Below are positions 1 to 64,000 of a stretch of DNA of 64,000 nt, in pieces (position 1 is the stretch's first letter; each line of letters starts with the position of its first letter). The notes beneath the pieces were generated by a model. The model was not told where the DNA came from. It was given only the letters and a program-made list of their open reading frames with translations, and did not search any database. The position numbers and the translations under genes were made by a program. Source of the DNA: Lingula anatina (lineage: Eukaryota > Animalia > Brachiopoda); the NCBI GenBank assembly GCA_051362555.1, contig CM120646.1, forward strand, positions 2,418,001 through 2,482,000, read 5' to 3'.

Positions 1-153
1 ATTAAGTTATATTCTATCATTTGTTTGTCATGTAAAGCATGTTAACGAAGATAAAAACACGCTTTTTCTGCATAGTGCATTTATTATAATTATGCAGGGA
101 GATTTTACTAGTGCACAATTCGACTCAATTCAAGATTTAGCCACAACGTCGTT

Positions 154-3100
154 TTATTCGGTAGCCTTTTTTTCGGCAGCAGCCTGAGCCACGGCTGTAT
201 TTGGATTTGATTTCGAGGTGTCAAATGTGAATACTAAGCAAGGTTCCGAGGCTGGGACTACCTTATAGTCGCCGTGCCATATGGTGCTGCAAAAGTCGGC
301 GGCAGAGCTGTAGAACTCTTTGTATTTCTTACACACCGCGCCCTTCTTGCAGCTGTGAAGTTCTAGAAAAAAAGTCCACACAATTAGTATTATTCAGCAT
401 GATTATGTTTCTGGTGCATGTGACTACCTGAAGGGCAATGACTCACTTTAGATAATTGTTCTGCTAGGATAGCTGTTTTTGTAACGAATATGGTTTTATT
501 ACTTTATTAAAATGTAGTAGAATAAACCTTGGCAGGACATACACATAATTTACAAAAGTGCCATCTGAATCTAAAGTGGGCTAGGTCATTTAAAAAATCA
601 CAACAGTTTAAGTCTGCCATATGACATTATTTATTCATGATTATCTTAATAATTAATCTAAAAGAAAACCAATATGGACTCTTAGCAATCATATTTCAGA
701 ACCAATTTTTTCATCACGTTTTTGTCATTTTTACCAATCCCTCCCCGTATAAAGATGAGGACACTCACTGCCCCAGACCATGTCCGTGATCCAGTCCCTA
801 TGACAGGTGTATTCTTCTTTGCAAGCATTCCACCATTCTTCACACTGGCTGGCACAAAGTGGTGCATGATTAAGGTGGTCCAAATCCGGATGTGCATACT
901 GTAATGAAATAAGTGCGAAAGACGAAAAACGAGCGAGACACACACATACAGAGAGAAATTGCTTTTAGGTACCTTACTCATGACTTCTTTTTATACGAGA
1001 AACGCATGTCATCTCAAACATAGGTATTAATCAACTCGGCTAATTGCAAAGTACCTATTCTTTGCATCCCGGCATACACATTCACACCCCCCCACACACA
1101 CACACACACGTACAAAAAGAGAGAGAGAGAGAGAGCAGGGAAACACAGACGGTCCAACAGACATCATTACATGTACGTACTGCCTTGACAATCCACGGGC
1201 CGAGATTTGGGGAACAGGCATAGAAGCACATTTCCTGGTGCATTAGTCTCGCACAGTCCGGTGACAGGCGTGGTTTTCCTGGACAGTGGTCGAAATTTAT
1301 CACTGACTCCCACACATGGGTCTTCAGGAAATCTGCAGTTACGTTCGTGTTGCAGCAAGACTTTTCTCTGAAACTCGGGCACTGTAAAAAAAAAAAAAAA
1401 CACTTAAGTTGAAATGAACCTTATGTAATTGCCGCGAATTGGCAAGATCAAATACATTTAAGTAATATGTGTTACCTAAACGTATTGCTTGTTATAAAGA
1501 AGTAAACGCCACTTGAGATTCCTAAAGAGCAGAAACTGTACAAGTAGATACTTATGCTATTTAGGGTTCCAGAGATCGTACATATAGGTCAAGATCAATT
1601 ATTAATTTTTCATTGAGACGTCAAAACATTTGCAACATTATTGCTTAACATGAAGTGGTACGTGTGCTTTAAATCAGACCCTTTGTCACTTAAAATGTGT
1701 TTAAAATAACCATTAATAATTTGGATGCTTTCTTAGTAGCCTTTTAAAACTGTAAGTGAAAATTCCGTCACTCTTTTGCCATTTTTTGTTTTGTATGGGC
1801 GGCCAAAAGGGCAAAAAATCCTGTCGTCGATTCAGTTATGTTTCGTCGATTCACTGCCTTCCCATCGATTCAGTTTCAAGTTTAAACGATCCTGTCATAA
1901 ATTCAACATCTACTTTCGTCAATTCAACTGTCAAACATTTCTCATCTACGGTGTATTAAAACCAATGCTGTCACTATTTTCGTCGATCGTGTAACTATTC
2001 TCGTCGATCGTCTAATCTCGTCGATCGTCCAACTAATCTCGTCGACCGTGTAACTATTCTCATCGATCGTCTAATCTCGTCGATCGTGTAACTATTCTCA
2101 TCGATCGTCTATTCTCATCGATCGTCTCATCGATCGATCGCCAGAGGGCGCTGCGGTAGCACATTGGCCTATCACATGACTATCAAAATGGCAGACAACA
2201 AAATGATTGCTAGTGAAATAAGAACATTTTCTCAACAATTTCAATTTTAGTTGTTAATAATTAAAAGATATTCGGTTGTAGGGACATTATTTTCTAGTTG
2301 TGCTTAACTCTGACCATGGCTGGCCGAGTTAAAAATTACCGCGTGATTGACAGACAGAAGCACGTGTTGCTACCGCAGCGCCCTCTGGCGATCGATCGAT
2401 GAGACGATCGATGAGAATAGTTACACGATCGACGAGATTAGACGATCGACGAGAATAGTTACACGATCGACGAAAACAGTTTGACGATCGACGAGATTAG
2501 TTACACGATCGACGAAAATAGTGACAGCATTGGTTTTAATACACCATAGATGAGAAATGTTTGACAATTGAATTGACGAAAGTAGATGTTGAATTTATGA
2601 CAGGATCGTTTAAACTTGAAACTGAATCGATGGGAAGGCAGTGAATCGACGAAACATAACTGAATCGACGACATGAATTTTTGCCCTTTTGGCCGCCCAT
2701 AGTTTTGTTTCTGTTTGAAAAATCTTGTGTGAAAACAGAGACGTCTGATCTTGGAATTTTAATCGATAATGAATGAGATCATATCTGACATATGTACTGT
2801 CTATATCATTTTTATTTATGTAACATTAATGTCTATGGGCGGTGCCTAGAAGAGGGGAGGAACTGCAGAATGCTCTGAAGTACTTGGCAAGTGATAAAGC
2901 ACTTGGTCTCGGTGGTATCCCTTCAGAAATTCTGAAAAATAGTTGAGTAAAGTTACATGAAGCTATTTGAGAGTTATTCAACAAATGCCTGTTCTTTGTA
3001 GCTGTGTCCCAAGATTTTTGAAATGCTTTTATCATCACCATCTAAAGGAGAAAGGGTGACCGAGAAGAATTTGGTAAACATTTAGGAATATCTTTGCCAA

Positions 3101-4126
3101 GTTTTTGCTAAGATTGTGCTGAACAGATTGAAAATTATCGCAGAAGAAAAAACCTCCAGAGTCTCAATGTGGATTCCATTATGATCTTCACTCTACGACA
3201 ACTCCATGACCAGGCAGCAGAACAGCACCAACCACTGTACATAGTTTTTGTTGCCTTCTTAAAACATTTGAGACTGTTTACCGAGAGACCTTGTGGAAGG
3301 TCCTGGAAACCCAAGGATGCCCTGACAAGCTTGTTAACACCTGAAAACAATTCCATGATAGAATGAAGGCACAAGTCTTCAGCCGTTGTGAAAACATAGA
3401 GGCATTTGCTGTCAATCATGGTGTGAAGCAGGGATGCGTTCCTGCAAGATACCTGGGGGCAGAGGCTGTCCAGAGAGAGCGTTGGCATGCCTGCCTTAAA
3501 ACGACCTTGTCAGTCACTGAAAACCAGCCCCAGGAAGAATATCAATCTGCACACGACGGTTGATATTCAGCAACTAGTTAGAGCAATTTCCAATGCAACA
3601 GATGTAAGCATTTCTGCAAATCCCTAGCTAGTCTCAAAGCCCACATGAGAACCTGCCATAGATAGGCCTCTAGCTCAACTCAGTCAGTCATCTTCGGTTA
3701 CGGAGGAGAGCCTTTTGATGCTGATGTCTGATGAACAAAGGATGATTACATAAGATGAACGGGGATGAACGGGAAAACAGTTCAAAGCACCAGCATTGCT
3801 GCTTTAGTCTTTGATCAATTATTCTACTGACAGGCCTTTTTTACCTGTCAGTCTTTTCATTAAAATTGGGAAGCGCGCACATTGTCAATGTTCACCTGCC
3901 TACGAGAAATACTTTTCTTCTATTCTCAATCCTTTGTGGTTTTCTTACCAATAATTGACCTTCTTATATTTATAGATATCCATGTACCATAATTATTGTC
4001 ACTATTACACACCATACACATAATGTATTCAACGAAACAAATGTCAGCAAAACCTCTCTCTCCCTCTTTTAGTCACACAAACACATGTAAGCGTTTTGAC
4101 TATTTTTTCATTCTCTCTTTCTCACA

Positions 4127-4172
<46 letters not shown>

Positions 4173-4389
4173 CACACATGTAGGCATAAACATACATTCC
4201 ATATACACATAAACAAACACTCGCCTCCAAATCTGGCTCAGGTGACGCTTTCGTCTTGCTGGCCCCTTCTACTGGCAAGGTAATACACATGTTCATATAG
4301 TCATCTGCAGTCTTCGGCTCATCAGCCTCAACTAAGACTTGTATGTTCAATAATACAAGACTTAAGATCAGAATTGTCTTCATTATCAT
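154..4389 (-). CDS. Folate receptor / riboflavin-binding protein family, secreted, copy A (4 exons, about 234 aa)
   Basis: Exons 4389-4225, 1381-1181, 898-769 and 362-154 join in frame (phases 0,0,1; 705 nt). Signal peptide MIMKTILILSLVLLNIQVLVEA; 16 Cys; FOLR-fold motifs CFYACSPNLGPWI, PLCASQCEEWWNAC, FCSTIW, NPN. Intron 1 needs a GC donor (GAG|gcgagt). AATAAA on the minus strand at 80-85. Confidence 0.9.
1794..2701. mobile_element. Foldback/MITE-type non-autonomous DNA element with about 340-370 bp inverted arms
   Basis: Starts TATGGGCGGCCAAAAGGGCAAAAA and ends TTTTTGCCCTTTTGGCCGCCCATA. Arms about 1794-2163 and 2364-2701 are reverse complements containing TCGTCGATCG subrepeats. Direct repeat gttttg flanks both sides (1788-1793, 2702-2707); TA is an alternative TSD. 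Confidence 0.85.
2845..3730 (+). mobile_element. Degenerate RTE-clade LINE remnant (5' RT part joined to 3' end) in intron 1 of copy A
   Basis: Frameshifted RT-like peptides KALGLGGIPSEILK, MIFTLRQLHDQAAEQHQPLYIVFV, FAVNHGVKQGCV, then a C2H2-like tail (CNRCKHFCKSLASLKAHMRT) and a GAT-rich end. Confidence 0.8.
4129..4178. repeat. (CA)n microsatellite
   Basis: Direct reading of the sequence. Confidence 0.95.
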
Positions 4390-4883
4390 ACGTGTGGAGT
4401 TGAAAATTAGATGTGAAATCCTCTTTTCTTTGCTAAATTAATGGTAACTTGTCTGACGCAGCTTAGCGTTCTTTGCAGTTGGTGCCATTCAACGCAATGG
4501 ACTATGTGGATGGAAACGAACGGGTTGGGCGTGACAATTTCAAGCAATATCATTGGTCCTTATCAAAAGAGAACTGATAACAAAAGAACCCTAAATGTGT
4601 TAAAACCACGTGATTTAACAGAGACGAGCAATAGCCAATCACATAATCCCTAACCATAACATATGAGGTAGGCTTAAAGGATTTTTGTGCAACTTCCACT
4701 GGATATTATACGCTACAAGAACATCGTGATCAATTTTTTTTCTGAAAATTAAGACTGCAAGCAACGCGGAAAGTATCATCAGTTCACGAGTGAGGTAAAG
4801 TTTTCATATATTTTAACATACAAAAATTTAACCTGTTAGCACGCTGGACTGAAATAGGTCTCGTTTTTATCAGCAAGAAGGGC

Positions 4884-5071
4884 GGTGTTACAGGAATGGT
4901 AGCAATAGGGATGGACGTCCGGACTCCCATATGATAAGTACAGGTTAAGGTTAATCGCAGTATTGGGGTTAGTATATGGGACGAATGTCACCATTACAAA
5001 GTATTGGGGAACGGACTACGGATCCCAGCGGATCCCAGCGGATCCCGGCGGACTACCATTTCCGTTACAGC
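4884..5071. mobile_element. Possible small TIR element
   Basis: Imperfect terminal inverted repeats (ggtgttacaggaatggtag ... ctaccatttccgttacagc) with an internal (ggatcccagc)x3-like repeat. Confidence 0.4.
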
Positions 5072-6453
5072 GGTACTGCGCGAAATACTCTTTTTTAAAA
5101 AGTGATTTTCGTCCCATATATATAAACATAATATGCAAGGATATATTACTTACGAGGAGTGCAGGTAGGTTAAGGCAAAGCGTCTTTAAAAGCTTGAAAT
5201 ATATGTATATATACGCAGTTGAAGAACACAGTGGTTTTAAATCACATTTGTGCCAACTTTTATTAGCATGTTTTTAGTGTTTTAAATGTAAAAATGAATG
5301 GTTTCTCCCCAGATATGAACTCAATTGAAAATCAGTGGGTGGAAGTAACTCATAAAAGCGATAAACTCCTTTAATATTTCTGACCTATTCTGAATTTTTC
5401 TTCAAAATCCACCCATTGGTTTTTTAGTTAGGCTGGTGTCAAACAAACAGACAAACAGAGGTGAAAAGATAACACCCCGGCGGAGGTAAAAATACCAACT
5501 TGTTAACCTCATCTGCGCGTCTCTTTCTGTTAACACATCAAGTCAAAATCAATTCATCGGCGCCCGCGTTCATGTTCCTGAGGTGTTAAGTACAGGACAT
5601 ATATATTCACTTCGACTCAAGGACATCCGTCTTTTAAGGAAAGAAAACGATAAAAATCCCGAAACCATTGCGAAGGAATAAAATCAGTTCCTACCGTCAA
5701 ATTACAGGCGGAATGAAGACCTGTTAACGACATTTGTCTGTTATTGGACCGTCCTGGACTCAAATTAGGCAGATACATATCCACGCTAAAGTAAGTCTGC
5801 CTTAATGGCAACGTTATTTGATGACCTGCTTTTATTCACAATTCATACAGTAGATTGATTTACATCTACATCGGATGCAGCATTTAGTGTCACGTGCTGT
5901 CAACTTTATGATGCAGGTATTGCAACGAAAACGTAAAAAACGGTACAAAATAATAAATGGTAGGTTGCCAAATGAATGATAAGGGAGGCCTTTCAAGGGA
6001 ATTTGTTATTTTGTTATGGATAGTCAATAAAATGCGCTTAAACATTTTATAATATACATATTGCACGAATAATATTATTTATTGGTTTCATATATTAGAC
6101 GTGAAGTCTGGTTTTGAGAATTTTAAAATATTTTTTTCCTTGAGGCTGAATTGCTCCATTCCCCTCTATGAATCCACGTAAATTAGCATCAATAAGAATA
6201 CCATCCACTTTAATAATTATTTATTAAAAGTTAGTTTCTATAGACCTATTACATTGATCCAATATTCTTATCCGAGGCTGATCAAACTGACACATCAAAT
6301 ATATATAATATATTTACATTGAAAAACCCATTTGTGTGGTTCTGCACTTAATACGGTTCTGGTCCGTGATCTGGCTTTGTTTATCTTCAGATTTTGAAGT
6401 TCATGGTTTGAAGAGGAATATATTTCAATTCCCTGGGTGATAAATGCATGGTC

Positions 6454-6658
6454 TAGACCCCATTCCCATAGATTTTAGATCGATCTATCCCTGTGGGGAG
6501 TTTCACTAGATTACTGTCAGCTTAGCCGGCTTAAGCGTCTGTCCCGCCTACTAAAAGCTGTAAGGGGGTAATTAACTATGGTGCGCGCTCGGCTGACTGC
6601 AGTTTAGCGTGAGCCCCAGGGAGTTAGGTCGAACTAAATCTCTGGGAATGCACCCCTA
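6454..6658 (+). mobile_element. About 200-bp MITE family X, copy 1 (PIF/Harbinger-like)
   Basis: TIR ...CATTCCCATAGATTTTAGATCGA / TCGAACTAAATCTCTGGGAATG...; CTA on both flanks; four more copies in the window. Confidence 0.85.
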
Positions 6659-7055
6659 GATATAGATATGAAGAGTGCAATTCATTATTGACATAATTTA
6701 GGACATTGCCTAGACTTGGTTTAAGCGGGGTCACTAAGAGATCAGACCATGCATCCCAAAATTTGCTTCCCATATTTGCATGTTGAGTTTTTAGTAGGGT
6801 TCTCATTGGCGAAAACATTCATGTCGTAGAAGATAAAAACCGCTTCAAATTAAGAAAGGTTAAGTGAACCGAAAAGTCAGAGAACTTGGTTTTGCTCGTG
6901 GTATTATGTAATATTCTACTATCATGTTTAGCATGTTAAAAAAAACGTGGTAACAAAGTAAAAACACCCCATTTTGAAGAGTGAGTTTTATTTCATTACG
7001 CAAGATCATACAATTGCACGATTAGACTCAACTGAAATTTTTGCCACAAAGCGAT

Positions 7056-8322
7056 TTATGTGGTCGTCTTTTCCTCGGCAGCAGCTTGAGCCACAGCCAT
7101 ATTTGGATTTGGTTTCGAGGTGTCGAAGGTGAATACCAAGCAGGGTTCTGAGTCTGGGACCACCTTGTAGGCTTTGTGCCATATGGTGGTGCAAAAGTCG
7201 GCGGCGGAGCTGTAGATCTTTTTGTATTTCCTACACACCGAGCCCTCTTTGCAGCTGTTAGTTTCTAGAAAAAATCCACACAATTCAATATTGTTTAACA
7301 TGATTTCTGGCGCATGTGGCTACCTGAAGGATAGTGCCTCACTTAAGTTAATTGATGTGCTGGGATCGCTGTTTTTGTAGCAAACGTCACTTTATTATTT
7401 TGTTTAAATGCAGTAGAATATACGTTGAAAGGATATACATAGTTTACAAAAGTGCCATCTGAATCTAAAATGGGCTAGGTCATTAAAAATTACAACAGTC
7501 TGTCATAATGATTTTATTTATGCTTGGTTATTTAAAGAATTAATCTAAAAGTAATATAGACTCTAAGCATGAGTGAAGTATCTTCAATCATATTAATTCA
7601 GGTGATACGAAAATAGTACAAACTGAACACAGACTAGTGTACCTGTAAGCTGTAACTAGTGACCATTGCAGAATACCAAATAAATTCCATTGGAATAGCA
7701 TGTAGCTATTGTTACCTAACTGGCGCTCAATTAAGAACATAGGAAGAAAAAGTTTGCTAAAAGAATGTATCAAAACAGGAGAATAAATAGAAATGATCTA
7801 CTCAGAACCAAAATTTTCATCAAGTTGTCGCCATTTTCACCAATCCCTATAACTGTAAAGATGGCGCCACTCACCGCTCCAGTCCATGTCAGTGATCCAG
7901 TTCCTGTGACAAGTGTATTCCTCTTTGCAGGCATTCCACCATTCTTCACACTGGCTGGCACAAAGCGGTGCCTGATCAAGGCGGTCGAAATCCGGATGTG
8001 CATGCTGTTACGAAATAAGCGTGAAAGACGAAAAACGAGCGACATACACTTACAGAGAGAGAGTATGACAGACAGATTGCTTTTTTAGGTATCTTACTCA
8101 TGACATCTCTCTTCGATACTTCTATCATGTTCCCCCATCCTTTATATGCACAAAATTCACCTTAGCAACTGCATAATAAATGACAGGAATTCTTTTTATA
8201 CGGATAAATGCATGTCAGCTCAAACATATGTGTTACTCAACTCGGCTAATTGCAAAATACCTATTCTTTGCATCCCGCATACGAACTCACTCCCCCCCCC
8301 CCCCCCCCACACACACACATAC

Positions 8323-8355
<33 letters not shown>

Positions 8356-10961
8356 GGAAACACAGACGGTCCAGCAGACATCATTACATGTACGTACTGC
8401 CTTGACAATCCACGGACCGAGATTTGGGGAACAGGCATAGAAGCACATTTCTTGGTGCATTAGTCTCGCACACTCCGGTGACAGGCGTGGTTTCCCTGGA
8501 CAGTGGTCGAAATTTATCACTGACTCCCACATATGGGTCTCCAGGAAATCTGCAGTTACGTTGGTGTTGCAAGACTTTTCTCGGAAACTGGGACACTATA
8601 GAAAAAAAGAAAAAAAGAACACTTAGGATGAAATGGACTTCATGTATTCACCTCGACTTGGCAAGATCAGTTGCAGTTAAGTAATATGAGTTATCTAGTA
8701 TCAGCAGATCTGGAAGTAGAAAGGAGGATCCAGTCTGCTACAAAAGCTTTGAGTGCACTACAAAGGAGACTCTGGACTTGCCATGACATCACCACGGATA
8801 CTAAAGTGAAAGTTTACACAGCAGTAGGCATTCCTTGCCTCCTCTATTCCACTGAATGCATCGCCCTTTACCGCAGACACATAGAGGCTCTGACCTGATG
8901 CGCCATCCTCAAATTCAAGTGGAGTGGCAAGACCATGTTCCTGACGTTGAAGTTCTACGACGTGCCCACACAGTCAATGCTGAAACCCTTATAACCGTGT
9001 CACCGCCTCTTTGGGCAGTGCATGTCCGTCGGATGGCTAATGACAGGCTGCCAAAAGCTGTACTCTTCTCTGAACTAAACCAAGGTAAAAGGAGCCATGC
9101 TGGACAGACTCTACGTTGCAAGGATGTCATAAAGCAGCACATGGAGAGGACAGGTACCCCGCAAGATACCTGGGAGGAAGAGGCTCTCCAGAGAGCAATG
9201 TCTTAAAAGACCTTGTCAGCATTGAAGACCAACACCAGCATGAATATCAACGTGCACGTGACCGTCGACATTCAGCAGCTAGATCCAGAAATTTCTAATG
9301 CAACAGATGTCAGCTTTTCTGCAAATCCCAAGCTGGTCTCAATGCCCACATGAGAACCTAGCTGCCTGTGGGACTTCTAACTCAACTCAGTCAGTCAGCT
9401 TCGGTAAGTTACTAACGGAGGAAAGCCTTTTGATGATGTAGTCTATGATGTTTGAACAAAGGATGATTACCAAGGACGATCAGGTCTGGAACTGATGTTA
9501 TAAAACAGTTCAAAGCACCAGCATTGCTGCTTTAGTCTTTGATCAATTATTCTACTGGCAAGCCTTTTTTACCGTTAGTCTTTTCAATAAAATTGGCAAA
9601 CGTGTGAGTCTTTCAGTGTATGTATTTTGCGTAACATTACCAGCCCTTCATATCCACTGTGTTTCATAAGTTACAGTTCTGGAATATTTGTGCGATAGAT
9701 AACAGGTTGGACCAAATATGTTCCTCGTTTTTATTGTATACTGCCGTTTTAGTATTTATTTTTCCCGCATTCCCTCACATATTTCGTTTCCCCAGCGATA
9801 TTTGCATGGATAAAACCTTATTTTTCATCAAAAGAGCAATACCTGACCAGCATACATCATACATATTTTTCCCACAGATTACTTCATTTGTGATTTTTTA
9901 AAAATGTCTGCAACCACAAACAACAAACAACAGAGACTGTGAAAGCAAACATTCGTCAGGAAATTCGGAGGATTCCACTAGATATGTGTGCCCGTGTTGC
10001 GCATGTATCAATTATAATTCACAGAAGGGGTGCATAGATTGTGCATGTCATTTATTATTAAGCCGTGTTTCTGGAATATTGACAATGTAGGAGGGAATTA
10101 GCATCCAATACATTTTTTATGATCATGTGAGATTTTGCTATAACAATTATGAATCATTCACATTAAAAACAGTGTACAATCGTAGTGGGTAATATAATTT
10201 GGCTCGGCCACCTCGTATGTACGGCGGATATTACCATCTCCACTCTTTGGTTCATCTACATTAAAATACGGAAATTGCTTAACTTAAATTTATAGTAATT
10301 TAGAGTGAATTTTATATAAATGTCATCACAGATCTCTCCTGTGCTGATGAAGCATGTGTGAATGACATAAAATACTGCTGCATTTAATGACAGAGCGTTA
10401 CTTTCACACTACTTTGGAGGCTTTTGTCTAGTTTACTGCTGAAGTGGTGACTAGGGTCCTGTCGTTATGTTTAAAAATAACCATTAACCGCTTACAGAGC
10501 ACATGCTGTACCTCTGTGACATTTAATCTCACATACAAATAACTAGTCAGTTTTAGATGAAGGTCTCCTAACATTTAAGCCAGTCTGAAGGAGACTGACA
10601 TTAGGCAGAGAAATGTTAATTTTAATTAAAAATAAAACAATATCAATGTCCTCTAGAGAATCGAAGATACATAACAAACGTGTTAAAAGCTATTTTAGGA
10701 ATTTTTCAATGTTCACCTTAGCAACAGGTATGGCACGCCTACAAAAAATAATTTTCTACTATTCTCAGTCTCTTGTGGATTTCTTATAAATAGATGACCA
10801 TCTTATATTTATAGATCTACATGCACCGTATTGTCACTATTGCACGTCACCATGCACGTTATCTATTCCACTAAACGAATGTCAGCAAAACATCTCTCTC
10901 TTTATCACAAAAACACATACGCGTACGCGTTTTGACTTATTTTCTCATTCCTATATACTCT

Positions 10962-11000
<39 letters not shown>

Positions 11001-11232
11001 CCATGCGCGCATAAATAAACATACTATACATACATACATACATACATAAATGTACACAAACTCGCACCTCCAAATCTGGTTCAGGTGATGGAACTGTCTT
11101 GCTGGCCCCTTCTACTGGCAAGGTAACACACATGTTCATATAGTCATCTGCAGTCTTCGGTTTACCAGCCTGAACTAAGACTTGTATGTTCAGTAAAACG
11201 AGACAGAAGATCAGAATTGTCTTCATTATCAT
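7056..11232 (-). CDS. Folate receptor / riboflavin-binding protein family, secreted, copy B (4 exons, about 233 aa)
   Basis: Exons 11232-11068, 8595-8398, 8004-7875 and 7264-7056 with GT-AG introns, in frame (702 nt). Same motifs and exon sizes as copy A except a 3-nt deletion in exon 2 (KSCCN->KSCN). Confidence 0.9.
8700..9440 (+). mobile_element. Degenerate RTE-clade LINE remnant (C-terminal ORF part and 3' end) in intron 1 of copy B
   Basis: Peptides DLEVERRIQSATKA..LQRRLW, TKVKVYTAV..PCLLYSTE, WQDHVPDVEVLRRA, WAVHVRRMANDRLPKAVLFSEL, then a C2H2-like tail. The 3' end matches 3440-3730. Confidence 0.85.
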
Positions 11233-12141
11233 ACGTGTGGAGTTGAACAAACTGAGGTAGGATCCTCTTTTCTTTGCTATATTAACTGTTACTTACCTGA
11301 CGTAGCATTTCCATAATTGCTCTCGGTGCCAATCAAATTGAAGTTATGCCGGTGGCAGTATTACCAACAAAACAGCGGTACACAATACGCAATAGCAGGT
11401 CCTTAGATGTATGCCGAGGGAAGACTATTTATAAACATATTTTCAAAACAATTCAATACTTGAGACAAGGGTCCTTATCCTGAGAACTACATGTCACATT
11501 TCAAAGGGGTATCAATCACCATATGGTTGAATGTTACGTCTGGTAATATCACGTATGGAAGAACGGTTGTAGCACTACAAGACGGCACTATGAACTGAAT
11601 TACAGTATACATATTAAAATTTCCTCTGACATAAATGACTACAGACACAATAATTCTTTTTACTGAACATACATGATAATTGTTTCAATATATCTCTTTT
11701 ATTTCCTGTGCTACATGTACAATTCATGATATTTTGTGCTAAGAAATTCGCCTGTACATTGTACGTGGATTCACTATCACACTACCTGACATTTCCTAAA
11801 AAACTTCGAAATTGTGCCAAATTCTAGGACGAGATGGTATGGAATGTGCACATATTTTGATTAAATGTTTTCTTTACTCTTTCTTTCTGACTAATATTGC
11901 TTTTATAAAAGTATATACCGGGTGATGTAGCTACTTCTTTAAAATGATAACAGTAACCACCCGAATAAAGGTTTATTCCGAGTTCATAAAAACGATCAAA
12001 TAATTAATTCTGGTCTTTTCTGGTGTGTATGATGGGTACAAGATAAGCTTGTTTTAGATTATTTTGTATTGACTTTTTTTACAAGTTAAAACTAGACCAT
12101 ATTCCAAAATGTAAGTAAAGCTTTACAAAAACGCCATTATA

Positions 12142-15100
12142 TCAACCCCGTCGTCTCAAAAGAGAGAAGAGCCATGCTAACAGTCGAGTGAAAAAGTCGT
12201 CTGGGGTTTGTTCTTTTTTGATGGACTGGATATTTGTAGTAAGCAGTGGAGTCGGGGCTGTAAAGTAGAGTGCAGTGCTTTGTTTTGGTTCTGAACTGGG
12301 TACGGGTTCTGGTCCGGGCTCTGGTTCTGAACTGGGTACGGGTTCTGGCCTGGGCTCTGGTTCTGAACTGGGTACGGGTTCTGGTCTGGACTCTGGTTCT
12401 GAACTGGGTACGGGTTCTGGCCTGGGCTCTGGTTCTGAACTGGGTACGGGTTCTGGCCTGGGCTCTGGTTCTGAACTGGGTACGGGTTCTGGCCTGGGCT
12501 CTGGTTCTGAACTGGGTACGGGTTCTGGCCTGGGCTCTGGTTCTGAACTGGGTACGGGTTCTGGTCTGGACTCTGGTTCTGAACTGGGTACGGGTTCTGG
12601 TCTGGACTCTGGTTCTGAACTGGGTACGGGTTCTGGTCTGGACTCTGGTTCTGAACTGGGTACGGGTTCTGGTCTGGACTCTGGTTCTGAACTGGGTACG
12701 GGTTCTGGCCTGGACTCTGGTTCTGAACTGGGTACGGGTTCTGGTCTGGACTCTGGTTCTGAACTGGGTACGGGTTCTGGTCTGGACTCTGGTTCTGAAC
12801 TGGGTACGGGTTCTGGTCTGGACTCTGGTTCTGAACTGGGTACGGGTTCTGGTCTGGACTCTGGTTCTGAACTGGGTACGGGTTCTGGTCTGGACTCTGG
12901 TTCTGAACTGGGTACGGGTTCCGGTTCCGTTCCACATATTTCAATATTCTCTGAAGAGCCTAAAATGAATGGCAATCAACTTGTTTTTTGATGTAAAGCA
13001 TTGCATGTACTTGATTGCATTAACAGATCAATGTAATCATATATCTTTAATTTAAAACCATTGTTACTTTTACGTTTTATTCACAAAAGGTAATAGTGTT
13101 TACAGAAATAGTGACTGTCGGTTCTTTGAATGTTATTTTTAAAAAAAATCAAATATATTACACTTTAATACAGCATACGACTATGCAGTGTATGTGAGGA
13201 TTACAATTCCGTATAACTCGAAAGGTTCCTCGTTATACAGCATTGGCTGACGTTTTATTACTTACTTGAACCAGAGAAAAACATTATTCGGTCAGGGTTT
13301 AAACCTGTCAACGCTTCCCTCAGTGGGAAGATGTCATTAAACTGCATGTGACCGATGCAACCCTCGAACCCACTGCCTGGGCTGGTGGTAACTGAATTTT
13401 AAAAAAGATCACTGACCGTCATTATACAATGTATCTTTGATATTATTCATGCTCAACAGTGGTTATCTTTTGATGGGGAGCCAAGTATTAAGGTAAGTAT
13501 AAGTATAAAATAAAATGCAGATCAATTTCAATATTTCATAATACAGTATATTAAATTATTGTTTCTGTAATATTAATTGTCGCTTAATATAGTTTACAAA
13601 TTTGAAAAATGTAGAGATCTAAACAATGTGTGCAATTTATCGTAGAATGACTTAAAATCAGCCATATATTTGAGTCTATTAGTTAATTTTGCTAAAGAAT
13701 TTGTTTCACAGTAATGCCGAATAAATTTTCAAAGAATCCAAAACATGACTTAGACTTTTATTTATTACTTAAAAAAGAAAGAGAAATGTTTTGATAAGAA
13801 AATCTCATATTCATTGTCTATTCTGTATAAGTTAATTATTAAATCCATACTGATACTTTCGCTGTCAGTGTACACTGGTGGGCTGGATTTGGTCATTAAG
13901 TGCAATTTAAGAACACTGGTGATTTTAATCATTACAGCAGTAGTCTTAAAATGGTCTGAATCTGCTTTTAAGTTCAAAAATGATCTAACATCTACTTAAG
14001 CGGTCAAGCAGTTTTCTCCCCTCACAATGGGGGATACCTCCCCTCACAATAGAGGACACCTCTGCTCACAGTAGGAGAATGTGTAAGGGGAGACAACTTA
14101 ATTGGCTGTCAGAGCAGAAATGGTCTTACTCATGGTTTAAGATCATGTAAGACAATCTGTGATCTTAAATTGCACTTTAAGACCAAATCAAGCCCATTAG
14201 TGTTACCTATATAAAAAACAAAGTCTCAGGCAAGGAAATAATACAAATGCCTATGAATCACAGTAAATACTTACAGTTACGTCCAACGAATATGTACTTG
14301 GGTTTAATTCTTAAACCCACGATAGAGGGTAGCGACTCAAACGAGAATACCATCGACTCTTTATCAACCTGTAAGTGTTAAGTAATTCATTACAAATGCA
14401 TTTAAGGGATAAAACACTTCGTTTCAGCTGGAAATGTGCCATATAATTCGAGATTCAAAGTTAGTAAACTGTTTGTTTTAAAACTATGTTTTTATTACAA
14501 TCGCTTAAGAGATTATTACGGTGGGGAACCATCTATGAAATGGGCAATTACCCCGAAGGACTCATTACCTTGTTGTCTTACCTGCAAATGAAATACATTT
14601 CCATCGTCAGTTCGCCAAACTTTAACTACGTGTTCGTTGTTATCAGTATAGTCATATCCATGGTCTGTATTAAGCGAGATCTTTTGTTCTTCAAACCAAC
14701 CAAAGCCCAATGAGACTCTTACTCCACCTGAAACGACGGGCGACATTAGTTTGAATGAGATTTTGATTTCTCATCGCAGGCCAGTACCTAAAGACTTTTT
14801 TAATGAATGAAAACCATGCATGTGTGTAGATTTAGAGGCCCATAGGTGTTCTGTGATAAGTAAAGTCAGGCGATACATTACTAAATATTTAGTCGGAGAA
14901 CAGACTTTTGAAGCAACTGTTATGCCGCCTGCATGCCGCCAGCATATAATGTTTATATAATGTTGGTCGTTCAAAACAAACAACTGGTCTTACGATATAA
15001 TCATCATAACAAAAAGGTGATGTTTCTTTAGTCTAGTTCTCACTCCGTACCATTGTAATGAATATCTCATTGTTGTGTTATTTCGGTAAATTAAAAAAAG

Positions 15101-15723
15101 AAAAGAAAAAAGAAAGAAAAAAGTGTTAAAAGTGAAGAGATAATATGCAGCTAGTTACTATCACGCGGTTGTCGGCATACCGTTTAAGTCGTTATGACTA
15201 TTACCAAAGGTAAAGACAGGGCTCATCCATTTCTCCCATAAGGCATGACCTAAATAGCATTTTTGCTTGAGAAATCACATTATATAGGGAGCCATTGATA
15301 AACTAATAAATGTACATTTTAAGGGACAATAGAGGCTCCCCTTCTAGTTTTATGTTTCCATTCTTACCATAATTGTTTATCTCAATGGAGAGATATTTGG
15401 TATTGTCTCTGTTCTGAAGTTGCATCAGGATTCCTTGTTTCGTCTGAGTCGAAAACATAATCTCAATCCGTTCGTCAAGTGTGTCAGGCACGTGTTCCAA
15501 GGTATATCGCATCATCATATTACGGGAAAAATAAACACCATCTCCTGAAAAGCACAGGTAGCAAACTGAAAATTGCGGGCACCAAAAGACCACGTGGCGC
15601 AATTAAAAGCTTTGACAAGAGTTGCCAATGCATTGTTGGTAGCCATTTCACAGGCTTTTTTGGTTTCTTTTCCCCCACACAAAGACAAGGATATGAAAAG
15701 TGTGTACGTGCGTGCGTGTATGT

Positions 15724-15762
<39 letters not shown>

Positions 15763-15853
15763 GGAGAAACTCACCGGTTTGGTTCAGCGCCGCACTGTTT
15801 GCATGATGGCGTGCAAGCACGACTATTAAAACCAATATTATGCTTGAAATCAT
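12142..15853 (-). CDS. Secreted single laminin-G domain protein (Neurexin-IV/Caspr-like LamG) with Pro/Glu/Ser repeat stalk, about 479 aa
   Basis: Exons 15853-15775, 15544-15368, 14727-14582, 14368-14275, 13391-13266 and 12959-12142, all GT-AG and phase-compatible (1440 nt). Signal peptide [14 protein letters not shown]; LamG motifs [52 protein letters not shown], then CGTEP. Confidence 0.8.
12287..12925 (-). repeat. Coding 36-bp tandem repeat x18 ([10 protein letters not shown][S/P]R)
   Basis: Unit ggttctgaactgggtacgggttctggtctggactct with period 36 (starts 12287 to 12899). The reading frame is fixed by the phase-1 acceptor at 12959. Confidence 0.95.
13870..14207. mobile_element. MITE-like element with about 60-bp imperfect TIRs in a LamG-gene intron
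   Basis: Left tacactggtgggctggatttggtcattaagtgcaatttaaga versus right tcttaaattgcactttaagaccaaatcaagcccattagtgtta. Confidence 0.65.
15726..15756. repeat. (GA)n microsatellite
   Basis: Direct reading of the sequence. Confidence 0.95.
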
Positions 15854-16024
15854 AGCAATGTTGTCTACCTCTTATATCTAAAAATAAAATAGAAATAAGT
15901 CCGTAAAAGTAATAGAATCATTCCAAAGTTTGAGTTTGGCGATAACAAACACGCAGAAAAGCAGAAGTGAAAACAAAATCTTCTTGGCGGAGGTACAAAA
16001 ATACCACCTCCATGTTAAGCTCAC

Positions 16025-16236
16025 CTGTGTGTTTCTCTCTCTGTTAACTCATCAAATTCTCATAACACATCAAGACAAAATCGTTCTCAACTCATCAGAG
16101 TCCGCATTTGTTGTTTTGTTTGGTGGTTACTGCACGACATATATATATATGTATATTCACTTAAGGACATCCGCCTTTCAAGGGAAAAACGATAAAATCC
16201 CAAAAGGAGTAAAATTAGTTCGTGTCGTCAAATTAC
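16025..16236 (-). promoter_or_regulatory. Putative 5'UTR exon and proximal promoter of the LamG gene
   Basis: Donor cag|gtgagc at 16025/16024 pairs with acceptor ttttag|a at 15878/15877 just before the ATG; TA-rich run at about 16139-16156 upstream. Confidence 0.45.
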
Positions 16237-16532
16237 GCGTTGGTAATTCAGTTGCCGGATGTCGATCATTTGACCACAGTTTTCTTTACTGCAATTGGGC
16301 AGATAGCTACTCTAAACTCTTAATGTTAAAACATTCACATTTATATGAATCATGTGAGCTTATTAATATTCCGTTAAATATTTAAGTACGTCTTTCATTT
16401 TTGCCCTACGTCCTAGAGCCTTAACCCTGTATTCGCTTGCCTCAGTTTTCGCATAATGCTACCGATTAGCTTAAGGACAAACGGCAGGACAGGTCAGAAA
16501 ATGGCAAAAACGGTATCATAGACCACGACAAT

Positions 16533-16752
16533 TAGGGCGCATTCCCATAGATTTTAGATCGATCTATCCCCGTGGGGAGTCTCACTAGATTACTGTCAGA
16601 TAATCCTACTTAAATGTCCGGCCCGCCTACTACAAGCTGTAAGGGGGCAATTAACTTTCGCGCCCGCTCGGCTGACAGCTATTTAGCGTGAACCCCCAGG
16701 GAGTTAGGTCGATCTAGTTTGGATCGATCTAATCTCTGGGAATGGGGTCTTA
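16533..16752 (+). mobile_element. MITE family X, copy 2
   Basis: TTA|GGGCGCATTCCCA ... TGGGAATGGGGTC|TTA; body matches copy 1. Confidence 0.88.
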
Positions 16753-17321
16753 GAGTCCTCTCGGTTTTCGGCTCTACATACGGTGCCCTTACCGCTGGTA
16801 AAGCTTCATAACACTATGAACGCCAACCTGGCGCTTAAATACCTCTGAATATCCACGTCCTTACAATCTCTATGGGTCCTCCGTTGCACCTTGTAGTGTG
16901 TAATGTGCTTTCGTATCCGTTCAGGCACTAGGACGCTATAAGCAGTGCGAAGGCCTAAAAATACTAGATTGCGGTCGATTTGCACAATTCAAGTAACCTG
17001 GTATGTGCCCCAGTTAATATGTCGAATGCATGCGGAAATTAACCGTCATACGCAATTAAAATACATATCCTATTTGTCCACTGTAAAAAAGAAAAAAAAA
17101 ATAGAGGTGAACCTCAAACATCCTTTTCAAAATGATAACCAGGGCACCATATAATGATGTAAACTATTGCGTACTAAAAGGGATAATAACTCTTTGTTTT
17201 GGCCAAAAAATGAATTTTCCTGTAGTAAACAACAATTTTCCCAAGCTTACCAATGGGTAATGAATCCATTTTTACATTCAAAGTTAGGCCCTGTTTTTTT
17301 TCTAAAAAGTTTGTTTTTTGT

Positions 17322-17450
17322 TATAATCTCTTAAGAGATTATAACAGAGTATAGCCATCTATGGAGGTCATGTGGTCTGAAGACAAGCTCAGATATCAGA
17401 ATAATAGCTATAACTGCCGTTTTTGTGGTAAAACAGAATATATATTATAT
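17322..17450 (+). repeat. Fragment of an old dispersed repeat (related pieces at about 14495-14545 and 21888-22015)
   Basis: Shared ataatctcttaagagattat head and aactgccgttttt/ggtggtaaaa core. Confidence 0.5.
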
Positions 17451-18356
17451 TTCTATGAGTTGTTCACAACGTTTTTATTGTGAAATATAGATCTCATACA
17501 AAGAGTTATTATCCCTTTAAATGTGTTGGGGTATAACTACGTTTTTCAGGATAGACTAAAGTAGCTCACTATTGAAAATCATTCAGCTGAAAATCAATTA
17601 ATTGGGTGTTGCAAATTAAATGTGAAATTTTCAGAAACTGTCGGCAGGTGACCAAGTAACAAGCGATTAGTTGATGATTAATGGCGATCCATTGATTAAT
17701 TAATCATTTTATTAATGAACTCTGTTGGTCTGCTGCAGTAGCATATTATGCGGGGCATTACGCAGGGATTTTGTCGAGATTTTTAGGACAGAGAGGTACT
17801 TAATCCATGCACATCGTTTTATCTGCATGATAAACTGTATGGTGATAAAGCAGTTGAATAAACGTAAAAGAGGAAATAGTTTAATCAGAGATTGAGAAAT
17901 AAATTATAAGGATAAATTATAATTCCAGCATTAAATTTTCACAAAATTAATGCCCTGCAAAATGAGGTGTTCATCTTTTTCCTATAAACCCCCCTTTTCC
18001 CACGCTGAGCTTCAGCGATTACTTGACACTAACCTCTTCACTATAGCCCATCTTCATCGTGTCAAGTTACTTGACTATAGTGAAAAAGTTAGTGTCAAGT
18101 TATCTTTGAAGCTCTGGGTGCCTTTTCCAGAAAAAAATCCAAATTCAGTTTGCGATAGATTTGACCTGTTAGTTTTAAACATACACCGAATTATTTTAAA
18201 ATGGGAGCGTCTGTCGATACGTAGGTCCAGCAGATAGCATTCTCTTGCTGCTCCGGTCCTAACAATGCAATATCCTAGCACATCATGATTCTAAAGTAAA
18301 AAATTACATTATATGTGTGGCAGCTAGTTAATGGTATAGTAATGACTGCAGCCTTA

Positions 18357-18594
18357 GGCTTCGTTCACATGCAATGTCTATTTTCTATTTTCGGTATGTC
18401 TTATGATCACGGTCTGTGCACTGAATATCCCGCGGCGTAATTACTGGCAGCGCGAGCCAGTTCCTATAAGTTACTATAAGTAACTGGCTCGCGCTGCCAG
18501 TAATTACGCGGCGGGATATTCAGTGCACAGACCGTGATCATAAGACATACCGAAAATAGAAAATAGAAAATAGACATTGCATGTGAACGAAGCC
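18357..18594. mobile_element. Near-perfect palindromic MITE (PIF/Harbinger-like), 238 bp
   Basis: TTA|GGCTTCGTTCACATGC ... GCATGTGAACGAAGCC|TTA; the arms pair almost to the centre. The central part recurs at about 48903-48968. Confidence 0.9.
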
Positions 18595-18677
18595 TTACTG
18601 TATCATAAAAGACATTTAAAATTTCATGATAACAACGACAAAAATGATGCACACAACACGCTTTAAAGACCATTCAT

Positions 18678-18683
18678 TTTATT
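18678..18683 (-). terminator. Candidate polyadenylation signal ending a ~3-kb 3'UTR of the MAP gene
   Basis: AATAAA on the minus strand followed by a GT-rich tract (gtgttgtgtgc); no ORF between it and the stop at 21689. Confidence 0.4.
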
Positions 18684-20384
18684 GTATAATACATAACAGT
18701 GAAGAGCAAACTTAAATGTACACCTTGAAAATTCCACTGTAAACAAACGAAAGCACACAAAATCCACGTATGCACGGTCTTTAATCATTCGGCAAACTTC
18801 GGGTAATTTCGTGCCTCTATCAACATAATCAGATACCTATCGAACGAATCCCTTCTTAACGTTCAAAAACGATCCTTTTTCTTCAGTCATGATCAACTTG
18901 TAGCAAGTTACGTACATTTCAACTTCTATAATAAATAACTCTATTGGACATCACTAATCCTCAACAAGAACACTTTCAATTTAATCTTGACCCATTCTAG
19001 AAAAAATTGCGATAAAACTAAGTAACGCTAAGAAAGGTATTATAACTGCACTAATTCTGACTAGAAGATAAATACTCTTCTGTTTTTCTTTGGCTTATAG
19101 AGAAAACAAAAGGGCAATTAAATGTACCAAATCTGAAGTGAAGATGGAGAGTAAAGTGAAATACATAATAATATCAGTAAAAAGACCATACATTCCCACT
19201 CACTTGATACAGAGTATACTTTAAGTTTGGCTTAAAGTGGCAAAAATCTACCACAATGGTCACTACACTTGACTCTGTAAACTTTAAGTTAAAATAAAAC
19301 ATTTAATAAAAAAATTTAAAGTGCCATTAAAATCTACAACAGACTGCCAAGTTGTATAATTTTACTTTTTTTCAGTTTTGTCTTTTACCCTGCATATGCA
19401 ACCTTTAACTTTCATTCTATTCATAAATATCTGACCCCAAACTGTGAATGACACTTGAAACTTCAAAAATATTGAAATTCAATGCTTTGGCTCCAATGTT
19501 TAAAAAATATTAAAATGTTAAAATGTTGATTCATACATCAAAAATGAAAGAAATATAATATACCAGTTTTATAAAAGTTGTATAAGATGACAGTTATGAT
19601 TTGTATATAAGCTTGAATATCCACTGTTACCCTCTTCAAAATAAGTTCGATGTCCACCCGTTGAAAAATAAATGCTACGCTGGCAAAAACAAATCTCAGT
19701 TCATAAAACAATTGAAAATATCATTGTCATGGATACTAGCAAAGAGCTAGTTTGAGATTAACAGACTTTGAAACTGAAAGACTATACTAGTTCTTAGGTT
19801 ACAGAAGAACATAATAAAAACAAACAAAAATCATATTTGGCATCGTCATCACCAATATCATCAGTATCATATAAAACAAGATATCAATATCATAAAGCAT
19901 GGCGCATAGAATCACATTCTGTAATATCTTTCTCAATTCCCATAGCTTGACAATAAGACACCAAATGGCAATTTTCTTCACAGTACAATCCTTATCAATC
20001 ATAATGATGCAATACATTCTCTTTTTCGGGCAGGTCCCTCTTTGCTAACACAGTACACATTTGACAGAATTTATCAGATTTATTCTTTTCTTGAACAAAT
20101 ATACCCTTTGTATGTTTGCCTGTTGAACTGCCCTCCATCTAGACAATATTCTTTTTTTAAAACAGCCATCATACATTTGTAAGTGGATAAAGATTTAAAT
20201 ACAAAAACTGGAGCAAAATGCAAATCTATTACATTTATATAATATAAGACGTGTCAATCATAACTACATCAAAACTACAGCAATGCTTTTAGCAACATTT
20301 CTCCAACTTCCTTCCTCACGATAGCTTCACTGTTATCACACAAGTGCATTATCTTCACATTACAGCCACTGTGGGTGTACAATA

Positions 20385-20570
20385 TAAAATACATTGTAAC
20401 ATTGTTATTACAATACCATTAACAATGTATCATTCCAACCAAAATTACAGCTCCAGTGACCATACAATACAAATACATTGTATCCTAACAATATCAAATG
20501 TATCATATTTATAAATACATTGTATCTTAACAATAGGAAATGTATCATAATTTGTGATAATACAATGTAA
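20385..20570. repeat. Degenerate AT-rich tandem repeat (aaatacattgtatc..aacaat) in the putative 3'UTR
   Basis: Several imperfect copies visible. Confidence 0.5.
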
Positions 20571-21688
20571 AGCCTGCTGTCTAACATGTACTGAATCCAC
20601 TGTTTACAAAACAAATGCATTACAATCAAACAAGTGAAGTCTTCATCATGCAGTCACCACACCAACACAATATACAAATTTTATATCTATACTATGATCA
20701 AAATGCTCAAAATGATTACATTTCCTACTTTGAGAAATTATTACACTTCTGCTTGCAACAGTATTCTTAAGTTGTAAACAATGCATGTAATACACATAGT
20801 GAATGTTATTTGCCTAATCAAAGGGTAAAGGAAGGCAAAATGCGTTTCACTCACTTCATAACACATGTACATGTAATAAAGCACATCAATAAAATATTGA
20901 GTTTCATCAACGACAAAATGATATGCACTGTTGGATCATATGCAAAGAAAACATTTACTTTACTTCACGTCATATCACTCCTTTTTCCTGACCTATCTCT
21001 GCTGTGTTAACAAATATTTGTGTTGCTTGGCTATAGATTCAGCTGAAGTCTTTCAGCCACCTTTAATGCAATCACTACAAACTTTCAAATTATTAGACCA
21101 TCTGCCATTTTTTTTTAAATTTTAGCCTTTTACTGAACAAAGTATCTATACAACTCAAATATGACCTCAATATATATGTAATTCTATGCCCATTCATCAC
21201 AATAATACAGCAAATGAGATAAAAAGCATGTATCATAACAATATTTTACACATGCAACACTTTATACTATTACTTCTGCTCCATTTGATAAGGTAGCAAT
21301 GCATTTGCTTCTGGTTGAGATAAAAATTGCCACATTGTGTTGCTACTCATCTAACGCAATGTGAGGCTCTGCACACCACTTAAGAAATCCATGATATGGA
21401 ATAATTTTTACCATTTGAGAAAATTCAGAAAAATACAAACCACAGGTGGCACTGACATAATGATAAACTTCAAATATGCAATATCATCAGTAAGTTGACT
21501 GGCTGAATAGCTGCTTGGCGATTGTTGCTTTTTTCTCTACATAAGCAAATAAATAAAAACTTCTTCCTCAAATGACATTCCTGATGGACAAGTCCTCACT
21601 CTGGCTCAGAAATCAGAATTTCAAATGACAGAAGTCAGCTCGATTGTCTTGATAATATTTTCTGTTAGTAGATGGCGCTGTAGTCTTC

Positions 21689-24600
21689 TCACACAGCAGT
21701 TTCCTCTCCAGGCGACTGGAAAATAGTATAAATAAAAAGAGATTTAAACATGGAGAGGAAAATGACAACTCTTCAATTTGGCAGGAAAAGTGTCATAAAA
21801 TGGACTTTGCTGGGGTAGAAGACAAATTCCCCACACTTTTCAATGGTTACTGAATCTGTTACTACATACTAATTTATTAATTCATAATAATAATCTCTTA
21901 AAAGATTATTATGGAGGGTTGCAAACTATGAAGATCCAAGTGGTCCAATGCTGAGCAAAGACTTCACAATAACTGCAAAAACTGCCGTTTTGGTGGTAAA
22001 AAGGAATTTATTATATATTCATAACTATAAGATACACAAGTCCTTTTTATATTTTTTTGTTTAAAAAGATATAATACAGTTCATTGAAAATAATGGAAAA
22101 CTGTATTTTCAATAGCAAAAATTCTAGTCAGGAGATTTTTTTCAATGCTTTGTTTTAATATAAATAATTAGATGAGGGATCAACACATCACTTCCCATAG
22201 GTGGAAACACTTTACATGCATTTTTACCATTTTAGTTGGTCAGTATTTGATACCATTGATAACATCCTGATACAAGTGTTTTCATTCCCACTGGTATTCC
22301 AACAATAATAACACTGGGATTAAAAATTCTCTAACGAGGTCCTTTTGAAAGATTATTAAATCAGACTTCAACTGAGGCGGAATTCATGACGTCATTAGAA
22401 AAGTTCGAATACTGCCATTTTGTCTGTGGAAAGGCAAAAATAATTTTTCCCAAAATGTTTTCATTAATATCTATATGTAAACCATTCACAAGCACATTTG
22501 TGATACTTCTTTTAATTATAAAATAAAGAAATACTTCTTTTAATTATAGAATAAAAAAATGATTTATCCAACAAAATGGAACAGAAAATGAATGTTCAAG
22601 ATTACGAGTCAACAACAAACCATGCTCAACTTTATACTGACAAGCAGAAAATTCATGTTTCTGAAAATCAATGTAAGCAATGGGATACACTATTTTTACA
22701 AGACAAGCAAATAATACATATATAAAAATATACCAACTTTATTCCAAAATATTTAAAAATCACAATGCATTAAGACACACAGTCGTATCACACATTTGGC
22801 ATAATCAGAATTGAGCAAATAAATATTTTGCAGAACAGAGAGAACCTGATTGTATCAAAAATTTCTTCACATGAATCATGGTACAAAATGCTGGTCACAT
22901 TAATCAGTGAGTACCCCACAGTCTGAACATGACTAGAACACTATCACCCCATTCTCATAGATTAGATCGACCTACATTGGATCGACCTAACTCCCTGGGG
23001 GTTCACGCTAAATAGCTGTCAGCCGGGCGGACACGAAAGTTAATTACCCCTTAAAGCTTGTAGTAGGAGGGGACGGACACTTAAGGGGGATTATCTGACA
23101 GTAATCTAGTGAGACTCCCCGCGGTGATAGATCGATCTAAAAGTTGTGAGAACAGAGCATATGACACTTCATCATACAACTTAAGTTACATTATTATGTA
23201 AGTAACTCTAATTAATAAGCAAACACAATCCATTTTCTGATCTGAAACATCTTTGATTAGCAGACTGTCCTATCCTATCCTGCCCCTCCCATTCAATACA
23301 CAAACATACCTTGCAAATAACGGTCTAAATAGGGCTAATCCTTCGGGGGAAATAAAAAAAAAAACTTTACCAAAGAAGACTCCCTGTACCAAGTACCATC
23401 TTAATAAGCCATTTGATACAAGTCACCCAAAGCCTGAAAAGAACTAACCTCAGCTTTACTTTGAAAGTTAACATTTTGGTTTCCCTCTTTATCCCCACCT
23501 TTCTTGTTTGTCACCTTTGATGTCGCCTTCCAGTTGAGTTTTAACTGGGGCAGTTTTCCATTACCTCTATTAGACTGAATGTAAACTTTTTCAAGAGATG
23601 ATGTGGTCTTCCCATTGTGTTTATGTTTACTTTGAGATGGGGACTCAATTGGTGGGAATTTTAAACGGGTATTTGGAGGACTCTCAGTTCGAGGAACACC
23701 ATCCCAATAAAGCTTATTCGTATTAAGAACACGGGAAACATTTCCCCCACCAGGGACATAAGACACATTCTCAAGTGATGCAATCTTACTCTTGGCTGTC
23801 CATTTGACTTTTTTCCTAGGAATTTTCTTCTTTCCCCCACCAGGTACATGACTAGCGTTATCTAGAGAGCCTATCTTGGACTTATACCTCCAATTTAAAC
23901 TATGGTCCTGGATCTGAACATTTCCACCCCCAGGTACATGGGAGATTTTATCAAGGGACCCTATTTTTGATTCCTTTTTCCACTGCAGTTTTCTGTTCTC
24001 TATTTTCTTGTCACCACCTCCAGGGATGTGGCCCACATTATCCAGGGACCCAACTTTTGAAACAATTCTCCACTTTGGAATAGAATCAGAGATAACAAAA
24101 GTTCCCCCACCTGGAATATGAGACACATTATCAAGAGAACCAATTTTTGCCTGAGTGTTCCACTCAAGCTTCTGGTTCTCAATTTTAGCGTTACCCCCAC
24201 CAGGAGAATGGCTGATATTATCCAAAGATCCAATTTTAGACTTGCCCCTCCAGAAAAGCCTTCGATCTTGAATTTTTGTCATACCACCAGCAGGAATATG
24301 GTGAAGATTGTCTAAAGAGCCAACTTTTGATTCTTGAGACCACTTTATTTTTTTAGTCTCAACTTTTATATTACCCCCTCCAGGTATATGACTTGCATTT
24401 TCAAGGGAACCAACTTTTGATTTTGCTCTTCCAGAATATAAACTTCTGACTTCAATTCTAACATTCCCTCCACCTGGAGAGTGGGATGCATTGTCTAATG
24501 AACCAATTTTTGAACCTGCATTCCATTTTAATTTCTTGCTCTCTATTTTTTTGTCCCCTCCTCGAGGGGTATGATCTACATTTTCTAAAGAACCAATTTT

Positions 24601-27600
24601 TGATTTTGACGTCCAGTTAAGTTTTTTGTCCTCAATCTTAATGTCTCCTCCCCTTGGTGAATGGGATATATTGTCCAATGAGCCAATTTTTGATTCCGTT
24701 TGCCACTTTAGTTTTCTACTTTGTATTTTAACCTGGCCCCCTCCAGGAACATGGTCTACATTGTCCAAGGACCCAACCTTTGCTTCATTTCTCCATCTTA
24801 GAGTTCTCTCTTCTATCTGTACATTCCCACCCCCTGGTTCATGGTGGTAGTTGTCCAGGGACCCCACTTTGGAGCCTGACTGCCATGATGGCTTTTCACT
24901 CTTAATTTTGAAGTTGCCGCCACCTGGTTTATGGTTCAATTTTTCCAGAGAACCAACTTTGGCATTTGACTTCCAATCAGTACTATTGGTTTCTATGGCA
25001 ACATTACCTCCGCCTGGCTGATGGTGATAGTTATCCAATGAACCAACTTTGGCAGTTTTATTCCACTTGGTATTGTGGTGAATTATACTGACATTACCAC
25101 CGCCGGCTTTGTGGTTTATATTGTCCAAGGAACGCACTTTTGCCTCTGCTTCCCACCTCAGAGGGGTCCTATACACCATGTATCTGTAACCAGAGAGAGA
25201 CGATGTATCATCTCCACTGCCATTGGTGGAATGGTTTTCATTTTTTGCTGTCTTTTGACTCATGTTTTCACGCCTCACCAACTCTGGGTTGTCCTTTGCG
25301 TACACAGAATATTTCCAAAACATTAGGGATCCAAATCCATTTCAAAACTTCACTTTTGTTCTAGTTACTCATAGTTCTTACAGAATTCATGGTATTCCTT
25401 TTCACATCCAAAAATCAAATGCTCTACCTGTTTAAATGAAACATTTTTGTTATTAAATTAACATGTTTTGTGTCCTCTTGTGCAAATGAAAAAGAAAAAG
25501 TAATATGCTAACTGAAATGGTGAGAGTACCATGGGTTATGACATGCTGTCTCCTCTGTGTTCCATTATTTGTTCCCTAAACACATTCCTCAAAAGGTTCA
25601 TAAACATGAATGACATTCTTTTAAGCAGGTATGAATTTCCATGTCATGCTCCTCATGTCTTGCTGTCCACAATGTTTCAATACAACTGTATATTCACACC
25701 CTTAATCTCTGCCTGCACTATTTACGTGTGATAACTTGGTGATAATCCAACTGATCTTAATTCGATAATTAACCAGACGTCAGGTCAGTAGCATGTGAAA
25801 GGTTATAGCTTAAATCCTTTCGAGTCAAATAAGATAATCCTCTTGTGCTTGATAAGTCAGAAGCACGTACACAAGGATACCTCTCATCCGCTGGTAAATG
25901 TCAATATGATGAGGGAATTTGTACTGTGTTCTGTGCAACTTTGGTCTAAATGTCAATTTAATGCTTTGGTGTCCCTTCTTCACACTGCAGATTAATTTCC
26001 CCTGGTATTTTAAGTGCAGGGTTTATCTAAATAGTGAGATCTCTTAGTTGTAAGTTAAATGACTTGGAATGTTCACGTTTCTTCTGTAGTGTTCAAGAAA
26101 TGTTCATATTTCAATCTTGAACACTGCTACAATATTTGGTCTCATCTTTTCAATAAAGCAACAGTTATTTGTTTTCCCTCACTGTTATTGACTTTTTTTT
26201 TTTTTTGGGGGGGGGGGGGAGGGAGAACAGTATAACTAAATATGCACTCTTTGCACAAATCTCTCCATTACTGTCTTATAGCAGGTGCGTTAGTGATAAA
26301 TGCCTTTTCATAAGTCTCATTGATTTTCCCATCCCCCATTATTGATTAACTGGCACATCCAAATAAACTACAAAATGACTTTCATTAAAATGTATCTTCA
26401 AATCCCCCCTGCAGTTACCAAGCAATCTATCCTTATGAAAATCCTACATAATCTACTAGCAGCATCCTGCAGTATCCTTATATAAATTGTTGCAGTAATT
26501 CATGGGTACTTCATTGCTATTTATCATTAATAAAGATAGTACGATTATTTCCAGGTATATAGAATTAATGCATCTTTCACTATAATCTTCTACCTGTAAA
26601 TGTACCATAAAAAACCAAGGTCTAAATTATCATCTTCTCCTGTGGAGTAATATATAAGATTACCCTATAATTGGGACAAGTGAGACTAATATGCTATCAG
26701 TCAACTAATGTAATCTTACGTAGACAGAACATTTACAGTAAACAGCACACAGCTGTTGGAGATAAACGTCCCTGTTTAGGTACCAAGACAAAGCTGCTCT
26801 TTCAAACTGTCTTGAGAGAAATTTCCACTGAGTTAATGTCTCTGCTCCTGCCTTAGTAAACTTCCAGGTTTCTTCAGTGCAGCCAATTTTTTTTAAATTC
26901 CAGTCTTCGACTTAATTTATTGTAATAGAAAACAATGGTTCCTAATTGTTTTCATGTAACACTGTGCTAACTGGTTTTCTGTTTCAATCTACATCCACCT
27001 TGAAGTTAAGTTGCTTATCAGCATCCATAGGGGGGAACTCTTTCTGAAAATAATTTTAAAAAATTAGTCAATATTTAAAATAGTCTCATTATGCTACACA
27101 AATAAGGCATTAACTATTGGTATCTCAGAAAATATATTTATGTCAGAAAATGATGCCTTTTAAACAACTTAAAAATATTAAATCAGAGAATTCACAGTAA
27201 CTGTTCCTTTACTGGAGACAAATTCTACATGGGTCTGTGAAAAAAAAAGGACCTACTAGTATGACCAAATAAGAGTGCACTTCTTTCAGATTACCAATTT
27301 CACAACTCATATGAAAATGTTAAATTAAATGTAAATGATGCAAATATAAATAAAATGTTTCCATGTACTTCATTAAAAACAAAATGTTTCTTATTATAGG
27401 TGATATAATGCCAAAGTGCCTTTTAAATGTAAGAAATATTTATCAACTAGGTGATTTTAATGGCTTGTTTCTTTCTGCTTTACATATATCTGCCTACAAG
27501 TAGCATTTGCATGGAGTCCTTTCTCTATTAAGTATACTCAAGGAAATGGCTAAATTGACACCATTATGAGGGGAAATGCACGAAACGATGCAAGAGAATT

Positions 27601-30600
27601 AAAATTTTCTGTGTCAAAACAATAATCGATAATATGCGAGCAATGCTGATTGTGTGATCCATTACTGAGATTCCTGGCGACAATGCCACATCAAATACAA
27701 TATATGTCTATTTAATATGTGAATAATCAGGAATGCGAAAAAATTAATAGAAATTGTTGGGCCATTAGTTATTATTAAATAGTAACTGCAAATGGTAAAA
27801 GGTAGAGAAAGATGGAAATGATTTTTTCCATGGCTTGAACTAGAGTGATGATACTGATATAATACTGAATGTTTGCAATGAAAAATCCACTCTTATTTTA
27901 TGAAAATTTAATCAAGGTTTTAAAATCAAGATTGACATTAACTTTGCTATACCACCAGATAAACACTTCTAACTACCTTTTTTTTCAAAAATGGAAAGGT
28001 CAGTATATTTGAACAATTGACCATTTTGCCTGGGACACATTAAAAAATCAATCTTCTTTTGTTCTCAAATATTTGAGGACATGTCAGCATTTGAAACATT
28101 TAAGTTTGGCAAATATATAAATGCTAAATGTTTAAGTTGGATAGAGGAAGGGGAAATATTGTAACCATGGTGGCTGAGGGATGTGAATTGATGACCAGAT
28201 AAACATTGTGGAAAAAGTGGCCATTTTGTTCATGTGGACTGTGCAAAGTTATGGAACATTGGTCGTAAAAATACAGTTATGGGAGGTCTGTAGGTTTTAC
28301 AGTTGGGAAGTGCTAATAGACCTCAAATATGTTTGCATAGTAATTATAAGTGTCCCAAAGTCCTATACATGAGAATAAAATAGTAAAAGAAATAACAATG
28401 GATGAAAACACAATACTCAAAACAAGACATAATAGTTTAAAAAAAAAAGGGTGAAAATTTGCTTACCAAATTGAGTTGGAATTTCCTTCAACTGATGTTG
28501 TCCATTTGTGTCATTTCTTCAGTCTAAGAATGTTGTCTTTTTCAATCAAGATCAGCTACTGCTCACTTGGTGATAACAGTTGTACACAGACAACTCCGTA
28601 ACGGTTGTTACACTTATGAAGTCCTTAAGCACAAAAGAGATGTCCCTCGCTTCCTTGTTTTCCACCTGTTAATTATGTTAAGTGATCACCATAGCAACGA
28701 AAGTTCAGCAGAAATAGGATTGTTTTTTGAAATAGTTCATATCCCTTACATTCTCTTCTCCCACTCCATGAATGACTGGATGATTCAGGAAGGTTTTCGA
28801 TCCAGATAATAACGTCATCAATAATTTAATTGAATTACCCGAATGTTATTTTCCTCACAATACAAAGTCTTCGTTGTAATATGTAACAAGTAATTTCCCT
28901 GCAGTCAATAGTCTGATAGACTTTTTTTTTGAAATCCCAGTTTTTTTTCCCCTGCTACATTTATAGTTATGTTTGTATAAGTTGATACATGTGCACAGGG
29001 AAAACACTATGCCAATTGTTTGCTACGGCAAAAAATGAAGTCAATATTGAAACAATGTATGGCAACTTTTAGCAAACAAATAATTTCTTTCGAGCAAATA
29101 TTTGGCTTTATACCGTAAGGAAAAGGTAATTTGCTCTACAGTTTGAATGCTTATTAGTCAAAAGGTCTTCAGCTTTCTTTCTTCGCAATAGATGACCCTT
29201 GCGTGGAATTACCAAGGTATCCTATATGTTTCTTTCATTACTCTTTGAAAAAATTACGATATAGCTCAAAACTGTGATGTTCCTTTACACACTGTTTTTG
29301 ACTGATCATGTCACAACATTTAAACAGTATCAGCCATTGTCTGGTTTCATATTATTACAACTAGCTCCGACTCGATGTGTATAGATGGAAACGATCCAAT
29401 ATCTCTTTTCTACATCTCCTATCCCTCCTTCTCACTTATATCCAATATCTCTTTTCTACATCTCCTATCCCTCCTTCTCACTTAATGGACATAATCCACT
29501 TCAAGTCAGTGCCATCACGTTTTTTCCTCTGTAGGTACACGTTTCTATCTACCGGTGTAGAAAAGTCTAATGCTCCAAAGAATCGGTGCAGTCCCCAAAG
29601 TCAATAGTTACAACAAACAGAGCGGACAGGTTTGATACTGTTACTAATTAGACTGTGTGGTTCCTACTCTCAAGGTCATCTTCCTCTGGCCCCTTTGAAA
29701 ATCAATATTTGGGGCAGGGGGGGAGGTAAGGAGGAAGGGAGAAGTAGATAATCTTTTACCCAGACAAGTGACTGCTTTGGAGAGGATTGTGCAGCATTTT
29801 ATGAAGATTAATGCAGCTCCAAAACCCCCTTTTTTTAAATTCAGATAAAATTTAATGCTCAGGCAGAAAATAAATTTGAATAAGTAAGGACTTCTTGCAC
29901 ACCCTCTCCCACCAGTAGAATAACCTGCCATGTTTTAACAGTATGGACATCTTTTATACACATATCAACACATACTGGTCCCAATACACGCAGTGGAATG
30001 TTTCAACATTAAGCAATGAAAATAAATAAAAGTGAAAAGGCAGCATTATCGAGTCAATACAATAAAATCTACAGGAAAAGGGAGTCTTTTCTTGGTAAAT
30101 ACAATACAATTAGTGAACACACTTGGTCATTGTGAATTGGCTGTAAATCTACAATGGTGCATTATGGAGTCGATTAGGTGTGAATGGAGGGACCAACTCT
30201 GAGATGATCTGCAGACTAAATCAATGCCACGACCACGCGGGTCAGTGATTTCCTTAAAAGTAGAGCCAAAGTGACACAAAAGATAGAGACTTATGGGATC
30301 TTTATCGTAATATGTTATTCTGCTTTTTAAGGTATTGATTTAATTGTGCATTAACATGGTCGCAGAAAGTGTAATAAATGCAATATATTAGGTTAAGGTG
30401 TGTAAGTGTGTTTTGCACCCACACCTGTTGTTGTTTTTAGTGTAAATGCGAGCAAGAAATTTATACCGTGATTTAGATTGCTTTTTCAACAGCCTCACCA
30501 TAAACAACTGTATACTATTAATATTAATTTCAAACAAAGAGGGCATACTCTTATAAAGTATGAACTATGCATCCCACATGAAATAAATTACTATTAAAGA

Positions 30601-31434
30601 TTTGAAACAATTCTAAACAATTTCCAAAAGAGTTGATAAAAATACATCATCTATAAAATTTCTGGGAAGTTGGTTTTTAGAAACAATTCATGTTTTCAAG
30701 ATATCCCATCAGGGCTTTAATGGGAAATTTAATTATCCTACTCAAAATTGATCGGTCGAGCCATCCCTGTATTTGGATCAAATGACATTGTTTTAAAGAA
30801 TCTTTACAAAATAATTTAGTTCTAAACGTGTGGTTAGATACTGTATTTAGACTGCCACAGACTTCTTGACATTTCAGAAGGAAATATCGCTGCAGGTACT
30901 TTTGGTTACTGGGCTTTGGCATTTTAAAGGTCTGAATAAGGAAAGATAAGTAGCTCTGTAGGATATTAAGAAACAAAATATGATTCTGCAACATTAAAAA
31001 GCCTAAAGCATATTTTAAACTTTACCAATTTCCCACTATACAAGAACATAGCAGGTTTGGGTTTGGCTTTCCTGTCACTTAGCATTAATAACCAGGGTGA
31101 AATATTCAAATAAAATAAATCAATAGATAAAATCTCTCCACTTCCCACCTCTGGAATGAAGTTTTATGATACTGGGATACTAATAAATGCAACATCTAAT
31201 ATATCAAATGTCATTACTGTTCTATATTAACAGCAATGTTTTAATAAATTGTTCATACCAGTTTGCAAAGCCATTCATAACCCAGTAAGGCTTTCATGGA
31301 TATAGCATAATTGTATTTTATTTAAGTTCCATCCCCACACGCAATAATTATACCAAACATTTATGGAAAATTTGTGGGCAATTTCAGCCAAAAAAAAAAA
31401 ATAATAATAATAATAAATAAATAAAAAATAATTA

Positions 31435-31485
<51 letters not shown>

Positions 31486-34400
31486 AATTATTGCATACCT
31501 GTATTTCTTGCACATCTTGGATGTCACCAACACTGCTGCCTCCTTCAGTTGATTTTGGAGACTTGGGTGGAGTGTCCAAGGAACCAACCTTTGCGTGGGC
31601 TTTCTCTTTGAAGTCTAGTTTATGAGATTCAATCTAAAAAAAAAAAAATTAGCAATTAGTTAATAATATGACACATGAGATGCCCTGACACATTTATGCA
31701 AAGATTTAGAATTAGTATAACTAGGTTTTCACTTTTCTTTTCCAAGTATTTTTACTACTGATATAAAAAATGTTTAACTTCTTGTATTAGAACATACATG
31801 TATTCAAGACAACAAAAATATTGTACATCAAATGCACCTCTTATCATCGAGAGACACAACTGTCTTAGATTAACACATCTGTAAATTCACTAGATCATTA
31901 CATACTGCCTCTTTGCCCAAGGAAGTCACTGGTTTTAAACAGATTAAATCTCAGCTTCGAGGTTTTAATTGCTAGGCCCCTGCAGCAACAACCTGTGTAG
32001 AGTCAGGGAGACCATCAAGGAATTAGCAGCATTGTTTTTTAAGTGGGGTCGGCCATATTTAGTCAGCCAATCAATAAGTCTGCGGATCATCTGTGCTTAA
32101 TGTGCTCAACCTCTATATATAGGAAGTCCCAGGCCATTTGGCAACAATTAAGCTACAATCCCTACCTTTTTGTCCCCTCCTCCAGCTTTGTGGGTTATAT
32201 TATCTTTGGATCCAACTTTTGAATGGGCTTTATCTTTAAAATCCAACTTCCTGCTCTCAATCTAGAAAACACATTAAAAAACCTCATTAAAAACAGCCAC
32301 AGTAAGTAGATGTGATGACCACTGTGACTAAAGGTCTCACAGTTCATTTGACGGGCAAACCATGTTATATGAATGTCAAAAATTCAAGATGTCATGATTG
32401 ACAGAAGACAACATGCAAAGTGCACATACACATGCATGTTGAGGAACATTCAAATAAAAACATTTTAAACGACAAGCTCATGGAGGAATAAAAAATCAAA
32501 GTTGTTAATTAGAATTGTAATTTAATTACAGAACATGCCCACAGACAATATTAAGTCACTTCTCTGTATTTACTGTGATATCACATACAAGGAGCTGAAT
32601 GCGACAGGTGAGATTTTACTAACGCAATGGTTGTGACAATATGATTTCTCAAACCATGGAAGGTGAGGCTACTTTTGATCCTTCAAAATTTTCTCAATTA
32701 TAATTCAGATATAAATTAAATAAAATCCACAACAACAAAAATATAATTTTGTTAGTTGATCACTAATATTCTATCAAACCACTAGTTCTACAGAATATTA
32801 GTTCTCACGTAGCTAATAACTGCCTACACATTCAAAGGTAAAGTGCACATTCAAATTGTCCCAGGGTAGTCTGTTCTTATGAATTCTTGTACTCTCTTTT
32901 ATTTTTACCATGATAATCATCAAGGGTTTCAAAAGTCATCCCAGTATTGATTAATACTTAACAACAGATATGAACATTTTGAGAATTGCAACCCTGGTCA
33001 CAAAACAGTTAATAAACAAACAAACAAAAAATAAAGAGTTTCAATTTGGAAATTAGGGCAGTTAGGAAATGGAATTGGACACTTTGCTTAGTTGGAAGTC
33101 CAGCCATAATGAAAAGAATGACTAACAATGTGTAAACCACAAACTGAAATAACAGAGATAACGTTCAGGTGAAGAATCTGAAGAACTGTTTTAGAGAGAA
33201 TCACTGCAGATCTTTACAAATTGAGACATCTGTTGACCAAGGATCACTTTATGACACATCAAAGATGGGATAGATGGTGACAGTGAGAATAACAACTGCA
33301 CTCTCAAACCTTTCTATCAACTCAGAGTTAGATAATACAGCTAATTAAGAATACTGCACATATCACTTAGAAGTTGGAGGGTATCACAGTAGAGTAAGTG
33401 CACGTTAAGATAAAAACTAAGTACATGGCTACTATATTAGACACTGGTCAGATTCAGCATAATTCACAGCCATTAGAAATATAGCAGATGCTGTACACTG
33501 TAAGAGAGACAAGGTGTCTGCTAGACACATCACTGCAAACTCTGAGTCAGTCTAAGTTCACACTGCAAGCTGTAAGCTACACTAGAGCTACATATTTACT
33601 TGAACAGTGCCTCCGCCAGCCACATGCTCGGCATTCTCCAAGGAACCAACTTTGGACTGGGCATGCTCACTGAACTCCAACTTCTCGCTGAAGATCTTTT
33701 TGTCACCTCCAGATGGAGTATGAGTAGAGTTTTCAAGAGAGCCAATACGAGAATGAGCTCTTTCGCTGAAATCTACTTTCTCATGGTGAATCTGGACATG
33801 CCCACCCCCTGCTGTGTGATGGGCATTTTCCAGAGATCCAACTTTAGACTGGGCATGATCCTTAAATTCAAGTTTTTCATCATGGATTTTGACTTTCCCC
33901 CCTCCAGGTTTGTGATCAGCTTTCTCTAAGGACCCTATGCGGGAGTGAGCCCTCTCTTTAAAACCCAATTTCTCATCGTGAATTTTGACTTTCCCGCCAC
34001 CAGGTGTGTGAGTGGTATTTTCAAGAGAGCCAATACGAGACTGAGCATTGACTTGGACTTTCTCATTGAAGATTTTCTTCTCGCCACCTCCTGCTTTGTG
34101 ACTGGCATTTTCAAGGGAGCCGACCCTGGAGTGAGCTCGCTCTTTGAAATCTAGTTTCTCGTTGTGTATTTTGACATCGCCCCCAGAGGGTGTGTGTTGT
34201 GCATTATCAAGCGAGCCAATGCGGGAATCTGCACGCCATTCAAGCTTTTCATCATGTATCTGAACAGCAGGGAGGAAACAAAGGGATTAAGCTGGGAGCG
34301 AGCAATCTGAAAACAACTGATGCTTTCTGGTCCTTTGATATTCAAGTTTTAGAAAAATCTTCATTTTCTCTTTGCATTTTGTTACTTGACCATGAATGTT

Positions 34401-37400
34401 TTTGATAAAAAAAATTAAAAAAAAAAAAAAAAGATAAATTAAACAAGGTGCACAAGGCTAGTTAAAGCTTTTACTCAATTATAGGCAATAACAGACTATT
34501 TCTTTTAGGAAATCATCATATCATCTTATATCATAAGGATCAGAAAGGATCAATTTCCCTCAAAAATTGTTAAAAAAACTAAACAATTTTCATGAACAAG
34601 ACAGTGTATAACACATCTCTGTTGTGCAATTTGGTTAATACAGACTAACGAGGATGCATGTCATTTCAATCAAAACTGAGGGGTGACATTACATGTGACA
34701 TGCATTACTGAAACTAAAAAATTTATTTGACATTCATTTTTTAAAAATGAACAAATATTTTCTCATTTACTGTAATATAAAAGTTCAAGAATATAAGCCA
34801 TAAAATAGTATGTCAATATAGAAGACAAAACAGCTTCCGTCGGTTTTACCACTTATCACTGAAAAAAAAATCACTTATACTACATTAAACCTACCTAGAT
34901 TTTCACCTGGTTTCCCATAAATGCCTTTTACCATGCATCTTAATTTATTTCATACATAACAAATGCTGCAGACTATCTTTTAACAATCTGATCACAGTAG
35001 TCAAAGATAGTATTGCAAGAAGGTAAAAATGTTTAGTCAATTCTGTATATGGTGGTTGCTTGTTTGTTTACTCTGAATCTAGACTTAAACCATTCACATA
35101 TCCACACAGCACAAAGAAAATGTCAGATTATGCAGAATGTCAGTACAGATGAAAGGTTGAAAGAGAAAGAAAGAAAGAAACATGAACAAACAGGTGCTGT
35201 AATTGCTCAAATTCTGTGACATTTTTTTCCAACTTTTGTTAATGAATTGTTTTTCAAAAAGTAATGAGTGAGCTAACCAAACTATTAATACATGTTAAGT
35301 TCTGACATTTAACTAAGGACACATCCTTGCTCAAATTGTGATAATTTAACTAGGACAGACAATATAAAATGCCCCTCCCCCTTAATAAATGCCCGCAGAC
35401 TTAATTTGTGAAGTAAGTAAAATAAAGAGGTTTACGCTGAAACATTTTTAAAATAGTAAAATGATAGCACTGTCACAGTTTCAGATAATTTGTGTATCAA
35501 GTGTAGACAAGTTTTAAAATGAAAACCATCAGCCTCAAAAACAACAAATAAATGGTTAACAAAATTGTCACATGTCATAAATTATGTCATATAGGTGTAA
35601 AAAATAAGATCGCAATTTTTGTAAGAGTTTGCAAAAATAACTGAACACCTAAACATGCCAGAATGTTGCACATATAAAGCACCCAGTTCAAATAAAAAGC
35701 GTTCACATTTACTAAGAGTGTTAATTATCAAGCTGACAAAAGTGAAGAAGTAACTATCTACCCTAGAATCTAACTAGAAAATGCAGTGTTTTTCCCCACA
35801 TTACATGGACCAAAAGCAGGTCCAGTTATGACATTTGAACACTTTGCTAAATGCAGAACCACATCTTGCAATGGTAGTGACAGTGCAAGGAACTACAAAG
35901 TAAAATAAAAATTACCTTGACTTTTCCACCTCCAGGTACATGACGGTTATTTTCTAAGGAGCCAACTTTGGAACCTGCATTCCACTCTAACTTCTCACAG
36001 TGAATCTGTTATTTTTATTTATCAACAGAAGAAAAAAAATACTTTCCTATTAAAAATAGCTAAAGTATGATTCTTGTTTTCTTTTTTAAAATTTAATTTA
36101 AAACAATCAAATACCTTTCATCCTGCCTCCCAGACTTATGACCCTGATAAACTTATGTTTGAAACGTTAACATATCACATTGATTATTGACTAGAACATG
36201 TATAAAAAAAACCTCTGCAACGGCAAAGAAATTGTGAAATCTTTGAAAATATTATTTACTTCCTAAAATATTACATCAAAATAATAGCTTGCAATTTATC
36301 ATAGGCTATATCTTCAAACCCCCTTACAATATCCAAGTAAAATTTTTGCTTATTGGCATGTTCCACTCAAAAAACAATATACAGTATGTTAAAACATAGA
36401 CCTTCAATTTACTGTGTCTCGATATTTTTCATTTTTTACAAATAGCATTATGGGTAGAGAATGGATAATACATGGTAAGAGGATGCTAAGAAAAAGGCTG
36501 CGAAATAAACCAGGGAAGATATAAAAAGCAGGACACATGCATTCTTATGTCACCAGCTCAATGCACAGGTTATTAACTCCCCCCCCCCCCCCCCCAAAAA
36601 AAAAAAAAAAAATGTTTGAGCATTGAAAAAAAACTTATATTTGAGGTGTTATTCTATTCTGAGCAGGTCAATGACCAAATGCTTTACCTGCTCAATGGTA
36701 TGCATGACATCACCACTAGACAGAATCTTCCATTCAATATTTTATTTCTGTTTCCCGTCCACATTCTAGTGGGAGTCCCAATAAATCCTTACCTTTTTAT
36801 CACCACCGCCTGCTTTGTGCTTAGCATTTTCTAGTGAGCCCACTTTGGATTCTGCCTTCCATTCTATTTTCCTGTCTTCAATCTGGTTCAACAAAAGAAC
36901 CAACCAAAACCCTTGTTACTTTTGAAACTCAATTAAAAGGATAGCTCAGCCAATAAAGATCTTTGTTAGAAGCTAGATGGAAATCTATTAGTATTTCATG
37001 AACCATATACTAGTAGCTATATACAGGAAAGCATAGTCAATTTAACCTTTTGTTATTATGAAAATAGAAATTTAAGAAATGGAAAATTAATTGTCTTTCA
37101 GATGCGATCAATATATTTTACTCAAGATCAGAGATGAGACTAAAAAAAGTATTGTCCCTTCATTTCCACCCCCAGGTGAAATTCCAAAAGTACCCACAAC
37201 TACCTTTTTGGTCCCGCCTCCAGGCTTATGTTTTGCGTTGTCCAGCGATCCTACTTTGCTTTCTACTTTCCATTCAAGTTTTTTGCTTTCAATCTGAAAA
37301 TCAACATACAAAGCAAGCTAAATAAAATGGCACAAAATGCAATGCACATGCAATGCTGGGTTCACACAACATCATTTATCTTTCTTCTTACAGTTTAAAA

Positions 37401-40400
37401 TATCAACAAGGTATTAACCTAATAGCAAAAGCACAAAGTAATTTTTTGGGGAAATTGTGGACAGTTCAACAAATCTTTTTATCATTACTTATAACAGGTA
37501 TAAAGAATTTTTTCAGCAACTCATAGAAATCATTATGAAAGCGTGAGCCCAGCATGCAAATAGGGGGAGCACAAAACAAGACAAGCCTGGGCTTCAAATA
37601 GCACATGTCAGTTTTCAAACATTACTGCAAAATTAAAGCAATCATACCATTCACATTAATGCAATCAAACAGGTAATTCAAATACAGAACTGAACCACAT
37701 CTTTGATTGGAACTGACGACATCTCATTTCAATAAAGGCAATCAAACAAATCAGTATCCTTCTTAAATTCTTGGCAGAAGGATGAAATACATGTAATCTT
37801 CTTGAGAACATTGTGATGAGAAAATTCATGGTGTAGGTGTCTAGAATAATATCCCAAGCTTCAATCCACATTTTTTAATTTCCTGCACAGCAGAGTCAGA
37901 GGAGTAGATCCAATCCTTATCATCATACAGAGAGCAAAGTATCCTTAACAATAACAGCTCAATGGGGAAGATAAACTTGCTTGCCACTAGGTGTCACTTC
38001 TGTCTGCCCATTGCTATCACTATAGTTTTTTTTATTACCTAGATCTCACTCACTGAGAATTATCCTAACACGTAGGGGTATATGAACTTCAACTTAGTCA
38101 GCCTTCCATTGATTATATGTTTAGTTTGTTGGCAAAATAACTATCCTCATATCAAACATTATACTTTTGGGCACCTGATTATTACTTTTAATAAATTTCT
38201 GATACACCTTTCTTTCCTTTTTATCTTTTACTTTTCAATGATTTATCATTTTCAGACACTCATGGAAATTTACTTTTTTGACAGAAAATTCACTCTTCAA
38301 AACTTTTAAAGCAACAATTTAAAGTATCACAAACAAAATTGTAAGTGGAAAGCTACTAATGCATACTAGTCAATTATAAAATAAAAATTGTAACCCATAC
38401 TTAGCTTCAGGCAAGTGAAGAAAACGACTTCACAAAAATTTGTTTTTTTTAGCACAAACTACAAGAAAGGTACTTAAGTAGAGTGTTGATCTTTAAGTAA
38501 TAACAAAAATTACTGAGATCCCCAAAGAACATTTAGTAATTTCACTTCCTTTCTTTTTGGCAGTTTCCTACCTTTTTATCCCCTCCTGCTGCTTTATGTT
38601 TTATGTTGTCTTTCGATCCACACTTGCTCTGAACATTGCTGACATCTATCTTCTGACTGGTCACCTTGACCTAAATAAACAACAACATAACCATGTAACA
38701 TGTGGTTGGTCAATTTATCTATAGAACACCACCACCACCACTATGCAATGCAATATTTTTAGCATAATAATTATAATAATTTTTTGCAACTTTGAAGCAA
38801 AATCTTTAAATCAATGTCCCATTTCTGCCATGAGTTCCTGCGGCCAGACACACTCCGTTGTTTATCAGGCCACCTCTTCAAGACACCAATCTATTCACTC
38901 AGGTGGTCTGCTGCTGGGCTGGTGCTCATCTGACCACAACAATCTTTACTTGTGTCAACTGTTACCTGTCCTCCTCCAGGGGTGTGCTTGGCATTGTCCA
39001 TGGAACCAATCTTTGACTTGACATTCTTCAGTGCGGGACTGACACCACTTCCTGGCCTTGCACTTGTCGGTCTTGCACTTGCTAAAATTTTAACATGACT
39101 GTCATTCACATACTAAGATATTTACATTGCCTTTAAGACAAAGAAAAAGTAATAATGCTGATATACCTGCTTATCATACTAAAAATAAACATTAAACTTT
39201 TACAATATCTACATAATGTACATGTGATAATGTCAAGAGGGGAGGATTAGACCAAACAAGCCCTCAAGGTTTAGGCTAACCTTGGTCTCTTGACACACAG
39301 AGAAGTCTGTAAGAAAGATCTAAAAAAATCTAATGTACAATTTTTCCAACCATTACACAAGGCTCCTACCAGTTCTGGGAGAGATCTCAGCCCCTTCCTT
39401 TCTGGGCGAGGGTGTCTTTCTCGGTGACGTAGAGCTAGGAGTTCGTGGTGAAGTATTCAGACGTGCCGACGTGGGTCTTGCTGGTTTGGTGGCAGGGGTA
39501 GTAGCTGTCTTGGCCGTTTCTGGCCGTGATGTCTTAGTTGCAGCCGGGGTTGTCTTGGGTGCAGCTGGTCTTGGAGATTTTGTAGCCGTTTTGGGACGTT
39601 CAGGGGTGGCGCCACCTGGTGTTGAGGTTTTCTTTGCCTCCAGTCGACTGGCAGTAGCTGAAGGTGCACCTCTTGCTGGGGTTGTCTGTCAAAACAGGTA
39701 CAACTTTTACCACAATATCAGAAATTTAAAAAAAATCATAGCGAATTTGATGCAATTTATTCCTTATTCTGGACTATTTCCATTACTCAGAACATATATT
39801 TATTTTTACAGGTTAGAATTGAAACTGTTTTTTTAATTGGTCTGTATCATCTATCTTAAATCTATCAAAAACCTCAACAAAATCATGACAGAGTTTGAAA
39901 ATGACTATATGACCATATCACCTCTCTAGGGGCTTACCTTCTTAGCTCCAGACTTGTCATCTTCTACCCCACTGTCTGAAGACGTCCCATCTGTAATGTT
40001 TTGTTTCAATAGTTAAAAAACTGATAACGCCCACTGCTAGACAATATCCAAAAAAGGTCCCCTGTGAATCATGAATGGCATTCAAATAAAGATGTAAACC
40101 AACTAATTTAATAATCTTAATACCCAAAGCACTCAAGTATTTCCTTCCTCACTCAGATTCAAAACAAACATGACTGAATGTTTTCAATACTTTTTTGCTA
40201 GACCACAAATTATCAAACATAGAAATCCTACAGCCACCAGAAATTCTACCTAATTAAAATGTTTGAACTTTAGTTGAACTGAAAACATTCAGTCTACATT
40301 TGAGATGGCAAAACCCAACATAACTTTCACTTCTGTTGGAACCTACCATGGTCTGGACTCATTGTTAGCCAGTGTATGAACTGATAGAGAACAAAACCAA

Positions 40401-43400
40401 AGAACTGACCACAGGCTTTGACCTTTAAATGGCACCAGCTCTCCACAAGACTTTATCAGAAGACCTGTGTGGGTAAATCTAGTGCATTTCTCTTCCTTAA
40501 GATATCTTTGTGAAATAACGAGAAAAAGGATATTATCTGAAGAAGACTGAACTGAAATTATGAGCTTTGGTGCCCATTGCATTCATTTGTAAACTCAGCT
40601 ATATTAGCCGATCTATCTAGCTTTCAAAGATAACAAATATATCCTCTCCACCCCTAAAAAAAGCCTATCTTGTCTTTAGCCTGTGGCCATTTCTAATCAT
40701 ACCAGCATGCTTTCATTTAAGGTTAAATGATACCAATTATGTTTTTTTTTTCACAAACTCTTTCTTAGGCTTTTTTCATCAACATTCAATTCATAATTGG
40801 CAAGGGGGGGGGGGCTTCTAAAATAATAAAAATACAGACATGCCCTTGAAGTTAGCACCAATCAATAGCAGTCCTAAACCATACCAGTTCCAGTTTAAAT
40901 GGCATGCACATTACTAATGTGGTACACGTTGCAGAGAATTGACATTTCTAAGCATTACAAGAAACAAACAATCAAATAAATAAATCATCATAAAACCTAA
41001 AAACAGTGCTATTTAAGTGGAACAATGTACCAAATGACAGTATGAAATGACATATCACTTTTCTAATCTACAATTCACTGTACAACATGCAGTAGCTGAG
41101 TATTTTGTTAAAAACAAACAACCATGTGACGGACACATAACATTTACATGGACACAACATTATGACAATAAACAAGCAACATAAACATGCATGGAACATA
41201 ATATAACTTCCGTATGGCGAAAGCTGCCACTCTCAGAGGAGCTAGGCAAAGGAACTGTGAGAAATTAACAATTGTTGCCTAAGGATAAATAAAAACATGC
41301 ATTAATAAACAAGATATTGTGGGTTTTACACCAGTGTAAATAGAATCTGAAAAGTGCAATTTTTCTGTTTCCAATCTTGCTATTGGTGTGTTGAAAGTAA
41401 TTTTTTCATGACGATTTGAACTTGTGTGTTTGTTTTAGACTCATTAAGTCCAACATGACTAAATATTCATTTTATTTGCCAGTAAATTTCTTTTCGAACA
41501 TGTAATTTACTTTACTTGTTGTTCATAAAATCTAATAAATCACATGAAATTTTACAAAGATTCATTCAAAATAATTACTTGCTTTACAAAACCCCAAGTC
41601 TTGGAAAGCAAAATTAACTTGAGCAAAAAACAAAGCATTGCAGAAAGATTATACTTTATGCATGAATTTCAGTGCTGCAACAAAATGAAGCAGTCAGCAA
41701 AAGCCAGAAGTATTTCAGCCACTTAGCAATTGGCAGTCAGAAATATTGCAAAAGCCAGACTATTGTTAACATGAATGGTGACAAGCACTGCTACCCGTAA
41801 TATGAACTCTCAAGCTGTAAGCACCCTGAATAGTAGGGTGAGTAGGAAACAGTTTTACAATAATAGATGCCTTCACTGATACCTCTAGAACACTTGGTAC
41901 ATTGTAACATGTTAAGCTAATGGCCGGAATAAATCTAGATGTATCAGCTATCCATTTTCAAAAGACATGGTGCAGAACTGTAGAGTTTTTACACAATGAA
42001 CAGAAAACGCCACCATTCATGGGCAAAATGCATCATTCACTAATACATTACAACACTGGGACAATGCAGGATCAACACTGATGCAACAGCAGGATAATGC
42101 AGGATCAAGACTTGTATAAAATTGAGAGACAATATGACAGATGCAAAAATCAAAGCACATTTGGCACCTTTTTTCTTTCTCAGTGGCACCTTGGCACCAG
42201 GTGCAGCAGGCCTATCTCTCCCTGGGGCACGGGGGGTGGGGGCTTTCCTGGGGGCGGCAGATTTGGTGGGTGGGGCAGATGCAGGGGGTGGCTTAGAAGT
42301 TTTAGATGTAGGGGGAACTTTCTGTATTGGCTTAGTTGTGGTGGGTGGGACCTTCTGTATTGGCTTGGTACTGCTCTTTGTTGGCTTTGGTTTTTGTTTT
42401 GGTGCTTCATCTGTAGTGACAGTTTTGGGCACCGGGGGCTTAATGACCTGGTCATTGCTAAAGCTCTCCTCCATAGTGGAGGGGGCCTCGCTCCCCCACT
42501 GGACAGCCGTACTGTACTGGTCATCCATGTCAGGTTTGGCCTCATCGGAGGCTGGACTTTGGTCCAACTGACCAGTAGACTTTTTACTATCACAGACAAC
42601 AGCTTCAGCCTCTGGATCCTTCACCTCTGTGGGCTCAGGTTCTGGGGGCACCATTTCCTCAGGGGTAGACTCTTGGGGACCTGTTTCTGGTACTTCAGAT
42701 TCTGGGAGTTCAGATTCTGAAGGGTAAGATTCAGGGGCCTCCGGCTCAAGAGGAGAAGCCATTTCTTTTTCTTCTAATTGAGCAGACTTTTCTCTATGTT
42801 CGCCAGAAATATGACTCAAGCTCTCATTACCAGGCATTTGATCAGACTGAACCAGCTTCTCAAGCTGCACAAATTCCTGGGATTCGCTCTCGGGAAGATT
42901 TGGACTCTGGGGGGTGGGAGATACCACATCCTCATCTGGAGTCACAACATCTTCCTCTTCATGAAGATCATGATCACCTTCGTGTTCACGGTCATCATGA
43001 AATTGTTCTGGGGCAAGGGGTTCTTGGGTGGGAGAATATTCATCCTCTCCCCTCTCTGGAACCACTGGGGGCTGGGGAGTTGGAGAAGGGGGACCCTCAG
43101 GAATTAGGTCAACTTCTTGACTTTCATGGGATTCAACATCAACATCGGCAGGGGCACCTGTAGATTCCTGTTCAGGGCTGACTGGTTGGGTGGGTAAATC
43201 ATGTTCAGGGCCATACTGTTCACCATTATCAAAGCCAACCTGCTCCTCTGCCCTACCAGCACATGGCTGTCTACTTAACTCCTCCTCCTCCTCCTCACCA
43301 TAAACTCCCTCAGCTTCCAAATCTAAATTAGAGGCTTGTTTTTCAGATTCCTCATTTTCATACTTCATCTCAGTGTCAAAGTCGGGCTCACGATGAGCAT

Positions 43401-46270
43401 GCTTTTCAAATTCTGTCAGATCGGGTTGAGCAGGACAGTATGCCTCTTGGGCAACATCAGGTTGGGTTGGAGAGTACACTTCCTGTCGAGAGCCTACAAC
43501 TTCCTGTGAGCTGCTCTCATTGAGATCTAACTGCTCTTCATACTGATCCACATCAGAGGCCTTATCATCAGGGGCAGGGGATGCTTGAGGAATGGACAAA
43601 TCACCCAATAAATCAGGTTTGGGAGCATGTTCCTCGGTGGGCGTCAAAGATTCCTCAGCCTCTGGAGTTAGAGGGGGGCTATTTCTGTTGTACAGGCCCT
43701 CCTCTCCCTCCGTCTCTGGCCTGCTGTCTTCCACAGCTGGGTCATAGGGGTTAAGGAATGGATTGTTGTTTTCTCTGACCAGACTGGCACCAGAGCATGG
43801 TGGCTGATCAGGGGAGGGGGACACATTCTCATTAGCCCAGTGCTCTGTGACAAAGGGAGATGAGGTGTCTGCGTGACGCTCCTCCTCTGAGGGAAGAGCG
43901 TCCCCAACAAAGCTCCCAGTCATAAGATCAGTGCCAGATTCCATGGGGCTTTCTGCACCGTCTGGTTGGGACGCAGAGTCTTCCTGGCCAGAAGGGGTGT
44001 CACTAGGAAGGAAGTCATTCTCATACTGTTCAGGGGCTCCGTCAGGTGACCCCTGGGAATCCCCCGGGGTTGGGCTACCCTCTTCCTGGTCAATTCTGTC
44101 ATTCAAGAAAGGGTTATTATTTTGGAGATGCTCAGGAGAACTTACTGCAGGGGGAGATATGGGGATCCCAGGCTCTGCTTGAAGGGGGACCAGGGGTTCT
44201 TGGCCAAAACCAAATTGATTCAAGGGATTCATCACAATGGCATGGTCCTCACTCGGCCTAGATGCTGTGCCTGGGTCAAAGGTCAAAAGGTCATCAATGT
44301 TGTGACCTTGGGTTGTGGGTCTATCAACAAAAGAGTCATATTGGGGGGATTTTGAGACATGGAGGTCAGATGGGGCGCCCCCTACGGGAGAGACCTGCTC
44401 ATCATTTCCATGGACACCATTCACTCCATTAAAACCCGTGTTTTCTGGAAAGAATACAAATTGACAGCAGATTAGTAAACTTGAAAGATTTCGAAAGTTT
44501 TCGGACATAGTATCTGCACATATTTGTGAAAATTTCATTTGGTTATGGTAGAAAAATGTACAGTAAAAAGTATAACTCGTTTCAATCTCTCCAAAAGGTC
44601 CATTTATAAGCAATTATTATCTGGGCACCTATATGCCATACTGTTCTGTCAAAACAAGCTTTAGCCTCATATCACACAGCAACGTATGTGCACGGGATCA
44701 TTTGGCGAAACCCTTTCAGAGCATTTTGAAATATCACCATCTTCAGGGACTATAAATCATGTTTTCCAAATTCTCTTTGTTTCGAGAAGATTCAGCAGCA
44801 TAACGTTCAAAGAACTATTATCATTTTAAGTGAATGGAATTCTTCTCCATGGTAGTGATGTAACATAGGGAAAGTCCATTAATTCAACAGTCTTCAATTC
44901 AGTCTCTAGCTGTAAGGGCAATCGATATATCATAAATGATCTGAATAAAAATACCAAATGGCCCATACCATCAGTATACTGCATATACCATTCACAGAAA
45001 ACCACTGCCTATGTAAATACTCCATGATAAATAATTCCTCATGACATATTTTTCTTTCTTTCCTAAAATAACACATGAATTTTTTTGGGGTCTTAAATAT
45101 CAAAGCATTTGGCAAGCAATCAATGCCCCAGCCATGCCACCTGTAATGATTTAGACAAACAGTTCGATAAAATGTATCAGACGGATGTGGAAGAGTAAAT
45201 TCTCACCCTCAATTACGTCAGCAGACAACATAATGAATTCAGAAATGTCTTAAATGTCCGTAATTCTATCTTTCCCACAAACAGGTCCCACTGTGGCAAG
45301 ACATTTATAAGAAAAACCCTGATGTAATAGTCTTCACATCTGGTGATGTATTCTGGATTTCAAATTGTTAATGTTTACAGTCAGAATACAAGTGTCTCCA
45401 GAATGTAAGTCCACCAGTTTTAAAGGTCTATTTTGGATTCTGTTTATCTTAAATTAGTCTGATGTTCTCTTATGTAAGCCGCCATGAGAAAAATCGAAAC
45501 CTGAAACACTTCTGCCAGAATGTTGTTGGTGTATTGGAATGTCCAATAATTACAATGAATTTGCCCACTTTTCCAGGAAAAATCAATTAAGTTGTCTGAT
45601 GTTTGCTGGGATAGAACAAATTCTTGAATGGGTCCGAAAAGTATTGCATAACGGTCTAGTCTCTCCTATCACTCAAGAATTATCAACAAGCCTTTTTACT
45701 ACTCAATATCTTCATCTATAATGATAAAATTAAAAGTATATCATTTGGGAATATTTTGTGCTAGCAAGTCAAGTTGAAGCACAGGTCACACTTTCAGTTG
45801 AAATTGAAATTTTTTTTATCCGAAATGTTTCCAGGACATGAGATATCTTTATTTCATGCAAATACTGATGTTTACTGACCAATCTGTTCTGAAAGATATA
45901 TATCTATTATATATACAACTGTATTTATCCATCTGAAACCAAAAGATGCATATTAAGAAAAGCAGATATATTTCATGTTCTTTAAAAAATAAAAAAGGTC
46001 CAATTATCACCTTTATTGAGCCTCATTTTTTTCACCAGCAACAGGACATTTTATTCTAAAATATGTATTGACCATGTGGTTTGTAGCTGTGTAAGTTATA
46101 TATAACCAGAGATAAACTTATGATCTTAACATTGCTGTCATCATTGCCAATATGAATCAACATACGTTTCAAAGAAAATTAAAATAAGGACACTGCTTCT
46201 TCACCATACCTTGAAGATTATTCTGCTGAACTGCTTCTGCTGGCGCATCATCTACTGCAGTGTCCGCCAT
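21689..46270 (-). CDS. MAP2/tau/MAP4-family microtubule-associated protein, about 1369 aa, 13 repeats plus R'
   Basis: Phase-compatible GT-AG exons: 46270-46210 (MADTAV.., aaaATGG), 44444-42168 (acidic projection domain), 39990-39938, 39685-39370 (Pro/Thr/basic), 39081-38966 (R1 [21 protein letters not shown]), 38670-38572 (R2 [15 protein letters not shown]), 37293-37204, 36882-36793, 36005-35916, 34259-33600 (7 repeats), 32261-32166, 31633-31499 (R' [15 protein letters not shown]), 21715-21689 (SPGEETAV*, least certain). Confidence 0.88.
22942..23160 (-). mobile_element. MITE family X, copy 3 (inverted)
   Basis: Reverse complement of copies 1, 2, 4 and 5; ends somewhat decayed. Confidence 0.82.
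23401..25323 (-). CDS. Intronless tau-repeat-only protein, 640 aa, 16 tubulin-binding repeats, nested in the MAP gene's last intron
   Basis: Uninterrupted 1923-nt ORF with 16 K[IV]GSL[DE]N..H.PGGG-type repeats at about 30-aa period, plus degenerate ones. In-frame TGA at 25342-25344 upstream of the ATG; candidate acceptor at 25428/25427. Confidence 0.85.
   Translation of the reverse strand: MFWKYSVYAKDNPELVRRENMSQKTAKNENHSTNGSGDDTSSLSGYRYMVYRTPLRWEAEAKVRSLDNINHKAGGGNVSIIHHNTKWNKTAKVGSLDNYHHQPGGGNVAIETNSTDWKSNAKVGSLEKLNHKPGGGNFKIKSEKPSWQSGSKVGSLDNYHHEPGGGNVQIEERTLRWRNEAKVGSLDNVDHVPGGGQVKIQSRKLKWQTESKIGSLDNISHSPRGGDIKIEDKKLNWTSKSKIGSLENVDHTPRGGDKKIESKKLKWNAGSKIGSLDNASHSPGGGNVRIEVRSLYSGRAKSKVGSLENASHIPGGGNIKVETKKIKWSQESKVGSLDNLHHIPAGGMTKIQDRRLFWRGKSKIGSLDNISHSPGGGNAKIENQKLEWNTQAKIGSLDNVSHIPGGGTFVISDSIPKWRIVSKVGSLDNVGHIPGGGDKKIENRKLQWKKESKIGSLDKISHVPGGGNVQIQDHSLNWRYKSKIGSLDNASHVPGGGKKKIPRKKVKWTAKSKIASLENVSYVPGGGNVSRVLNTNKLYWDGVPRTESPPNTRLKFPPIESPSQSKHKHNGKTTSSLEKVYIQSNRGNGKLPQLKLNWKATSKVTNKKGGDKEGNQNVNFQSKAEVSSFQALGDLYQMAY
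28467..28700 (-). promoter_or_regulatory. Candidate internal promoter / first non-coding exon for the nested tau-repeat ORF
   Basis: X-box-like GTTGCTATGGTGAT (28698-28685), MYB-like TAACGG (28599-28604) and CAACTG, donor ttg|gtaagc at 28467/28466. Confidence 0.35.
29394..29485. repeat. About 46-bp direct tandem duplication
   Basis: atccaatatctcttttctacatctcctatccctccttctcactta occurs twice back to back. Confidence 0.9.
31410..31485. repeat. (TAAA)n microsatellite next to the R' exon donor
   Basis: Direct reading of the sequence. Confidence 0.95.
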
Positions 46271-46953
46271 TTTGAATCCGGCTTCTCTGCAAATGAAGTG
46301 ACAACGGCTTTCTCACTGTAATCTGCTTTGCTCTGAAGGATAATTACTTCTGTGAAAAAATCTGTTTCTAGTCTTTTCAGGGCCTCATAACAACCACCCT
46401 GGGTAGTTTTCTGAAATAAAGAAGTATGTTTATAAGCATAAAAATACACTTCCATGTCACATCTACAAATCCAGCTATAAAAGATATTTGTATTAAATGG
46501 AGAAAATCTGACTATATATTTTTTACCACACTCCATGGTGAAGTGAAGGTAAATTCAAGGCTTCAATTTTGTGTGGAAAGTTAAAAGTTTAAACTTCAGC
46601 ATCAATAAATTACACAGATAAACTACCATCAGAAGAAACAATGCTAATATGAATGGCAGGCAACCAGAAAAAAAATCTGTACTAGTATGGCAATTTCTCT
46701 TTTAAACGTGAGGAAATTGTGAGTTTTACAGAAACTGTATTTTTTACTTCATATAAATTTCTTAAAATTAAAACATTCTTGAGAAGTAGCAACAAAATTA
46801 AAAACAGGCTTCTCTACAGTTCTATTCTATGCAGTAAGAGTACCATAAATGCTATGCCGAAATACACTTTTCATGATTATAAAATCATGTAATTTTTGCA
46901 CATTAACAGACCTCACTGTTACAGGTGACAGTGAACAGTCAAATCCTACTTAC

Positions 46954-47123
46954 CTGTCCAATGTCAGTGGGTCTATATTTTTGCAGCCCAACTGGAGAGT
47001 TCCTCTGGTATCTAGTATACAGTATAGAGTAGAGGAAGTGGAATGTCAGGTATGGCAGCTCTACCTTTGCCTGGGCACCTCTGGCTGTGTGTGTCTCTTC
47101 AATTCAGAGCTCCTCTGATAGAC
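46954..47123 (-). other. Probable 5'UTR exon of the MAP gene
   Basis: Acceptor ttccattccag|g and consensus donor cag|gtaagt. The ATG exon (46410-46210) itself starts with an acceptor, so upstream exons are needed. Confidence 0.5.
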
Positions 47124-50100
47124 CTGGAATGGAACATAAGGCATTAATGTCACAGTTATTATGAACCATATTTGACAAATGACAACAAAGAAAAAAGTTT
47201 CTAAAGAGAGTAAACATTTATTTATTTTTTTTTTCTTCTAAGGCACAACAATTTGGCCCTTCATCAAAGGGTCTTGATCGCATGCTTGACATTAAGTGAG
47301 TACTGGACGTTGGGATATCTTTCATTGCATGGGGCAGGGTGGGATTGAGGGGGGGGGTTGAGGGGGGTGTTTCGGGGAGGGGATGGCGCAGGCACTGGTC
47401 ATGGATCAGGTATGGGACACAGACATTTAGTCTTTTTAGAAAAAATCATCACCAAATAAAAGACAATGAAAAGCCAACTAAGTCAACAATTATTGAACAG
47501 ATTTTCAACTCTGGCTTGATGATGTAGATACAAAACGGCAAACAAGCTATCAGCTGTATAAAATGTGACTTAATTCACTACCAGCATGCTATCATATGTA
47601 CTAGTACATCATGCACACTTCCATACTAGACTTTTGGTGGCATAGTTCCAATTTTCCCAAAATGCTAAAAATATCAAATCAAAACAATTCAAAAATTTAA
47701 AATTGAAAAAAAAAAAAATAAATAAATAAAAATATCTATCACTGTCTGTTCCAAATTTTTTTCATTTTTGCCTCATTTTTTGGCTATTTGGCTACAACAA
47801 ATATCTGCTTGTCAGAATGAAAGCAAACCTCTACTTGTGATCTACTTTCTTAATATAAAATGTTTCAGATATCTCACTATATTCACTGAATAAAACCTCA
47901 CCTTTCAGTATTGCTAGCCCTCTAACTCCCATGTCTGCTTCCAGTGCATAATCAATGTATTCAACAGTCATATATACAAAGCTTTAACATTTGGTTTAAT
48001 ATCACAGATATCACAGCTAGTAACTAATACTGAGTTCCAGAGAAAAAACGAGAGTGTTTTTTATAACAAAATGGCCACCAGCTTTGTCCTCAGTCCCTTA
48101 TTTTCCTCTCTCTCCTTTCTTACTCTGTATTGAGCCAATATATTATCAAGGAGGACAGGAGTATTGATCTGCAAGACAGAATCGATGGCGGCATAGTGAA
48201 GGCACATAAGTTATGATAATGTTACTGAAGGCATGATTTCAGCTGATATGTCATCTTTCTTTAATCCCTTCAAGGGATTTACCAAGACTTGGAAGAAAGC
48301 CTGCTAACAAATAAATGACTAAAACCACACTTTTTTACAGCGTTTCTGGGAAAGCTTGACAACCTGATATGACTGAATCTTTCTGTCTCTGATCATGAGG
48401 TCAATAAAAGCAATATTACAAAATAATAATAATAATAATAATGCCAAAATTCAAATGAAGCACTTTTCATAAAAATATGTCATTGATTAAAAGGGAGCAA
48501 CTCTGATTATTTTCTGAAATATGTTGAGGTAAACAACAAGACTTCCTTTTTATCCAAGACTTCAATCTTTCGTTTTTATCCAATACTTTTATCTATCCCT
48601 TTTATCCAAGACTTCTATCTCTCCAACTTATCTCTTGAGAGATTTGGAATACATCACTCCTAGAAGACTTAAACCCTTCTGCTGTTCATCGAAAGTCCAA
48701 TTATGTCTGCAGGCTACAAAAAGGAATTCCTAATCAATGGAAAATCAATCCTGCAATTGCTTTGTTTTTCATATTGTTCGCTTTCTTCATGTTCCATTAT
48801 GGGCTGCCACTGGATCGAATTCTAATTTTTAGGTCAGATACATATATACTGGAGCTCCACTGAGCCCTTCTTGCCCTGCCCCCCCCCCCCCCCCCCCCCC
48901 CAGGGCAGCGCAAGCCAGTTACTTATAGTAACTTATAGTAACTGGCTCACGCTGCCAGTAATTACGCCTTAGGTCACCAAAAATGAATACAATTTTGCCT
49001 TCATACAGACAGATAGAAATGTCAAAAGCCTTTGTGCAATGATACATACATATTTATATATGTGAAGAATAGTTCAGACAACCCCTAACTCACAGACAAA
49101 AATATCTTGGAGAAACTATATGTGCACTGTAATTTTGAGGACATGAATTATAAAACAATTTAAAACACACACAAACAGGAACTTTAAGGATACAATTTCA
49201 TAGATTGCCTAGTAAGGTCAAACCAACTCCCGCATGCATAATTGTATTGATATAAAATCAATCTGGATGCAGAAAATGTTCAATATTATTACCTTCATAT
49301 TAGCTGTACTTTTGACAAAATATATCAGACACAATTATTGGGGGTAATTGACCTAGATCATTGACCCTAGTCATTTACTCCCTGATGATGGTGACTGACA
49401 GTCACAGAAAAATTGGAGGTAATACCCACATATTTTTTAAGCTCTTGATAAAAAGAAAAACAATAATTTAAATTGATACATACAGAGCTAATGAAACTGT
49501 TCTCTCACAATTATTATACTTATTTTTTAAAAAGCACCCTAATAAACAATGAAACAGCCCCTGACTTAATTTGATTTTCAATTCCCGACTACCCACATAC
49601 CAGACAATGAAGTTGAGAAGCATGCAAAATGGCGTGCTTCATGCTTCATTTGTAGTCCATAAGTGATCTCTCGCAACTCCCTCTGGTAGAAAAATCAATA
49701 AGAATATTATTAATTCCACAGAACTGTCTGATACTCGCAATTCACCCGGGGCGTGTTATGCAATATTCACATTACCGTTACCTGACAAAAATATTGTGTT
49801 ACTACCAGGTATCGTGTAGTACACTGACAAGTTCGACTTGCGTTCTTGTTCTTGTTTCAATGCTACCCCCTACCCCCCCTCTCTTTCTCTCTCTTTTGCT
49901 ATCATCTCAATGTTATCTGCTTACTTTCATGAATAAGCAAAAGTTACTTTTCTCTGTTGGGGCTCATTCTCAATAATAATAAAAACAATGATTTCAAATA
50001 ATATCTCTTGTGTATCATTAATAAATCTAAATTAATTTTGAATAAATTCCAATAAAACCTTCTCAGGAGAGGTCATATTTATAAGGCAATGATCAATAGG

Positions 50101-53100
50101 ATTCGAACACTGTCAACAACAAAATGAGAGCTCATGGAGCAAATGCTTACCTGTCCATAAATGTTTTGTGACTTATAGTGACTTTAAAGATTCACTTTCA
50201 CATCAGTTCAGAATAAGGCGAATTTCATAATTATAAACCTTTTATTGAATTTGAAATATTTTCTATTCAGAATTATATCAACAGTACTAGACAAACTTTT
50301 CTCAGTTTTTGGAATTCTCTTAGGTCAATCACCCTAGCTCAGCTATCTTAGATCTTAGATAGTTGAGCTAGAGTGAGTGACCCTAGTAAATTCAAAGAAC
50401 TCAGAAAACCTTCTATCTGCTCAACTAACGCACTTTTTTATCACAATCATCCACATCAAGGTCCGTCTCCTTGTTCATCTTGGCCACACATGTGGATATT
50501 CAACATCAAAGTGGTGGTTTACAAAGCAATTTGTGGGATATGAGACAGCAAATGGAAAATTAGTTCAAATCCTTTGACACAAAGCTTCTACTAAAGGCTA
50601 TTTGTAAAAGAAATTTGAAGATCTAGAAAAAAGAGAAAATTATGGAAATCCCATGAGCTAGTTCCAAGAATATGTTTTTTCTGCCATAGCATTACGTCAT
50701 CAACATCATATCACTGAAGATGCAAGGATGTGGGTAATGGCAAAAAAAAGCTCTTGGAGAGGCTGTCACCATTTTTCAAAATCACCAATTTCAATACCCT
50801 ATAATATCCCAAAGCTGTTTAGCACCCAAATAAAACAGGACTTGGTTATCAGTACCATCACAGACAATCTCTCTGTTCTGCCGAGGCCCTGAACAAGCAT
50901 ACCAAAGACCACTTCATGTTAACCCATACATTAGTAGCACATCTTACGTAATCTGTACAGCTAGTTTTTATCACCATCATAAGTATAGTAATACTCTTAC
51001 CATGTGCAAGTCTGAGTAAAAAACACAAATATACCTGTCTGGGGCCCAAAAGAAGTGTTCCAAAAACCAACAATGTGTGGGAACAGTAGAACGAATCAAT
51101 ACAAGTATTGATTTTTATCTGTCTGGTTGCTTCTCTGTGGTATGGCTGAATAGCATGCATAACGGATTAAGTCTCGGAGAGAAAACGCCACATGCATGAT
51201 TTTCTACTTATTTTTACTTAAGTTCTGGCAATATCAAGCCCACATGCCATGCCCTGGTGTGTGCACACGAGAGTTATCGGTCAGTTAATGAGCAAGGAAC
51301 TCACTGGAGACCTACATAGGGAATACTTCTACATTTCTGCTAGGAAAAAATACTAGTACTTTAAGTTTATATACAAATTATAAAATGATTTATTGTCAAA
51401 ACCTTATCTAATGCTTTGAATTTTAGCCAGCGCTGTGAAAATGTATCCTGAAAAATCCCTGATAAATTGCCAGGAAACCTACGTTTCTGTGAGCATCATG
51501 TAACTGCGACTGCCCTAATTTTGCAATTTCCATGCAGGCAGTGTCATAAATCACTTGTCAATGAAACTGCTGATTAAAAAAATTCTCTGAATTGAAGTAA
51601 CAGTTACCTTGATATATGATTTGCAGTTGGGTTAAATTTTTCAGATGATTTTTCACGCTATTACCAATTTGAAATGGAATTTGTCAAAACACGGTAGTTA
51701 TCTATTATGTAGAATCCCCAAAACAGCATTGTGTCAAAATGTATTGCTGTAAACACAATTGATCTATATATATTAAATCAACCATCATACAATTATTTTT
51801 TCTGCTTTGTCTCTGTTTTTTTTCATCATTAACTTTGTCAACCTATAATGAAGAAGCAAAGTAAATGCAGCATGCACGTTGTGCCATGTGAATACTCTGT
51901 AACAGAACAGATCTGGGCAGTATTCATGTTATCTTCCTGTCTACTCAGATATCTGGACTGAAGCTTGGGTGTACATACCAGGAGCCTTTATTCAGAGTTT
52001 TAAAAAATAGCTAATCATAAGTGTAGGCTAAAACAAAGAATTTATTTTACTTTAACTTACAGTAATTAACTTTGAAAAAGAGTAATTTGTAAAAAAAACT
52101 TTAAAAAGCTAATGCCACACAAACATTTTTGTTCACAATAAAAAGACACAATCTCAGCCAAATAACAACTAGTAGGTCTGTTTTAGCCAAAACTCATTCC
52201 TGCAAACTGATGATATTCTGGAAAACCTTAATCACCTAGACATCTCTTTTAACTAGGCAAATATGTCAGAAAAAAAAATATCCACAAACTTTTAACAGTG
52301 CAAGCCTATAAGCTGGTACTGTACACATCTTGCCAAGATACGTAAGTCTTTAGATTTTTGTACCAAGCAAGGTTTTGAACCGATGTTCCAATGCACTCCA
52401 GTGCCACCACATCTCCCGAGAACATCTATTATTCACATCCAAACATGCACAATTTTAATGATGGCCAAATAACATGACATTTCTCAATTACATAAGAACC
52501 CTCTGGGTCCATAAGCATTTTCCTGCAAGGCAATGGCAATCCCTTCAATTCATTGATGTAAAGAATGCTACAAGTATATATAAAGACACAGAAATAGCAG
52601 GTACCAGTACAACCACACGCACAAAGAATGGTTCTGGAAAGAATTGGGAATTTGCTGACTCTTGCCATAAAGCATACCGAGTGTCTTGAAATGGTCTACT
52701 CAGAAAGTCAAAAACCATTCTGATAAAGTACAAGATATGTGACTTCTTATTTGTCATTAATCATCATCATAATATTGGGTATAATATATTGAACTGCTAA
52801 AATCTTGACAGAATGATCAATGTAGAGAAGGAAAAATATAATCACATCTTTTAATGATCAATAATTTGCAGACAGACTCATGTGGCCATTGAAAGTGAAC
52901 CAGTTGCCAAGTTATTTTTTTCCATATCATTTTTGTCTGGGATGTTTGCATCTTAGATATCTTGTTTTTATCAGACAAAAAAGCTTAATCAGTTCAGCTC
53001 TGGATGGATACTTTTCTGAGGAAACTTATTCTTGATAATAACATAATGACAAAGTTGTAAGTGATAATGACATAGTTATTAGTGAAAATCCTGGTGAAAT

Positions 53101-53925
53101 TAGTCAAATCATTTGCTCTAAACATGATAGACATCCCTGTTACCATGGCACAGTAACTAAACAATACAGCATTTTCTCTCTGACATTTTGCACTGTCAAG
53201 GAGATGATGCAGGTCTCTTTTCAAATTGCATGTTCTGGAAATTCATATAAAATGCATTCTGTTACAGTCCCAACTGAAAATCCCAGTGCACATAGTTGGA
53301 ATCATTATGTCTAATATATTTTCCAATTCAACATCCCTTGTCTTTTTGATATTTCCCCCCTGCCTTTCTTCTGCCTCTTGGAAAAAATAAAAACAATTTA
53401 TGCCCTATCTTGTTTCAGAAACTGTCTCATCGATCTGACTTAAGTACCTGAAAGAAGCATCCTTGGTGAAGTGGAGTTAGGCGAACCTTGAAAATGTCTT
53501 ACTTAGCTGCAGGTGATCTTGTAAAATCACTCCAAGTTTCAAATGACTTAACTCACAGATACTTTGTCCAGACATGTTGTCTAGGGGTGAGTTCACACCC
53601 AACATTGAGGGTGCATTATCAACAACTCTATCATACTAGATACTGTGTACTAGTACTAATTCCACTTAACACACCTCCTCCTGGAGAATACAGAAAAGCA
53701 GGTAATGATATGACAACATATATCTCTTGTACTGATAGAATTCAAGAACAGCCCATGTGGACTGTTGTCCAAAAGAAAAATTACTAACAAATACATATCA
53801 TTTTTCTCAGCCAACATGAAATATGTTATTCCACTGGCAAGAAGAAGTCAATGCGGCATCATTTATCTTAATTTTCCATTAGCCAGATATAATCTAAATT
53901 ACTGTCATCTTGTAACTTGTAACAT

Positions 53926-54145
53926 TAGGGCGCATTCCCATAGATTTTAGATCGATCTATCCCTGTGGGGAGTCTCACTAGATTACTGTCAGATAATCCG
54001 GCTTAAATGTCTGTCCCGCCTACTACAAGCTGTAAGGGGGTAATTAACTTCCGTGCGCGGTCGGCTGACTGCAATTTAGTGTGAACCCCTAGGGAGTTAT
54101 GTCGATCTAGTAAGATGGATCTAAATCTCTGGAAATGCCCTCTTA
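53926..54145 (+). mobile_element. MITE family X, copy 4
   Basis: TTA|GGGCGCATTCCCA ... GGAAATGCCCTC|TTA. Confidence 0.88.
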
Positions 54146-57100
54146 CTCTTTAACAGTCACTGAAAATTGGATTTTCCACGTAACCAATAAAAAATTGGCA
54201 ACCACTGTCAAGCATTTTCACTTTCTACATTCAAAAAATGCCAGCAAAAAGATACTGATCAAAATTTCATAAGATAACATGAGTCAAGGTAACTTTTTTT
54301 TTCGTCTCTTTCTCCTGGCATTTACGTCTGTCTCAACATATTACCTAACACCGTGGCAGCCATCCTGTCCAGACATAAGGAAATCAATACTCCACGTGCC
54401 CCATCTGTCACAAAAGGAAACTTGAAAAAAAAAAAATTCTGACTCACAGGAGATGAGATACAGTAACTGATGATGTTTTCTTCTTGGGGTTATTGATGCA
54501 CATTTATGAAAACAACCGTCACTTTCTCACGTAGTTACTTCATAGATGCTATCACCCAAAATGGCAACAAATTAAAAACCCATTGGAAACATCGTGATGT
54601 ATGGAGAATTCATTTCCTTGACATTTTTCTAACATGAAGTCGTATATCAAACAATCCAGCGTGACATACTGTTTCAAAGGAATGGAGATCAAGTAATCGG
54701 TCACGTAATCGTTTGCCGTACCATTTTCAATCACCCTGAATCACCCTGTAGCAAAGAGACTAGCAAAAGAAATGGTCTTTGGCATAACCTGGCCACGGTT
54801 GACCTGACCACGGTGGAAACTCTCATTTGTCCTCCCTTTAGTAAATATTTCTAGCATAACCTTAAAAGAAGAGAGCCTGAATTTAATGCAATGAATAAGT
54901 TTTTTTTTTAACGTATTTCATTGTATTTAACAAAAGCAGTCCTGCAGCCAGTAATTTCCAAGGGGAGTTTGTTTTCCAACTTGATAAAACCTTGTACATA
55001 TAATTCTGATTCAGAGGGGACCTTATTTGGCCAGAAGGGTTGTTCTTTCCCCCCCCCCCCCCCCCCCCCTCCATCTAATGGCTGGGCAAGTCCATATCTC
55101 TGACAAATAGAAATCCTTGTTTTGTCTGTTTGGCAATTTTAATGGTTTCTTAGCAGATTTATTTACATTTTTTCAGACACGTCTGAACTACTTGTCAATG
55201 AGTTGAATCAAAATCAAAACTCCTCTTACATACCACATAATAAGCTCAAGTAATATAGCATCAAAGGAAGAAAGCAAATTCTATCAAGAAAACTACCCAG
55301 CTGCAATTGTTTATGTTGAAATCATCCACAGATAAACTCTGACACTTTCTGTATTGAAAACTGGCACGTACAACACATGATATGTGATTTTAGCTATGAA
55401 AACAACAGGTTTACAGGAAGAAAAGTGTCAAACACAATCCTCACAGCTTACCCTGCATTGGGAAAAGGCACATTACTATGTTGATTGCAATTAATTAAAG
55501 TATAATGCCACAATAAGTATTTCCTGAAAGCTTGCAGTCTCAGTCGATAAAGTCTATGGGACGTCTAATGCATCCTTATCTATATTTGAGCCTAAAATAA
55601 AAACTGACTCACCCTTATAGCAACATACACCCACTAGAATGCACACTTTGTATCCCCAATGTCTGTGAAAATATGGATGGAAAAAATCAATGACAAATAC
55701 ATTAGCTCTTCAACAATTCGTGAGTCAGAGATCCGTAGGCGTGAAATCAATGGCAACTTTTGTCTGTTCTGTAAATCTGGCCTATGAAATGTCACTAGGT
55801 ATCATACGTGTCACTTTCATGAGTTACAGCAAGAGTAAAATTGGTTATGTGTCTCAAATTTTATGTGAGAAAAAACTAATGAAATTTAAGATTGCTCCCG
55901 TTTTCAACAAAAGACTAAATATGTTGCAATGAAAATGAAATCTTGATATGTTGAACATTATAGAGCAAGGTTTATTTCTCTATCTACCCTTACCCATGAC
56001 AACTATTTTACAATCCACATCCATATTAAAACATAAACACACATACACACTCACACACACACGCATGCACGCACACACACACACACACAGCATCTTCTGC
56101 CCTATGTATTTCCCCATGGTTAAATCTCGACTACTCAAGATCACCCTTGAGATTCATTCTTCCCAGTTTTTAACAGTACCTGCTGTATGGGAGGGTCAAC
56201 CTCTTCAGTTCACCACTAAGAGCAGTATTGACAAGTCACAAATGACCTTGGCTGAACCTGTAGAAATAAATAAAATATATCTATTAGTATATATTTAAAT
56301 AATATAAAACTCTTGCAATCACTTTTCATCAGAATGATTAAAAAGTTGCATAATCTCGAATAACTTAAAGGCAGGTATATTTTATCCGGAGTTATGGGAA
56401 ATATGACAGTAAACTCCGAATGCTCTCTCTATATCCTTCTCTGTAACTTCCAATCCCTACTAGTAACCACCATTGTCACCTGATGTGCCAAACAATACGG
56501 TAACCTTAAAATAGAAGCCATTTGTACAATTTTCTTGGAATTCAACTTATGGCAAATCCCAAGGGTTACATTCTGTGCGTCAACTGATTTGTCAAAGCTA
56601 TGTGACTCCTTATTCCAACCTTTGGCAAAATGTGTCGAAAATTTTACCATCAGTCAGTCTTGCAAATTAAGTTATCACCTCGTTTTCTTTGACATTGTCC
56701 TTTACAGGAGCAGGTCTATGAACAGTTAGGTATAGGTATATGTTTAGTCTACACAGGTATGCATACGGCACACTTCATTACGTAATGGTCCTTCATACTT
56801 CAATACCCCCTAATTATAACCAAGGCTTAACCTTACAAACTGTTACAATAGCGGGGTGCCCCAGATATAAGTACCTGTCAACAATCAGCACACCTGTGCT
56901 GCAGTCTCAGCTTAAAGCGTGGCCTATAATATCCCATTCATTTCTAGCTCACTGTAGCAGACATTTAACTTAAAAGATTAAGGGCAAATTTAATTTTGCC
57001 CAGTCAGTGACCAAAGCTTTAAAGAATAAATAGAGAATTATATTTTTTACCAGTCAAAAAATTCACTGCATAAATTAATCACTGAACACCAAAAAGCGTG

Positions 57101-58398
57101 TTGATGTTGCAGAATTTTTGTGCTCCCTGTGCTTCTCAAGGTTAAGTCCTACAGTACAGGTAAAGTCAGTATAACATTAACTTACCGACAGACACTTGAA
57201 GGTTCAAATAATCTTGCCACTGTATATAGTCTTGTTTGGCCAGAAAGCCTGCAAGATATAATGAATTCAATTAAATTTATTTTCCCACATATCACGAATA
57301 CTAGTGAACACATTTAATGAAAAAATTGTGTCATTTAGGAATCTTATCTTAATCATGTCATTTTATTCTACAAAATGACAAACAAAATCCGATATTCATT
57401 TTCACATACAAGGCAAATTTACTGCATAATAATTCATCCCCAGTAAAAAATATAAGCCCGCACCTTAATTACTGCAGGTTACGCTGACCCATAAGCTCTC
57501 ATTTAGCTGACCTAGACTTCAGACTTTCACGTATCATGTCAAGTAAAAAAGAGAGCCGATTTCCATCATTCTGGAGAGAGCTTACAATGTGCGTCATATA
57601 TATTTAATTTCCTGTTTTATGCAAATAGATGATATTATTTAGGGCTTATACAGCAGAGTTCAATCTAAAGGGGAAGTTAGAACTGCCTACCAGTAAATAT
57701 GTTGGTTCTATACTATATCATGGGGACTACTAAATGTAGGGTTTTCTGGTGAGAAATGTACCCTAGTAATTGATCAGTTACTGAGATGGACTGAGATTTA
57801 TATCTATGGACACAATATGTAGGAAAACATTGCTGCAGGACAACAGTGAACTTTACCGGTAGAAGTTTCCGTGAATATGTCTAGACCTTCAATATCCTAT
57901 AAATATACAGTACACGTATATAAGAGATACTGGTAGACAAAATGGCAATTACATATTTTTTCTCTACACCTTGAGGTTCATTCTTATAGCTATTAAAAGT
58001 TATATTTACTCAATGCACCTCAAGAGCCCAATACATGAATAGTGTTTTCCGCAATTGCTCCATAGGGCAAGAATGTTTACAATCAACTTGCAATAAAATT
58101 TGCATTAGATATATTAGCAGCTGATCTGTTTGACAAATCAAGGTAAATTCCAACCTGCTGGGCTGTATTGATGTTAATGAAATATGTCTGGTTAAAATGT
58201 CAATCTTGGGCTTCCCAGATCATACCTATGGCAAAATGGCGACCACCACATTTATGACCCAAAATCACCTTCAGGTTTACCAGTAGCACTAAAACAGGTC
58301 ACTTTTGTTATGCTTTCGATGCTGGAGCAAGGCACTGCAATTTAGTAAATCTATGGAGCGTTTTAAGATGATGCTTTTATTGGCTCATTTCCATTGTT

Positions 58399-58816
58399 AC
58401 TATCTGTCTGCATACATAGGGCGTATTCCCAGACATTTAGATCGATCTATCCCCGTGGGGAGTCTCACTAGATTACTGTCAGATAATCCGGCTTAAATGT
58501 CCGTCCCTCCTACTACAAGCTGTAAGGGGGTAATTAACTTTTGTGCCCGCTCGGCTGACAGCTATTTAGCGTGAACCCCCAGGGAGTTAGGTCGATCTAA
58601 AGTAGATCGAACTAATCTCTGGGAATGGGGTCATAGATTGCTCCAACTCTGCATGGACTCTCGCTGAATGCAATCAGATTAACATGCCTCTTCCACGTAC
58701 TTGTATAGTCACCAGCTTTTCTGTTCTCTACTCAACACCAGGGAAGTTAATCTGATAACCTGATTACATTCAGCGAGATCCCTGCAGAGTTGGATCATTC
58801 TGTGTAGACTGATAGT
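58399..58816. mobile_element. TIR element (MITE Y) interrupted by MITE X copy 5
   Basis: Inverted arms ctccaactctgcatgg..ctcgctgaatgcaatcag / ctgattacattcagcgaga..cctgcagagttgga; outer ends actatc(t)gtct / agactgatagt. Confidence 0.65.
58417..58635 (+). mobile_element. MITE family X, copy 5
   Basis: ATA|GGGCGTATTCCCA ... TGGGAATGGGGTC|ATA. Confidence 0.88.
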
Positions 58817-60623
58817 TTCATTGGGCCACCTTCTGGTTTAAAGCTGAGCTGATGTGAATGCATACAGGGACAGGAGAGCTTGGTATTAGCAGCTAGACAA
58901 GTAGGAAAAACGTGTTTGCTCTCCACATCACAACCTGTGGCTGAATGTACACACATTCCATCTTCTTAACACTGGGGTATTCAGTGCTGTGTTGATGTTA
59001 GACACAGGTACATTACAAAGACAAACATCTCAATCTGAAAGCACCAGAAGGCACCTTGGTTATTGCTGTAGATCTGTGGACAGAGTCATGTTTACTGTGT
59101 TTCTACTGAACTGCCTTCTGCTCACCCCATTCTTAGCTACTTGAGCAAAATTATTCATGGCGAGCAAGCACAATTTTCCTCAAGTAGCTGAGAACTATTC
59201 ATTCAAATGCAACAGAAAAAATATGATGAAAAGCAGAAAACACAAAAAGAGACAGATTTTATGCATCTGTTTATACTGGGTTGTTTGTTTCCGACTCACA
59301 TTGAACTAAATTCTGAGTTAAAACAGTGATAAACTGGCCCAAAATAGTCAAAGACAAGCATTTTTCTCTGACTGTATACTAGTAATCATCATTAGCTTCT
59401 AAAGAAAACGTAAACCAACCACGAAAGAGTGCACACTAGTAAATGTTTTCGCCTTACATGCCTGTGGTAAAACTGAGCAGGTTATATCATAACACAGAGA
59501 AAGAGCCTCCATGCTCATCATGCCATGATAAGATACTTGCCTCCAGAAAAATGTTTTGAAGCTGGAAATAATTAGTAGGAGCAAGCAAGCAACACAGCAG
59601 TTACTTCTCTCAATAAGCTCCTAATCCTGGACACTTAATGCTAAAACTTCCATCTTTCTACTGTATTAGATCAGAATGTCTGTTACCTTTTACGTAAGAT
59701 TTCAGATATACATGTCAATGGCGAGCAATTTTTTTGCCAAACGCTTTCAGATTCATAATTAACTCTGGCAAATGGAATAAAAAATATTATGATTTATTAT
59801 TTCATCATTTATCATTTATTCATTTACAGCAGATTCTATCTGTATTACTCACAGTCATATACCTCAGGATGTGAAAAGCCTTTTCAGCTCCTTTACCCTA
59901 GTCCTTACTGATTCAAAACAGACCTTCTTTTGAATGAGTTCATTACCACTATCAAACATCCATCACCATGATCCAACTACTTAAAACACGCGTCTATCAC
60001 ACTTTTCACATCTAAACGCTGATAAAAAGCAATGAAAATATTTGTCTACGCTTTGGGAGATTTGCAAAGGCTAACCTGGGTTTATTTGAGATTGCTACCT
60101 TCTTGATAAATATGTTTGAGTCCGTGTTTGAAGTTTTTGATAAAAAATCAATTTGGAACCATAAGACTTGAACTTGGCTCGAAGCCATCAGAATCTGTGA
60201 AGGTTCGCTGAACTTGTTCACAAAGAAAAAAGCCAGATTTTATGGTCTGAGAAAAGGGAAACTCAACATTATTTTCCATCTCCATACATCTTTTCTTAGA
60301 AGTTCTCTAGAAGATTTCATGTTTTCCCATTTCTATTCCCATCAATAATAGAAGTACTGGTACGTACAATTTTTAATTTCCTGTCTCTTTTTTTAAAGTA
60401 TTTAGGAACATGTTACAGATGGAATGCACTGTTAAATGGCTCTTCAGGATACAGGAACTCGGTAAGCATGAAATGACTAAGTAGCTATAATATCGGATGT
60501 TCAGCTCTTTAATTCTGTCTATATTTATTTTACCTACTTTACATTATATGCCTACTGGAATGCTGGTCATAAAAAATAGTTTTAACCTATGGGGCAGTGA
60601 TGTTTTCAACCATTCATCAAAGA

Positions 60624-60791
60624 CAGACCCGTAGCCAGAGGGGGTTCGGGGGGTTCGAAAGAACCGCCCCTTTTGCTGAGAAAAGGTCCACTCTGGGTAA
60701 AAGTTGAACTAGGTATATTATGTTTTTATGGGAAAAGGTCCATTTTTCCAGAAAAAGAACCCCCATTTTGAAATTGCTGGCTATGGGCCTG
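60624..60791. mobile_element. Small MITE with CAG..CTG termini and 5-bp TSD
   Basis: aaaga|CAGACCCGTAGCCAG ... CTGGCTATGGGCCTG|aaaga. Confidence 0.8.
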
Positions 60792-63470
60792 AAAGACCTG
60801 GTCACATGGCTAACTCATTGATGTCAGTTCCAGAAGACCAACTGAAGACCTTTTGATGATGGGTCGATACTAGGTCATGCCTTAAAGGTGAGAAAGAGGA
60901 TGTCTACTAGTAGATGCTTTTAGTTTTCCCCATTATTATACTTTCATGAAACAATTAAAAACATTTCACTATTATCAGTATTTGTTCACCTTGGTCTTTT
61001 GATATACTGTCTAGCACAACCCAGGACACTTTTTAGTATGGGCATTTTCAAAACCAAGTGGCACGTTTTCTGAACTGTTCCAGTTAGAGAAATTGACAGT
61101 TAAACAGCCTATGTCATGACAGTCGCCGAATGGAACCCTCCAACACACTGAAAGTTAACCACTTAATTAATAAATTAAGTTGAATGGTATACAGGGCATG
61201 TGAAAGGGAGTACCCCCCCCCCATCTCCATAACTGTACCACTCCATGTGAAAAGGGCCTTATGAATCACATCTTAAAAGAAGTCCTTTTTGTAAATGATG
61301 AATATTTGATTTTTACCAAATAAATGGTGAAGAATAATCAACATATTATGGAAATAAAATAACATCAGTTCATTACTGAATTTTAATTAGCTTCATCAAG
61401 AGGAAGAATGCAATTATTATTTTCTATGCTTCAGCCAGTACCAAAGTTCTTTTAGAATCTTAGCCATTTGGTGATTATTACACCTTTACCCTCCTAAGCT
61501 CACGACTTCAAAGATACCAATGTGGAACTGGCATTCATGAGCAAGAGTTTCTCAATATGATGACTCATACATTCCCAATATTTCCTGGAGTAAGTTTTAA
61601 GGCAGACTGTCCAAGTAGATGAGCAATGCATAATTTGCTCTTCAGCTAGTCATCTCTGCTTCTTTTCAGAGAGCCAAATAAAGTTGAAAAGTAAACCAAA
61701 AAGATTCTGAATTCTTGATTTCATAATAATTGCAAACGCTAAGTCTAAAACAACACAGATAGTAATCATCATCATAATTTAAACTGTCATTTGACAAACA
61801 TCAATATCATAATTTGTGTTCAATCTTTTCTGCAAAGGTCAATTTAAACATAGGGAATTAAGCAGAGCTATGAGGACTAAAATGCACAAAAGACACCTTC
61901 ATTTTTAATTTCTGAAGAGATAGGAAAACTTGGATCATACTCTCTTTTATTTAAAAAAAACGAAAAACAAAAAGCAGTGATTGATGTAGAAAGTATACTT
62001 TGAAGGTTAATACTGACAGACACGCAAGTCCAGAAAACTTCAAGATGGATACAATATGATTATATAGGAGGGGAAGAAGTAATTACAATTTGAATTAAAT
62101 ATTTTCCTAATCCTATTTAATCTTGCACTTTTTTGTCGAGGCCTGCATTCTCTAAGTGCTCTTTAATTTTTGTCTTTATTTCTCCTCCCCCCCCCCCCCA
62201 AAAAAAAAAAAAAATCTAATTTCTAATTCAAATCCCTACAGAAGCACCAAGAACTTTTTTAACCTGGCATGACATTTCCCTCAGAAAGGAACTCTATCAA
62301 TCCACTTTTCCTTTAAACTGAGACCACATGAATTCTAAATTATGAACAAGACCCCAACTCAAGGAGCTTATCACACTTTTTTTTGTGGACTGATATATAC
62401 CATATTTTGGCAATAAATTTCCAAGCAAACGTCAAAACTCATATTACTCGTTTTAATTATATTTATCAATACTTTATTCAGAGCCATGGTACTTTCTTAT
62501 TAAGGAATACTCATAGAAACTTCCTGTACTCTTCTATATATTAAAAATGAATTAAGAAAAGATTATCCTTATTAAAAACACATCAATTTTATCTACAAGC
62601 AAAGGACTATAATCGACATTCCAAAAAAAAAAAAAAAAAGGCCCACTGCTTTACCATTCTGAACCCCACCCAAACATCAAATTAAAATACAGCAATTACC
62701 ACAATCAATTAATCTATATCTTTATATGGCATTTATAATGGGTATAGCTAAAACACAGAGCGGATATGGTGAGGAACAATAGTCCATTCCAGTAATTCTA
62801 GTCAAAGCTATCTGTTGGCTGATAACCAGAATATATCTTGTCTAAATAACCAAACTTCTATCCTAGTGCTAAAACAAGCATACACCATCTAACTTGATCT
62901 GGGTGATCTAGATCTTAGGAATCTGGAACTGGGTAGATGGCAAGGCTTGTTCACATTTAATTTATGTATAAGGCAGAGATAAAAAGTTGTGTGATTTTAG
63001 CAGCCTTTTGCAGCATATTTGAAGTACAAGTGTACATTATTAAAACTATAAAAAAATGGCTGGCTATGAACAATGGTCAGTGCAAATTACTCACATATTG
63101 TAACATATGGTATATATGGTATTGGCTTAACAATTCTGAAATACATTTTACATAATATAAAGAGCTTTTTTCTTGACATTCCATTATTTTTAATTTTTCA
63201 AACCATAAATACATCTCCCAATCTAGAGCAAGTCACAGGCATTTTTCAAATTCAAGCACAAGACGCACTTTCTGTGCAATTATCTCCTCTTTCCTGCGCA
63301 GTGTAAAGATCTAGTCTTCTCTATGCTGTCTGATCACCCAAGAGAAAATCAATAATTTGCTGTCTTTTCCATCACAAAACAATCCATTATATGGTGGCTA
63401 GAGGGCAGATAAAGATTAATGATCATGTTACTGCTATGAAATGTATATGAGAGAGAAACAAGAAATTATG

Positions 63471-63475
<5 letters not shown>

Positions 63476-63514
<39 letters not shown>
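63476..63514. repeat. (GA)n microsatellite
   Basis: Direct reading of the sequence. Confidence 0.95.
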
Positions 63515-63518
<4 letters not shown>

Positions 63519-64000
63519 ACTTAAGGGCTGTAATGGAATGATTACTGGAAAAAATCCTATCATATACTGTACATCAATACACTTTTGCAGAGATAGCTTG
63601 TTAAGAAGTAGAATTCATTGTCAGACTTCAGTTAATGAATCACCTGACAGCGGGGAAAAAAAAAAGATTTGACAGCTATATACCACTTATTCCTTTGGCC
63701 TTTGTATCCAACTCCCAGTTTCAATAGGCTAATTCCTGTTTCTACCTTCTTTTTAAATAGGTCTAAAAAGCAACTATTCACTCCAGGCAAAGAAGCACAA
63801 TGCAACGATGGCACGTACCATACTGCCCCTGAAGCTTAATCCATTAACTGCAAAATTAAATATCTCTGGGCTGGGAATCTTAACCACTTAATCGTTGGTC
63901 CGCTGGGAGAGGGCAAGCAGATGCTACCTTCTCCTTGTCACACCAACGACAAGATGATGACCACTACGAAAACAGATGGTGACATTCTCTCTGGGGCTTA

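Follow-up and report, generated by a model that had tools for sequence, protein, structure and literature searches.

A candidate tau gene nested within the last intron of the tau gene of the brachiopod Lingula anatina

Here we report the analysis of a 640-aa intronless open reading frame (ORF) of the tau family at 23401..25323 on the minus strand of a 64,000-nucleotide stretch of Lingula anatina DNA (the window, to which all coordinates of this species refer), where it lies within the last intron of the tau gene and in the orientation of its host. The ORF contains 16 tandem tubulin-binding repeats, nearly all of them carrying a tryptophan (Trp-type), and it is kept by purifying selection. We favor, at a probability of about 0.55, the reading that it is a separate gene derived from an ancient nested Trp-type tau of lophotrochozoans, with a predicted product that would coat microtubules without a projection domain. 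Sequence comparisons suggest that tau-inside-tau is likely an old, overlooked arrangement that Lingula shares with molluscs. In surveys of tau evolution, domains are counted protein by protein, and the tau of invertebrates serves as a simple outgroup (PMC4815063, PMC8985376); the presence of a second tau gene inside tau across phyla, if true, would alter this picture.

The nested ORF and its host

The host is the Lingula tau gene, its model being 99.2% identical over 906 aa to the RefSeq protein XP_013402001.1. All of its exons are on the minus strand. The first coding exon (46210-46270) and the projection-domain exon (42168-44444), which together span 42168..46270, were assigned by their match to XP_013402001.1, and RNA joints were found for the Pro-rich exons (39370-39685 and 39938-39990; 39370..39990), the repeat exons R1 (38966..39081), R2 (38572..38670) and R13 (32166..32261), and the Trp-type single-repeat exons R3 (37204..37293) and R4 (36793..36882). 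The third Trp-type single-repeat exon, R5 (35916..36005), has no RNA joint among those listed. The seven-repeat exon R6-R12 (33600..34259), neutral and His-rich, is mostly skipped in the RNA runs and is present in RefSeq isoform X3. The model carries 13 repeats, and its repeat exons, all of phase 0, undergo extensive alternative splicing. A truncated pseudo-repeat and tail form the penultimate exon (31499..31633; RNA joint 31633-32166, depth ~6-46), and the last coding exon (21689..21715) adds eight codons and a stop, followed by a 3' UTR reaching to at least 20201, with an RNA depth of ~10-17 in runs X4 and X7, in both of which the 3' UTR is as deeply covered as the penultimate exon. Since the 31499 exon is joined to the 21715 exon in all six RefSeq isoforms examined from a cluster of seven, the ORF sits inside the last host intron (21716..31498, minus strand; 9783 nt, GT-AG ends, phase 0). 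The nesting proposed in the original prediction, including the assignment of the 21715 exon to the host, is thereby supported.

The ORF matched PF00418 in 16 stretches (E 3.5e-155; score 503.9 bits, cut-off 27), and a Pfam scan of the 640-aa protein returned no other family. The repeats occupy aa 50-535 (23719..25176, minus strand) with a period of 30 aa except in one of the 15 intervals, which measures 31 aa. Trp is present in 15 of the 16, the exception being repeat 9, a 31-aa unit, and the K-x-G-S core is found in 14, one of the other two having Arg and the other Ala for Gly. Aligned with human tau (E 1e-38), the repeats agree in register and core motifs, and a degenerate 17th repeat may be present in the C-terminal tail at ~aa 573-604 (23512..23607, minus strand), where BLASTP gave weak matches to tau repeats (E 0.001-0.04). 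The protein is basic, with a pI of ~10.0 and 105 Lys and Arg vs 58 Asp and Glu residues, and lacks Cys. Because the repeats are flanked only by a 49-aa N-terminus with a single Pro and a 105-aa tail, projection and Pro-rich domains are absent from the ORF, and the canonical architecture would be present only in a fusion with the host. An AlphaFold run, based on an alignment of 17 rows only, gave a pLDDT of 36 and values below 50 for all 486 residues; such foldless output is expected for tau and uninformative by itself.

The predicted features of a same-strand 640-aa frame, 16 basic and mostly Trp-bearing repeats of ~30 aa, and missing projection and Pro-rich domains were thus all recovered, as was an in-frame stop seven codons above the ATG (TGA at 25344-25342, minus strand). 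The first ATG has a weak context, and a second in-frame ATG at 25263, from which the protein would be 620 aa long, has a better one (A at -3).

At the DNA level, the repeat cores of the ORF are on average 61% and at most 74% identical, with a synonymous mismatch among repeats of 0.59 vs ~0.63 at saturation. Between the ORF cores and the host, DNA identity is at most 72% and the synonymous mismatch of 0.63-0.68 corresponds to saturation, so any local origin of the ORF from R3-R5 must be old; a recent processed retrocopy of the host was rejected on the same grounds. At the stop frequency of the neighboring intron, the probability of 640 codons without a stop is ~3e-18. Among differences in the RNA reads covering the ORF, 14 are synonymous and three nonsynonymous (pN/pS 0.06), and within the repeats the synonymous share is 12 of 13; for the synonymous excess, P is ~1e-7. 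Purifying selection on the ORF is therefore supported, pN/pS being far from the value near 1 that would have spoken against it. The ORF was rightly described as diverged yet stop-free; its description as AT-rich DNA needs correction, the GC content being 41%.

Relatives in molluscs and metagenomes

Short projection-less proteins with mostly Trp-type 30-aa repeats are annotated apart from tau in molluscs under 'tau-like/MAP2-like/MAP4-like' names (XP_046580165.1, XP_052803372.1, XP_045207177.2, KAL8559910.1, and XP_021368827.1). In all six mollusc species for which both proteins were available, the short Trp-type gene is on a contig equal in size to that of the host tau gene, four of these cases being chromosome-scale. 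The two carry adjacent accessions or tags in Haliotis rubra, Mya arenaria, and Nucella lapillus (3/6), and accessions 304 apart in H. cracherodii; Nucella has a second copy on a different contig, and a Batillaria model of a short protein ends in a host-type terminal exon. The mollusc proteins begin with N-termini of their own: in none of the six pairs is any stretch identical to the host. Unlike the Lingula ORF, they have six to eight repeats, the second of which is followed by an insert, and their N-terminus bears a conserved motif. Since this motif and insert are absent from the ORF and from the three frames upstream, we regard the ORF as related in kind and do not file it as a member of the mollusc family. 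A comparison of its own N-terminus with 480 proteins and the retrieved loci gave no match, and we rejected the idea that a broken mollusc-type N-terminus precedes the ATG, as none of the three frames gave a convincing match. We found no paper on the short mollusc proteins, which are known as database annotations only. With respect to their tissue expression, six accessions were absent from the main texts searched, and the searchable supplementary files of PMC6708199 and PMC13219418 held nothing relevant.

A metagenome scan with the ORF alone gave 173 candidates, none of which was confirmed. The scan with alignment A2 yielded 55 loci, of which nine were motif-scanned and four searched by tblastn, and one of these, L004, was the only locus where host exons flank a nested ORF. 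On one strand it has a host exon (619-714), an intronless ORF (3418-4977; 519 aa, 11 repeats), and a host terminal exon (7027-7098), with the ORF inside the last tau intron. Two Trp-type ORFs occur in tandem in each of L002 and L003, in which no host exons were found. Repeat numbers are 10-12 in L002-L004 and six to eight in the mollusc family. The 16 repeats of the Lingula ORF are a high number, met only once among the 287 proteins scanned, but not one of a kind: L001 has at least 14 repeats in a frame ended by the contig edge.

These relatives bear on the age of the arrangement. A separate nested gene of the same function could instead have been amplified independently in brachiopods, with the mollusc and L004 genes as parallel inventions, a scenario we consider unlikely. 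It would account for the lack of a common N-terminal motif and for the different placement of the nested ORF, which comes after the pseudo-repeat exon in Lingula and before it in L004 and Batillaria. The repeats of the ORF also resemble host R3-R5 (60% aa) as much as one another (58%), the host itself has built its seven-repeat exon via internal amplification, and the repeat phylogeny proposed as a check in the original prediction (83 units by 29 columns) lacks resolution, with five of 80 branches starred. Against this scenario, Lingula and L004 share an intronless Trp-type multi-repeat ORF with a 30-aa period on the same strand of the last tau intron, and synonymous saturation relative to R3-R5 places any local origin far back. 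A classifier of nested and host repeats, trained without Lingula and correct in 51/54 and 103/107 leave-one-out cases, assigned 10 of 15 ORF repeats to the nested type and five to the host-like type, bearing in mind that it favors the more diverse class; all four Lingula host Trp repeats were assigned to the host type. An older origin thus seems likelier than the local, lineage-specific amplification initially proposed, the same layout occurring in L004 and probably in molluscs.

Transcription and the 5' end of the ORF

Eight RNA runs (X1, X2, and X4-X9), taken by species label and each sampled at 6-30%, covered the ORF at a depth of 0-3.6. In the stranded runs X1, X4, X5, and X6, these reads run in the host direction, and in the oligo-dT runs X8 and X9 there are ~16 and ~10 reads on the 2.3 kb of the ORF vs ~3 and ~1 on 6 kb of upstream intron. 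In run X6, low coverage extends without a break from 23150 to 27150, with patches farther up the intron, and run X7 covers 25537-26870; this intron coverage fits unspliced pre-mRNA. No start or end of a nested RNA was seen in the eight runs at this depth. The acceptor put forward in the original prediction, through which a non-coding 5' exon could be attached, is located at 25427..25449 on the minus strand (8/15 pyrimidines). No joint touching the ORF, 25427, 25293, or 21715 is among the joints listed for the eight runs; as the list omits seven joints and the rows beside the repeat at 31384-31494, its silence does not count as evidence. Weak transcription on the host strand is supported, and the independent transcription postulated earlier, with no joint at 25427 among those listed, is a hypothesis.

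The ORF could alternatively be a rare last exon of the host, giving rise to a giant tau protein with as many as 29 repeats; this we hold to be improbable. Contrary to the claim that no obvious phase-0 acceptor exists, there are phase-0 AGs below the TGA, with first exon bases at 25293 (25293..25315, minus strand), 25281, and 25251. The first of these would permit in-frame fusion to the phase-0, heavily alternatively spliced host repeat exons, and its 9/15 pyrimidines are inside the range of 3-13 scored by 12 host acceptors. Such splicing would also be in keeping with the weak context of the first ATG, and because the masked (AAAT)n repeat hides the joint at 31499, a rare splice from 31499 to the ORF could be missed. 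However, the ORF is part of none of the six RefSeq isoforms examined, no fused protein is among the best 150 database matches, and the mollusc relatives are annotated as distinct genes with their own N-termini; in L004, the AGs near the ORF start are mostly out of phase. In X5, X8, and X9, the ORF reaches 1-4% of the depth seen on the penultimate exon, so it is not the main host end.

That the ORF is a decaying or untranslated remnant with reads from intronic pre-mRNA is very improbable: the low depth, the lack of X2 reads over 23536-25536, the intron-level depth in X5, the similar X6 coverage of intron and ORF, and the absence of a record in public protein searches would fit, but pN/pS is 0.06, the 640-codon frame is intact though its repeats are synonymously saturated, and the X8 and X9 reads are confined to the ORF. 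The original view of a two-protein tau locus is supported, and the ORF fills a gap in protein annotation.

Proposed function and comparison with known systems

On the favored reading of a separate, anciently nested gene, an intronless copy of the Trp-type repeat block of the host would have inserted into the last intron before brachiopods and molluscs diverged and then acquired its own start, the repeat number later shifting by lineage. From the structure of tau (bioRxiv 10.1101/267153), the nested protein would be disordered and basic, each 30-aa unit extending along the protofilament ridge across one tubulin dimer. With one repeat per dimer, the whole array could tether as many as 16 dimers with high avidity, or ~130 nm at 8 nm per dimer. 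Without a projection arm, the protein would stabilize the lattice and leave microtubule spacing to the host protein.

The ORF has the tandem basic KxGS...H.PGGG repeats of the MAP2/tau/MAP4 family (PF00418; human tau in PDB 6CVN and 7PQC), and by analogy it would be expected to bind and stabilize microtubules along protofilaments. It differs from this family in its 16 Trp-type repeats of 30 aa, as opposed to 3-4 repeats of 31-32 aa, in lacking a projection and Pro-rich region and Cys, and in being a single coding exon nested in tau. Extra tau paralogs are also known in another spiralian, the planarian, where Smed-MAPT-L2 and -L3 have 3-4 repeats and are testis-enriched, and their knockdown caused no spermatogenesis defect; nesting is not mentioned in the part of this source available to us (PMC6743461). 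On account of the testis enrichment of these paralogs, our guess is that the protein acts in certain tissues only, on very stable microtubules such as those of sperm or cilia. More tentatively still, and with doubt, one might picture a cassette predating the split, in which one to three intronless, projection-less Trp-type genes in the last tau intron would be separately transcribed in tissues with ultrastable microtubules (sperm or cilia), Lingula having the extreme form, a ~130-nm lattice staple.

An intronless ORF within tau has a precedent in Saitohin (STH), a single-exon ORF in intron 11 of human MAPT that overlaps LINE2/LTR elements and is limited to primates (PMC4815063). STH has not been described as carrying tau repeats, whereas the Lingula nested ORF is itself a tau; we found no description of a nested tau paralog in the literature, most subscription journals being outside the search coverage. 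The 16 Cys-free 30-residue repeats of the Lingula ORF, without a projection domain, constitute a natural test of tau multivalency, in which affinity, motor blocking, condensation, and aggregation could be scaled against repeat number and the contribution of Trp assessed.

Repeat numbers well over the mammalian 3-4 also occur in other tau proteins. Teleost tau has 5-7 repeats resulting from exon duplications within the canonical protein (PMC4815063), so that the vertebrate baseline of 3-5 repeats assumed at the outset was too low. Mollusc tau was reported to have 7-10 repeats in a survey that counted domains only and whose supplement has no row for Lingula (PMC8985376), and nested tau genes may account for part of this excess. 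In the sea urchin Lytechinus, the protein XP_063952560.1 has 13 repeats.

The nested frame and its host gene

The intronless frame nested in the Lingula tau gene (25323-23401, minus strand, 640 aa) stands as first described, with 16 PF00418 repeats and no further Pfam family in the Pfam search, Trp in 15 of the 16 repeats, and an in-frame TGA seven codons upstream of the ATG. Repeat spacing is 30 aa for 14 of the 15 intervals, the N-terminus comprises 49 aa and the tail 105 aa, including a degenerate 17th repeat, and the protein is Cys-free with a pI of 10.0. DNA identity among the repeat cores averages 61%, near synonymous saturation (0.59 vs about 0.63), and the chance of an equally long stop-free run, calculated from the stop frequency of the intron, is ~3e-18. 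The selection proposed in the original prediction is supported by RNA reads of four runs, in which 17 sites of the frame deviate from the window, 14 of them synonymously and 3 nonsynonymously (pN/pS 0.06), and within the repeats 12 of 13 synonymously (P about 1e-7); each differing site is backed by few reads (mostly 3-4, from 2-3 starts), but errors would show no third-position preference. The frame is a real, selected and unannotated tau-family frame nested in tau.

The host model runs from 46270 down to 21689 (minus strand) and has 13 exons, an open frame and 13 repeats; its residues 1-905 are 99.2% identical to the RefSeq Lingula anatina tau XP_013402001.1. All six members read from a RefSeq cluster of seven end by joining exon 31633-31499 to the 21715 exon, so that the nested frame lies, as proposed, inside the last intron (9783 nt), with the 21715 exon part of the host. 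Eight of the host exons are borne out by RNA joints, which also reveal frequent skipping of repeats R3-R12; the 31499-21715 joint is absent among the joints listed, where an (AAAT)n run at 31384-31494 was masked and rows there were dropped. The 3' UTR depth of ~10-17 in runs X4 and X7 fits the 21715 exon as the main host end. The seven-repeat exon of the host (33600-34259, minus strand) differs from other tau repeats in being charge-neutral (33 K+R vs 33 D+E) with 20 His, and could be a pH-sensitive binding cassette; it is mostly skipped (depth <=1), with joints from 32261 reaching R2, R3 or R4.

Relatives and origin of the nested frame

Protein searches of the 352-1120 aa class, shorter proteins and representatives found no public record of the frame: the best three matches in the 352-1120 aa class share 39% identity with it, none of the shorter proteins is close, and among representatives the host comes nearest, by way of its repeats. 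Among 287 proteins scanned it alone has 16 repeats, with 13 in the host model and in a sea-urchin protein; 7-10 are reported for molluscs (PMC8985376, the consulted part of which has no Lingula row and no mention of nesting) and 5-7 for teleosts (PMC4815063). Saitohin is a nested ORF derived from repeat elements (PMC4815063), and the literature searched, with incomplete coverage, held no description of one tau gene lying within another. The Trp is in itself nothing unusual for a protostome tau, since one or two Trp-type units occur in each of the five canonical arthropod and nematode tau proteins checked and in none of five echinoderm, tunicate or fish proteins.

Short tau proteins that lack a projection domain and are mostly of the Trp type form a family in gastropods and bivalves; they have 6-8 repeats and share a conserved motif at the N-terminus. 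A nemertean has one similar short protein. In all six mollusc species with both, the short protein and canonical tau are on contigs of equal size (four of the six chromosome-scale), and in three the short protein directly follows tau in accession or tag: XP_046580165 after XP_046580151-164 in Haliotis rubra, XP_052803372 after XP_052803362-371 in Mya, and ACOMHN_016956 after ACOMHN_016955 in Nucella, which has a second short-protein copy elsewhere. The two accessions are 304 apart in H. cracherodii, and accession order is not comparable for Mercenaria and Dreissena. None of the six pairs shares an identical stretch between short protein and host; three of the N-terminal cuts took in repeats, which matched the host at 29-75%. 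A Batillaria model of a short protein has a host-type terminal exon at its end.

A metagenome profile scan yielded further contigs with tau-like frames. On L004 (8683 nt), a single-repeat tau exon with AG...GT bounds (619-714), an intronless ORF of 519 aa and 11 repeats (3418-4977) and a tau terminal exon with a stop (7027-7098) share one strand. This contig shows the layout of the window directly at the DNA level, an intronless repeat ORF in the last intron of tau, except that the L004 ORF precedes the pseudo-repeat exon whereas the Lingula ORF follows it. At 6983-7009, 44 nt upstream of the terminal exon, a short stretch duplicates its acceptor together with its nine opening codons. Two tandem intronless Trp-type tau ORFs, with no host exon in view, are found on both L002 (1073-2599 and 5845-7203; 6 and 12 repeats) and L003 (2653-4065 and 8516-9865; 10 and 7 repeats); the second ORF type of L002 matches the first of L003, and these sequences suggest that some animals carry a cluster of three ORF types. 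L001 contains a Trp-periodic frame (1-2709), truncated by the contig end, with at least 14 repeats followed by a long tail that closes with a host-like pseudo-repeat, and L012 a 540-aa tau-like frame (37-1656) with a Trp period of 29-33 residues and mostly degenerate cores.

A position-specific classifier, trained with Lingula left out, assigned 10 of 15 repeats of the ORF to the nested type and four of four host Trp repeats to the host type, a lean only, because the classifier favours the more diverse class. The nested tau genes are likely to be of common descent, and the Lingula frame likely belongs to a wider lophotrochozoan nested-tau arrangement. We favour a separate gene of shared ancestry, with a probability of roughly 0.55. 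That such a gene arose independently appears unlikely. The mollusc N-terminal motif is absent from the frame, which speaks against common descent, and the repeat tree did not settle the branching of repeats. DNA identity of <=72% and saturated synonymous sites against R3-R5 rule out that the frame was recently copied from host exons.

Transcription of the nested frame

RNA from the frame is weak, with depths of 0-3.6 across the eight mapped runs labelled Lingula anatina and zero reads over 23536-25536 in X2; in stranded runs the reads have the direction of the host. The oligo-dT runs X8 and X9 placed ~26 reads on the 2.3 kb of the ORF vs ~4 on 6 kb of intron upstream, where mapping could be reduced because both runs stem from a diverged population, and their ORF depth is 2-4% of that of the host penultimate exon. 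ORF depth equals intron level in X5, and in X6 and X7 coverage also extends over the intron to about 27000, consistent with pre-mRNA or with a leader that is long and unspliced. X7-X9 reads on 20201-40200 are several percent off the window in the UTR and show both indels and fixed differences there, which points to a cryptic species or a diverged population labelled alike.

The frame might alternatively be a last exon of the host, spliced through a phase-0 AG at 25293; its 9/15 pyrimidines fall inside the range of 12 host acceptors (3-13), and the earlier statement that there was no obvious phase-0 acceptor was too strong. We regard this reading as unlikely. Among the joints listed for the eight runs, rows at the masked run having been dropped, none touches the ORF, and no transcript start was seen. 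That a frame with so low a pN/pS is a remnant is highly improbable.

Proposed mechanism and other features of the window

With a tubulin dimer of 8 nm, the 16 units would reach over as many as 16 dimers, a length of roughly 130 nm, and the protein, having no projection arm, would act as a microtubule coat and stabiliser, not a spacer. This putative coating mechanism is drawn by analogy with human tau, with which the repeats align in register (E 1e-38), their Trp occupying the linker position of a hydrophobic residue beside a deletion of 1-2 residues. In cryo-EM, the tau repeat is extended on the protofilament crest with about 27 ordered and 3-4 linking residues, which the 30-residue unit fits, and affinity goes up with repeat number (10.1101/267153). 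AlphaFold gave no fold for the ORF. A sperm or cilia role is an idea drawn solely from the low expression in eight runs and from testis-enriched tau paralogues of planarians (PMC6743461); knocking these down left spermatogenesis unaffected.

Just below the ORF stop, an interspersed element of ~200 nt (22941-23150) has four more window copies, 84-91% identical, near 6473, 16552, 53945 and 58433, and is very abundant in RNA reads of other loci. A folate-receptor-family gene with duplicated exons occupies 682-11292 (minus strand); PF03024 at 8290-8595 has near-copies at 1082-1420, and the signal-peptide exons are paired (4108-4437 and 10951-11292), a sequence arrangement that suggests a tandem pair. 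The window also contains a tandem array at 12286-12925 (36-nt unit, 17.8 copies, 98% matches, several frames open) and, by eye, a long near-perfect inverted repeat at 18400-18580, part of which recurs near 48900-48960.
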